From Podarcis erhardii (taxonomy: Eukaryota), in the NCBI GenBank assembly GCA_964252035.1, contig CAXUOO010000037.1: a DNA stretch of 64,000 bases. The stretch is one strand, 5' to 3'. Both the position numbers and the translations under genes were made by a program. This document shows positions 1-64,000 of the stretch, piece after piece. A model generated the notes under the pieces. It worked only from the letters and a program-made list of their open reading frames with translations. It searched no databases and had not been told where the DNA came from. Numbering within the stretch: position 1 is the first letter of the stretch; each line of letters starts with the position of its first letter.

Positions 1-233
1 TATCAGGCTGAATCGCTGTATGAAAGCAACCTAAGCTTCTCAGAGTGATTTACTTTTTAAATTTAGTTTGTGTGGAAGCTGGGCGATGATGCTGTATAAA
101 AGTATCAAGTGGTATAATCGTTTATTCTGTCCTTCTGTTCTCTCCGCTTTTACAAGCGTTGCGTTCCTGAGCTTGTAGATACCGGGTGTAAGGTGATGTA
201 TGCTGCAACTGCTACGTTGCGGTGTGAGCAACA

Positions 234-1374
234 ATGGCAAGCGTTGCTCTTACTAGCAACACAGTAAGCGGGTGCTGCCCTGATAGCCTATTCAGAAATG
301 CATACTTTGTGTTTAAACAGTATTTGAACTGTGAAATATTTTTCAACAAGGGTTTCAACTGTCATGAATGCGACTCCTTATTTCAAAGGGCGAAACAGCG
401 TTTTTTGCATGCGTGGAAATTGCCAAAATCTAAAACATTTGAGAGATGCATTCATTTGAGGAAGGTGTTTGAAAGTGTTTTCGCCAACGAATCGATGCGT
501 GCTAATGAAAGCATCTCTCCCTCTTTCTTCCCCTCGTTTGAGAGTACCGCTGGGCTGACCAAGTGCGCCTACGTATGGCATTATCACTATCATGCCCCTG
601 TTACTGCCAGTATTGCAGCTGTTGCGCATCAGCAACTTACCAGCATCTCGTTGTTGTACAATGCGAAGCATCATTGGTGGAGCAACCAGCCTGTAGGACA
701 AAAGCTGCAGCGCCGATCCTTTTTGGTGAGGCAGAAACAGCAGCGGTCAAATTTTTTGCCGGAAAATCACCTGCAAGCGCTGACTCTGCATGTGCAGCCG
801 CGACTTTGGTATGATTTGCACTTGCACTGGCATTGCAAACAGTTTTTGAATATCGGGCAAGGCAAGCTGCAGCTACAGAAGGAAAGGATCTGCAGCGCAT
901 GCCAGGAGTTAAGAGTGCGTAGCCAGATTCAGGCCTCGCGTTTTCGCAGGTGCATGCAGCAACCGCAGGAGCTGCTGCGTGACAGCTTCCGGCGAAAGCA
1001 GATACATGTCGTCGAGGGTTTACAGAAGCAGATTCTGCAAAGGAACGGGCTGCTGAAGCAGCAGGAACACCAGCCTAATGCTGCTGGCTTTGCGCTGCAG
1101 TACCCAGAGCATTCTTATGGCAGATGCTCGCAAAACTATTCGGGAAAGCGGTTGTTTTCTGTCTTTCCGGCAGAGAAGAAGTTACAACGGAGTAACGGAG
1201 AATCACAGTTACGGTGTATATACACACCGGTATTGATTGTGGGCGCTGGCCCAGTAGGCCTTTCCTTGGCGCTGCTTCTCCATCGCATGGGAGTTCCCTG
1301 TATGATAGTGGAGAAGAATAGTGAAGCACGGTGTCAGCCAAAGGCCCACTACTGCAGCACTCGCTCGATGGAAG
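234..1374 (+). CDS. Monooxygenase exon 1 (Gln-rich N-terminal extension plus Rossmann GxGxxG)
   Basis: ORF 234-1382 ends in TPVLIVGAGPVGLSLALLLHRMGVPCMIVEK...STRSME. Donor is GAAG|GCGAGT at 1375. A later ATG could be the true start. Confidence 0.8.
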
Positions 1375-4300
1375 GCGAGTGACACACGCAGGGATTTCGC
1401 TAAGCACGTATGCTGCAGCTGGCCGTTTTTGTGCTAGTGGTCCTGCTGCTGTCTTTTTACTTCGTTTTGTTGTTGCTGCATGCATGCTACAGAAGCAGAA
1501 TTTAATGGCTTTCTTTCCGCCCACTGCTTGCCGACATTGGGAGGACGCTATATAATATGTATGCTAGGCCAGGGAGATATTAGAAGAGGGACTACGTAAT
1601 TGATACTATGTATTGTGAGGATCATACAACGCACCAGGTAGCACCTCGCGTTACCAACATGTTCAGCTATTCCTTTGGGCAAGATCGAAATAGTATGCGT
1701 GTTCTGGACAATAGAGCAAACAAGACACCAACTCTCTTCGCTTGTGAGAGAATGCTATATTGATTTGGGAATGCTTATCAAGCTGTACAATTGTGGAGTA
1801 GTTGTTTCTGCATCATGTATGCATATTGTTGCTGTTTCAAGGTTTTGAATCTGATAACCACGGCGTTTAATTCAGATATAGAGGCTCTCAGCTGAAACAC
1901 ATAATTCGAGGAGAATTAGGGGGCCTAGTAGACAATACTCGCTCCGGATTCATACGTTTTTCTTACACGCACAAGTACCTTGTCGATCTCTTATATTGCA
2001 TCGCATGTCATCGTCACACATTGCCCTTTTTTTGAGCGTGTTTCAGCCAGATTAAACTCTCAATTCTCAATATTGCCACGCAGGCTTGTAAGTGTTGCAG
2101 AAAAGAAGGGGATCTGAACGCTGCATACTCTGCAAAGTATCACACGTTTGCATACTGATATATACATGCATATAAATATAAATATATATATATGAATATA
2201 TGAACGTGTTGCAGAAGTATGTGCAAAATTCCTTATGCGGAGGAGGGTGGACTCTTGAGCTAGGTCAGGGTATGTCTGAGTATATGATAACTGGGGCACA
2301 GCTGGTGTGTGAAGTCCTGTACTGATGATCTGTCGAAGCTTGCAGTAAATTGATTTAAGCAACGTTGTCGTTCATGCGGAATTTTGTAGAACATAGAATG
2401 ATTGAAATTAATTATAAAAGTGAATGTAACTCTATTTGATATTATTTATGTATACGTATATTTTCAATATATAGATATTGCACATGTGATATAATAGCAA
2501 AAGAAAATGTAGTCACAGAAGGAAGTAGCTGTTCTCGATGACTAAACGTGTTTTGAAGCTTTGCGTTTCGTCGTAAGCGTGGTAATGTAAATGTTGATGC
2601 ACTCTTTTCTTGACAATGCATAACATCTCAGCATGTGAACATCAACAATTACACCAAAAGTGAAAGGCACAAAAATATGGAGAAAATATAGTGATGACGC
2701 GCGTATATGCACGTTCGCAATTGAAAAACATTTATACTCATTATTTTGATGCGAGGTTCTTCCGAGCCACCAAAGAGAATTTTATACACCAAGTTGTATG
2801 TAAAATATGGCTCTCTGGTCTCTCCATCCGTTGACACTAATGCCCAGGTATGCACGTGATCAGGCGCATTTGTATATAGCATCGAGGGTTCCCTGCGTTT
2901 GTGGCCAAGTAGGCGAACATTGCTTTATCCGTCAAATCTGAACACCATCCTTACAGTTGAACAGAGGCGGCCCACAAATACATTATTTCGCCAAGGCTGT
3001 GCAGATGCACCTTTTTTACGTCTACGTTGAAAGCGAACGAGAGACGTGAATATCATACATTCTTATTATTTATTTAGAAGGCGTTCATCAGGGTTCAGAA
3101 ATGCATTTACATAGTTGTATAGAACAATAATCTTGCGTATTGCAGGATCTGTAATACGCAGAGTCTGTACGGCAGCTCGTCGAGAACCGCATGTGTGGAG
3201 GGGATGAGACGTGTAGACGATGCACAGAAGAAATATTAGACGCTCACATATATATATACATATATGTATATATATATATATACATAGCGCGCGAAATGCA
3301 GACAGAGACGTCGTCACAATTAAATGATAGATTGAAATGTCGCTGCTACATGTACGTATACGTAATACACGTAAACTGGTTTCCAAAAATGTCTTCGCTG
3401 GGAGTTCAAGTGCGATTGCTGACGCTGCTGCAGTGGAGGGCATGTATATCTATGAAAACGAAGCAAAACATTTTGGACGTGATTGCTGGCTGTGTTGCTG
3501 CAGTTTGGAGACTTTTTGAGCACTTGGATGAAGAAATTCATGGCGAGATTCCATCTATTGATGACTGGCGGTACTTCTCGTATTGCACTCATTTGGTGCG
3601 CACAGTGAGAGACCGTAATCCTCTCATTGCCAGTTGCGATCACTTTCGAGGTATGCATTCTTAGTTCGTGTGCCCACAGTGGGTGTTTCGGTCTGTACGA
3701 ATACTCGAACTTACATACATATATGTATACATGTTGGTGTATAGTCAGACATGAATTTTACACAATGAACTTCAGCCACCCTACCACTCTAGTGCGGTTG
3801 AGACTGGAACATTAGCTTCCACACACATCTATGTGTACGTAATTGCTATTTTTTTTTAGACGGACACAAACTGTAATTCAGAGTGTGTAGTTATTGTAGT
3901 CAACACAACTTTTTTCGAATTTTTGAACATGAAAAGTTCTGGAATCTCATGTGTTTTTGTGGAATAAATACGTACCAGGATTTCGTGTTATTATGCGCTA
4001 ATACATAGCCAGAAATTCAAATGCGTCAGTAAGTATTATGGCCAGATATTACTAGCCATATGACATATATACCGTGCATATCATCAAAAGTCAGATTCAT
4101 TGCTGATAAAATACGAAATCATTATGCAAATATTTCTCTAGTACAGGCAGAAACTAACGTTCGAACAGTGCGACACATTGTAGCGATTTACGTTGGTCAA
4201 ATAACTTCATATGAGTAGTTTTTTTTGATGAATATGAACCATTCAGCATTGTATATGTAATAAGCTTGAAAATATATACTACAAGTGCTTTTTCACAAAG

Positions 4301-7300
4301 AAACAGGGCTATAGTATCAACATGTGCGTTTGTGGTCAGTCTTAGCTCCTTTCGCACATCTCTTACGAGTTTCATACAAATTCGAGTGCCTGAAAAACCT
4401 ACACATGACTGCAAATATTTTTTTTATTGCTGAAGGGAATGAGTTATAGCGTTCGAGGAGAGCGCGATGCAAGAAAGTTGTAGATGAGGCTCAACGTTCC
4501 TACACATAGCGTTGATGAAGCTAGCTCTGTGTGTATGCCATATATAATGTGCCTCTGAACATGAGTACCTATTTCGTTCATTACGTCGTATTTGTTGAGG
4601 TCTACAAGCTTTTGCCGGCAGTTGAAAAGAGCAGCTGACCTGGTTGTCGTAATGAACACATTCTGAACTTTTTTGCTTATTTGTTGAACATGTGTGTGAC
4701 AGAACACTACACATATGCGTCGCCTGAGGGAAAAGCAACGTATTTCGAGAAACTGAGTCCTTGCCGCGTGGGACACATTCCTCAGCACGTGCTTCTCCCG
4801 ATGCTGTATTCGAGAGTGTTTGCTGCAAATTCAAGAACTCCGCAGAAGGGAGATAGACGAGAACCGTTGCCCGAGCCGTCCTTGAATCTGATGTCGGAGA
4901 AAACGAGACAGAAAATAAAACAGTCCTACTCGGAACTTTCCCCTCCATTTTCAGTGTGCGCCCGCTCGGATGTGTGCCGCGTCCCCGAGTGAATCTGATA
5001 CTTCGAAAAAAGCAACTTCGTCGCCTGCTCCGGCGATTCTCTGTTTGTCTCCTTGTCGCCAGTCGCGTATAGAATTTCCCATTTTTCCTTTTTCACCAGT
5101 GCCGGCTTCTTCCTCTCTTGCTGCTGCGTCTTCCGCTAGTGAAGGCCACGCTCTTCCGTGTTCCGCTCCTTCTCTGCTGCGTCAGAATTTGAGTGTTGCT
5201 TCACTTTCCTCAAGTGCTTGCAACCCTTCTGAGTCTACTGCAGCTGAGCGCTTCACCTCTCCACCGCCCAGTTCTCCTGCTCTACGTCCCTCCTCTTTGC
5301 CACCACCACCTTCTTCTTCTTTTTGTGGTCCGTTTTCTCACTCGTCTTTTGCAGATTTTCCTGCTGCTTCTCGTCCCTCTTCTCCGTCTCCGTCTTCTGT
5401 GCCTCCCGCCTCCTCCCAGCACCAGCTTTTCCGTCTCCTACATCTCCTGCTTTTCCTTCTTCTTCGCCTTTCTCTATAACAGCCGCTCCGTCTCTGTCTC
5501 CTCGGTCTCTAGCGTCTGGACTCCTTTTTTCTCCGTTTTCCGTCCTTTTTTCTTCGCCGCAACTCGCGGAGTTGCTTTCTTCTTCGTCTTCGTTCCTGCG
5601 AAACGAGTTCCAGAAAGTTTTCCGCAAGTTTTTTCTCAGCGCTCCGCCTCACCACAAAAGAAAAGCGGAGTTTCCTCCACTTTTTCCGGCTCCCTCTATT
5701 TTCTTCTGCACCCAGTGGCTCACTGCCTACAACGTCGTTCCCACGCTTGGCACAACCAGCAGCAGCACCACCACCAGCCCTTTTGAGGGCAACCACCCAC
5801 CCAACGGCAGCCAAAGCAGCACAAACATTAAGGGCGATTTCTTTGGTGAGAAAAGTTGCAGTTCCCGAAGAAAAGTCTCCAGCGGCTGGACAGGCAGAAA
5901 CCACGCAAGTAGTGAGCGGCAGTCTCATCACCACAGAATCGGTCATCAAAAGCTAGCCACTAAAAGCCCAGTGGCTGTTGGTGTTGGTGGCAACTGCAGC
6001 AGGCAGAGCAAACAACAAGAAAGCAGAAACGGCTGCTGCGGTGGAGCCGTCTCAAATGTGGGCGATGTCAAAGGAGCAGCAACAGTGTGCCGTTTACGGA
6101 GACGGGAGCTGTGCTCGAGAAACCGCCAGGCTTTTGTGCGCTCGTACGTGGTGAGGACTAGTAGTAGCGATCGCTTTTCTAGCGACACGGAACACTTCTG
6201 TATCGACAGTGCTGTGTTAGTTGCGTGTGATGGAGCGAATTCTGCAGTTGCTTCTCAGCTTGAAACTCACCGGCGCGATGCAAGGTCTAGAGGACGTACA
6301 ACACTTGGTCAACATCACCTTCACTTCCAAACACCTCGCTAACCTCATTCGGCTCGAATCAGCTTCTAGAAGGGTGGAACAAGAACTCACTTGCTGGGGA
6401 CGCTCTCTCCTACACGCCATTTCTGGTGATTTGCCTCACGACTTCTTCTTCTCGCCGTCTTTCTCTCCTTCGAAGGCGTCAGAAAACTCCACCACTTCCA
6501 GCGAAGTTCTCCAAAAAAAAAAAAAGACAAAGCAGGGAAGAAAGCAGCAGCACGCGCTCAAGAAGTGCACCAACAGAGACAGTCGTTACGGCTCTGGTAG
6601 TGACTTATCCGTTGGCAACGAAAAAAAGTGGTGCAGTATCAACCAGCGTGGTGGAGGTGGGTCGTTTTAGCGGGAATCCTCCCAGTCGGGTAGGCGGCAG
6701 TGAGGACACTAACACGACAGCAACAACTACAGGGGAAGGAGTAGCTGCAACAGCAGCAGCAGCAGCAGAAACTGCAAGAGCGAAGCAAAAAAGGTTGGAA
6801 GAGCGCACAGCTCCTCCGCCTTCAATGCTTTATTACGTGATGAATTCGGAAGCGATTGGAGTCGTCGTTCTGCACAGTATCTCTCGCGGAGAATTCGTCG
6901 CTCACATCCCGTATTTTCCTGTTGATCCGCAAACGAAGGAGGCTTTTTCAGAGCCTGCTTGCGCGAGAATCATTGAAAAGCTCGCCGGGCTGAACCTACG
7001 AGACCTTCAAATTGTCAACACAAGAAGGTGGCGCATGTCTGCTAAAGTGGCGAGATCTTTCCTCTCCACTTTTCCGTCCAGAAACATCTCCTGTGCTCCT
7101 CCAGCTTCTCTGGAGCGCGCTCCTTCCTCTTCACTTTCCCGTGGGTTTCCGTTTGCGCGTTGCTCCAGCGTTTTTCCAGATCGTTTCTCTTCCGGCTAGT
7201 GACACTTCGTTGGTATCGAACTCCGATGAAAATCGGTTTGTTTTCAGAAAGTGCTTCCGCTCGATAACGCAATCTGACCCTGCGAATTCTTCTCAAAAGT

Positions 7301-10300
7301 GTTTTTTCCTTCCTCGTATGTGTTGGTGCTCGATCGTCTTTCTCAGCATTTTTCTCTCCCTTTCCCTGCAGCAGCACCTACCTAATACTTGCTCTCTGTC
7401 AGGTATTGCTCTCCCTGCACCACGTCTCCTAAACTGTTTTCTTCTTCGCATTTTTCTGTGCTGCTCTGCCTCTTCTTCGTTCCCTCAGCCGTCGTCGACT
7501 TTCTTCGACGGGCCTGTTTCGTCGCCTGTTTTTTCAGGTTGCTAACTACCGCCTCATCGCTGCCTCCTTAGAGTCTCCTCACCCTCTCTTTCTTCCTCTC
7601 TCTCTCTTTCTCTTGCTTGTTTCGTATTTGCCTCTTTCTCTCTTCCGTGTGTGCACTGTCTTCTATCTCGCGTCACAGCCAGGTTTCTTCGCCTTTGTCT
7701 GTCCTCACCACTACGAAGCAGCTGTTGCAAAAAGCGCTTTGCCGCTGTTTTTCTTGCGGACTGCTGCGCAGCAGCCCCCTTCTTTTTTCCACATTTCTTT
7801 GCCTCGTTTCAGCGCGTTCCTTTGCCTTTCTCTCTCGCGACTTTTACCACTCTCTCGCTCCTGCTTCTTCTCCTCCTCACTGCTCTTTTTTGTTCATCCT
7901 CTGGCGCTCTGTGCCCACTCTCACACACCACACTCAGAGTAGTAGTAGTAGTGGTAGTAGTGTTTCTTTTTTGGGCACGAAAACGAGAAGAAAGAAAAGA
8001 AAGCAGAAGGTGTGGTTTTCCGCGCACAAAAGTGCTGTGTTCTCCAAGCCTTCTTCTCGCTCTTGCACAGCCCTCCTGCACTGTTTCTCTAGCTTTTTCG
8101 CCTTTTCACTATGTTCGTCAAATCCCCTCTGCAGACGCGTCTAGCTTTCCTCATCTTTCGCTTCGATTCTCCTTGTCTTTTGCTGCTGCTGCATCGCACA
8201 CCCAGCTGCGTCGTCTTTCAGGATTTTTCCCTTAGGGTCTTTCCTTTTTGCTCGTTTTCTGGAAGACTCTTTCCTTTTTGGGTGAAATTCCTGACTGCGC
8301 TCTCAGCTGCCCTTCGTTCGGCCTTTCTCTTCGTTTCGAGCAACGCTTGTTTGTCGCTGAAACTGCCTTTGTTTGTGTCTGCCTTTTCTTTGCAGCTGCT
8401 CAGAAACTGCCCAGCAGTTTTCTCAGTGGTGGGGAAGAAGGAGTCGAGCAGTGCAGGCGAAGAAGGAGAAGAGGAGAAGCAGAGTCAGCAGTGGTAGATT
8501 CCCTTGAATTCGTCGAAGCAGTTGCAAGCACTCGTGCAGCTGTTGAAGACAGAAAGAAGAGTTTCGCTAGTTCGCTGCGTTTCTCCTCGACGACAGACGG
8601 TCCAGGAAGTTCAGGGGCAAGTGGAGACTCAGTCGGGATCTCGACGGCAAGCTCTTCGTTTTCTTTCCGTGGAAAAACAACGAAAAAAGGCAACGACGGT
8701 TTGCGCTCAAGCCGCACTCAAGGAGGAGAGGTGAGGAAAGTCTCTTTTTTTCGTATCAACACGTGTGGGGACAAAAAGCACGTCTCTCCGGTATATATAT
8801 GTGTGTGTGTGTGAATGTGTTGTCTGGATATGTGTGGGAAAGAGGAGTCGTCTCACCCACTTGTGGTGGCTGAGTTTACGTGCAGCGAGACTGCTAGTCT
8901 CTGCCAAAGGCACGACGACACATAATTCGTGTGTTTTTGTGTTTGGACTAGCTCGCGCGACACTTGTTTGTGCATATTGTTTTCCAATACATGCTTCGTT
9001 TATGCTGAGACGTCCTCGTCGTACAGAAAGGGGGACGGTTGGGGTGGGTTATTGTGTAGTCTAGTATTACCCACAGTAAGAGAAGCAGTGCTGCTTTCAC
9101 TTTTTTTTTTTGCAAAACAAAGTCTCAAGGCATCTGGGCTGGTGTTCACATCAGCCGGTGCTAGACGTGCCAAAGTGTACGTGGAAATGAACGAATAACG
9201 ATAGTTACATGCTCTGTCCACAACTATGAGCCTAAACAGACATGCCCTCAAATACACTCGAATTCGACACAAGTTCACGTCCATCTAAACACTAGACATC
9301 TTCAGCGATACTTTGTCTGCGCTTCAGTGCACACGGGCCGACAACACACTCCTGTCACTTACATGTAGCTCGTATATTCATATGCGGAGCCTTCTTCCAG
9401 ATGCAAATTTACATATACTGTACATGAAATCACACACGTGTTAGCGTTTGATATTTCCTAAAAAGAGGAAATTGCCGCGTACACTGAGGCGCAGTTTCCT
9501 TGGTATATTCAGTTGATGTAGACACACTTTCTTCGAAACTGCGTACAACTCAGGATGCGGCAGTGTTAAATTTTGACGGCTAGCTTGCCAAGAATGGACA
9601 AGGAGATGCGGCCCTTTCAAACACAGACATTACTGCAGGAGTATGTAGTCACGCTCGACAGGTTCACAAGTTCAACGACCAAACTCTCAGCAATCCTCAA
9701 CGAATTCACATATATAAAACATATGTGTATATGCATCACTCTAATATCTACTACACAAATGATCATCATTCACATATATACATACATTTATATGTGTTCA
9801 TTTACGAGTTATATACTCACATACATATATATATATGTATATGTATATGTATGTATATATATATATGTATAACTCGTATAGTGTCCGTCTCTCGCTTTGG
9901 TGAGAATGTAATTTAGGGAAGAAGAGAGACGCAGGCTTTTCAGAGAGTGAAGAGTGAGTTTGTTTTTGCGCACACAGGAAAGAAACTACTCCTCGGACTC
10001 ACCCGTGCTGTTTCCGGGAAAGAACAGATCGAAGCACTGAGTCAGAGACAAAGTGCGTGGATTGACAAAGAGCGAGTTGCAAGTAGAATGCCCAAGAGCT
10101 CAGAATCCTGCGAGAGAGCCACGACGAAACCCAACGAAGAAACTGCTGGAGCAGCAGCACTCCAAAGAAGAAAGCAGCGCAACGTAGCAGCAACGAATTG
10201 CCCTTCGACTCAACACGAAAGCAGTACAGTAGTAGTGACGCAGAATTCCAAGGCTGACACCAACAGCACAAACTCGAACTTTTTTCCCAGAGTGTTCCTA

Positions 10301-13300
10301 GTAGGAGATGCTGCACACGAACTTCCACCTGCTGGAGGCCTCGGAATGAATTTGGGAGTGGCAGACGCATTGGCTCTAGCGTGGCGTCTTGCACAGCTTT
10401 ACCATCGCCGCATTTCGCCGGTGTTTTTCTCTGGCAATTTGGAGTTTAGCAGCAGCACCAACCACGCATCCACGGCAACAAAAAGCGTAAGCAACAGCGC
10501 CTTTTTTTCCAGCAGTGAGAAAACCGACAACGGCGAAGGCAACTTCAGCTTCTTCAGCTGCGAAAAGACGGGAGACACCCTTGGCAAGCAAAAAAACGGA
10601 AACAACACTCGTACTGACAACGACCCCAACACGGGGGGTAGGCGCGTCTACAGCGGAAACGGCACTGGCAACTCAAACAGATCAAGTGCAGCTTCACTCG
10701 CTTCTGAGAACTCTGGATCCACAGCTAGCTCTACGCCTTTTAGTAAAAAAATGCAGTCGCCAGCAGCCTACCGACTTTCTGATACAAGCGAGGACAGCTC
10801 ACTGCAGAACTGTTGGAGACTGCTGAAGAGCTACGACGAGGAAAGACGGCTTGTCGCCAAGGTGAGACACATACAAAGGGCTCTAGTGCATGCAGTCAAA
10901 TATACATTTACGTTCTGCTTTCAAATAGAGAGCAAAGCTCTTTGGATGTTCTCGTGTTCGCATCTCTCACATCTGCGATTCCCATGGGATCCTACAGTGG
11001 TATGGGGGAGAAAACTTGGTGCGACAGTGCATACTCTCGCGTCTCAACTATCATTCGGTTTACACTATAAACAAGTCTCATTATATTGCCTGCACGTGTG
11101 CACGTGTGCATATAAGCGACTCTATCTTTTTGTACGTAAATATATATATATGTATATGTCAGCTTGCAAAGCTGGAAATTTACTGCGTCATACGTGCTTG
11201 ATTCGGCCATCGTATACTTTTTGTGCTTACAAAGCTGTGAGAGTTGCGCAAGTATGTCTCTCGCATATGCTCTTTCAGCAGACAAGTTCAATTCATTCAC
11301 GTGTTTGTTGCATTTTCTTGATTCCATATGCATGTCGACAACACATGTGTGTCTCTGACTGACTCTCAGTGCACAGTTTGTTTTGCGTATTTGCAATTTT
11401 TTGTCTACTCTACGCAAGTATATATAATATATATATATTACATATAGACTTTATGTCCAGACTTTTTAAGTAAGGTGGTGCCATCGCAGAGCAAGAAAGC
11501 ATTTGAGTAATGGAGTCGGTTCGCGACAGTACAGAAGTCCATCAAGACTATGAGGTACCCAGCCTTTATATGCACCAGTTACAATAAAAGTTTATTGCTT
11601 TTTTTGCAGCACTTACACACCACACACACTTGTAATAAGGGGAAGTCTGACCGTAGTTATATACGCTTTTGTATACAGAATAGCAGCGAAATTATATAGT
11701 AAGCGCTTCTTCGGTCTACACCTGCGCCACTGGATTTAGAACAGAATGTCAAAGGCGACGTACATAGATTTATCATTGTACACAACATATTTACGCATAT
11801 CTGTAAGAATTGGAGAGATAGTTGATTTAGCTCGATTTCCGTCACATCGTCACGTTTACATCCACTTCTTTGAAAAATTTTGGCACAGACCGCATAGCAT
11901 CATCCACAGCAGTAACAGCGTCGCGAAGAACACCAACAGCAGTGATTAGAGCATGATCTCGACGCATCATCATCAGCTTAAATTTCTCTAATTATTATTC
12001 AGCGATCTTATGCACCGGTAGCAGCACGAAGCAGTAATAGCAGCTACAGCGCTTTGTCTCACTCGCAGCAACAGCAAGTGAACCACAATGGTAAGTAACT
12101 TTGTTCTAAAACATCAAAGCCAGTTTAGAGGATTTTCCACAAAAAGCCGTTTTGCTGTGTTAAAGCTGGCGCCTTGTGCAGTTGAAATTTTTTCTAGTGG
12201 AGCAAACTACGTTATACGCTTTTTATTAAATATACTTACCATTTATGTATATACATGTATATATACAAATGTCCATGTTACGCATGTGTTTGTATATGTC
12301 GTCCTCTCACATAGTGACTATGAAAGGCACATCCTCAAATCCTAGCTCATCTCACACGAGGCAAGTACATACTAGCAAATTTGGTTTGAATTGCCTTTCT
12401 CTTCAACTCCTATTTGACGTTCTGTGCTCCTCTTGCTTTTCCTAGGTCGCTTTTTTCCAGTCTTTCTGCGTTCTACTCGAATATTTGTTCGAACATGTAG
12501 ATGAACACAAACATGTCTGCAGAGCACATACACTCTATAGATATACAACGCTTCGAAATCGTGTGTAAACTCATGTTCAAGCACTCGTGTCAGGTACTTA
12601 CGTGAATGACACTTTTCCATATCTGAGGCATGCAGTTGACGCTCAACTTATTACTAGGCGTACAGTCGCTTTGCACTGCACATAAGTACACTAAATTGTT
12701 GACAATGCTCATCTTATTTGATTCTTATATGAATGCGTTCTGCAAGCGTACAGTAGATAAAACATATATATATATATATATATATATATACGCCACCATG
12801 CAAAATGACACGAATCTTTTGTGTATACTCATATCTATACAAGGACGTAAATCACACTTGTGGTCATCGTGTGAAACGTGTGTAAGAGTTATTCCTAATG
12901 TTTTGTATATATTTCACTCTCTCTTTTAATACATCTGCATATACGCATATGCTTATATATATATATATATATATATATACGCAGAAATATGTACGCACAT
13001 ACGCATGAATATATACGTACATCTATATATATATATGTATGTATATATACTGAATGTATTGTTGGTAGGTACATGCACATAATCATGTATATATATGTGT
13101 AGCTTTCCAGACATATGCTTACAATGTATAGATATCTTACATCTATACATATGTATCTGATATAAGGAACATGAAAATATCTTGTTACTATGAATACCAG
13201 CATACATCATCACATTTACACATTCACTTGAAGATATGCGAATATATATTTATATATATGTATATATACACTCATGTATGACTTGGTTTTGGCGCTGAAA

Positions 13301-14013
13301 GCTTTATGTCTGTATTATATCTATGTGTACGTTGGTAGGAACATTGTTTGTAAGGGTGTATTGGGCTTTTTTCCTCATGATCGTGTACTCGTGTATATAT
13401 GGCTTGTGTTACTTGGGTCTTAAAATTCAGTACACTTGCAGCGTCGCAGTGGACAACTTTCGTCGTGGCTGAAGGCACCAGCACTGCTCGCTTTGGATTG
13501 GTCAATGGGTCAGGCTGTTGCTGATGCTTTGAAGAAAACAGCAGCAGCTGCTGTTTCGTTTATTCCTTCGATTTTGCGAGAGCAAATGCAGCAGACATCT
13601 CAGACAGTTTCTAACCAGCTTTTAGATGCCGCTTTGGCGCTTGGAAGGAAGAAGGTATTTCTTTGCTTCACAGGAACTTGCTGCATAGCATAATGTGCGC
13701 GCGCTTACAAAAAATGAAGTTTACTCGTTTACTTTCACCTTATCTCTCTCTTTGACGTGTATTCATTGCCTGTACAAAGCGCGCTCCGTGATAGTCTGTT
13801 TACTTGTAAAAACCGTACTCAACAACGGGTAGCAAACACTCTAGCACAACCGACTCGTACCCGTCTTATACATATTTATATTTATATATATATATCATAG
13901 ATTTACATGTCTAATCGCAAATGTTCAGTGTTTTTCCTAGCCTATAGTGTACATACACCTTTCCACATATATGTGCATGTACACTTACTACAGAACTTTC
14001 ATTTCGTACACAA

Positions 14014-14050
<37 letters not shown>

Positions 14051-15111
14051 AGTCTCTTGTACTGTCTGCCTCCAATTATAATGTGTGTTATGAGAACCAC
14101 TAACGTATATATATATTATATGCGTTATTGGTATATGTCATGTGTTGAGAGTGAAGGCGTTGGATTCTTGATAAAATAGCGGATCTTTTTCTTTCTATTT
14201 GTGGGGATATACGTGCCATGAGTGAGTTGGTCTCTACAGCAAGCTGCAGAAATAGACCGGCTCATGGGCTTACATACATACTCACAGATCGTTGTGTAGA
14301 ATTTTGTCTTTCTGTCAATGTGAAATATATATATATATATATGCACTCGTACGCAGTAGCTTCTGATTCAATAGAGTTCGCACTTGCAGTAGCAATGGCT
14401 TTTGATGAATTGCTACAGACTATGTTTCAAAACGCGAGTGCGTCCACTAAGTCACATATGCAGCTGCCAGATACTTAATTTTGAGTTTCTGGATGCTGTT
14501 ACTTGATATTTTATACGCACTCTCCCGCCACATACAAATTAGTAAAGATTTACGTACAAACATTATTGTTATACATATGCAATCGTGAAGGTACATAAAA
14601 GGCTGAGTCGAAAAAAAAAGGGTTTTCTTCATGTCTGTACGTCTTCGAAGAAACGTATAAGCGTATATACATACATACATACACACAAATGGTTACACGG
14701 CTGCTACATACGTATATGATTTTTTACACAACAATATATAGGGGAATAGTTTGTCTGATAATCCACATTCATGGAATAAAATGCTATCAAGTACTGCAAA
14801 ATTGTATATGTCGTCTATCTTGTGCATGCCATCTTCTTCTCAGTTGCTTCTTCTGGTCTTCCAATACTTGAAGAACTGGACACATATTCTTTGTGTTTTG
14901 GTTGGAGTTCTGTAAGATTGTCTTCGACGACGTTGAAAAATATGTTAATTTTAACATGAAACTCCGCTACATTATATCAAGCCAGCGTATTTGCACGGAG
15001 TTGACAGTGGTAGCTCGAGCACAGAACACGCATATACAATAACGTAGATAATCGTGTATCCTATAGTCGAACTTATTATAGAAAAAGATATATAGCACCG
15101 TTTGTTCAAAC

Positions 15112-15151
<40 letters not shown>

Positions 15152-18100
15152 GGTGCAGTGCAGTTCATTATAAGGAATGTTTTTGAAAAAAACCTAATAT
15201 ATGCAACTATAAAGTACGTGTGTTTCCATATATGTGTACGCATGCCGTTTTCTGCGGCGAGTGTATTAGATTTTTTACAGTGCACTGAAGAAGAAAAAGG
15301 TTATGAGTGTATAGATCGATGAAGAGCCGTCCTACTCGAAGCATACGGTGGTCACGGAGCTGGATTTCTTCATTCATTTACATACGTATACATATATATA
15401 CACATATGTGTATAACTCTGTATGTGAACACTTGTACAAGTCTGTATGTAACTTCTTCATATGTATACAGTATATATCAGTTCCTGCATACGTATAAAGA
15501 ATTATTTGTAACCATTATGTGTGCTCCACGTGTATAGGCCCCTACGTAAAAGCTCTCGCACGTCTCTGTACAAACACGTTCTCTCTCTCCAGTACATCTG
15601 TACATATAATCTGCGTACTCCTCCGATTTGCCTTTTTGTAGTTCAACTAATGCAGTACATATATACACTCATATACATGTGCGTGAAACCATTACACTCG
15701 TTCTCCAAAATTCCTACCCCAACTTGAAGTAAGTGTATATATGTATATTTACACTTGAGGGTCTGAGTGGCTGATTTTCAGGCTTTTTTCTGGCGAGACT
15801 GGCTGCCGCTTGTGTGGGGGAAGCGAGTAGCAGCCGTAAAGAAAGTCTAAAGCACGAAGACTCCCATCTTTCTCTGATGTATCCCGGTGCTGATTTGGCC
15901 TATGCTTATACTTCTTCGTCCTTTTTATCGCCAATTTCCGCAGCAAAAAAGGGCATCAGGCTGCTGTTGTTGAAGACGCAGCAGGCTTCACTCAGAGAAA
16001 CAGCCAAGTGCATGCAGAGCATTCAAGCCAGCAGCAGGATCAACAACACGAAAGCACTGGAAAACGAGGCAGTTTACGCAGAATCTTTCAAAGTACACGC
16101 AGCAGTCGCAGCAGCGAAAGAAGGAAAAAAAATTTGCGCAGATCTTGCATCTAACGCTGGAGTGGCTTCTTCTGTACAACGCAGATCAACTTCTGAACGC
16201 AGCACGATTATGGTATAGTAGACACTGACTGACGCAGTGAAGTGAAAAGAAAAGCAAGAATAGCTGGCGTGTATGATTTTTTTTCGCTGTGTGTCACGTC
16301 AAGCACTCGCTTGCTCTCTTTCTTGTGTAAATGCATACATAGTTCGTTTTTCGTCGCCTCCTCTGTGTGGTGCAGTTCCAGTCTTTAGAGCCATTGCACC
16401 CTACTCTTTTCTGCCGCGTCATATATATATTTATGTGTAGGCTGAGTCTTCTCAAGTACCTTACGTATTCATACTTAAACGTGTATATTTCTGCAGTATG
16501 TGTAACGGAGAAATAAATACTCTATGTGTGAGCTACTCTGACCCATTTCACTTATTCGTTCACAAGAATGTTTCTTATGCTGCACTCACCCCACTGGTGT
16601 ATTCATTCATGACTCTCGTCAGTGCCAGCGTTCGCGTGTTTTTCCATTGTATTGTTTGTATTTGTGTAGTCAATCTAAAATTCTGGAAGACTATGAAGTG
16701 ACAGATTAAACATATACAAACATATATATATGTAGAAGCCGATAGAGATAAGCTAAGTTTCTCTGTGTATATGTGTGGGATGCCCTCAAAATGCATGATG
16801 TGCTGCGCACGCGCTTTTCTCCACGTATATGCTCCTTAGTGGAGTTCAGTAGCCCACATACTACTCAATAGAGTTTACAGTGCGTCAGAAAAATTGAATT
16901 TGACCATAGAATTACTGAACCCGGCATCAATTGTCACTGGCATAAGTTTACGTATGAATCTAATTAAATAAATGTGTATGCCTATACGCTATCTTGCGAC
17001 TTGGTTTGGTAATGCTTTCTCGTGCAACTCCGGAAGAAGCTTCATATAATAATGCCTTTTTCTTCGAAACCCAAATACTCCAGATTTTCAATGGAGCTTT
17101 TCCTCGTCTACTCGAATAGACAATGTTGACTCTAGACAAAATCGATTCGATACTTCTACCTCTATTCCTTGAAGAAAAGTAGAAGTGTTTCTCTACATTC
17201 AGGTTTCCTGCTCGCCTACTCAATATATGCCAAGCAGTTGGATAGGCTGCCGCATCCCACATATATGGCTATACGCAGCAGCACCCGCAACAAAAAAGGC
17301 GATTCAACAGCAACAACCGCAAAGCAGCAATGTCCCCGAAAAGACTGGTATGTCAAGTTCTCTTTGTTCCAATATATATATGTATGTATATACGTAATTA
17401 CAGCTATTTGCTTATAGGATTCGTATTATACGTACTTATGCTGATGCTTACGAGAATTATACTCACTGTACTTGACTTTTAAAATCAGATATGAGAGAAG
17501 TTTCTTCGGGCAGTTGATTGAATCATGCATTTTGAAAAAATGCTCTTGGAAGCTGCATCTGAAGGACCCGCACCTATATATGTATAACATGTATGAATGC
17601 ATACATATATATATATATATACCATTATATATAATTTACGCATAATGTGTGTGCCCATAGGTAAAATCTATCACGAGCTTATTCACTCTTACATGCGGCG
17701 GGGATAATTAGTAGTTACAGGTTGTATTGTGTTCGTATTCACGTGAACGTCTGCAGCTTAAAGTGACCCTCTGTCTGTGCAGATTCTCTCTGTTTTGTAT
17801 TCTGTCTCGGCCGTGCCGTTCCCTCTCCTAGTAAAGAGTACCTGTATCTGCTTTTTACAGATAGGGTGCTTCTCAGTATCAGTTGGGAATCATCTTATCA
17901 AATTCAGAATTTCCTCCGCATGTTATACAATGTATATGTATATATATATATATGCACAATTTTTTTTTTGTTGTGTCTGTACAAATATATTAAAATTTTG
18001 ACGTGCTCGCCTGTCGCAGAATAGTATATTGCACGAGAGTTCATATTTATTCGCGGATTCTCTACCTATGCTACGTTATATCATCAAAATATCACGAAAT

Positions 18101-18521
18101 TTTCAATAAAACATGGTTTCAGTGTGAAAAGGCTTTTATATTTCACTAATACGTATATGTACATACATGGGAGCTTTCTACCTGCTTTGTTTCACGGCTT
18201 GTCATTTTTTCTTTTTTTGGCAAATATCCTTTACTGTGTACTTTTCGCTTCATCCGTTGTGCCCTCGCCGTACATTTGCGCTGCCTTTCTCCCTCCATCA
18301 CGTCTGTGTATGTATGTCTACATATATATATATGTACACAGTTCCGTATATGACTGATTGTTTAGATGTATAAACCTTGGCTCCTTCTATTCGGCAGTAG
18401 GCGTGTATCATAAGTAGCCTTCTTTTTTAACTGAATTCCAATTGACCCACGATATAAACTTGGGATCTCGAATATTTCCTCAATTGATACGGATGCGTTT
18501 CACTTTTAACCACGATGCATC

Positions 18522-18575
<54 letters not shown>

Positions 18576-19610
18576 TCGATAAAAAGTGAATCACCAATTT
18601 TTTTCTCAAAAAGTTTTTTCCGACAGTTTTTTCTTTGTATTTGATCTCCACCATATTCATTATCCAGTACGGACATATTATTTCCTCTGCTCTCATAGTT
18701 GCGCTTCAGTCATTCTCAGAGCGTTTTGTTAAATCAATTATAAGTTTAAGCGTATACATACATTTGTATCGCTATTCACATCGGATTTTGTTTATTTTCC
18801 ACATGCTAGACGTGTACGCTATTCTCATGCACTAATTTTTTTGAGACTCTTTTACCCTCACACCGATATGTCTTGGTACAAACTAGTAAACCGCACACCA
18901 CTAGAGATCCCTTTTGTTCAACAACTGTCATGTGCGAATTGCCACACCATACTTGCCCATTCTGTCTTCTTTTGTATACAATATCATTTCAGATTTTCAT
19001 ACATAGACAATGAGTCATCTGTCATCGAGATCTCTTCTAGAGAACGTTTTATAATGTGTTTTTTGTTGTGATATCTACATTAGGAAATCTGCGTGTGCTT
19101 TCTGGATCTACGATCTCTATTCTAAATATTCTAAGCCGCTTCCCCAACATATATATAATATATACTGGAATAAATATGTTTGTATGTATAATCATGCGTA
19201 TCAGAGCGTATTGGAGAGTCAGTTTTCGTGTAGTTGGTTTTCCAGAAAGTATACACGCTTATGATACGGTCTATACCATCGCGGGTTTTTTGTCTCACAG
19301 GATCTGCCGTGTCTATAGCAGAGCAATCCTGTATTTGTTCACTTCTTTTCACGGCGCATCATACTTACCTTTCATCTGGTGTAGACCTGCCGTCTACTCA
19401 TTGTTCCAATGTCAGATAATTGCTAAATTCATGACAGGTTAATATGCTGACTGAAATAGTCTCAATCTATGTTCTTCAGATATTTAAGTTTGTTATAACA
19501 ACTACACACTACCAACAGAGAGATATAGGACTTCTTTTCACCAGCGATCGTACGTCATAGGGGGCTCACTGCATCCTCATATATTCACTTCCAACTTCAC
19601 CTGTGCTTAC

Positions 19611-19664
<54 letters not shown>

Positions 19665-20998
19665 ACTACTGGGTTTCCCGATTTTCTCGTATGAACGTTG
19701 AAAAAGGACTTGTTGGTGTCCTAGCGAATTGGCTGTGCTTTGTGTGTACAGTCTACCGCCTATCTACGGTAGATTTACCGTTCATTCACTACCCCTCATG
19801 CGCTTACTGCTTCATCGTCTTTTCACCACGCCTCGTTCCTACGCTGCGTGAAGCACTGCTTGATGCCTGTGCTGCCAAAGCGCTGCAACAGTCGTCTTTG
19901 CTGACAGAAGCAGCACCAATAGCAACAACAGCAGCACCAAACTCAAGAAAAGCAGCAATTGAAACAGAAGAGAGAGTTCTTTCTTGTGGAGGGAAGACTC
20001 TTGGAAATCGAGAAGCAGCTTCCATACCGTCTGAGTCAGCTACGAAATTAGAAGAGAATGCAGCCCGTAGGAGTGTGACTGAAAGAGAGCTACACTCTTT
20101 GGTGTTTGCTGTTTGTTGGGGAGAAGCTTCTGCAAGCATTCGCTGCAGCAAGAGTGGCGAAAGGAACAGCTGCCATAGTGGCAGCTTTTTCAGCAGCAGC
20201 AATAGCGACAGTGAAAGCATTCTCATAAAGAAGCGTCCGTTTTCCTGTGACTTGAGCGAACTTCAGTGTCTCGGTAGAGAAGCAGGGGATGAGTCAGATG
20301 GCTTGAGTTGCTTTGAAGAAATCTCGAGAAACGCAACCTGCGGGAAGACGGCTGCAGCAGCAACCACAAATACTGTCGATGTGCGATATGTCTGGAGTTC
20401 GGCTAGTTGGCGAGGTGAGGGCAGAAAAACCATACTTATCGCAACATACACTTCAATTCCGCACTTCTACAAATAACGTATGTACATAAATAAATGAATA
20501 AATATATATATGTATGTATGTATGAAGAGGTCTTGAACTTTCATCAAGGACTTGTTGATGTCCAAGCAAATTGGTTGTGTAGTTCTCTTAGACAAAGTTG
20601 GCCCTCTCTCGCCGACTCAAACGTGCTTTGTATGTCTTTCGTGTTAACGCTTGCTAGGTGTATGCTGACTGCATAAACTACCTCGCGTTTGTCTTCTTTT
20701 TTTACGCTCTACAACTGTATGGTTGCTTATCCAATGAGTATCCTCATGGGTAACGTTTCTTTCGCGGAGCGCGCAACAGTGCTGATAATGTGTCGTTAGT
20801 GACTGAAATCTGACAACATTTGCTTAGTTGAGCGTATGCAGAGTTACCGACGTGAATTAGCAAACTGCATACTGCTTATAGCGGTCAGCCACACTTCCTC
20901 CTGCAAAGGATTCCCCTCTTTTTATCACAAGTAGACCAATATCTGATAAACAGTCAGTATATGTCTCTTCGTAAAACTATGTCACGCGGTGATGCAAA

Positions 20999-21033
<35 letters not shown>

Positions 21034-22653
21034 TTAAACATTGCGTTCTCGAGGTAATAAGATGTGTCTTGGGAACTAAGGAAATGAATAGCGTGAATGT
21101 ACTTGACCACTCTGACGTATGTCTCAATATAAGCGTAGCAATGGCTGCTATGTATCCAATTTTCGTAGTAGCTGCAGTTATACCTTTTAATCATCGAAGA
21201 TGGTGGCTAGCTAGAAATTTCGAGATTACGCGTGCGAAACGCAACGTATACATGCCTGCAAATACGCAGAGTGTAAACGAGGCTAGCGTTCCTGGACGGT
21301 ATAAATCATATCTCGATTATATATATATATAATAATGGCCTACTGTTCTAGTCGATTTTGACATCGATTCTTAAGTGAATAAAATTTATCAGTACATATA
21401 TTCACGTGACTTGACGTCACAAGCTTGTCTTATAGTTTACAAAAGCTGCATGGCTGCGGAATAAATCTTTCACATACTGGACTGCAGCTGACGTTGCACG
21501 CTGACGCGGTTCTCTCATTCACTTTTGAGTCGAAAATAGTATCTACATGACACAGGTATGATTTTAAATGAGTATCTAAAGCTAGGTGTATATTCGTGCA
21601 TAAGGATGTTTATTTTGAATGAATGTGTGGATGCAGCGGATAGGTGCAGTGTATTAGTCATAGTATATTTGTAAATCCAACGTGACTGTATACATGGGGA
21701 CAGAGCTCAAGTAGAAAGGAGTTGTGTAGCGCGTAAACGCCTTCTTCTTCTTTTGTGCAATCGAGACACTTTACAGATTGAATTTTCGCGGAAGAGTTGT
21801 CATTCATTCATCATAGTGTACCCAGCTCTTCAAGGATACTGCTCTTCTTTCAGCAGTCTTTTCGACAGTACGTTTTAATTGTTGTGCAAAGCTATAGATT
21901 TCGGAAGCTTTTTTCAGCTGTGTAGGCGATTCCTCTAGGCTTTTTTGTCCGCTGATGGTAGACAGCATAGCCCTGTGCAGAAGGTCCAACACTTGGAAAA
22001 CAGGAATCGTGTGAACCTATTACCAAGAGGACTCTTGATGACGAAATGGATCAGAGTTTGAGTACATTACGGAAAGTTTATACTTCTGTTAATTTTTTTT
22101 TTCATCCAGCAAGCTTTTTTCATGCGACGTGCAATTCGTATACAATATGAATTGATCGGCTCATTACCGATTTACATTGATGCGTCGCAACCACACAAAG
22201 GGAGACTCTGTTTTGGTTACTGCCGCATTTTTGTACATTATTTGTTCAGAAGAATTTCTCAAAGCAATTTACGATGAATTGGAGGAGTTTCACGAGACTA
22301 CAGCCTCTTTCGACCCGGAAAATCTTCTTGTGGTTCTCAGACCGGACGCGCACATCTTAACAGCGGCGGTTCTCATTAAGACCGAATCTTCTGATAATTC
22401 CACTATAGCATCTGGTTGTTCTTCATCCTTCTTTACTGGAGAAAGTTCTCCTTTATGCGATAAGAGTTCCTTTGCAAAATCTAGGAAAGACGGCGCCAGC
22501 TCGGGTTTTGACGAAAATACTGAAGAAAAATCATTGTTGCAGGGAGAGTGCTCAGGAACAGTACAAGAGGGGAATAAAAAAGAGATCGGTAGAGCTGTAG
22601 AGGCAAGTTTACGAAACATTGTACTCCGCATCATGCGTGGGCTCCCATGTTGA
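234..22653 (+). CDS. FAD-dependent monooxygenase, group A flavoprotein (PheA/TfdB, 2,4-dichlorophenol 6-monooxygenase-like); multi-exon gene span with apparent assembly frameshifts
   Basis: Family motifs occur in order over phase-compatible exons: VLIVGAGPVGLSLA (GxGxxG), KAHYCSTRSME, SPCRVGHIPQ, LVACDGANSAV (DG), [35 protein letters not shown] (GD), YDEERR, LSLMYPGADLAY, YMPSSWIGCRIPHIW, STVDL, VLRPDAH. Exons: 234-1374, 3504-3650, 4703-8730 (internal structure uncertain), 9917-10861, 13431-13654, 15782-16212, 17203-17347, 19752-20414, 22250-22653. The start codon is uncertain. Confidence 0.9.
3504..3650 (+). CDS. Monooxygenase exon 2
   Basis: ctgcag|TTTGG acceptor; encodes (V)WRLFEHLDEEI...WRYFSYCTHL...LIASCDHFR; CGAG|GTATGC donor; phase 1 to phase 1. 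Confidence 0.85.
4703..7199 (+). CDS. Monooxygenase exon 3, 5' part, with at least 4 frameshifts
   Basis: tgacag|AACAC acceptor in phase 1. SPCRVGHIPQHVLLPML and LVACDGANSAV are in frame 1, MQGLEDVQHLVNITFTS in frame 2, and MLYYVMNS...GEFVAHIPYFP...[11 protein letters not shown] in frame 3. Confidence 0.8.
7200..8730 (+). CDS. Probable low-complexity coding insertion of the monooxygenase (exon/intron structure unresolved)
   Basis: Pyrimidine-rich overlapping ORFs. ORF 8248-8814 ends at a good phase-0 donor GAG|GTGAGG (8731) that matches the phase-0 acceptor at 9916. Internal introns, e.g. 7404-7537, are possible. Confidence 0.4.
9917..10861 (+). CDS. Monooxygenase exon with GD motif
   Basis: atttag|GGA acceptor; [34 protein letters not shown] and LKSYDEERRLVAK; AAG|GTGAGA donor. 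Confidence 0.9.
13431..13654 (+). CDS. Monooxygenase exon (one -1 frameshift near 13468)
   Basis: ttcag|TAC ACT TGC gives YTCSVAVDNFRRG, then frame-shifted LKAPALLALD...LALGRKK; AAG|GTATTT donor. Confidence 0.8.
15115..15148. repeat. (TA)n microsatellite
   Basis: Perfect dinucleotide run in an intron; one of dozens in the window. Confidence 0.95.
15782..16212 (+). CDS. Monooxygenase exon (one -1 frameshift near 15847)
   Basis: ttttcag|GCT gives AFFWRDWLPLVWGKRVAAVKKV, then frame-shifted LKHEDSHLSLMYPGADLAYAY; ATG|GTATAG donor. Confidence 0.8.
17203..17347 (+). CDS. Monooxygenase exon
   Basis: ttcag|GTT acceptor; YMPSSWIGCRIPHIWL (family PGxRxPHxW motif); G|GTATGT donor. Confidence 0.85.
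18525..18569. repeat. (TA)n microsatellite
   Basis: Perfect dinucleotide run in an intron. Confidence 0.95.
19613..19662. repeat. (AT)25 microsatellite
   Basis: Perfect dinucleotide run in an intron. Confidence 0.95.
19752..20414 (+). CDS. Monooxygenase exon
   Basis: tacag|TC phase-1 acceptor; VYRLSTVDL (family STxDL motif); G|GTGAGG donor. Confidence 0.8.
22250..22653 (+). CDS. Monooxygenase terminal exon
   Basis: gttcag|AA phase-1 acceptor; LLVVLRPDAHIL (family RPDgH motif); TGA at 22651-22653. Confidence 0.8.
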
Positions 22654-25600
22654 GGTAAATTTTGTTTGCCCGCTTCAATCGTATCAGAGTAAACTCTGTC
22701 AACCAGCCCAGATAGTTTCAGCTATAATTTTTCACTCACATACCTCTTGCGTGTGTAAATTCGTAAGCCTACGCATATTTTATATCATGGGAATCTTTAC
22801 GTAAGCAATTTAGGCGGAATAAGATATTGTGGTGAGCAGCGAGCGTGCCACTCTGCTGAGTACTTTCAGACAGATTGCTACATATATACGCATGTAAAAT
22901 ATATAATATGCAGCCACCAAAAACGAGATGCACAAGTTTGCGTGGATTTTTCATTTCACTTAGACACTATATATGCTTCATTTATGAGTTTATGTAGCCG
23001 GAAGCGTTATCGTGTTGACACAAGGGCAGACAGTTCACGACAATGTGCGAAAACACACTGGTTATAGCAGCCCACACTTGGCATAAGCATATTCTTTCTT
23101 ACACTGCTCACATGTCACAGTTTCAGCGTAGCGACGCAAACAGCGCTGAAACAGCTACAGCATAGCCGCAACTTGCGATAGTCCTCAGAAAGCGTCCGCA
23201 GTAGTGCATTAACATCGTAGTATACCGGAGAAAGCACAGTCCGCATTGCTTTGACAGTCAAGGGCTTATCGTAGCAGCAGCACTGTAGCAGTAACAGCCC
23301 AAAAGCACAAGAATTTTTTCCAAAAACAAAATCAGAGCAAAAAGGGTACGGGCGATTTGGTGAGTGGACATTGAACCGTTTATTGTTATCGGTTATCAAT
23401 TTTCTGGAGGCAGAGATATTTTTGGCATGCTAACCGTAGATTCAGATGTTCGATAACGTCTACCTTTTGCTAAAAAAAGAAGTTCTTTCGGCTTCATCTT
23501 CAAAGGCAGCTGCATATGCGCGTTGGTAATCCATTTATCGGTAGCCCGCTTCTATCGTATTTGTAAGATACCACAGCATGCCACATACCACAAGCTACCG
23601 TGACTAACTGTCTCCATATACCACAAACATGAAGATCGCCGATTCCATGGCGCTTGTTTCAGTGTTCAGATATAAGTACTGCGGGTAGTTGCAGTGAGTT
23701 TCGAATAGAGCTGGCTCGTGTTGAATTTGCTTTGCTTTGTCGTGACTAAACTGACGGCATTATTTTCGCTTTTTTGGCACAAAATATTTACCAAACCTTT
23801 ATTACTCAATAGCGGTGAAAATAACCTCGCTGACGTCCCACATATCAATTATAGGAAGGTCGGACAAAAAAACAATTCGAGTTGCTTTTTTTAAAAAAAT
23901 CATATTTTCTTCAATCGTTTTTTTTCCTCTCCATGTTTGTGCATGAAGAAAGGTACATTAGGACACAGATTTATTTATCAATTCTCTGCAGCTTCGCTAG
24001 ATACTGGCTCAATGCAGCGTACATCATACCTTCAAAACGTTGCAACTTAGATTATAACACTATCAATTATTCTGTGAAATACTGGACAATACTTGTAGAA
24101 TCGGAACACCATATTTTCTGATCAGAAAGCAGCGTGAAACTGAGACATAGCGTTTCCTTGCATAAATGAATTGTAGCACGTGACTGACAGCAACAGTCTA
24201 AATTGGAGCCATGCTTGGAACTGGTTGGTTACTTTCAACAGCTGCTGAAAAAAAGTATTACGTTTTCAGCCCCAATTGCTGACAAATGCCTTGAAAAAAC
24301 GCCTCAACACCCCAAACTTTTTAAAGAACTGTCAAGCCTCACAAAAATTTTGCATTTTGAATTTTACTTCGTAACATGGCGCTACTAGAATTATTCGCAC
24401 TGCTGCTCTTCTAAATTATTTTCCTGCATCATTTCAAAACTTTACAAAAGAGACGAAAGAAGGGCAAAGATAGCGTGAAAAACCTCGGTTATAACAACAT
24501 ATTTTGCATATGATCTATACGTACTACAGGATATTGCAGTAAGGTCCACAGTGACAGAGCGAATCCTAGGTTCACAATTGCTGCAGGAAACAATAAATTC
24601 ACATTTCTCCGTCAGGGACAGATTTTCGATACTACATGCCATTACCATGTCTGCAACAGAGCAGAGAAAACTCGCATATTTTCCAAAATGTTCTCAAATG
24701 CTCTTGGCTTTACCAAGGTCTCTGGCAGTTCCTACCTAGGAAACTGCGCGTCTTTTTCACAAATGTTAGTGACAAAATTCATACTGATGTACAGATTTTT
24801 TTACTGTGATAGACGCCGTGGCTCGATTTGTGTATAATGTGCAATCAAATGTGCCGTACGCATCTGATTTGCTCAGGAGCGAGTGAACTTCTTGCCCTAA
24901 ACGTATTTTCTACGACGATCGATTGATCTGTGAATGTGTGCTTCTGAAGTTTTTGAAAGTCGGTTTGAGCAATTGTAAGCTTGTTTTCTGAAGTATTTTA
25001 GTGATTTTCCGATTTGGAGTTGAGCATCTCATATTATTGCGGCGACATAACAAATGTGGAAGTGTCCAGTGAATGCTTATGCTTGCTCGTCATGGCTGTT
25101 GCAATCAATAATTTAAACACGTGTAAAAACCGCAATTTGTGCATATACAGCTATAATTCTATTAAGAGAGAGAGAGCTTCCAGAGAGAGGTTGAGAATAG
25201 AAAACGATGAACTGAGTAACTGACTGTCTGTGTCCACGAGAGGTTGCTGACTGTGAATTGATTCAGCGTCTGGTGTAGTTGACAATACAATATATTTATG
25301 AAAGCATCATACGTAGTACACGCAGCTGAGACAAGCAGGCACAATGGAATCATTCAATTCGAAAGGCGCAACACGATTTCTGCTTTGCCAACGCTGATTT
25401 TTCCAGCGGCTTCGACATTCAAATTACTTGTAAGGAGAGCAGACATTATCTGAGATTGAAAAAAAGCTCGCACACAGACTCTTGGAATCATATTAGGGCC
25501 ACGTCAACCACAAATTGACAATGCGCCGGTTGTTCGTACAACCCATATGTACCACTTAAAACATTTTGCAATTTTTCTTTTTGTGAAACCACTTGTATAG

Positions 25601-25898
25601 AGAACTTTCTATCAGCTACAAGTAGATTTGTGTCGTCATATTAAAGAGAGTGTATAAGTAGGAATAGCAAACCACCTGCGGAGCAATGAGCTACCCTCGC
25701 AAGTCAACTGTAGAGAGCTCCATTCATGTGTTACGATCCTAACATGCGTGCTGCCGATTGTTAGACGCGACGGGCGTGCAAAAGTAATATAGTCTCTGTC
25801 TGATCTCATATGCATGATTACGCTTATATATATACGAAAAAGCGACAGACTACTGTTCAATTCTTCACAGTTGTAATCAAATTGTTCTGGCTGCAGGA

Positions 25899-26170
25899 TG
25901 TACCCTGTGGGTGAGATACCTCACTGATACAGCTATTCACTACGTGCATTCTAGAAAAAAATTCTAGAAACAGAGAGCGCGTTTGTGTTAACTATACAAC
26001 ACTACCCTAGCCTCACTGATACACCTATTCACTATGTGCGTTTGAGGAAAAAAGAAAGACAAAGAGAGCTCATTTGTGTTCACTGTACAACGCTACCGTG
26101 TGGGTGAGAAACTCCAGACTTCACCGGTACACCTATTTACTATGTGCGTTTGAGGAAAAAGGAAGAAAAA
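25899..26170. repeat. Three degenerate tandem copies of a ~92-109 bp unit
   Basis: cctcactgatac...ctattcacta..tgc.tt..agaaaaaa...agagagc recurs at 25919, 26011 and 26120. Confidence 0.85.
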
Positions 26171-27602
26171 AGAGAGCGCAATTATTGACGCTCTTATTTA
26201 TACAGAGGGAATTGTATTCATATGGAAGCTCACCTGCGGCCACAGCCAGGAACTCAGTTGGATAAAAACTATAAAAAATTACACTGGGGTGAAAGTATTG
26301 ATTTGGAGGCAACTGGCGCAACCCTTGTTGCCACCAGCTCCTGCTGCAACTTGATTGAGTTATATATATGATATGTAGATACATATTAATAGATAATTTA
26401 GTTCTTGCTCGTAAGATTTGGCAACGGTGCAGCATTCGAGCTCAAACCTGTATGTATGTAAGTCCGCTTTCGAATCAAAACACAAGTAAGGTTTGGTTTT
26501 TATAAATCCTGTAGACCGATGCATAAGTGCAGGGTGTGTTTGCACAGTGGGGACGACTTTTCTGCTCCGGAATTATCGTGCACACACTTTGACTGGTGCG
26601 TAAAGGACAGCAAAGGTTCTAAACGTGCTGTCGCTGAAAAGAGCAAGAGACAGCAAAAGAGCTCAAACAGCTGCTGCTCCATCTTTGCAGTTACTTCACG
26701 GCATTCAAGTCTTCGTGCTTGATCCTTCATCATGTAGGCCTTTATAGTGCTTACTTTGCAGGAATAAAAATACGTCATCTACCTCCGGCGGCATTTTGAA
26801 CATTGACTCGATGGCTGAAACAGTCTCGGACGCTTCTATAGGGTGCTTTTATAGCGTTGTAGCCAAAATCTCTACATGACAACAATGATCGTTGGCACAC
26901 GAAAGAGTCCGGCGTTACGCATGTGTTCAACTGCAGGACTATCGTAGCTGAAGCATGTTTCCCCACATGGTGGTGTACAATTCGATAGTTCTCTACTTTC
27001 AGGATTGATTGATGGATGTGTGCAAACCGTCGGACGGGCATACAAGTACTGTTTACATACATGCACCGTTAGGTGCTTCATAAACAGTGTGAAATATTTG
27101 TTGCGCATAGCGTTACGCATGTGGTTTTCGACTCTGATTTACAGTCATCATAGTCACTTCAGAATGCGGACGAAATTATCTGGCACGTCGTGTGAGCAAG
27201 AGAGTTTGAAAATACTGCACCTCGGAGCTTCAAGCTTGTCTCACTGTTTCATGCCATTATCGGCTCTAAGTGTGAGTCTTCACCTTCCTGTATGATTTCG
27301 TGGATGGAGCTGTTCTCGTAGTTAGAAGTCCTCTGTGCAACACCTCTGAACATGAGAACAACATTGACTTCAACATGCAAGAAGCGAGAATTTGTTTGCT
27401 ATCATTTCACGAATTTGAAGGAAATACGAGTCGGAGAGTTGACAATGACTCCTGATGTCTCAATTGGTGGTGATTGGGCAAATATGTTTTTCAAAAGAGT
27501 AGGTTGAAGCACTTAATCACAGGAGTCAAACAGACACTGGATATTGTATACGCTCGCGAGGTAGGTGCAGGTCATCCGTTGTGGTTGCCGTACAATTCTC
27601 GC

Positions 27603-27640
<38 letters not shown>

Positions 27641-28935
27641 GCATATTCTTGTGAGAGGGGAAAAAGGATAGATACTTGGAGAGAGGGCTGTAAACCAAGA
27701 GAGAGAAAACAAAAAGACGGAAGAAAAAAGAAGGGTGGAGACGAACGGTCAGCGATGTAAAAATTGAATATATATGCAACGTATTGAGATCGTCACTGCT
27801 TCAAGGTTTGGCCCGCCATGAATGATCGTTTATAAAACGTGAGATGCTATTCATTACATCTGGAAAAAAAGATCGGACATGAGAATTTGCTAACCAAGTT
27901 TCAACGCGGATTCGGGCGATGCTGCGCGTTATCGTACCAGACTCGTGTCAGCTGCTCCCTATCGGAATTGGGGCATTGCAAGTGTACAGCATAAACGTTT
28001 TAAGAATAAGCGAACACTCACCGAAGAAGCTTCTCAACCAATTACATCTACAGATCGCTACATTTACTGGTTTTTTTCACTACCCCCGGTTATTTCACAT
28101 GTACAGCAACCGCGCTCTTGAAGTAACAACTACTTGCTGCTGGGTAATTTTCCCTCCTTATGGGTCGACTCTCCCCTATCTCTGTGCTGCCTCCTCAAAG
28201 CTCTGATCTTTTCCATAAATTAGTGCAACTGCTGAGACCTTCACCGTTTACATGTTGAACTCAATTTCTTTTGTCTGTTTGTATTCAAACCTGCTGCTCT
28301 TTTTCCTGTTATCAGCTGAAGCAGATTTTGAACCCGTCTTGCTGCTGTTTCTTTGTAAACTCTTGACTAACGTATCTTCATGTAGTCTGATGGAGAAGTG
28401 ACGATTTTTGTGTTCATTTTGACAGTTTCTAGAACTGAATCGAGATAAATTCATGATTCCAGAGATATAGACACTCTAACAAATTGCATAAACTCCTCTC
28501 TATATTCTTTATGTGGAAATGTCGTTCGGTCTTCTTAAAACCTGTTTACCAACTTTTACTGAAAGAAAAACCTTCTTCAAACAATCCTGCTGGTCTTTTT
28601 GCTGCGAAAAAGCGTTTCCGGTTTTTGCTCCATGCATAACACTTGCTTAGTCTCTTTGTCAAAAAAATTTTATACCTTTTGAAAAATGACGACACAGTTA
28701 ACCTCTATTGAGCGGAATACCCTTTTTTTTTATGCTCGCGCGCCGAAGTCGGAAGCCAGTTAATTATCACACGCAAGCTTATTTCCGCGCATTTTTCGAA
28801 TTTCCAAATGCCTCTGCTACCCCTGTTGCCTTTGCTTTCGTAGTTGTCATGGCTGCCAATACGTTATTGCACCTACGAGGTCCGCTGTCGCAATTCTAGC
28901 TCTACACTGCTGCACCGAGTCTCGCAGCAGCTGGC

Positions 28936-31900
28936 TTATGTGATGCTATCCCTGCTGCACCTTCTATTGTTGGTGTTTATACTCATATTGCTGTTGCTGC
29001 TACTGATACAGCAGCTGCTACTAGTGCCGTCCAGAGCATTAACGCTCTTGACACGAGTGCTGTTACTGTCGCTGTTGATACTGCCTCTCCTGTTGCTGCC
29101 ATTGCCAACGTTTTTGTTATCACTAGAGTTGCTGCTGTTGTTGCTGAAGTGGTCGCAACACGGCTGAGATAGTAGCTTTTCAATGGCTTGAGTAAGTGCT
29201 TGCTGTGCGTGGGCGGCTGCTGTAGTGTCCTTGAAGGCAACAGGAAATTTTATCGCTAGCCACTGATATAGATCAAGTACCTGATAATTTTCTTCTAATA
29301 GTTGCAGACGCTCAGAATACTGTTGAAAAGCAAGAGTTTCACTATTGAGGTATAAAGAGTCTCCACTGCTACCAGTATCACTGCTGCAATCAGTATCACT
29401 CGTGCTTCCAGCATCGCTGCAGAGAAGAGTGACGTTGCTTCTTTCCTCACAACCAAAAAAACTACTGCTTTTTTCACCAATCCGACCTGAAAAGTTATCA
29501 CCCAGTCTACGCGCTTTGTTCTGGGAAACATGAAGTGCACTAGCAACGGGTTCATCATAGAAGCTATCACGCTCATTACTTCTGCAGAGCGGTGCACCGC
29601 TGCAGCTACGATTTTTTTTCTCCCCGTTGTTTACAATACTAAAAGTATTTGGTGGTCGAAACCCCTCACTATTGGATAAGCACATGCCAAGATTGTCTGT
29701 AGAAGTCTTAATAGCTTCGAAGTTGCTAGTACTCTTATTGCGAATTTTTATGCTGCAACAGGAACCTTCGTTCCCTGTTGTGCCCTGTGGGTAATCCTCT
29801 GTGCAGCTCAAGGTGTCGTATTTGTAATCACCCGGGCTAGCGTTGAAATTAATTTTGTGGTGGCTTCTCGCGAGAATCGTACAACTGTTGGAAGAAGGTA
29901 TCACTTCACTGTAAGAAGCTTGGGCGTCGCCATCAGGATATGAATACTTTGTGTCTACATTCATTCCTCTTCTGCCGTTGCCGTCTGAATTTAATTTCAT
30001 TAGAGTACAGGAACCCATTTCATCTAAGCTGACCGAAGAGCTGAATACATTTCCAGTAGAAACTCCGCCACAACTAGTACTGCCGCTGGCTGGAGCAGCA
30101 CTGTACAAGCCATTTGCTTCAGCAGATGCGTTGTCCTGTGCAGCTAGCTCTCCTTTCTTGTATTCTAACAAGCGTTCTGCATGCGTCTGGAGACCTGTAC
30201 TTTTTCTTATAGGCCTTTGAGTAGGGTTGGTCATTGCTTTGCTACCGCAGTGAGTTAGCAGATCTGCACTTGTCTCGTTTAGGGTGTCGACTGTACAAAC
30301 ATCATGTTCCTCAGAAAGTGTAGACATATTGTTTTCAACATCTGAAGTATTCGCTCCAAAAGTTTGCTGACTAGAGGAGAAGTAGTGCTGATTCTCTTTC
30401 TGCTGCTGTCGCCACTGTTGAAATTGAGGTTGCTGCTGTCGCTGCTGCTTTGGAAGATGCTGCAGGTGTTGCTTGTTGTGATATGGCAATATCTGCGTGT
30501 GATGCTGCTGCCGTTCTAATTGTTGCTCTCGTTGATGCCACTGATATTGCAGTTGAGGTTGTTTTGTTTTTTGGTAATGTTGCTTTAGCTGTGGTGGATT
30601 GTCTTGCTGTTGCTTTAACTGCAGCAGTGGTGTGACAGCTTGAGATAGGAAAACAGATGGAATGGGCACAACGCCGCAAGTGGACAAAAGAATCGCGAAA
30701 AGTCGCAAAGCATTTAACAGCAGCGGGCTGAGACCAGCAGCAGCAGCAGCTGCAGAAGCGTTTCCAGATTCAGCGTTTGATTCCAAGCCAAGGCTTTTAT
30801 CCCACTGCCAATGCTCCACTGCTTCACTTCTCTCTTGTTCCCTCTGCTGACTTACCTCCGGACGGTGACCCGCTTCATCGGTCTCCTCGTCGTACACAGT
30901 TTTCATTTCACGGATTGGACTCGTTTCTGTGTCAAAACTACTTACGTTATGTACGAATGAATCATTCTGAATTTTTTCTGCGTACTCCTGATCGAAGAAT
31001 GCTGCTCTGTTTATGTCTCTGACAAAAAATACCTCTGATAGATCTGCTCGCACTGAACAGCCGTTCGGGAATCTGTCGTCTTTTTGTGTATTTCCTACTG
31101 TCTCCGTCTCTTCTCCGACAAAAGAAGAACTTCTTGTTTTGTTTGAAGGGTGAGACTCTGACACAACAGCGCCTGGACTGAAAGCGCCAGGAACACGCTG
31201 CATGTGATCACGGTGTTGGTGCTCGTGGCGTAGACGCTGTTGCAGCTGTAGATATTGTGGCTGCTGCTGGCAAATTTTTTTCGACAGAACCTGTTCTTGC
31301 AGCAAGTTTTGCCGTGTTGAGCACAGTTGCGTCTCTAGGGCGTGTTGTTGGTGCTGCTGCTGAAGTTGTCTCTGCCCGTGTTTAAATGGAGGCTGTAACA
31401 GCGAGCGTTCGAGCTGTTGCGACAATTTCTGCTGCTGTTTCTTTAGGACTGACAGGTGTTGTTGCAACGGCTGCTGTTTCAAAGGCTGTTGCTGCTGCAT
31501 CTGCTGCAGCGACTGCTCTTCGCCTTTTGTTTGTTTTAGATATGGAGTCGGCGAAGAAAGAGGTAGTGGAGCCCTGCAAAATGTTAACAGCTGTTTACGT
31601 GATAAGGGTATATCTGCGAGAGCATGCAAGACAGTAAGGGTGACATTCAGCTTATGAGAAGGTATAAAGAAAAGAGAGTCCACTGAAAGCATATTTACAA
31701 AATTCTTCAGAGCGTCGGCGTAGATCGAGAAAGAGGGCTTTTGCGGTTGCCGTTCCTCGTGAAATCCTTTCGCAGAAAACGTGCCTTTGGTGTTGTTGTC
31801 TTTGTGAGGCGTGCTACTGCTGCTGTTGTGCCTGAGCAACATTCCCTCTAGAGAGGGGGGCGAAGATGCTGCTACCTCTTTTTCCATCATTGCAGAAGCC

Positions 31901-32083
31901 TCAGTTTCCGGTGTACGTACACCAGCTTGTTGTTCCGAATAGCAAAATAAAGAACTTCCCATGCTTCTTCGCGCAAGCATCTGCAGCGAAATCTTCTCTT
32001 TCGATAATTCTTCGCAAAATGCCATAAACTGCGGCACTGTTGGCAGCAGTGCTGCGTGCGTGAGAGGGTCTGATGAGGGTCGC
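28936..32083 (-). CDS. SUV3: SUV3 terminal exon (poly-Gln insertions; Suv3 C-terminal domain)
   Basis: ttttag|GC acceptor; [14 protein letters not shown]; 1033-aa ORF with [25 protein letters not shown]...IEKLL. Needs one frameshift near 32078. Confidence 0.85.
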
Positions 32084-35000
32084 CTAAAAGAGAAGAATAA
32101 AAGAAACTGCAGGGACAGAGATATTACATATTTCTTAAAGAGAAATCTGCGTGTGGTTTGTCTGCGTCAGTAGAGATCCCTTTTGAACTAGGCACAACAT
32201 ACACAGATAAGGCGCTCGAAATGGTAAAATCAAATGAACACAAATGTAGAAAGTACACATTTGTGTGTGTATACATGTACAAATATTCCTTCAAGTGCAT
32301 TTGCTTACACGTGTATAGTGATACTCCTGTGAGCTAGATTTATGAGTAACTACGTGAATTAAAAGTATGCATGTGTAAACAAAAGAAAATGGCTCAGGAT
32401 ACCATCCGATATCGCGACGTAAGCGAATCATTAATTGTGCGAAACGCTTAACAATGTTAGTACACAAATTTTTTCTTGAAAGCATGGAGTGCTCTACTAC
32501 AGGCAATACACGCACATATACATGTATATATAGGAGTATGTAATTGATGTTGAAAACGAATACAGCGATTCTGGCGTACTCCATTCCAGTGGACGTGTTC
32601 ACCAGTTGGAATCTTTCAGGATACACTGACATAACAAAATTGTATACGCAAGCTTATATATATATATATATATGTATATGTATATAGATGTACTTTTGCT
32701 ATTAAAGAAACATAGCTGAACAGCTTGTGCAGATATGTACCCACACACTCCTATAAATGTACATATCTGGCACATATACACATATACAAGTATTTTATAT
32801 ATACATTGTGCTCAGCTTGTTGCTTGAGCGCGAAGCAGTACTTTGCTACTCAGATGCATATGTGTCTTTCACTCGTACAAACAAAGGTAAACAGGTATCT
32901 AGCATATATGGAAGACTTAAGACTCAGGCGCCCTGCGTAGCGCATAGAAGCTTTTGATGACAGAGCCAACACGAAAAAGTATTCCAGCCGGCAGCAAACC
33001 TCTCTGTACACAGATTGGGTGAGTGGTTGCGTTAAATTTGGTCAATTTTGTACGTAGAACGGAGTCGTGAAGCACAGTACCCTATGCCCGATTGATAATA
33101 CATAGCGACATCGAGATACAGCTAGTGATAGTGAGGTGCAATTTCACAATAGATTGGGAACATGACTTCAATTGCAAAGAATCACATTTATACGGAAATA
33201 CGTAGTACCCAAGTTTGAACAAGTCGAAAAAATATGGATCACGTCTGCAAACACATGCAATAAACGTCGAAACTGATTAAAAGCAGCGTAAAGAGGACCT
33301 TCAATAGCGTCTTTGAGCCTTTGAAAATCTTCACCGTGAAAACAAGTGACAAGTCCTCCTTCCTGCCCAAATACGCCTCCGCGTCTGCCGGCTCTGCCAC
33401 CCAGTTGCCGCAACTCCGCTGCTGTGAGTGGTTTATACGCATTTTCGCTGTCACCGGTAAATTTGTGCATTTTATAAAAAACAATTCGCTTTATATGAAG
33501 ATTCATTCCCAACCCTATTGCATCAGTCGCCACCAAAACTGGAGCGGCTGCATTTTTTCCGCTTTGAGTCCTACTGCCAACTACTGCAGGTATCCACTGA
33601 TGAGGAGTGCTCAGAGCTGTTTGAAAAGAAGCAGCGCAGTCAGCAACTTTGCTTGCTGAAAGTGCTGGGCGTGCTTCTAGTGCATGTGCCTTCGCTGATG
33701 AAGCAGTTGTTGGCATCGACGAGGGTGAAGCAGCTGCTGGAGCTGCTATCACAGGAAAAGCATCTGTGTGAGCTGCTGCTGTTGCTGTGATTGCGGCTGC
33801 TATTGACGCTGTAGCTACTGAACCTGCAGCAGCAACTGGCGCTTTGGCTTTGGTTGCTGAATTGAAACGACTGGCTTCAACTGCAGCAGTAGACGGTTCA
33901 GCTAAAGCAGCTCCACATCCTGCAGCAGCAAAAGCATGAGCAGCAGTAGTATTCGCAACAGCAGCAGAAACAGCAGGTGCAGCAGCATTCGTCCACGCAG
34001 CAGCAGTGATAGTAGCAGATTCTGCAGGTGGCGCAGCTTTTTGAGCAGCAGAAATAGCAGAGCATGAGGCAAAAGATGGAACAAAGCCGAAAGTTGGAGA
34101 ACCTTCACTGGCCCCGATCCTGACAGAACTAGCTGCAATCGCAGAAGGAGAGTTCTCATGTGAAGCTCCTTGATCCGATGCTTCTACCGCGCTGTCGCTG
34201 TTCAACTCGTTCGACGACGAGTAAGCAGCCGTGACTGCTGCATTGAAGAGCTGAGCTTGCTGCTGCTTGGTTGAAGGAGGCAGTTGCCCGTATATGACGT
34301 AGACGGAATACCCTAAAGTTTGCAACTCTCTCTTCAACTTCAGTACGTCTGCACGAGTGAAACATACTAGACAATCTCCTGCTTTCAGCTCATCCAGACT
34401 CTTGATCGGCCCAGTGTCCATCTGAGTCGACAAAGTCAAGCCATGTTCATACTGCATAAAGCACTTTTTTTGCAAAATGACAAGAAGCACAGTTTGTACC
34501 GGTAAGTATCGAGCGCATATCTAAGAGTACAGAATCCACAACAGAAAACTATCTATACTTCGATGAATACACACTTGAGAAAATACACTCAAAAAACATC
34601 TGTCTGTATTATATTCTATTTACAAGGTTTGGAGTCGAGCGAGACTCCTAACAGCCAAATCTCAAGAGAGTCATTGAAATGAGATGAGTGTGCATGTGTC
34701 CTGACTTTATAAAAGGCGTGTCTTTTAAGGGTAAAACATGTGCAAAAATCCCTGCGCCTGTGCGCAGATGATTATTTGTGTGAGAGTTTGATGTTCATGC
34801 ACCAGAGTCATGCTTTTTCAAATTTAGCAATACACGAGGATCTACTCCAGTAAGTCAGATGAACGACAGTGTGAAGCACTACATGCAGGTAGCGACCGTT
34901 CTGAAGAACTAAGAGACAAAGTCAAATTTACAGTTGCGGAGATTAAAACATAAACTTTCCGAAAACCAGGAAAAACACAAACGGACTAGCTGCTTCTTCT

Positions 35001-35608
35001 GTAACAGCAGATATAGTACATACACACCTCTAGTAGGCATGGAATCACTGCGCAACGAAAGTAGAAGTAGCAACTCGAACTGTGTCTGGCGACAGCATAC
35101 TTGCTTTCAGCTCGTTCAGTGAAACCTGCAAAATGCTCTAGTGAGAAATCGTTTTCCCAATATATGTATATGAAAAATGACATTCGTCCTATTCAAGCAT
35201 GTAGGTGTAGATCTGTAGTCAAACCCAGATCGAACCATATGTATAAGTCAGCCGTTCAGCTATATAAAGGCATATAAACTTGCAAAGTATACATATGTCA
35301 GAATGACTTACTTTCAGGGGCGCTAAACGCTCGTAGCGCTGAACAGAGAGCGTTTCCCCACAACTACTGATGAGCGAGTGCAGTAGGGGCAACGCTCGCT
35401 CTTCACTGCAAATGTGCAACTTTTCCGCCTGTAAGAATCATATACCACATAAGTAAAAAAAAAATATATACATATACATATAAATATATGTATGTGTGCG
35501 TGTACAGACTATGCGTACAAAATTATCGGTTTTCGAGATTCAGACAACTGTATGTGTGAGCGGTTTTAAGTGTTCTGCATCTTTCCATTATATACACAAC
35601 TTTTAAAA

Positions 35609-35639
<31 letters not shown>

Positions 35640-36051
35640 ATTTATATACATAGAAATACACGCACGTACATGATGTATAGTTTTGACTTTTCTCCATATT
35701 CATCAACGCATATTCAATCATTGTGTAGATGCGTTCACACATATTTTGATTTAGTTTTTTTATGATTACACGCGGATTTGTATGCTAGCGAAAAAAGACT
35801 CAAACAGTACACATCGATAGCCAGTTGAATGACACAGCATAGTTCCTCATAATCCGAATTTACAAGATATTGAACGCGAATTTAGAAAGTCGTACGTTGA
35901 CAGCCTATTCATGTCCATAGAATGAGTTAATTCGGTGCACCGCTCCCAGAATATGAGTTTCTTATTCGCAAAAATACACAAACGTACAAGGGACGAAATA
36001 AAACAACATTGACACCATAAACTGTCAACTTGTTCTAAGACTCAAACTGGA

Positions 36052-36105
<54 letters not shown>

Positions 36106-36167
36106 ACATTGTATGTATGTATACTATTTGAGTATAAATGCGCCGATACAAAAAAAATGTTACACAT

Positions 36168-36227
<60 letters not shown>

Positions 36228-39200
36228 ATGTATGTATACTATCTGAGTATAGATGCGCCGATACAAAAAAAAATCTTACATACCATATATATATATATAT
36301 ATATATATACATAACTTTGATTAACGCGTGGCTTTTCGAATTTGTGTGATTCTAGCAGGATATTAAAGGTTATGGAGAAATGACTCTGAAATTATATGAA
36401 AACTTTTAATCGGAAAGTATAAGCAGCTGAGTTGGACATTTTCCTACACCGTAACACAAAATTAAATGGTATATATAAATATATATATATATATATAGCT
36501 TACTGGTACGCCCAGGACAGCTGAGGTCCACGAGTCGCCTCGCTGTGGATGTGCAATTAGCTGCGCTTCATCTATGACTCCGCATGCAAATCGTTTATTT
36601 AATGGTGCTGCTTCAACAGTGCAGCACAAATGTGTCCACCCCTACAAAGTGAAAAACACACTTATACAGCGTCCAAGTATATTCATGTACATGCATATGT
36701 GTCAGTGCGCTCATTCATCTGCGATGCAGCAGCAGTGGAGCATCAATGCGCCAACATAGTGAGTTTGTAATCAAAAAATCAGGGCGTATACACGCAAACG
36801 TTCATAAATGCCTATTATATATATATGTGCGTAAATCAATTTTTCATGTCATAGGTCCCCTTGCGTTAAATAAAGTGCATGAGTATCATTTATTCCCTGT
36901 GCTTCTTCAGCAAAAGCAAACACGTCCACCCGTCGAGTTACCACCGTTCATACATAAGCGTGTACGTATATAAATATGTATGTGAAAATGCCATAGGTGG
37001 CGGCACACTACGCGCATGCAGATAGCTTATTCACTGCTGTTGATTCAGCAGTGCAGTAAGAGTCTTTCCAACTGAACGAATTAGCAAACAAAAGTATACA
37101 CCTGCGTACGTAGTATTCATTTGCTTGTATAACTCGATATGTCATCGGCTGGGTTGTATCATCAAAATGCATGCGACTCGCTTATGCGCTGCTCAGAAAA
37201 GGCAGCATGTATGTGTCCAAGGCTAACAGGATGTACACTGAGACGCATAGGCCGCTTGCATGTAGATTGAATCTTGAGTGCTTGTTTGTAAAGAGTACTA
37301 CAGTGTCCTGTTTACAAAAATTTAGAATTGAACATGCCTTTTCACTTTGCTGGTGCGACTCCCACTGCGTAAATCCATGCATTTATATATACATATTCTT
37401 AGAGTTACTACTGGCTGCGCTGAATCGCATCCGTCTCATGCTAAGTGTGTAAACAGTGATGCTGCTAGCACTGCTTTGATACCGGAAAATAATCACGTCA
37501 AATTGAAAAAATAAAAAGAACAAACTAACTGTGCGTCTGCCACACAAAAGGTGAGAGCACACTGACATATGTATGTATGCATATATATATATATATAATG
37601 TACAATTATGTTTTACGTATGTTTATGTATCCAAAGTAGAAAAAGTTCACTTACATGTTCTCTAACTCCAATAATCCGCGCTCAAAGCTTTCACTAACAC
37701 TGGTTTGAGCTTGTGGAACACGTGAGTTCACTTCACCCAGACACTGCACATACGTGCACATGCATACATCGCTATACAATCACATATCGTATGCATCATA
37801 TATGCGACAGCTGCAGCTTCAAAACAAAGCAGAAGCAGAAAAGGCGCGCTAGTTTCGGAAAAATAAAGGCAGCAAGTTGTTCTCTCAATGCAATGCTTCA
37901 TGATTTTCCAGCATCTTGCACTCACAAATGTGAGCTACCGAGCACAACTCATGTGTTATACATACGTATTTATATGTATATATATAATGTACCCGTCAAG
38001 GTAGCTCTGTAAGAGTAGAAATAAAAAAATTCGGATGCATGTGTCAGGGTAGACATCTATATAGAAAAAGAGAAGCACACCTATGTGAACAAAGATGCTT
38101 ATACACATAGAATAGTGATGCCTTCACTGCAATGAAGGCGCACGCACCACTGAAAACACGCACGAGTTTTGAAAAGCCGAAGATGTGATTGGGAGCACGC
38201 TGCAGTGCATCTGCTCTAGAAACTGGTAAAACTTCTGCGTTTGACAGTTGTGCAGTGGAACCGAACACGCGAAAAAAAACCCAAACACAAACTGAGACAA
38301 GTCACACATGTATACAGCTAAAATCTATATCTACTTACCTATCTAATTTTCTATCTATCTATCCATCCATGTATATATATATATATGTAACCATTTATGC
38401 ATACGTATACGGATACCTATTTGATAACGTATATTCGAACGTTTTCCTACGTGTGAAAAGTCTTTGTAAGTATGGAGTTTTATCGACAGCATGCGTCGCT
38501 ACTCTCAGGGGCAGAGGGCTTATCTGCGTTTTCAATCGGAAGATGCTGAATTTTATGAGAGCTCAACTGTAGACATGTATACGGAAACTCTTTGAAATAC
38601 AAAGTATAGCGTTGTGCTTTTCCGACTAATTGTATTTTCCAGGGCGCCTCCTGAATGATACATTATCGTATACGATTCATATATATGCATGTATACTTGT
38701 ATTATCAGATATATACAAGAGTATATATTTACGTTCATAAATGTATATATCTATATGTATATATGGAGCGAGCCACTCGCTCCTTCCTTCTCTTTCTCCG
38801 TCTCGCTTACTGTCTCTCTCCCTTTATCTCAACCTCTCTGCCCGTCAGTATAGCTCACTCTCTACCATACAAATATGTGAACATAGATTATCATTTATGT
38901 GATATTTCGAGCACATATTCGTGCAACTTTTTTGATAAATACTGCGTATAACATCTATATAGAATTGTTCATCAGCCGCGTATAGTACGTCTATATATAC
39001 ATAAACAGAATTTATACACTGTTTTCTAGTCAGATGTGTTTTATTCCATTCAAACATATACGGAGATACGTGAAGATCTTTGCACAGAGGCCAATATATG
39101 CATATACATATATGTATATATGACAGCTCATCTGCCACAAGTGTGTATACATATCTCCTCGTCGATATGACGCTTTACTAGTAGAATGGCTCACCTGGCA

Positions 39201-42200
39201 TAATCGTCGCTCTTGTCCCGTAATGAGAGACACTTTTTTGCCAGCTGTTTTCAGCATGATATAAACTTCCCAAGCAAGGAGTCGCAAGGGAGCGAGGTAG
39301 CACCCAGTAGACGCTTGCAACAGCTGCGAAACTGCGCAAGCTGTTTTGCCACTATTCGGTGGCCCTATATGTGCTATTATTTGTCTTTCCATTTGACGCG
39401 CTAGCGGATACCATAAAGCCGGAGATCGTAGATCCTGCAAGCCCAGCAGCAGCAACACTCTGATAGTTGTTACGGCTATCAGGTTGACACTGAAATGGAG
39501 ACATTATTGCAGATATGTACACACAAAATTGCACTTGTTTCTTTGGATGGGCCACTACTAGGGCTACGAACCAGGCGAGAAGTGATTTGTCAGGTGAACA
39601 CCAATCGGCGATTTGAGCTGTCAGTTGGGCTGGTATATAGAAGTACTTACTATATGAGACAACTGAATACAGGAAACAGGTGGTTTGACAAGTGCATCTT
39701 TGTGCATTATGGAGAGATGTGTGTTGAAGTTCATACAATTTTATACAGTGAGCAACGTGTTGGTGTCGCCTGAAAATAGGAAAGAAGCAGGAACCCTGCA
39801 GTAGTGACACAGGAATGAAAACGGATCCCCACTGGCGTTGTTGTGTGAAACTGCATTGAACATTATGCACTTTCCTTTCAGTGATTCCCAGGTGGTTCCC
39901 TAATCATATCTGCTCTTTCTATCTGGCTGCCGGGTCAGCAGGTACTGCAAGTTAGTAAAAGAGGCTTTTTCAATGAAAATCATAAGTAGCCAGCATAACT
40001 GCAGTACAATGCAGACGATGGTAAAAATCTACAGTGCAGGACTTGTAGCGGAAAGTGCAGGAAATTAAAGCCAATTTATCTGCATTGAGCAGCCTGCATA
40101 ACCAACTATGCTTTCAATGTATACGACGTGACTATCTGCCTGAAAGAGAAAGACGCTTACAGGGGATGCCAAATGACAATCTAGAGTCGGCAATGGCCTT
40201 ACAAAAAAGATAAATACGATGCATAGTGTGTATAAAATATATATATATAGATAAATATACATATGGGGCTGATTAGCCTGAATGCTTTTTACTTCCTCAC
40301 GGGAGGTGTTGGTAAAGGAGAGAGCTTCAAAGAGTAAAAGAAGGCGCGAGTATCGAAAGAAATCTGGTCAGCACAGTGCCCAGTTCAACTTATAGTGATA
40401 CAAAAAATAGACATGCTATTGTTCCGAGCAGTCACGCATTCTTCGCTATACGAAGCCATCTAAATTGTTTACAACTGACCACCAAGGTGGTAGATTCGAA
40501 AACCATTAACTGATTATTCTGACTGAGGCGCCCCATAGACGCAACAAACTGTACAAGTCAGCATGCAGGACATGCGATACCACACACCGCTCGCTGAAGT
40601 GTTGTACGACAGAATAGCCAGACAGATCCAGGAAAATTTGCGAGCATGCATTCGCGGTTGAGTCGACTACGAGCATGTTTTTTCCGCACACATATCTATA
40701 TACGCTTGAACTTACATGCATACGAGTAACAGACTCCTTCAAAAAGCAAGCAAGCCGGAAGCATACAAAGTGTTAGCATGATGCAGTAGTAGACCAGCTA
40801 CAACTGCGTGTAGGACGAACTAGTTGACTCGCGACTAGGGAATGGCTGTCTTATACATATCGTATAATTTTATTCTAATGATTCACTTACGGCCAACCGC
40901 GTCAGATTTTTCAGCTGCAGCAGCTGCTCCGGGTGTTGTTCCGCCAGATAAAGACGAATGAGACAAAGTAGAGGGGCCAGCTGCGCAGTTTCCTTTTCGC
41001 TGACATCAGTGCGGCACTTTTTGTCGCTGCTGCTGTTGTTGCTAACATTCAAACTCTTTTCGTGTGTGTTACGTTCTTTTCCTCTCTCGCTGAAACGCAA
41101 CAGCTGCAAGAAAAGCATAAGAACCCAAAGAAACAATGCATGTAGCAGATATCCATATATGGTTAGTTGCGGTTGCTCATAAGACCCGAGAACAGATGAC
41201 AAATCCGCCGCGGCCACCAAATGAAAGTGCGACTGAGCGTAGAAATATACCCATGTGTGAAACACGTCACATTGATTGCAGTTTGAGTATGTTAATGCAT
41301 ATAGACTTCAAGCATCGTCACCCACAGAAAACGTCAACCGGCCTTTTTGCGGTTTCAACAGGCCTGGTTCTACACTGCCAGAAAATATATATTCAGCCAA
41401 CAAGAGGACGCCTCCAAATTGTTCCCGCTAAATAGAACAAGAATTCGACGACAGCATCGGATCATATGCTAGCGCTTCGCTACATGCACGTCTGCTGCAA
41501 AGAATCAGCAAAACTCGTCACTCATGTACACTTCAAAAGGCACATAGTAAATCGACCAAGGATGCCCTCTCTTCATCTCCTTTGTTGATTCGTTTGAAAA
41601 GCTTGAACAGAAATTAGATGAAGGCGATATTCTGCAGGAGGACTCGCAGAGATGTTCAGCCGTAAAATCTTTCGATAATGCACCTTTTCTGATATTATCA
41701 CAGGTTTTGGCTACGTAGGACAACAGTGCATAAATGCAGGACCACAGTTCACCCAAAGTACTAGTTGATTACGCCAGTGGCTGAATGAACGAGCAATAAA
41801 GAAAATATATGTATATATTAATAAGTGATATATCAGTAAATTTTTACATAGAAATGGATATTTCAGCACAGGGATCTAGCGTGTTGATGGCTGTCGATAC
41901 GTACCACGGCAGCAATGGGGAAAGAGCGACAAGCCTTGACGACAATAAAACATCAAAAGTTTGACAACGGACACACATACATTCGCAAGCTTTATATATC
42001 GACACATTCTTATGTAGGCGCTTCGCACACTTAGCCGATGTCTGCGAAAAAACAGATTCAACTAGACAGTCAAGGATAGACTCTCGATGACAGACATAAA
42101 GAGCACATACAGACCAAACGACATTTGAAGCATATATACACATACGTACGATTGTGTGAGAGTAGGAAAGCCACATTATTTGCAAAAAGTCAAGATGAAT

Positions 42201-44982
42201 TTGCAGTGTGATCGCATTGACGTGTAAGTTTGCTTCGGTCGTTGTTTTACAGAGAGAATCTCAAAGTTATCTCACTTCAACCAATTACCCTATTGCTGCT
42301 GTTGACACACCGCTAGATCTACGGTTGCGGCCGCCGCAACTTCAGGTATGTCGGTGTTGGCTGGTTTTACGCTGCAGCTACAGCTGCCGGTATCCTTACA
42401 GTTTCATAAGTGTTCCAGCAGAATCCTCCTGTAGACGTTGAGTCACTTTCCTCTTCTGTGCTCTCACTGATCCTGGTGTATTCGTGAAATAAAGTTTTTT
42501 CACGTGATTTCTCAGCATCCAGGGCTTCAGCCAAACCTTCTTGCAGGGAAACAGCTTTACCAAAAAGGCAATCTCTCAGCTGTTTCAGTAAAAGACTAGT
42601 ACTTTTTGTCTCTCTGTGTGCGCCTGCGTACAATAGTTCCCTGTACAAGATGCTGCATGCGCTCCTGCTGCTTGGCCTGCTAGACCAGTTGTAGCTGTTC
42701 CACCAAGTGCAGCTGTTTGGTCTACTCCTACCGCTGGTGAGATATGTGAAGACTTCAGCGCCAAGACTGCACTTGGCACTTCTACTGCTGCAGCTGCTTG
42801 TAATGCTGCTATTCCGGCAGGTGCTGCTGCTTCAGCACCTAGTTTAGTGAGATGGTAAGGCAACTTGCTTCTAGGACTATCTGTACATGATAGATTTGAA
42901 TACGTGTTCTTGCGGGTATTTGATGGACGTGCTCGCACCACTGCTGATGAGAAGCGGGGAAATTCAATGTTTTGTTCGTGAAAGCTGCAGGAAAAGCCGA
43001 GCCTTCGCTGAGACTGAATGCGTTCTCGATTACGCGCTTGAAATAACGCAAACAGCTTCTCATTACTGCTGGATGCCGCAGCAGGAGGACAGGCAGACCC
43101 CACTTTTTCTGTAAATATTCACAGAGACTATCGTTCTGCAGTAGTGTTTGCCACAGTTTGTCGAATTCTTTTTCCTCCAGTGGTGTAAGTGGCGTTATTT
43201 CTACTTGCCTATTGTAAACTTCACAAATGTTCAGGTTTTGCATTTGTATATTTTGCTGAGTTGATGAGTGTGAACAATGTCCTTTTGACTCTACTGCACG
43301 AATCATTTCACACCTACGATCATCTGCTGTTTCCACCGAGGGATTTGCGTTGTACAAATGCTCTATTTTAGTTTTTTGAAACACTGCGCTGCGGCAATCA
43401 TTTTCCTCTTCTACTACGTCCTTCCCACCTGATGCACGTGTTCCGGTAGGAACTAGGGGTAAAAAGTCTTCTTTTTCCATATCTGCTGCGTGAATTGCGG
43501 CGTCTGTCGCAGCCGCAGCTGCGGCACCAATTGTCATTTGGTTGGAGGGACTGCCTGCGGCCTCTGACGCTGTCGCGGTATTTGACGAACAAAAAAGATG
43601 ATTTTTACTGGGCCGCGTAGGCGCTGCCAGTCGGATTGTCTCTAACGTCATCGTCTTCTTCCTCCTAGCAGCAGCTGCTGCAACTGACATTATCTGTTCT
43701 TCTGCTGAATGTGACTTATTGAAGGCAGTTAATAAAGTTCTGGATGCACAAGCGGTATTCATTGCCCCTTCGAAAGCTGCTTGAGCTTCTCCACGGTTGA
43801 GACACGTATCTATGAATGCCTGCTTATTTGTTGCTTCCTTGCTGCTGGCGAGGGTGAAGAGGTCGTAGTAGAATAAACGACACCAGTAGCATAGCAGTGC
43901 GATTTATCACTATAAAGACAATCTGCAGAATCTGGCGACGCTGAAAAAGTGTTCAGGAAACCAGCTTTTGCATGTGGAGGACTGCTCGTGGAGCTAGAAA
44001 TGCAAATCATTTCTTTTGTCTCTGTTGATAGACAATTTGCTGAGCTGGGAATGTCTATACCAAACATCTTGCTTGTCTGTCTTGCAGACGACGCCCCTGT
44101 ATGATGTGCCATAGCTGTATCCTCCTGAAATGCTGCACGAGAAGGATGCTCAGACAACGATATGCCTGGAGCCGTTCTTGTGGTATTCTCCTCCGGGGCT
44201 TTACGAAGCAGTTGTCTGGATGAATTATGTAGATTGTTAGAATCCTCTGACAAGATAACGCGAACTGCCGAGGACTTCTGAGCACCACTCATCCACGCAC
44301 ATGCACCAACACCCTCAGGAATACGTGGCAGTGGCGTCCGGAAGTTGTGCTGCTGACGCACATATTCATGTACCCCGTCATACTGGGTTGCTGTACTGCT
44401 ATGTGTCGATAGTTCAGAAATCTGCTGTTCTCTTTTTGATGCCGCTCTCGACTTCGCATAATTGCGCTGCTGTATCGCTGCTCGAAAACTGGCAGTTTCT
44501 TCAAAAAGGTGCAGGTAGCGTCTTTCCAAGGAAGTTCTTGATTCTGCAGAGGCTTGCTGGTGCGTTTCTTTCCATGATAAGGTTTGCTTTGCTAAGTCTT
44601 GCTTTGCTAAGTCTTGCTGCCTTCTTACTTTATGCGTAGATGAACGATGTGAAAGAGTGTGCTGATACTTTTCTTCTATTGTAACTCTTGCTATGGCAAA
44701 GTCTTGCACCTGATTTCGTATTAATATACGAGTTGATGTGTTCAACTCTTGTCGCCTTCCAGTTTCTAGGAAGATTCTCAGGTCTGCAATACAGCCTTTC
44801 TGTTGCACAGTTCGCGAAATTCTATAATCTGTGGTGTTTTGCTTGATACCGGACTTCCTGTAAAGAAGCAAATTATTTGTCAGCGTAGGAAGGTGCAATA
44901 ACGGTTGTGAATTAGCACATGCAAATGAAGCCCGCTCTAAATGTAGTTGCTGAAAGCTCAGGTTCGCCGCCGCCATGATCAT
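28936..44982 (-). CDS. SUV3: SUV3/SUPV3L1-like mitochondrial ATP-dependent RNA helicase; multi-exon gene span
   Basis: [23 protein letters not shown] (Walker A), [80 protein letters not shown] and C-terminal [19 protein letters not shown]. Exons: ~44982-42289 (frameshifted), ~41760-41532 (tentative), 41103-40891, 39434-39195, 36641-36504, 35428-35312, 34421-33299, 32083-28936. The start is uncertain. Confidence 0.92.
33299..34421 (-). CDS. SUV3: SUV3 exon (RecA2 domain with Ala-rich insertion)
   Basis: actcag|ATG; [35 protein letters not shown]. The donor GAAG|GTCCTC is less certain. Confidence 0.88.
35312..35428 (-). CDS. SUV3: SUV3 exon
   Basis: ttacag|GCG; [39 protein letters not shown]; AAA|GTAAGT. 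Confidence 0.9.
36056..36310. repeat. ~115-bp tandem duplication interleaved with (TA)n tracts (SUV3 intron)
   Basis: ttgtatgtatgtatactat.tgagtata.atgcgccgatacaaaaaaaa at 36109 and 36224, flanked by (TA)n. Confidence 0.9.
36504..36641 (-). CDS. SUV3: SUV3 exon (Walker B); not in ORF track
   Basis: tttgtag|GGG; [46 protein letters not shown]; CCA|GTAAGC. Confidence 0.9.
39195..39434 (-). CDS. SUV3: SUV3 exon (Walker A, motif Ia)
   Basis: ttgcag|GAT; [31 protein letters not shown]...[10 protein letters not shown]...TGQERRLCQ; CAG|GTGAGC. Confidence 0.92.
40891..41103 (-). CDS. SUV3: SUV3 exon
   Basis: cttgcag|CTG acceptor; ...[19 protein letters not shown]; GCC|GTAAGT donor joins in frame to DLRSP. 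Confidence 0.8.
41532..41760 (-). CDS. SUV3: Tentative SUV3 exon
   Basis: Phase-2 acceptor ctag|T matches the upstream phase-2 donor, and the frame is open ([15 protein letters not shown]...). The donor position is weak and uncertain. Confidence 0.35.
42289..44982 (-). CDS. SUV3: SUV3 long N-terminal exon (several frameshifts)
   Basis: Chain of overlapping long ORFs in different frames (43810-45054, 42839-43762, 42585-43103, 42367-42648), ending at donor GG|GTAATT. Contains helical-looking [26 protein letters not shown]. Confidence 0.6.
44583..44617. repeat. 15-bp coding tandem duplication (QDLAK x2) in the SUV3 N-terminus
   Basis: ttgctttgctaagtc occurs twice. Confidence 0.85.
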
Positions 44983-47594
44983 TGTGCCTGTTGAAACGCA
45001 TGTGATAGTCAAAGAGAGCCAGTGTTTGTGTGGTACATTGCATGTTTGTCGCACTGATACTTCAAAACGTCTCTAACTTAAGTTCAGTTTGGTGATGTTG
45101 CAGCGTGTAATACTGAAGAATTGGAGGTGAAACAAGATACTTGAGTTTTTCAGATTCTGAATGAGAAGCTTCTTGTTTTTCGTCTCCTCATCGAATTGTG
45201 TTTTCATTTGATGTGTACTGGTATCGACCAACAACAACACAATCATACAGAGATTGCGGATGAGCGCGAGATCCCCAAAATGGTGACGAGGACGTGTGAA
45301 GAAATTGAATAATATAGAATTTCCCGGCAATAAGTGACCCGCACTGTCGGAAGGTGGCCCATAAGCTTCAACCGTTTGTACATGCAAGCGGCCAGGATGT
45401 TTGGTCGAGGAGTGGAATATACGTAAGGGATAGAAGCAATTGCTCTCTGATATTTGAGTGTGCACTGAAATGACACGGCTTAATACAGAAAACCTGTGTT
45501 TGTCATGCTGCTGGAACAAGGGTATATAATACACACTTATTGTGAAAGGGTAGAATTTGAATGGAAGCTCATTCTCCAGGGAAAAGAATGCCGCGATCGC
45601 AGGAGAGCGTGTGTCAAAAAGAATCAATATTGACTAGCTTTCTTGTGCTCGAACCCTTAGCGCTCCTCCCACTTGCGCAGCTTATCTGGACGAATGTAAT
45701 TCTCTATCACTGCATCATCAACTTTCGGTAACTATTGGTGTCCCTCGGATGTAAAATATGTCCGCTCGACCTCTGCAATAAGTTCTAAGAAATATTGTCA
45801 GACACACATGCAGAAAAGGCGAGCAGAAAGAAGGGATGAACAGCGCAGACAGTTGATGATATAAGCAGGTAACTGTCTGGAGTTGTTGAGAAATGCTAGA
45901 TCTTTTCACTGTAACAAAACGAACAAGGATTTGAAGGCCCTTACAAGCTGGAGATCGTCACTGAAAAGCAGCGCTGTCTTCATATGCATAAGAACAGGAG
46001 GAGGAAGTGTGTTACAAAGTGCAAACTAAGTGCAAAGCCCAGAAATCCCCAACAAACCTTTCTTGGGAATTTCTGGGCTTTGCTCTACACCATAACAATT
46101 TGCATATCGAGTGCCTTGTCGTCGACTAGCCTTTATCATGCATGCCACTGTAATGCACTAAGATCAGGCCCTATTATGTTTCCACGTCCTTATGTGCGTT
46201 TACCCTTGAATTTTATACAATCTGTCGGTGTCGTCGTGTGTAACGCCAGCGTTCGCCAACTGGGCCATTTTGTAAAGCTTCATCAGAAAGCATGCGCGGG
46301 ACAACACGCTTGCATGTACCGCTCATTGCTTTGTTCGCATCGATGAGACCAGGAAGAAATCACGAAGTTTGTCAATCAGACCTTTGACAGATTATAAAAA
46401 CCAGCCTCTGACTCACAAATATGGCAAGATAGGAAAAACAGCTTGTCCTTTACAGGCAGGTGTTTAATGGCAACCGCTACCTATGACGTGCGCTCGATGT
46501 CTCCCCTTTTACTCCACTCTTGCTCCGTCCAATAATTTCTCTGGGTGTGCGACATTATGAGGCTGATATATGCGTTTTCGGATGGCGAAAGAGAGGATCA
46601 CTGTAAGCTCAGCCGTCATTCGCATTCGCAGCATTGAAATCCATCTCGTTTTTTCTGTGACATCACAACTGAGTTGTACCGTAGGATGTCTTTCGCAGCC
46701 GAATCACAATCGTATTTGCTGTGTAGGTTTCGACGAGCAGATGAAGGTTGGCGTGCTCTGATTGTTTCGTAAATGTCTATAATAAATGTGTCTGTTCTCC
46801 AGATATGGTAGCAGCATGCTTGATACTTCCGTACAAACTTTCGGAACGAAGATGTGGCGGCGACGAGGCTCATTGAGTACACTGATGAAACGAAAATCAT
46901 TCAAAAATTTTTTCTACTTTGTGAGTCGTTCTTCACCAAGCGCTAAAAGATGTCAGCAGGAGAACGCGAGCAGAATACGTAGTCTTGTAGCGCCTGTGTT
47001 GACATCGCCGGTTTTAGTGATTCGGTGCTTCGGTGTCCTGACAAACACCTGACTTTTACATTTTGAACTGTGTTGAGCACTAAACATAATTATGTGCCGG
47101 AATTTCGTCGATTTTTTGATCGAGATATATATATATATATAAGGCTTTTGAATCTTCACAGCGTCATGCGCTGTCGGCCATACATGCAATGTATTAACTA
47201 TTGTATATACACTATAAATGCAGATCTAAAATTTTGAAGTTCCTTGTTCCCTACGTGTGTGTAATTTTCGAGCGCTTTTGAGACTGCCTAGTTAGTGTAG
47301 ATGCTCCTAGGACGCTAATTTGCGTACCCTCTTTAAACACTGTACAACATTCGAGTACACCTTATCATACTAGAGAAAAAGGACAGATTCGGACAGGTGC
47401 CGCGGTCTCCAATCTGCCTAGCAATTTGATACGTCAGAAGCCCGCGTCTCACCTGCGTATCTTGAAGGACGCTTGGTGCTCGTCAACTTTATATATTATT
47501 TAGAGACTTACGACATACGATGGAGAACAATAGCACAAAAATTTGATGTAGAACAAACGCGACTGTCACTGAGTATCAACAATCGTCTTGAAAT

Positions 47595-48508
47595 ATGGTC
47601 GTGAAGCTGATAGTGGGAGAAGCTTTACTATTCTGCAGCGTTGCTTTCCAGGCTGCAGCCCTTCACTACTCTCAATTTCTTAGGTGAGCTAAGCACTGAT
47701 ACGCATACTCTCTGTTTCGCGTATCCTTGGACAGCATTGATACCCACGGTCGGGTGCGCCAGACTGTACCTTTATGTGCAGAGTTTGTAGTAAGGAAAAC
47801 TAAAGGAAAAAGCAATGTTACACAACTGATATCACGTATGCAGCCGGAATCTGCTGGACCGTCATCCAGATGTTGGTCCTCCTGCGCAATCACGCCAAAA
47901 AAGGCGGCATGTAACGATCAAGCTGAAAGTGAGCACTACCGAAGCAATGGCGCATTTATTTGCCTAGCATGGTTTCGTTCTATAGAATGGCAATATTTGC
48001 TGCAAATTCCCACAAAACCTTTTATGGAGCTGCCCTTTGGATATGCTGGTATACCCTGTATGTCTTGAAAACGATAAGTACAGCTGTTACAACCTTTTAG
48101 GCTGCCTCCTCACTGAAAAGCGATATCTTTGCACACTTTCAAAGACAACCAATGTGGAATGCCCTACAAACGCTGCAACTATGGTGAAACAAATCCGCCT
48201 AACACGAAATTGATAGAATAACTAATTAAGTTCGCAGGTCTCACCGGGAGCCACATGCTATACAGCATGCGGTGTACCAAGTTGCCCGGAAGGAGATTTC
48301 CACGAGTTGAACCCTTATACAGATTTTAAGGTACAAGAACTTACGGATAATTATCTAGACAGTCATACAAATCAAGACAAGTAATCTTCAGTTTTCCGGA
48401 TGCCAAGGCGGCGCTCATAGAACCAGATGCAAAAAAAGGGGAGGAGAGCATGTTGAAACGCTGACAAAAAACATTGTACCAATACCAAAAACGCTCCCCG
48501 TAGAGTAA
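47595..48508 (+). CDS. Hypothetical secreted cysteine-rich protein, 5 exons, 191 aa
   Basis: Exons 47595-47683, 47735-47928, 48101-48183, 48238-48330 and 48392-48508 total 576 nt. All four GT-AG introns (51, 172, 54, 61 nt) are phase-compatible with no internal stop. N-terminal hydrophobic signal-like segment MVVKLIVGEALLFCSVAFQAAA, then 12 Cys. Confidence 0.72.
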
Positions 48509-49096
48509 TGATAGCGCTATATTGATGCATGCACACCAAAAAGACGAGGCGATTTTTCCCGCTCGAATCGTCCTGTCTTAAAAGAGTGGAGCTTACCTTG
48601 AAGCTTCGATTTGTCTACCTTGCGCGCTATAGAACAATTGCCTGAGAATATGAATGTCTCCTCGTTCAATAAAATTAACTTCCATCTAATTCAAATAACG
48701 GGTATATAATTAATTGCTCTAAAAAAGGCTAAAACTGGCCCCAGAGTTCCCACTTCACTAACGTCAGACAAATTCTGCCTAATGAACTTCTATACAAGCA
48801 TACGCCTATACCAGTCAAATATTATCTAGTAAAGACTCGCCGCACCACTTAATGCATGCACACTCCACGCAAGTGTTTTGAAAATTTTTTACCATCCACC
48901 ACGCTTCAGGCTTGCCCACAAGCAATTGAACCATTCAGTTTATGTGGTTTCACATACACATCCGTGTAGATTACCTTTATTTTATTACACTACACCTCTA
49001 CTATACAACACGACTGATGAATTGTTCTTTCAGAACATGACTTCAATTTCATCTTTGACCTCCGAATGAGAATATCTTTCTCGTTGATGGCCAGTA

Positions 49097-50173
49097 TCAA
49101 AGCCTAGTATTTTCATCCAGTGAAAGTTTGTACCGGATGTAGGAATAATACGATATGCCGACGATCGAAGCGACTGCAAGAGATATACATGACACAAAAC
49201 CGCTGAAGCATATTTGAAGAAAAAATATAGGTGATGAATGCAATACGAGGGAGCTCAAGCAGCAGAGAACATAATTACCTCCCATATTTGAATGCGGGAT
49301 GTACAATATATAGGGTCGTGTATGTCACGAAGACGCTGGAATGCTTACCTATGCCGAAAATGACGCGGTAAGTCAACAACTCACCGAAGATTACCTGAGC
49401 ACCCAACCCACAACAAATTTCAATATATTAGTACCAAAACAGTTCTAAACTGTTTTTTGTTATCAGCGACCGTTGCTACAGGAATCTACCGATCCAATTT
49501 TCAAATTTCTCCGGCCTTAAACTTGCGAAGCTCCGCATCAGATGCAAAGCGTTGCGGAAAACATTCCACTATACATATATATATGTATATATATACGCTA
49601 GCTCAATATAGCCAACAATTTTTAAACAATGATACATATATATATATATATATATTTATGTATACTCCAAGGATGTGTAGCTATTGGTGAACGGAAAATT
49701 TCAGCTATATTAAAATTTGCGAATGTTATTAGAACAAGTTTTTCGTGCAGTTTAGCCAAGAGCTGATAATATATATGCGAACCTTCAAAAGCCAGGAGCG
49801 GCAGAAGAACAGAGTGGCAACGTAAGCGTATTCAATATCTATTTATATAATTTATATACGTAAATTTTATGTAGTCCTTACAGCAGACATCGAAATCGTG
49901 AGAATTTCTTTCCCCAAACCCGCGACGCAGAGAGACACCGAGGAGGTCAACCCTGATACAACGACATACCGAATAAAGTGAAGAAGTGCGTGAAAAGGTC
50001 AAACCTAATACAACGACGAGCTGCATAAAGTATTGCAGTGCCTCATAACTCATAATGAACACATTCGCGGAGTATACAAAATTAGCAATATGATAACGTC
50101 GGGAAATATCACATGACAAATTTGACACACGCTACATAGGTAAACAAATCAAAAGAATTATAACACCTACATA

Positions 50174-50215
<42 letters not shown>

Positions 50216-53200
50216 TGACTACGTCTAGTATTCTTTTGTGGTAAGTCTGCCCTGCACTGCCTCATTGCAGAGGTGATGCAACGCACGCGATCTCGTTCAC
50301 CGCTCGATCGTGCGCATACTGAAAGGCAGCATAAGATCATAAGAAAGTTTCGAACAATTCGATCCCTTTGGACACCGCGCTAGAAATATGAAACTTTTGG
50401 CAGCAGCGTTTTGGGACAATCTATGCAGAAACGTCTGATCATGTGCTTGTATAAATCCAACCCAATGTAAGTCTCAAACTAGGCAGACGTTGATACAGTC
50501 CTATACGATACGGCCTAATGCAGTAACCGCCTCTCAATTTCAGAACGGCGAACTCAGCAGTAGTGTAACCAGGAGACAGACACTATTAAATAAAAAAAAT
50601 AACACAACAGCAGCCACGACAGAGGCATCTAAACAGGAGCCATAACATGTGATTCAAAACGCTGCGTACGATTCGTACAGCGATATTCCACAATTTGATT
50701 GAGATGTAAAACTTACCAACAACTTGCAACTCCGAAAGCACCACCATTGCCGCCATGAATACACAGCCAAAAACGATACTAACTGCAGTGATGAAACGGT
50801 CATAGGCCATGCTGCCGATTACTACAGCTCCTGCACAGTACAACACATGAGAAACACACACTCCAATAATCCACTGATCAAAATATCTTTCGCTAAAACC
50901 TGTTTAATAAGCAGATTCTCTCCAGAGATTCTTAACAACAGCAATCCTCTTCCGATATGTATATATGCAGAAAATGAAAATGGTGTTGCGTTTTACTTAC
51001 ATAAGCAACGTCAAAAGCGCACGGATAGAGGTATTTTATGAGAACACTCTTTTCGAAGAATGTTGCTACAAAGGGTCTGCAACTCCAGTATAAAAATGAG
51101 CCATCATTACAACGCTACGCATGTGCAGAAGAAGTATACAGGGCTACGTTCGCTGGTGTTGCCACTGCTGAAGCCTTTGCTATCTTCACCGACTTGGAAA
51201 CAAGAGAGCAGCAACGCGTTTGCTAAATTTTGGAAGACCAAAAGTCTTCCCAAACTCGTATAAAGAAGTAGATCCTGTGTTTTTTAGTATGAAACAACTG
51301 TTATTTTGAGCATGAAAAGAGAATTCTCGTGGAAGCTTTTTTTGTTTTCGAGCTCCTTAGATCTAGGAGACCGCGCACTGATGTAAAATACGCGCCAACT
51401 GCAGGATATAGACCACGATGCAAGCACCTTGACAAATAATTACTTTCATATGAACTAATCAATCAAGATGTCGTTCTAGAATAATCGCTTTGTAGAAAAG
51501 GTTTGCGCTCACCTCTAATCATGTTACGCGTGGTTTGTTTCACGTGATATTCCATTTTCAATAGAAACGACGAAGCAGCATCAGAAAGGAAATCAACGAC
51601 GCCAGAGTAGCATCAACTGATACAACAACATATCTACTACTATCTTTGCGCTTTGCCGCGAGACTACTTGGAGCAATCTATGATAGTGAACTAAACTTAG
51701 CCTCGTGCAAAAACTCTGCCCTTCAGGACGCCTATAACATTAGCCTCTTCGTGAAGCAAGTGCGAGACGCAGCTTTTATTGTTCTTGGAATCAAAGAAAC
51801 TAAAAAGTGGATTGCCAAACAGGAGTTTGTCTACATTATAAACGTGCTTTTCCAAGCAGTTCGTCTGTATCTACGAGATATGTATGGGTACCTGACATGA
51901 GTGCGCATACTAAAGTGAAACGCACGCCCAATCACGAAAAGATGCAGTGTTCCGTTGCATCATAAAACTAACCTTGACATTTCAGAAAGAAGCGAATTTA
52001 GCTATCTGCTTGAAGCCGCATGTAATCGAATCTGACTGTAAAGCTTTGTCGAGGATCTCATATGCTCGGAAATTGCGAAGGTAGTTGCGTTACAAAGTTA
52101 GTATAAAGGCGCGGAAAATTTTGATTGGTACACTAAGCCAAAATAAACGTGCAAAAGTGTGCGTACAAGAGACCTGCTGGTTTCTTTTCAAACCTTGTTA
52201 CATAAAGACGCGTTTCACGATTTTCACTTGCGTTACCGTTTTTGAACGCTTGTCTGATAACGATGGGAAGTTCGTAGAAAACGACTACGGGAGAAAGAGC
52301 AATAGTAGAAAGGGGATGTGTCAATAGAAGCAACTGTAATATTGAGAGGTGGCGATCGCGCTTCAGCGTGCGGTGAATGAGAATCCATCGCATAGCCCCC
52401 ACCAAGACTGCACCGAAGGTTATGGCTACACTGAAGAAAGCAGCAGAGTGCACGATGTACAACACCAGCACACAGTGTAATCAACTGCTGAAAATGAAAG
52501 GTACGCGTTCTAGTGTTAAAAAATCAGCGAAACAACGAAAAAGCGACATTACAAACACTGAGGAAAACATGTTGCGAGTGAATCAAAAAGCCGCTACAGC
52601 GGCACCTTTATAACGTAGACAAATAGTATATACACGTACACGTACGTGTACGTATGCACATACCATATATTTTGTGTTGACATTATCTCAACGTATACGG
52701 TGAAGATGAAAGAACGACAATTCAAGGATCAAATAATATGCGAAAATCTTCTACATAAAAGGCGCCGCCGTGGGTCTGTATCACAAATAAGGACGAAATA
52801 CGATAAGAATATACACAAGATTTGTATATTCACATGTGTACAAAAAAGTCTTCAATTTGCGCATTTTCGAGGAACTCATGTTTTTGTATACGATTAGTGC
52901 GGAAGGGAACGAAAGCAGGAGACGTTACAGTAGTTGCGCAGAGACACGTGAAAAAACCAGAAAATCGAAGAAATGAAAAGAGGCATCTCACCGCTGGCAC
53001 GGTAGAGAACAAGAAGTCAATGCGCTTTTAGTTTTCGTGAGGCCCACTCAGGAGGAGTTAGCGATGAACAGCAAAACAGCGAAAACAAGCACCATATATT
53101 GAGTCTTATATTGAAGGAATAAGCAAACTTTGACCATAAAAAGTGTATCAGCTGTTGTAAATATACAGAGGATATCACAACCAGTGTTCAAAACGCGGAG

Positions 53201-54793
53201 TTCATGTTAGTAAGCACTTGTGGTAACGGATGCGTAGGTTTCGTGCGAAACGCAGTTGAGGCTCTGCTAGGAGCTAAATTGCATTTTGGAAATGTACAAG
53301 TGTGCAGACAATTGTAAGCATACACTCTGTGGTGTATACCTAATGACTGTACACAAGACACCTGTGGATTTAAAGATTCTATACAACTATGTGAGTATAG
53401 TTTAATAACTTTATGAGTTTGCGGAAGCCATCCGGGCAGTGTCAACTCAGCGCAGACTAACCCCGTGGAACTTTTGATTTCCATTTCCGGAAGCGTTAGA
53501 GAAATACTTAAAATGATGAAAATCTGCACGCATAGGGTCTCACACATGGATGGCCTACGTAATTCTCAGGGATACGAATCTTAAGACAACATAAACGTGT
53601 AAGTCTACATATATATATATATATATCTATGTATGTTGACAGATAGAGCAAAAAAAATCTTAGGTTTCGATGCGATATACAAAGTGATAGAAATTTTTTT
53701 AGAATCCCGCAGTCAGCCGAAAGCGAACTGGGAAGAATACTGCAACATAACGATATAGTAAGGTCAAAAAATATACTTGATACAACCACTGAACCAGCAT
53801 TTCATCTGAACATACTCACACGAATGTAAGCAAGCTGACTCATGATATTTTCCCAAACCACTGAGTGTGGCAGCAAAAAACCTGCATGGTTGTATACATA
53901 TCAGTTTGTAGAACAATTTCGAGTTTTTGTGATGAAAAGAATTCATGCAAGTAGACATTGTATCCCCTGTTCAAGCGCCTGCGCGCTTTAGAAAACTGCA
54001 TTAAACTTGTGCTAATGTGGTATGAAACCTTCTATTGACCAACTATACTGTAGTTCACGCATGCCTCTGTACATACGTTCATAATATACATAATTTATAG
54101 ACAAACAGATACGAAAACCTATGTGCATATACAAACGTATAAATACCCGCACAATGATTACTCCAAAATGGATAGCTCGCTACAATCCGACGGCCCACTA
54201 CTTTTCTTAAGTATATGTGTGTATATGTCTCTGCGTAGACATTAAATTCTCGTGCTTACTTGTGTATACAATTTTATACATATACACATATACATACATA
54301 TATGCAAATGCACCAGGAACATATATAGCTGAAGTATACATATATATTTTTTTTATGTTATTAGTTTATGTACATATCGTCCTATATGCAAGCACGCTAC
54401 CGTCTTACCAGGATAGCGATGATTCGCAGCCGAAAATGTTCCAAACCTACAAAACAAAAAAATCTCAGCATTTAATATGACATTTCATCAACGCTGACAG
54501 GCTATATTTCACTAACCACCTCGAAGCACCAAATCTGTCTGTAAACTTTGAAATTACTTTCTCTAGATGTAAAGCATTCGTCAAATGCTATGATTCAATG
54601 TCCGTAAACTAGGTATTACCTCATAGCACACGTCACTCAAATATTTATACGTTGTACATGCATAGATTTAAATAGCTGGAGAAACGAAGAGGATAGTTCT
54701 GAGAATAATTTTCATGTATAAACCTTTTGTAAATGTTTAGACGCAAAAATCAGACCATTCTTAGCATGAGTATTTACTCTTTACTATATACAT

Positions 54794-54829
<36 letters not shown>

Positions 54830-55021
54830 TTTATGTGTGCTGTGTGCGTAGTTTGGCCTGGACAGTAATCTGTGATTACGTATGTACACATAAAAAAACG
54901 AACCACACTCAAGACATATAGCAACGTGCAGAGGCTATTCCAGCTTCTATGCAAAGTGATATTGTGTATACGCGTGGAAGAAAGACATGTAATATATATT
55001 GATATCCAAATAGATAAGAAG

Positions 55022-55064
<43 letters not shown>

Positions 55065-55332
55065 GTGTATTATATGTATGAATGTGAATCTGTGAAAAGA
55101 AAAGGCGTGTCTCAGCGACTTCGAATCTACTTATTTATTTCACGCTGTAGCTAGAAAGCTTTCTCGATTACTCTAGCAGACAAGGAAAAGTAGCTGCCTG
55201 AAGAAAACACGAATATGTACTGATAAACGTGTCCAACATAATCTTCGCCCTCACAAGTCTTACTTCATTCACATGCATACATATATATATATATATATAT
55301 CTTATCCCACATGCATAGTCTTCAATCTTCTG

Positions 55333-55371
<39 letters not shown>

Positions 55372-56479
55372 GTATTTCGCAAGTTGGGAATTGAATTTTG
55401 CCTCGTTGACTAGTGTTTTATGTCGCTATGAAAGTTTTCGTGCGAGGCTGTCTCTAGCTTTTAGTTTTGATGCGTCAATTCACACGCCCAATATATTGTC
55501 GCGCATACACACAGCTGTAGATGTACACGCATGTAAATACAATCTAGAATCAGAAAAAACAAGGTTGATGGAATTATACATACCCTGTACTTTGCAAGGA
55601 GCGCAAGTAGCACTTACCCCAACAAACGGCGAGTAGGTAAGTGAAAAAAACTGAAGAAGACTTGACAAGTGTGATGGCGGCTACGGAGATGAAACGAAAA
55701 GCAATATTGGTGAGAGAGACATCAGCAGCTGCACAAAGAGCTATTGGTAGAAGCGTGTAGGCGATGTAGGAAGCAGTTAATTTGTGTAGAGGAGGCAAGG
55801 CCGAGGGGAAGCAGAAGAAACAGAGTCTGAGAGCGAGAGAGGCGAAAGAGAAGTGCAGAAAAGTCACGAAGAGCGGTATGGGAAAAGCCAAGATATCGAA
55901 CAAGTATTTGTTCGAAGCAGTCAAAACCAAACTCGACATATACCACACGCCCACGCTCAGAAGCAGCTGCAGAAGTTCTCGACCGGACTCTGTCGAGAAC
56001 GCCTTCAGTCCCCCTTCTTCTTCTTCGTCGTTTTCGGCTGTTGCCGCTGCCATTTCTGCAGCTCGCTTCTGTCTCGCCTCTGCACTACTGTGCGGAGTGA
56101 GCTCTATTATCGCACCTCTTTTGGCAACTCCTTCCAAAGCTTCTGCTGCTGGCAGTGCTGTTGTTGAGCTTGCTGCTGCAATACTTGTCTTTGTTTCTGC
56201 AATTTCTGTGCAGACTGTGACAGCGCAACTCGTCGTCAGTTCGTTGCAGGCAGCGTTTTCATCGACTTGCCTGTAAGTTTTGCTGCTGTTGCGCCACCTT
56301 CTTTTGCTGCGCCAACTGCTGCTCTTGCTCCTGCTAACGCTGCAGCTGCTGGTCTCTGTTTCGTCTCCAAAGCTGCGCAGAAACTTCGACTTTCTGCTGC
56401 TGTGGTGGCTGCTGCTTTGCGTACTGCTGCTGGGGCTGCCGCTGCTGCTATGCAGCTCATTTCTATGCACTTTCCTCAT
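49097..56479 (-). CDS. Triose-phosphate-transporter family / SLC35C2-like nucleotide-sugar transporter, 8 exons
   Basis: Exons 56479-55618, 54446-54409, 53523-53462, 52430-52237, 50830-50717, 49952-49882, 49394-49349 and 49173-49097, all phase-compatible GT-AG. Motifs WYMSSLVLTASNKYLF, FPIPLFVTFLH, DVSLTN, TLVKSSSVFF, WGLE, GAMRWILIH, LTSSVSLCVAGLGKEILTI, VIFGE, GISYYSY. About 10 hydrophobic segments. The start codon could differ slightly (e.g. 56460). Confidence 0.9.
50177..50213. repeat. (TA)n microsatellite
   Basis: Perfect dinucleotide run in a transporter intron. Confidence 0.95.
52237..52430 (-). CDS. SLC35/TPT transporter exon 4
   Basis: ttcttcag|T; VAITFGAVLVGAMRWILIH...HPLSTIALSPVVVFYE; G|GTAACG. 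Confidence 0.85.
55024..55062. repeat. (TA)n microsatellite
   Basis: Perfect dinucleotide run in a transporter intron. Confidence 0.95.
55618..56479 (-). CDS. SLC35/TPT transporter exon 1
   Basis: ORF 55574-56479, with a Ser/Ala-rich N-terminus followed by TM1-4; TGG G|GTAAGT donor. Confidence 0.88.
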
Positions 56480-56979
56480 TGGGTTTCAGGTCAAACTCAC
56501 AATGTTAGTATTGCTGTACAGACACATGAAAGCGTAGCTCGAGCGGGGGGCCTGCATCTGCTACATATGTGTGCATTCACACGCAGACTGCTTTTCCACC
56601 GCAGAGAAGAAGTCTTCCATGATCTATCCCCTCATAAAGTGTAGGGAGCGATTCGTCCTCTAAATTGGGGAAAAGCCGATACTATATATATATATATATG
56701 TATGTATGCTTTGGATAAGCTCTCTCTACAGGTTCAGGCGACTTGAAGGAAAAAAGGAAGGAGTCAGTAGGGTCACACGGGGGGTGATTGGTTGGTCAAT
56801 ACTGACTACTGTGTAGCACTCGAAGAGGAAATGCTTTTCTGAAACAAATCTCTCAGAAAGCCTCTAAATCTGAGGATCCAAAGCAACTGTCGCACAGCGC
56901 CGACGACTGCAATTTCTTCTTTTGTCGACTGACACCTTCGCTCGCATATGTGGTAGCAAAAGCTTCCTCCAAATTTTGT

Positions 56980-57006
56980 AGTAGTAATAGTAGTAGTAGT
57001 AGTAGT
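56980..57006. repeat. (TAG/GTA)n trinucleotide microsatellite upstream of the transporter
   Basis: gtagtaatagtagtagtagtagtagt. Confidence 0.85.
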
Positions 57007-57223
57007 GGGAGTAGTGAAGAAAAAGTGCAATACTAGTGATACTACTGGAAAACAAGTCGGAGTAGTTGCAAAACCTGGGCTTTTTCTCTGTTGGCTGCAG
57101 AGGCAGCAACACATGTAGCAGCGCTCTGCCTCCTTCAAATAAGCAGCAACAGCAGCTGCATCACTGTAGCCAAAACTATACTAGCAGCGTTAGCAGCAAG
57201 ACTTTTTTCCATGTACTAATATA

Positions 57224-57281
57224 CGACAGCGATGTACAATCGACAGCGATGTACAATCGACAGCGATGTACAATCGACAGC
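57224..57281. repeat. Perfect 17-bp tandem repeat x3.4 (CGACAGCGATGTACAAT)
   Basis: Units at 57224, 57241 and 57258, plus a partial unit at 57275. Confidence 0.95.
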
Positions 57282-58223
57282 AACACAGGAAGTGTTTGAA
57301 GCAGGAACAGCACACACAGCGAGCTTTTTTGACTCAGTTTAATTGCGGTCAGAAGCAGAAGCAGAGCTTTCCTCAATCATCACACCAAAGCAGCCCCTTA
57401 GAAATATACGTATATATATACATATATATACGTCAGCACGTACGTCAGAGATGCAGGCGCGTCAGTGTTATTCAAGACGCCGCTCTAGCAAACGGAAGAG
57501 GCACCAGCAGCGGGGAAAATGGCTGCATTTATTCAAATCATTCTCCTACTAAGTATAGACTTTCGAATACTTTTTTGTGCAAATCAAGAAAGTGCATGAG
57601 GCAGATCCGATCTATGCTTGAGCTCTTCCCACATACACAACTCTCAGACAAAAAAGTTGTGCTGTAGTGTTCTTGATGTATACAAAAACAACAACATACC
57701 TCAAGTTGTAGTGCACACCGAAAAAACGTTGACGTGCAATTTTTTTTAAACACAAAAACTACAAGTGAAAACTCCAAACTTTTTGCATTTTGTGTATTGA
57801 TGAGGAGAGTAAGAAATGAATGTTCTAGAGCTGCTTCATGTGGAATGAAAACGTTACACTACATATCTCCGCTGCTTCCGACCCTTGCTATTGCACGACG
57901 GAGAGACACAATATGGCTCTATCATTGTCAAATAGTCCACAAAGCCGAAAACTCCTTCAGTCAGGGCAAATAAATTCAACGCTATCAAGGCTTCGCGGAC
58001 CGCCAGCAAGACAAAATAATTCAGCAACTGCGAGGATCAACAAGACTGTACACACATATGGGTGCACTACACGTACACAAATACTACGATATCCGTTCAG
58101 AATAACAACGATGTACGTATATAACATTCCTAATGCGTATATGACAGTGTATATATATTTATATTTATGACTTCGTCAGCCTATGCACGCTGCAAATGTC
58201 CATCTAAATATATGCATAGCTGG

Positions 58224-58372
58224 ATGAAAGCGCATAATGGCACCTAAGCTCTGCAACGACAGAAGCTCCAAAATTATCAGTGCTGACAACCATATTTTTA
58301 TCCGCTCTACCTAATAAATGAAAGCGCACAATGGCACCTAAGCTCTGCCACAACAGAAGCTTTCAAATTATC
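58224..58372. repeat. 55-bp direct repeat with 94-bp period
   Basis: atgaaagcgca.aatggcacctaagctctgc...agaagct...aaattatc at 58224 and 58318; about 6 mismatches. Confidence 0.9.
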
Positions 58373-59610
58373 GAAGCTAATATTCGAATAATTGCCCGCT
58401 TTACCTACAAAACTTTGTGGTAGGTTTTCCTGAGTCCCCCCTTAGCAAAAAACGTTTTTGCTGGCAACTCTTTCAAAGCTTTTTAACCTCCATAAGGAAA
58501 ACTAGCGCTTCAACAAGCACATTTTCTATTCTCTCAACTCAGACTGAGAAGATATGTCTCTCTCGAAACTAGTATTCAATGTACACCACAAAATACACCA
58601 AGCCTTCAATACACCATTCAGCAGTCTGTGGAAAAGGTACACATGTATAATTCGTTGAAAGCAAATAAACGAATGCTCTCCTGCTAGTAGTACTAGCGTG
58701 CTTTCAGATGTATGAGAACACATTTCGGAAAATAACAAGTCTTTTATAACCGATGAAGAGATAAAATCCCTGAACTAATTTCTTCCTTTCTTGAAAAAAG
58801 AAGAGAAAAATGACAGCCGTATCTCTTTTCTCAAAATCTCTCTGGCAGTGTGTCCCGCCCAATCATGTGTCAGCAAAAAAAGCTCACCTATAATGTGTAT
58901 TGTATCGGATTAGAGATGTGCTGATGGTAAGAGAACAACCGCATGTATAAAGCCTTTGCACATAGGTACCTTGAATATATCAAACCAAAAAGCATAAAAT
59001 TCTCAGTCTGTATACATTGCAAACATATGAAAATTAGCGCCGCGTTAGTTCAATGCGCCTACCTGCGACGAGAACTGCGTCAAGATAGGCGTGAAGGAAA
59101 AAACAAGTAAAATAGCAAGAGACGAAGGATTGAAAAATTACTTAGACAAATAAAGAGTACAAAACATGTACGACATGATACATGACAGCTGACACTCAAA
59201 ACTAAAGAAAGAACCGTCACGGTGAATATGCGAAAGCAGTCACATCGAGAGGAAATGTCAAAGAACCTGCATTAATACGTAGACTGGTGGAAATGGTCAG
59301 GAAAAAAAGACATTCATTCTAAACACGATCTTTATTGGCACGCAGGACAGTCACAACGCCAAAGATTAGACATGACAATGTGTGACGCGCTGGAAAAGTA
59401 AGTTGGCCAAAAAAACCCCGGAAAGGAAGGAAAAGTGAAACAGCCCTTAGAGCAGTCTACGCATTAAAGCATGATCAAGGTGCAGAAGAAGGGAGTGCAG
59501 AAGATAATATAACCTTATGAAAAAGGGGAAAAAGAAGCCGCGAACGCAGTCCAGAACTCGGACGTACTATGTGAAGCATATCGACCTTCCACGAGAGCGA
59601 TGAGAACACT

Positions 59611-59814
59611 GCGGCTTCTGTGACAGCACCGAGAAGAGTCAAGTCTTTTCACATTCATGCATTTAGTATAGGCAAAAAAAGCATTTCCGAGCACATGAGA
59701 ACCTTTGCCTCCGCGGCTTCTGTGACAGCACCGAGAAGAGTCAAGTCCTTTCACATTCATGCATACAGTATAGGCAAAAAAAGCATTTCCGAGCACATGA
59801 GAACCTTTGCCTCC
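59611..59814. repeat. 102-bp tandem duplication (2 copies, 3 mismatches)
   Basis: gcggcttctgtgacagcaccgagaagagtc...gaacctttgcctcc at 59611 and 59713. Confidence 0.95.
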
Positions 59815-61355
59815 GAATGATTGCCTGGAGAAAACCCGAAACCAAATAAGAGCGAAGAGCCCAACGCGCAGTCTGACGGCCATCCGCTCGCATGCGCACC
59901 TCGCTCATCAACGCGCCTTAATCCATCACCGCTATCAAGCACACCTCCCGAAAGTGAATTAGCAGACTTCACTTTCATTAGGTTGCTATGGTTTTTAGTA
60001 ATCGTAAACTAGCCTATACCTATATCTGCACTAACGAAACATAGATGATGTGCAAAAAATGGCAAGAGACGTCAAGAAACCACATCTTCCCTGCAAAATC
60101 GCGCTGTTATGGATGAAGTTTACTGCGTGGTAGCTTGTCTTTCGCAATCAGTGCCCTTCATATCACCTGACTCACTTTATTATGCCAGTATAGTTTTATT
60201 ATAACAGCGGTCTACTCTCTTTTCAACCCATGTGTGATTTTTTCCCCTTCCTTTTCGTTGGAATCTTCTCCCTTCACTTTCAGCCGAAGCCGAGTGGCAG
60301 CTCTCATTCAACCTTATCACAGCCATGTAAGAATGAGTTCAGCAACTAACTGCGTATTTATTGAAGTCAATGTTTTTTAGAGGCTTTTTTTTTGGTGTAA
60401 ACTTTTTTTTTTGCGTTGGTCTTTTTCCGAGCGCCTGAAATTCGTCGCGTGGGTCTTTTTTCCACGTGGATGGCGTGACGATATATAAACCAAGTGCAAA
60501 TAGATTGATATGAAGTAGGCGGAGATTATGCGTGAACATATATGGCGTATGTAGATAGTGTATGTACACCATTTACAATATATGCGTATGTGAGATAGCT
60601 GTCCCCTTAAACACTTTCATGAACAATTATATTCGTGCACGTATTTATGTACACAAACTATACATCATATATCAATGTAAATGGAATTGTAATGTCCAGG
60701 AACTTGTATAGATACCAAGATGTATATATATGTATACTAATGGTTCTTGATTGTGGTGAGGTGTCAGCTACTCTATACTACGTTGAAACATAGCCGTCCA
60801 ACTGATTACTGGAGTAATTGACGTCACTGTCAATGACTTTTCTGCGTCGATTTTCAGTATTTCCGAATCTTCCGGTCGGTGTTGTCTTCTCCCGCCTCTG
60901 TAGTACCATTCCTTTGCATATGTCATACTGCACTTCATTGCAACTTGTTGCCTTTGAGCTGTCTGTTCTCTGAATGAAACCCATTAAAAGACTTGGAAAA
61001 CGCAATATGTGAATGTTTTTCAAAACGGACGGATAGACTTACTGCATATACTTTTGTTTCTTTTCTATTTAAGCTGCGTCGGAGGTTTCCTCTTTGTCAA
61101 TTAATCAGCGCCGCATAAAGGAAAGGTCTACACATGTCAATATATACGTATATTTATACATACACAGTTTGTGTATATAAATATACACGTCAGGATGTGT
61201 GTACATAACTCCCTTTCTCTCTCAATGAATAAATAAATATATATCTATATTGTATGTGACATCCAAGTTAATACGTGTAAGTGAAGGCATGAATGATTAT
61301 GAACTCCCTCCGTATCGTGTCCATGCACGAATCTGTGTCTATATGTAAGCAAGTG

Positions 61356-61397
<42 letters not shown>

Positions 61398-61985
61398 ACT
61401 GTTTTCACTAAACATGATATGTTGAAATCTGTGCGTTTCCTGTCTATCGTGTTCTGTTCGTCATTCGAACATCGCATCGACAAGCAGTACACACACAGTA
61501 AACATTTTCTTTCGCAGGATAATGCGAGTGGCTCCTTTGTTTTTTCAATTTCAAAGGCCACGAGGCGTTTTTCTCGTTTCGTCACCGACCCGCAGCTCTC
61601 CCTTCAAAGCGATATTTCATGCAATTGATGAATTCTCCGTTCTTTCAAGCTGACTACAGTCGGAAACTTGGAAGCTTCTCCTGTGGTTCGCTGCTCTTCT
61701 TTCTTTTGACCTCTTTCCGTCCGGAAAGCAGCGAGAACTTCACGTCCTGTACTTGCAGTGTACAGACACCCCCGCAGCGCGTTCCCAGGTGTTTTTCGAT
61801 AGCGCGTTGTTCTCTCTTCTCTGTTGTTGGTGTCTCGGAGTTCTCCTGGCGGGTTTTTTCGGCACCTCTTTCTGTCTTTCCGTGCGTCTGTTTGTCGCGC
61901 TCACTTCGCTCCTCCTCTTAATTTAGCGGCGTAAATGTGAGTCCGGACGGATCGATGGTGGCGCTGGTCTGTGGCTGTTCTCTGC

Positions 61986-61993
61986 TGCATGCA
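61986..61993. promoter_or_regulatory. TGCATGCA octamer ~80 bp upstream of the poly-Gln gene ATG
   Basis: Exact palindromic motif, known in apicomplexans as an ApiAP2-bound element and as a common Eimeria repeat. Function at this site is not shown, and copies also occur in coding and 3' regions (951, 1477, 16009, 48526, 48853). Confidence 0.3.
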
Positions 61994-62073
61994 CACACGG
62001 TGGAAAAGAGTAGCGAGTGCGGCAGCGACTGTTGAGAAGATGCTGTGGCAGTTTGGCTGCTCTTTCAGAAGCA

Positions 62074-62201
62074 ATGGAAGAGCGCACAACAGCCGCAGCC
62101 GCTAACGGGCAGCCGCAGCGGCAAGGCACTGCGACAGGCGCCGCGGTGAACTTCCGTCAGGCGCTCTTTGAACAGCCCCAACAACGTCTGCTGCAGCAAA
62201 C

Positions 62202-62234
<33 letters not shown>

Positions 62235-63441
62235 GACAGCGCAGGTTTTCCAGGCCCAGCAGCGAGAAGACCAGCACCCCCAGCAGAAGCAGCAGCAGCT
62301 GCTGGTGCATGCAGCTGCAGAGTCTGCGTCGATGCCCTACTCGCAAGTTCCCTCCCACACTGGACTGCTGCAGTCTTCTCTGGGTTTTCCGTTCGGCGAA
62401 ACTTCCTCTTCTTCTTCCTCGCCCAGCAGTGCCCACTCGCCTCGCCAGCAGCAGCGACAACCACAGCAGCTCATGCAGCAACCACGCAGAGAAGAAACCG
62501 GCGCCACTGCTCACTCAATTTCCTCCACGCTTCAGCAGCAGCAGCGGCAAGAACAAGTGTGGCTGCACCACCAACACCACCAGCAGCACCAGCACCAGCA
62601 CCACCAACACCACCAGCAGCAGCAGCAGTCACAGCCAGTGGAGGAGGAGTCCGTCTGTTTCGCTTACCGAAGCTTCGCTGCCGGTCCTTTCACTGGCGAT
62701 ACAGCACAACAAGCACAGCAGCAGTCGCAGCAGCAGCAGCCATTCCCACCACTACCACAAGCACAGCAACCACAGCTGTTTTATTCTCGAGAGGCTCCGC
62801 CAGTGCTGCGCGAGGGAGGAGACAACAGAACCAGCGACTACTCCTCTGTTTTCGTGGACAACAACAACAACAACAACAACGCTGCGCTGCTGCTGCTGCA
62901 GCAACAACAGCAGTTTCAGCAGGCAAGACAGCCGCAACTGCTGCAGCGGAAGCTTCAACAGCAACAGCAACAGCAGCAGCAGAAATCGCAGCTGCAGCAG
63001 CCTCAAGGAAGCCAACTCGACAGGCGGCTCGAGTGGCCTGCTGCGTCCACCACGCTGCCCTTTCACCTCCAGCAACAGCAGCAGCTGCTCCAGCACCAAC
63101 TTCTGCAGCAGCAGCACTTGCAGCAACAGCAGCAGCTTCAGCAAAAGCAGCAAGTGCTGCTGCAGCAGCAGCTCCTGCAGCTTCAGCAGCAACAACAGCA
63201 CCAGTTGCTGCCTGATGATGAAGGACACGGGGCTGCGGGGCTCTCAGCTCTTCCTAGTCGACCCAGAAGCAACAACCACAACAGTCTCTTGCAAGGAGCT
63301 CCGTCAACAGCGGAAAAAAGTCTCCCTCCTCCTCCTGCTGTGCCCCGCTCCACAGCTGCTTGTAGTCAAATTCAAGTCGAGCCACATAATGTCTTGCTGC
63401 TCTTGCGTCAACTCGTCGAAGAAAATCCTGCTCGTTTCAAG
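62074..63441 (+). CDS. First exon of a poly-Gln/low-complexity protein of unknown function; gene continues beyond the window
   Basis: ORF 62017-63480 with ATG at 62074 (gcaATGg); long CAG/CAA tracts; a non-repetitive tail EPHNVLLLLRQLVEENPARFK ends at probable donor AAG|GTCCGT (63442). Confidence 0.7.
62203..62232 (+). repeat. (CAA)10 encoding poly-Gln
   Basis: Perfect CAA run inside the poly-Gln ORF. Confidence 0.9.
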
Positions 63442-64000
63442 GTCCGTGTCTCACCGTCACTCGAAGCGAACAAGTATTGACACGCGTAAACTCCCCAATT
63501 CAACTAGAATACAGAGCACTTGAAACTTCAGACACACACACTGCACATGCACAACCACCACATATATAGTGTATCTGTGTAGACTTTGATTCACGGACGT
63601 GCGTGTACTTCATTAGTAGGCAGTGCCACAGAACGAGCCAGCTTCTTTGGATTCACTGTAGTTATCTCTGTCACGGTTACGCGTGTGTTCATACGTACGC
63701 ATAGAGAAAAAAAAGCTTTCTAACCTCTGTCGGTGCATCTACGTATACGTACAGTTTTACATCTATATATCGCATATTTACGTAGCTAAACCTACAATCG
63801 CATATACGGCTAAGGATATACATATATTTATTTATTTAGAGCCTGGCAACGCGCCAGCAGATGTTTCTGGGAATAGGTCAATGGCATATTTTTTGTGGTT
63901 GATTGAGCGGCAGCAACAGGAGCAGCAGCCGCAGTGCTGGCATGAATGAAAGTGGATGTGTCATTTACTTGTTCAAACGTACTATTTTCATATATATATA

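What the first reader, a model, noticed from the sequence alone, without database searches (positions are those of the whole stretch)
47595..48508. Hidden 5-exon gene for a small secreted protein with 12 cysteines and no recognisable family
Seen: only exon 2 appears in the ORF track. Four short GT-AG introns join into a stop-free 191-aa protein: MVVKLIVGEALLFCSVAFQAAALHYSQFLSIDTHGRVRQTVPLCAEFVVRKTKGKSNVTQLISRMQPESAGPSSRCWSSCAITPKKAACNDQAESCLLTEKRYLCTLSKTTNVECPTNAATMVSPGATCYTACGVPSCPEGDFHELNPYTDFKFSGCQGGAHRTRCKKRGGEHVETLTKNIVPIPKTLPVE. It has a signal-like N-terminus, an even count of 12 mature Cys, two C[WY]xxC motifs (CWSSC, CYTAC) suggesting an internal repeat, and no TM or GPI tail. The compact introns lack the TA repeats seen in neighbouring genes. 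Inference: a disulfide-rich secreted protein (microneme adhesin, gamete or oocyst-wall type). Resemblances to MAR (CxxCGxxxCPG), PAN/apple, TSR (CxGGxxRxRC) and OWP (CPxG) motifs are only partial, so it may be an undescribed family.
Basis: partly seen in the sequence, partly recalled or inferred. Interest (0 to 1): 0.7.

Follow-up and report, generated by a model that had tools for sequence, protein, structure and literature searches.

The report
Toxoplasma-family secreted cysteine-rich protein gene
The hidden gene is real: it is a lizard-associated coccidian's copy of an unstudied small secreted, cysteine-rich protein already annotated as "hypothetical" in Toxoplasma and its close relatives, but it has seven (or six) exons, not five.

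Summary
A stop-free GT-AG path is not evidence by itself: 56-58% of all ATGs in the window can be extended to the same length.

Homology settles it. A library-wide phmmer search with the visible ORF found Besnoitia BESB_008870. That led to Toxoplasma gondii TGME49_232700 (193 aa), Hammondia HHA_232700 and a Neospora protein. The Toxoplasma protein aligns colinearly to the window with E 1.3e-37 and 59% identity.

The alignment corrects the model in two places:
- A 54-nt stretch of his exon 2 (47790-47843, GTAAGG...CAG, GC 0.35) has no counterpart in any orthologue and is probably a further intron.

The revised gene has 7 exons, 585 nt, 194 aa and introns of 51-61 nt. All 12 mature cysteines keep exactly the Toxoplasma spacing.

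The protein looks like two copies of a 6-Cys module. It has no Pfam, PDB or literature match.

Verdict: a new member of an annotated but unstudied Toxoplasma-subfamily orthogroup. Function is inferred only.

The parts
47595..47683 (+). Exon 1 (89 nt): start codon and hydrophobic signal-like N-terminus
   Evidence: ATG at 47595 with an in-frame TGA at 47589-91. The donor is TAG|GTGAGC, and the unspliced frame stops at 47685-87. Kyte-Doolittle 12-residue maximum is 2.2, similar to the orthologues at 1.8-2.4. About 30 residues precede the conserved S-I-D-T, as in T. gondii.
47684..47734 (+). Intron 1, 51 nt, GTGAGC...ACAG
   Evidence: The junction gives split codon AGC (Ser), matching the Ser before I-D-T in T. 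gondii.
47735..47789 (+). Exon 2 (55 nt): carries Cys 1
   Evidence: Aligns to T. gondii residues 32-49.
47790..47843 (+). Probable intron 2, 54 nt, GTAAGG...TGCAG. The alternative is an in-frame 18-aa lineage-specific insertion.
   Evidence: No counterpart in any orthologue: T. gondii residues 49|50 are contiguous across it. GC is 0.35, like the other introns. Length falls within the 51-61 nt range of the other introns. Removing it restores the conserved C-x13-C spacing. Codon score does not discriminate. No RNA data.
47844..47928 (+). Exon 3 (85 nt): P-E-S..C-W-S-S-C..C block (Cys 2-4)
   Evidence: 18/28 identical to T. gondii residues 50-77. This is the part that matched in the phmmer search.
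47929..47985 (+). Intron 3, 57 nt, GTGAGC...CTATAG
   Evidence: Appears as a gap in all three orthologue alignments. In-frame codon score is -0.325. An alternative acceptor at 47967 would give a 39-nt intron plus 6 extra residues, which I judge unlikely.
47986..48048 (+).
   Evidence: The W-Q-Y-L-L..P-x-x-P-F..G-Y block aligns to T. gondii residues 79-97 (10/19) and Besnoitia (12/19). It restores the conserved 27-residue Cys4-Cys5 spacing.
48049..48100 (+). Intron 4, 52 nt, GTATAC...TTTTAG
   Evidence: Split codon GGC (Gly) matches the Gly before Cys 5 in Besnoitia and Neospora.
48101..48183 (+). Exon 5 (83 nt): Cys 5-7
   Evidence: 16/25 identical to T. gondii residues 100-124.
48184..48237 (+). 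Intron 5, 54 nt, GTGAAA...CGCAG
   Evidence: Contains in-frame stops and appears as a gap in the tblastn alignment.
48238..48330 (+). Exon 6 (93 nt): C-Y-T-A-C-G-V-P-S-C-P block (Cys 8-10), the most conserved exon
   Evidence: 21/28 identical to T. gondii residues 130-157.
48331..48391 (+). Intron 6, 61 nt, GTACAA...TTCAG
   Evidence: T. gondii residues 157|158 are contiguous across it.
48392..48508 (+). Exon 7 (117 nt including stop): G-C-x-G-G-A-H-R-T-R-C basic block (Cys 11-12) and the conserved C-terminal L-P-V-E
   Evidence: 21/36 identical to T. gondii residues 158-193, ending at the same L-P-V-E-stop.

Best explanation
Window 47595-48508 (+) holds an intact spliced gene of a Toxoplasma-related coccidian that was co-assembled with a wall lizard. 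It is the orthologue of the uncharacterised T. gondii gene TGME49_232700.

Best model: 7 exons, 585 nt, 194 aa and six tiny GT-AG introns of 51-61 nt.

The product has a cleavable-looking hydrophobic N-terminus and no other hydrophobic segment. Its ~170-residue mature part is built from two tandem 6-cysteine modules (C-x13-C-[WY]-x2-C-x4/8-C-x18/27-C-x8-C) and ends in a conserved arginine/lysine-rich block and an L-P-V-E tail.

Shown: the gene, its orthology, the exon content and the cysteine framework.

Inferred:
- It enters the secretory pathway, forms six disulfides, and acts outside the parasite cytosol as a compact binding or structural protein.
- The conserved H-R-T-R-C-[KR]-[KR]-R patch is a plausible polyanion (for example glycosaminoglycan) contact.

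Stage and compartment are unknown.

The confidence given (0.8) is for the gene and its orthology together with at least six of the seven exons. The seventh-exon call alone is about 0.7. The secreted binding or structural role is about 0.5.
For: - phmmer of the 113-aa ORF against 1.84e9 proteins found B. besnoiti BESB_008870 at E 4.9e-6, with 59% identity over the exon-3 block.
- A word search from that hit found T. gondii TGME49_232700 (E 5.8e-65 to Besnoitia) and a Neospora protein. Cluster members add H. hammondi HHA_232700.
- tblastn of the T. gondii protein against the window gives E 1.3e-37 and is colinear, with gaps exactly at the proposed introns.
- Exon-by-exon identity is 99/167 = 59%, and the exons map to contiguous T. 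gondii residues 32-49, 50-77, 79-97, 100-124, 130-157 and 158-193.
- All 12 mature Cys, with spacing 13,3,8,27,8,9,13,3,4,18,8, are the same as in T. gondii once the revised model is used.
- N-terminal hydrophobicity is conserved in kind across orthologues, and AF2 gives a helix at residues 3-23 of the T. gondii protein. UniRef names the T. gondii protein 'Secreted protein'.
- Two-module repeat: local alignment score 43, P 0.002 by full shuffle and 0.015 with Cys fixed.
Against: - No RNA evidence.
- The 54-nt intron 2 could instead be an 18-aa insertion: it is stop-free, its length is a multiple of 3, and its codon score matches the exons.
- Exon 1 has only weak sequence similarity to the orthologues.
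- Signal peptide and secretion rest on hydrophobicity heuristics and database names, not on a predictor or an experiment.
- The structure model is unusable (pLDDT 35.9), so the fold and the binding role are speculative.
- The gene ID was not found in the held supplement text of a tachyzoite spatial-proteome paper or of several stage-transcriptome papers. Those files may be truncated.
Confidence: 0.8

Rival explanations
1. Six-exon variant. The gene is as described, but 47790-47843 is coding: a lineage-specific 18-residue basic loop between Cys 1 and Cys 2. That gives 639 nt and 212 aa.
For: The stretch is stop-free, its length is a multiple of 3, and its codon score (-0.008) is like that of neighbouring exons. 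The Neospora model reads S-E-H-I-P-E-S without a break, so the T. gondii group probably has no intron at this spot.
Against: It is absent from all four orthologues. Its boundaries are a consensus GTAAGG donor and a CAG acceptor. GC is 0.35, intron-like, against 0.41-0.53 for the exons. Its length matches the other introns. It would break the C-x13-C spacing shared by both modules and all orthologues.
Confidence: 0.25
2. The reader's exact 5-exon, 191-aa product is the real or main mRNA, with exon 4 skipped and the 54 nt retained.
For: The path is in frame because the missed exon is phase 1 to phase 1. Skipping could occur as a minor isoform.
Against: The skipped 63 nt encode a block conserved in Toxoplasma, Neospora and Besnoitia. 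A 172-nt intron would be the outlier among 51-61-nt introns. The Cys4-Cys5 spacing would fall from the conserved 27 to 6.
Confidence: 0.04
3. The protein is a very divergent thrombospondin type-1 repeat (TSR) protein, as the automatic UniRef name of the Besnoitia orthologue suggests. On this reading it would bind host sulfated glycans in the way TRAP, MIC2 and CSP TSRs do.
For: UniRef names BESB_008870 'Thrombospondin type 1 domain-containing protein'. Two motifs recall the TSR C-S-x-T-C-G-x-G-x3-R-x-R-x-C signature: C-Y-T-A-C-G, and G-G-x-H-R-T-R-C with alternating arginines (reading).
Against: Pfam TSP_1 gives no hit at E<=10 for any orthologue or exon. There is no W-x-x-W ladder. The two motif halves lie about 25 residues apart and on different exons. 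The protein has 12 Cys in two ~60-70-residue modules rather than 6 in ~55 residues. No PDB sequence or profile match was found.
Confidence: 0.1
4. Chance reading frame or dead relic: no functional gene.
For: Stop-free spliced paths of this length are available from most ATGs. Codon bias is weak. No expression data are available.
Against: tblastn E 1.3e-37 to a protein of another genus. All 12 Cys and the C-terminus are conserved. All splice sites are canonical. There is no frameshift or stop in any exon.
Confidence: 0.03

Closest known systems
Toxoplasma gondii TGME49_232700 (XP_018636806.1; UniRef A0A125YMF7 'Secreted protein') and Hammondia hammondi HHA_232700, both 193 aa
   Same: Length is 194 against 193 aa. 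Both have a hydrophobic N-terminus and identical spacing of all 12 mature cysteines. Identity is 59% over 167 aligned residues. Both end in L-P-V-E.
   Different: The signal-peptide sequence has diverged. The window's gene has a possible extra 54-nt intron or 18-aa insertion. It comes from a different host system, a parasite found with a wall lizard. No function is known for either protein.
Besnoitia besnoiti BESB_008870 (XP_029222554.1, 171 aa) and Neospora caninum BN1204_032655 (CEL67466.1, 214 aa)
   Same: Same orthogroup, 54-58% identical to the window's exons.
   Different: The public Besnoitia model lacks the exon-6 equivalent: it has 9 mature Cys, and part of the replacing segment matches the window's intron-5 read-through. 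The Neospora model lacks the exon-2 equivalent (11 mature Cys) and has a long N-terminal extension. These are probably annotation errors rather than biology.
Apicomplexan cysteine-rich adhesive modules (TSR, PAN/Apple, MAR, oocyst-wall-protein repeats)
   Same: Small, secreted, disulfide-rich modular extracellular domains of about 6 Cys. There are partial motif resemblances and a basic patch.
   Different: No Pfam model of any of these families matches at E<=10, and the spacing differs from each. The comparison is to what it may work like, not a claim of membership.

Membership tests
TGME49_232700 orthogroup (Toxoplasmatinae hypothetical secreted protein) | Significant colinear sequence similarity over the whole mature protein | tested here: met
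   tblastn E 1.3e-37. The six mature-part exons map to contiguous T. gondii residues 32-193, with 59% identity.
TGME49_232700 orthogroup (Toxoplasmatinae hypothetical secreted protein) | Twelve mature cysteines with spacing 13,3,8,27,8,9,13,3,4,18,8 | tested here: met
The T. gondii spacing comes. The window's spacing, summed exon by exon, is identical under the revised model.
TGME49_232700 orthogroup (Toxoplasmatinae hypothetical secreted protein) | About 190 aa with a hydrophobic N-terminus and a conserved L-P-V-E C-terminus | tested here: met
   194 aa, hydrophobic maximum 2.2, and exon 7 ends in L-P-V-E-stop.
TGME49_232700 orthogroup (Toxoplasmatinae hypothetical secreted protein) | Conserved synteny and intron positions with the T. 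gondii gene | not testable with these tools
Thrombospondin type-1 repeat (Pfam TSP_1, PF00090) | Match to the family profile | tested here: not met
   No Pfam hit at E<=10 for P0002-P0004 or for any exon.
Thrombospondin type-1 repeat (Pfam TSP_1, PF00090) | W-x-x-W tryptophan ladder followed within one ~55-aa unit by C-S-x-T-C-G-x-G-x3-R-x-R-x-C | tested here: not met
   Reading: there is no W-x-x-W, and the C-x3-C-G and R-x-R-C pieces are separated by about 25 residues.
PAN/Apple, MAR and oocyst-wall-protein Cys-rich repeats | Match to any Pfam profile of these families | tested here: not met
   No hits at E<=10. No PDB sequence or profile match either.
PAN/Apple, MAR and oocyst-wall-protein Cys-rich repeats | Characteristic fold | tested here: inconclusive
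   The AF2 model on a 9-row alignment gave pLDDT 35.9 and pTM 0.16, too poor for a fold search.

The most novel reading that the evidence does not exclude
The TGME49_232700 family is an unrecognised, lineage-restricted extracellular domain type. It would be a tandem pair of ~60-70-residue 6-Cys modules with a new disulfide fold, confined to Toxoplasma-like tissue-cyst coccidia and now extended to a reptile-associated member. On this reading it acts as a stage-specific secreted ligand-binding or wall protein.
Probability: 0.4. Interest if true: 0.45.

Novelty: new member of a known kind. Interest (0 to 1): 0.3.

Why it matters
The result gives a corrected gene model for an unannotated parasite locus. 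It adds a distant fifth sequence to an orthogroup that so far held only very close relatives. That sequence pins down which residues are constrained: 12 Cys, the C-Y-T-A-C-G-x-P-S-C-P block, the basic R-x-R-C-[KR]-[KR]-R patch and the L-P-V-E tail.

It also exposes probable errors in the public Besnoitia and Neospora models and reveals a two-module architecture.

The protein is a reasonable candidate for localisation and knock-out in T. gondii. Nothing here shows an unusual mechanism.

Tried and rejected
No orthologue DNA, intron positions or synteny could be read.
- All searches used single exons or the natural ORF by reference. One search concatenated the in-frame codons of the five exons inside a script, only to compute one pooled codon score. 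Nothing was translated, searched or printed from it. This means no SignalP-like run, exact-sequence look-up or structure prediction of the window's own protein was done.
- Word search with exon 2 (lengths 62-198 aa) found nothing.
- Word search with the TPT neighbour found nothing at E<=1e-3 and was wasted.
- Pfam on the exons and on the orthologues: nothing.
- PDB by sequence and by profile: nothing.
- ESM Atlas: nothing usable.
- AF2 on the T. gondii orthologue with the family alignment gave pLDDT 35.9, so no fold search was run.
- The top phmmer hit P0001 (1102 aa, 16 stretches) is a translated tandem repeat whose score is inflated by repetition. I rejected it as a homologue.
- There are no paralogues and no repeated DNA of this locus in the window.
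- Literature: no paper text holds the gene IDs. Supplement text of five Toxoplasma papers holds no '232700', and two further papers had no held supplements.
- Codon statistics were too weak to decide between intron and insertion for 47790-47843.

Full report
**1. What is in the sequence**

The coordinates and arithmetic of the finding are right.
- ATG at 47595 is preceded by an in-frame TGA at 47589-91.
- The five stated exons have phases 0/2/1/0/0 and are each stop-free in phase.
- The four introns (51, 172, 54, 61 nt) start GT and end AG.
- The sum is 576 nt, i.e. 191 codons plus stop.
- The locus has no tandem or TA repeats, while TA microsatellites lie at 50177, 54785, 55024 and 55336.
- There is no Rfam match in the window.

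**2. Is that more than chance?**

On its own, no. I wrote a memoised path search over GT-AG introns of 45-180 nt, with at most 4 introns.
- From 56-58% of all ~2,250 ATGs on both strands of the window, a CDS of at least 576 nt can be built.
- When donors must match at least 3 of 6 consensus positions and acceptors must be YAG, the figure is still 13-14%.

A codon log-odds model trained on the window's long ORFs is weak evidence.
- The null of stop-free stretches is -0.127 with sd 0.196.
- Untrained neighbouring ORFs score 0.03-0.04.
- A comparably hydrophobic N-terminus occurs in 6% of ATG-started stop-free 29-mers.

So the model needed outside evidence.

**3. Context**

Earlier notes of this scan say the assembly is a wall lizard's and also contains pieces of a Toxoplasma/Eimeria-like coccidian. 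There were no earlier notes on this window.

The window fits the parasite.
- It has a 1033-aa single-ORF SUV3-type helicase.
- It has FAD-binding monooxygenase exons.
- It has a TPT-family transporter exon.

The candidate sits in a ~4-kb gap. On one side is a minus-strand Ala-rich gene (42.4-45.6 kb, divergent). On the other is the minus-strand TPT gene, whose hydrophobic-looking ORFs may extend down towards ~50 kb (convergent). None of those ORFs matched Pfam.

**4. Homology**

Pfam on the five exon peptides gave nothing. A word search with exon 2 (candidate lengths 62-198 aa) gave no candidate.

Because the claim rests on absence of relatives, I ran the library-wide phmmer with the natural 113-aa ORF, by reference.
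- One hit, P0001, is a translated tandem repeat with 16 matched stretches. I reject it.
- The other, P0002, is Besnoitia besnoiti BESB_008870: 171 aa, E 4.9e-6, 59% identity.

Searching from P0002 found T. gondii TGME49_232700 (193 aa, E 5.8e-65) and a Neospora caninum protein (214 aa). Cluster listing added Hammondia hammondi HHA_232700 and several T. gondii strains.

tblastn of these proteins against the window gives E 1.3e-37 for T. gondii. The alignment is colinear on the + strand from 47733 to 48505.

**5. The corrected gene model**

The alignments have gaps exactly where introns are proposed.

- With acceptor AG at 47984-85 and donor GT at 48049-50, this is a 63-nt exon (47986-48048), flanked by introns of 57 and 52 nt.

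(b) The 18 residues encoded by 47790-47843 have no counterpart in any orthologue. T. gondii residues 49 and 50 abut across them.
- The stretch begins GTAAGG and ends TGCAG.
- It is 54 nt long and has GC 0.35, against 0.41-0.53 for the exons.
- I therefore call it an intron, at about 70-75%. The rival is a lineage-specific in-frame insertion.
- Codon statistics cannot tell the two apart.

The revised model is seven exons:

| Exon | Coordinates |
|---|---|
| 1 | 47595-47683 |
| 2 | 47735-47789 |
| 3 | 47844-47928 |
| 4 | 47986-48048 |
| 5 | 48101-48183 |
| 6 | 48238-48330 |
| 7 | 48392-48508 |

- Total: 585 nt = 194 aa, against 193 aa in T. gondii.
- Introns are 51, 54, 57, 52, 54 and 61 nt.
- Exon-by-exon identity to T. 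gondii sums to 99/167 = 59%. It is 58% to Neospora and 54% to Besnoitia.
- An alternative acceptor at 47967 would give a 39-nt intron and six extra residues. I consider that unlikely.

**6. The protein**

The T. gondii protein has 12 mature cysteines spaced 13,3,8,27,8,9,13,3,4,18,8.
- Summing residues exon by exon, the window's revised model gives exactly the same spacing.

The pattern splits into two 6-Cys modules: 13-3-8-27-8 and 13-3-4-18-8.
- A local alignment of the two T. gondii modules scores 43.
- That score is reached by 0.2% of full shuffles and 1.5% of shuffles that keep the cysteines fixed.

The best-conserved parts are:
- the C-Y-T-A-C-G-x-P-S-C-P block (exon 6);
- the G-C-x-G-G-x-H-R-T-R-C-[KR]-[KR]-R block;
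- the terminal L-P-V-E (exon 7).

The N-terminus is hydrophobic in all orthologues, and AF2 predicts a helix there. There is no second hydrophobic segment.

**7. Comparison with known families**

- No Pfam family matches any orthologue at E<=10. That includes TSP_1, PAN, MAR and oocyst-wall models.
- There is no PDB relative by sequence or by profile.
- The ESM Atlas gave nothing usable.
- UniRef's automatic name for the Besnoitia protein, 'Thrombospondin type 1 domain-containing', is not borne out by the features I could test: no W-x-x-W, split motif halves, and no profile match.
- AF2 on the T. gondii protein with the 9-row family alignment gave pLDDT 35.9, so no fold search was meaningful.
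- No paper text in the library contains the gene IDs.
- The held supplement text of five Toxoplasma proteome or transcriptome papers does not contain '232700'. Held files may be cut, so this is weak.

**8. Mechanism**

Shown:
- a conserved, intact gene;
- a hydrophobic N-terminus;
- a fixed 12-Cys framework in two modules;
- a conserved basic patch.

Inferred:
- co-translational entry into the ER and formation of six disulfides;
- secretion or storage in a secretory organelle or wall;
- action as a compact binding or structural protein, with the arginine-rich strand as a plausible polyanion contact.

Which stage and which compartment are unknown.

**9. Limits**

- The only concatenation was of in-frame exon codons inside a script, to pool one codon score. 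Hence there was no exact look-up, signal-peptide predictor or structure prediction for it.
- No junction is confirmed by RNA.

**10. Verdict**

This is a real gene. It is of modest interest.

Noticed in passing
P0002 (B. besnoiti BESB_008870) and P0004 (N. caninum BN1204_032655): The public models look mis-spliced. Besnoitia lacks the exon-6 equivalent, has 9 mature Cys, and part of the replacing segment matches the window's intron-5 read-through. Neospora lacks the exon-2 equivalent, has 11 mature Cys, and carries a 38-aa N-terminal extension. The window's gene supports the 193-aa Toxoplasma/Hammondia model.
   Followed up: partly
P0001 (1102 aa, top phmmer hit): This is a translated tandem repeat (~60-aa unit containing A-C-W-S-S-V). 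It scored E 7.6e-20 only through 16 repeated short matches to the C-W-S-S-C region. It is a false positive of repeat-inflated scoring.
   Followed up: yes
window 28936-34490 (-): SUV3-type RNA helicase. A 1033-aa ORF carries the SUV3_C domain, and an upstream 440-aa ORF carries Helicase_C. They are probably one gene with an intron or gap at 32038-33167.
   Followed up: no
window 234-1382 and 9947-11362 (+): Two ORFs match the N-terminal and middle parts of the FAD_binding_3 profile (aromatic-ring/kynurenine-type monooxygenase) about 8.5 kb apart. They are either one gene with very long introns or two genes. The GC-rich ORFs at 4.9-8.8 kb in between are unexplained.
   Followed up: no
window 49800-56479 (-): TPT-family transporter gene. 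The first exon, 55574-56479, has a long Ser-rich N-terminal extension. Hydrophobic-looking ORFs at 52133-52471 and 50586-50861 may be further exons, though none matched Pfam. Perfect (AT)n microsatellites lie in the intervening DNA at 50177, 54785, 55024 and 55336.
   Followed up: no
window 42367-45627 (-): A chain of long low-complexity, Ala/Ser-rich ORFs with no Pfam match lies divergent to the candidate gene. It is probably a coccidian-specific 'hypothetical' gene that shares the 45.7-47.5 kb promoter region.
   Followed up: no
window 47684-48391: All six introns of this gene are 51-61 nt. The neighbouring TPT gene appears to have introns of hundreds of nt with TA repeats. This is a striking within-locus contrast in intron size, and I cannot explain it.
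   Followed up: no
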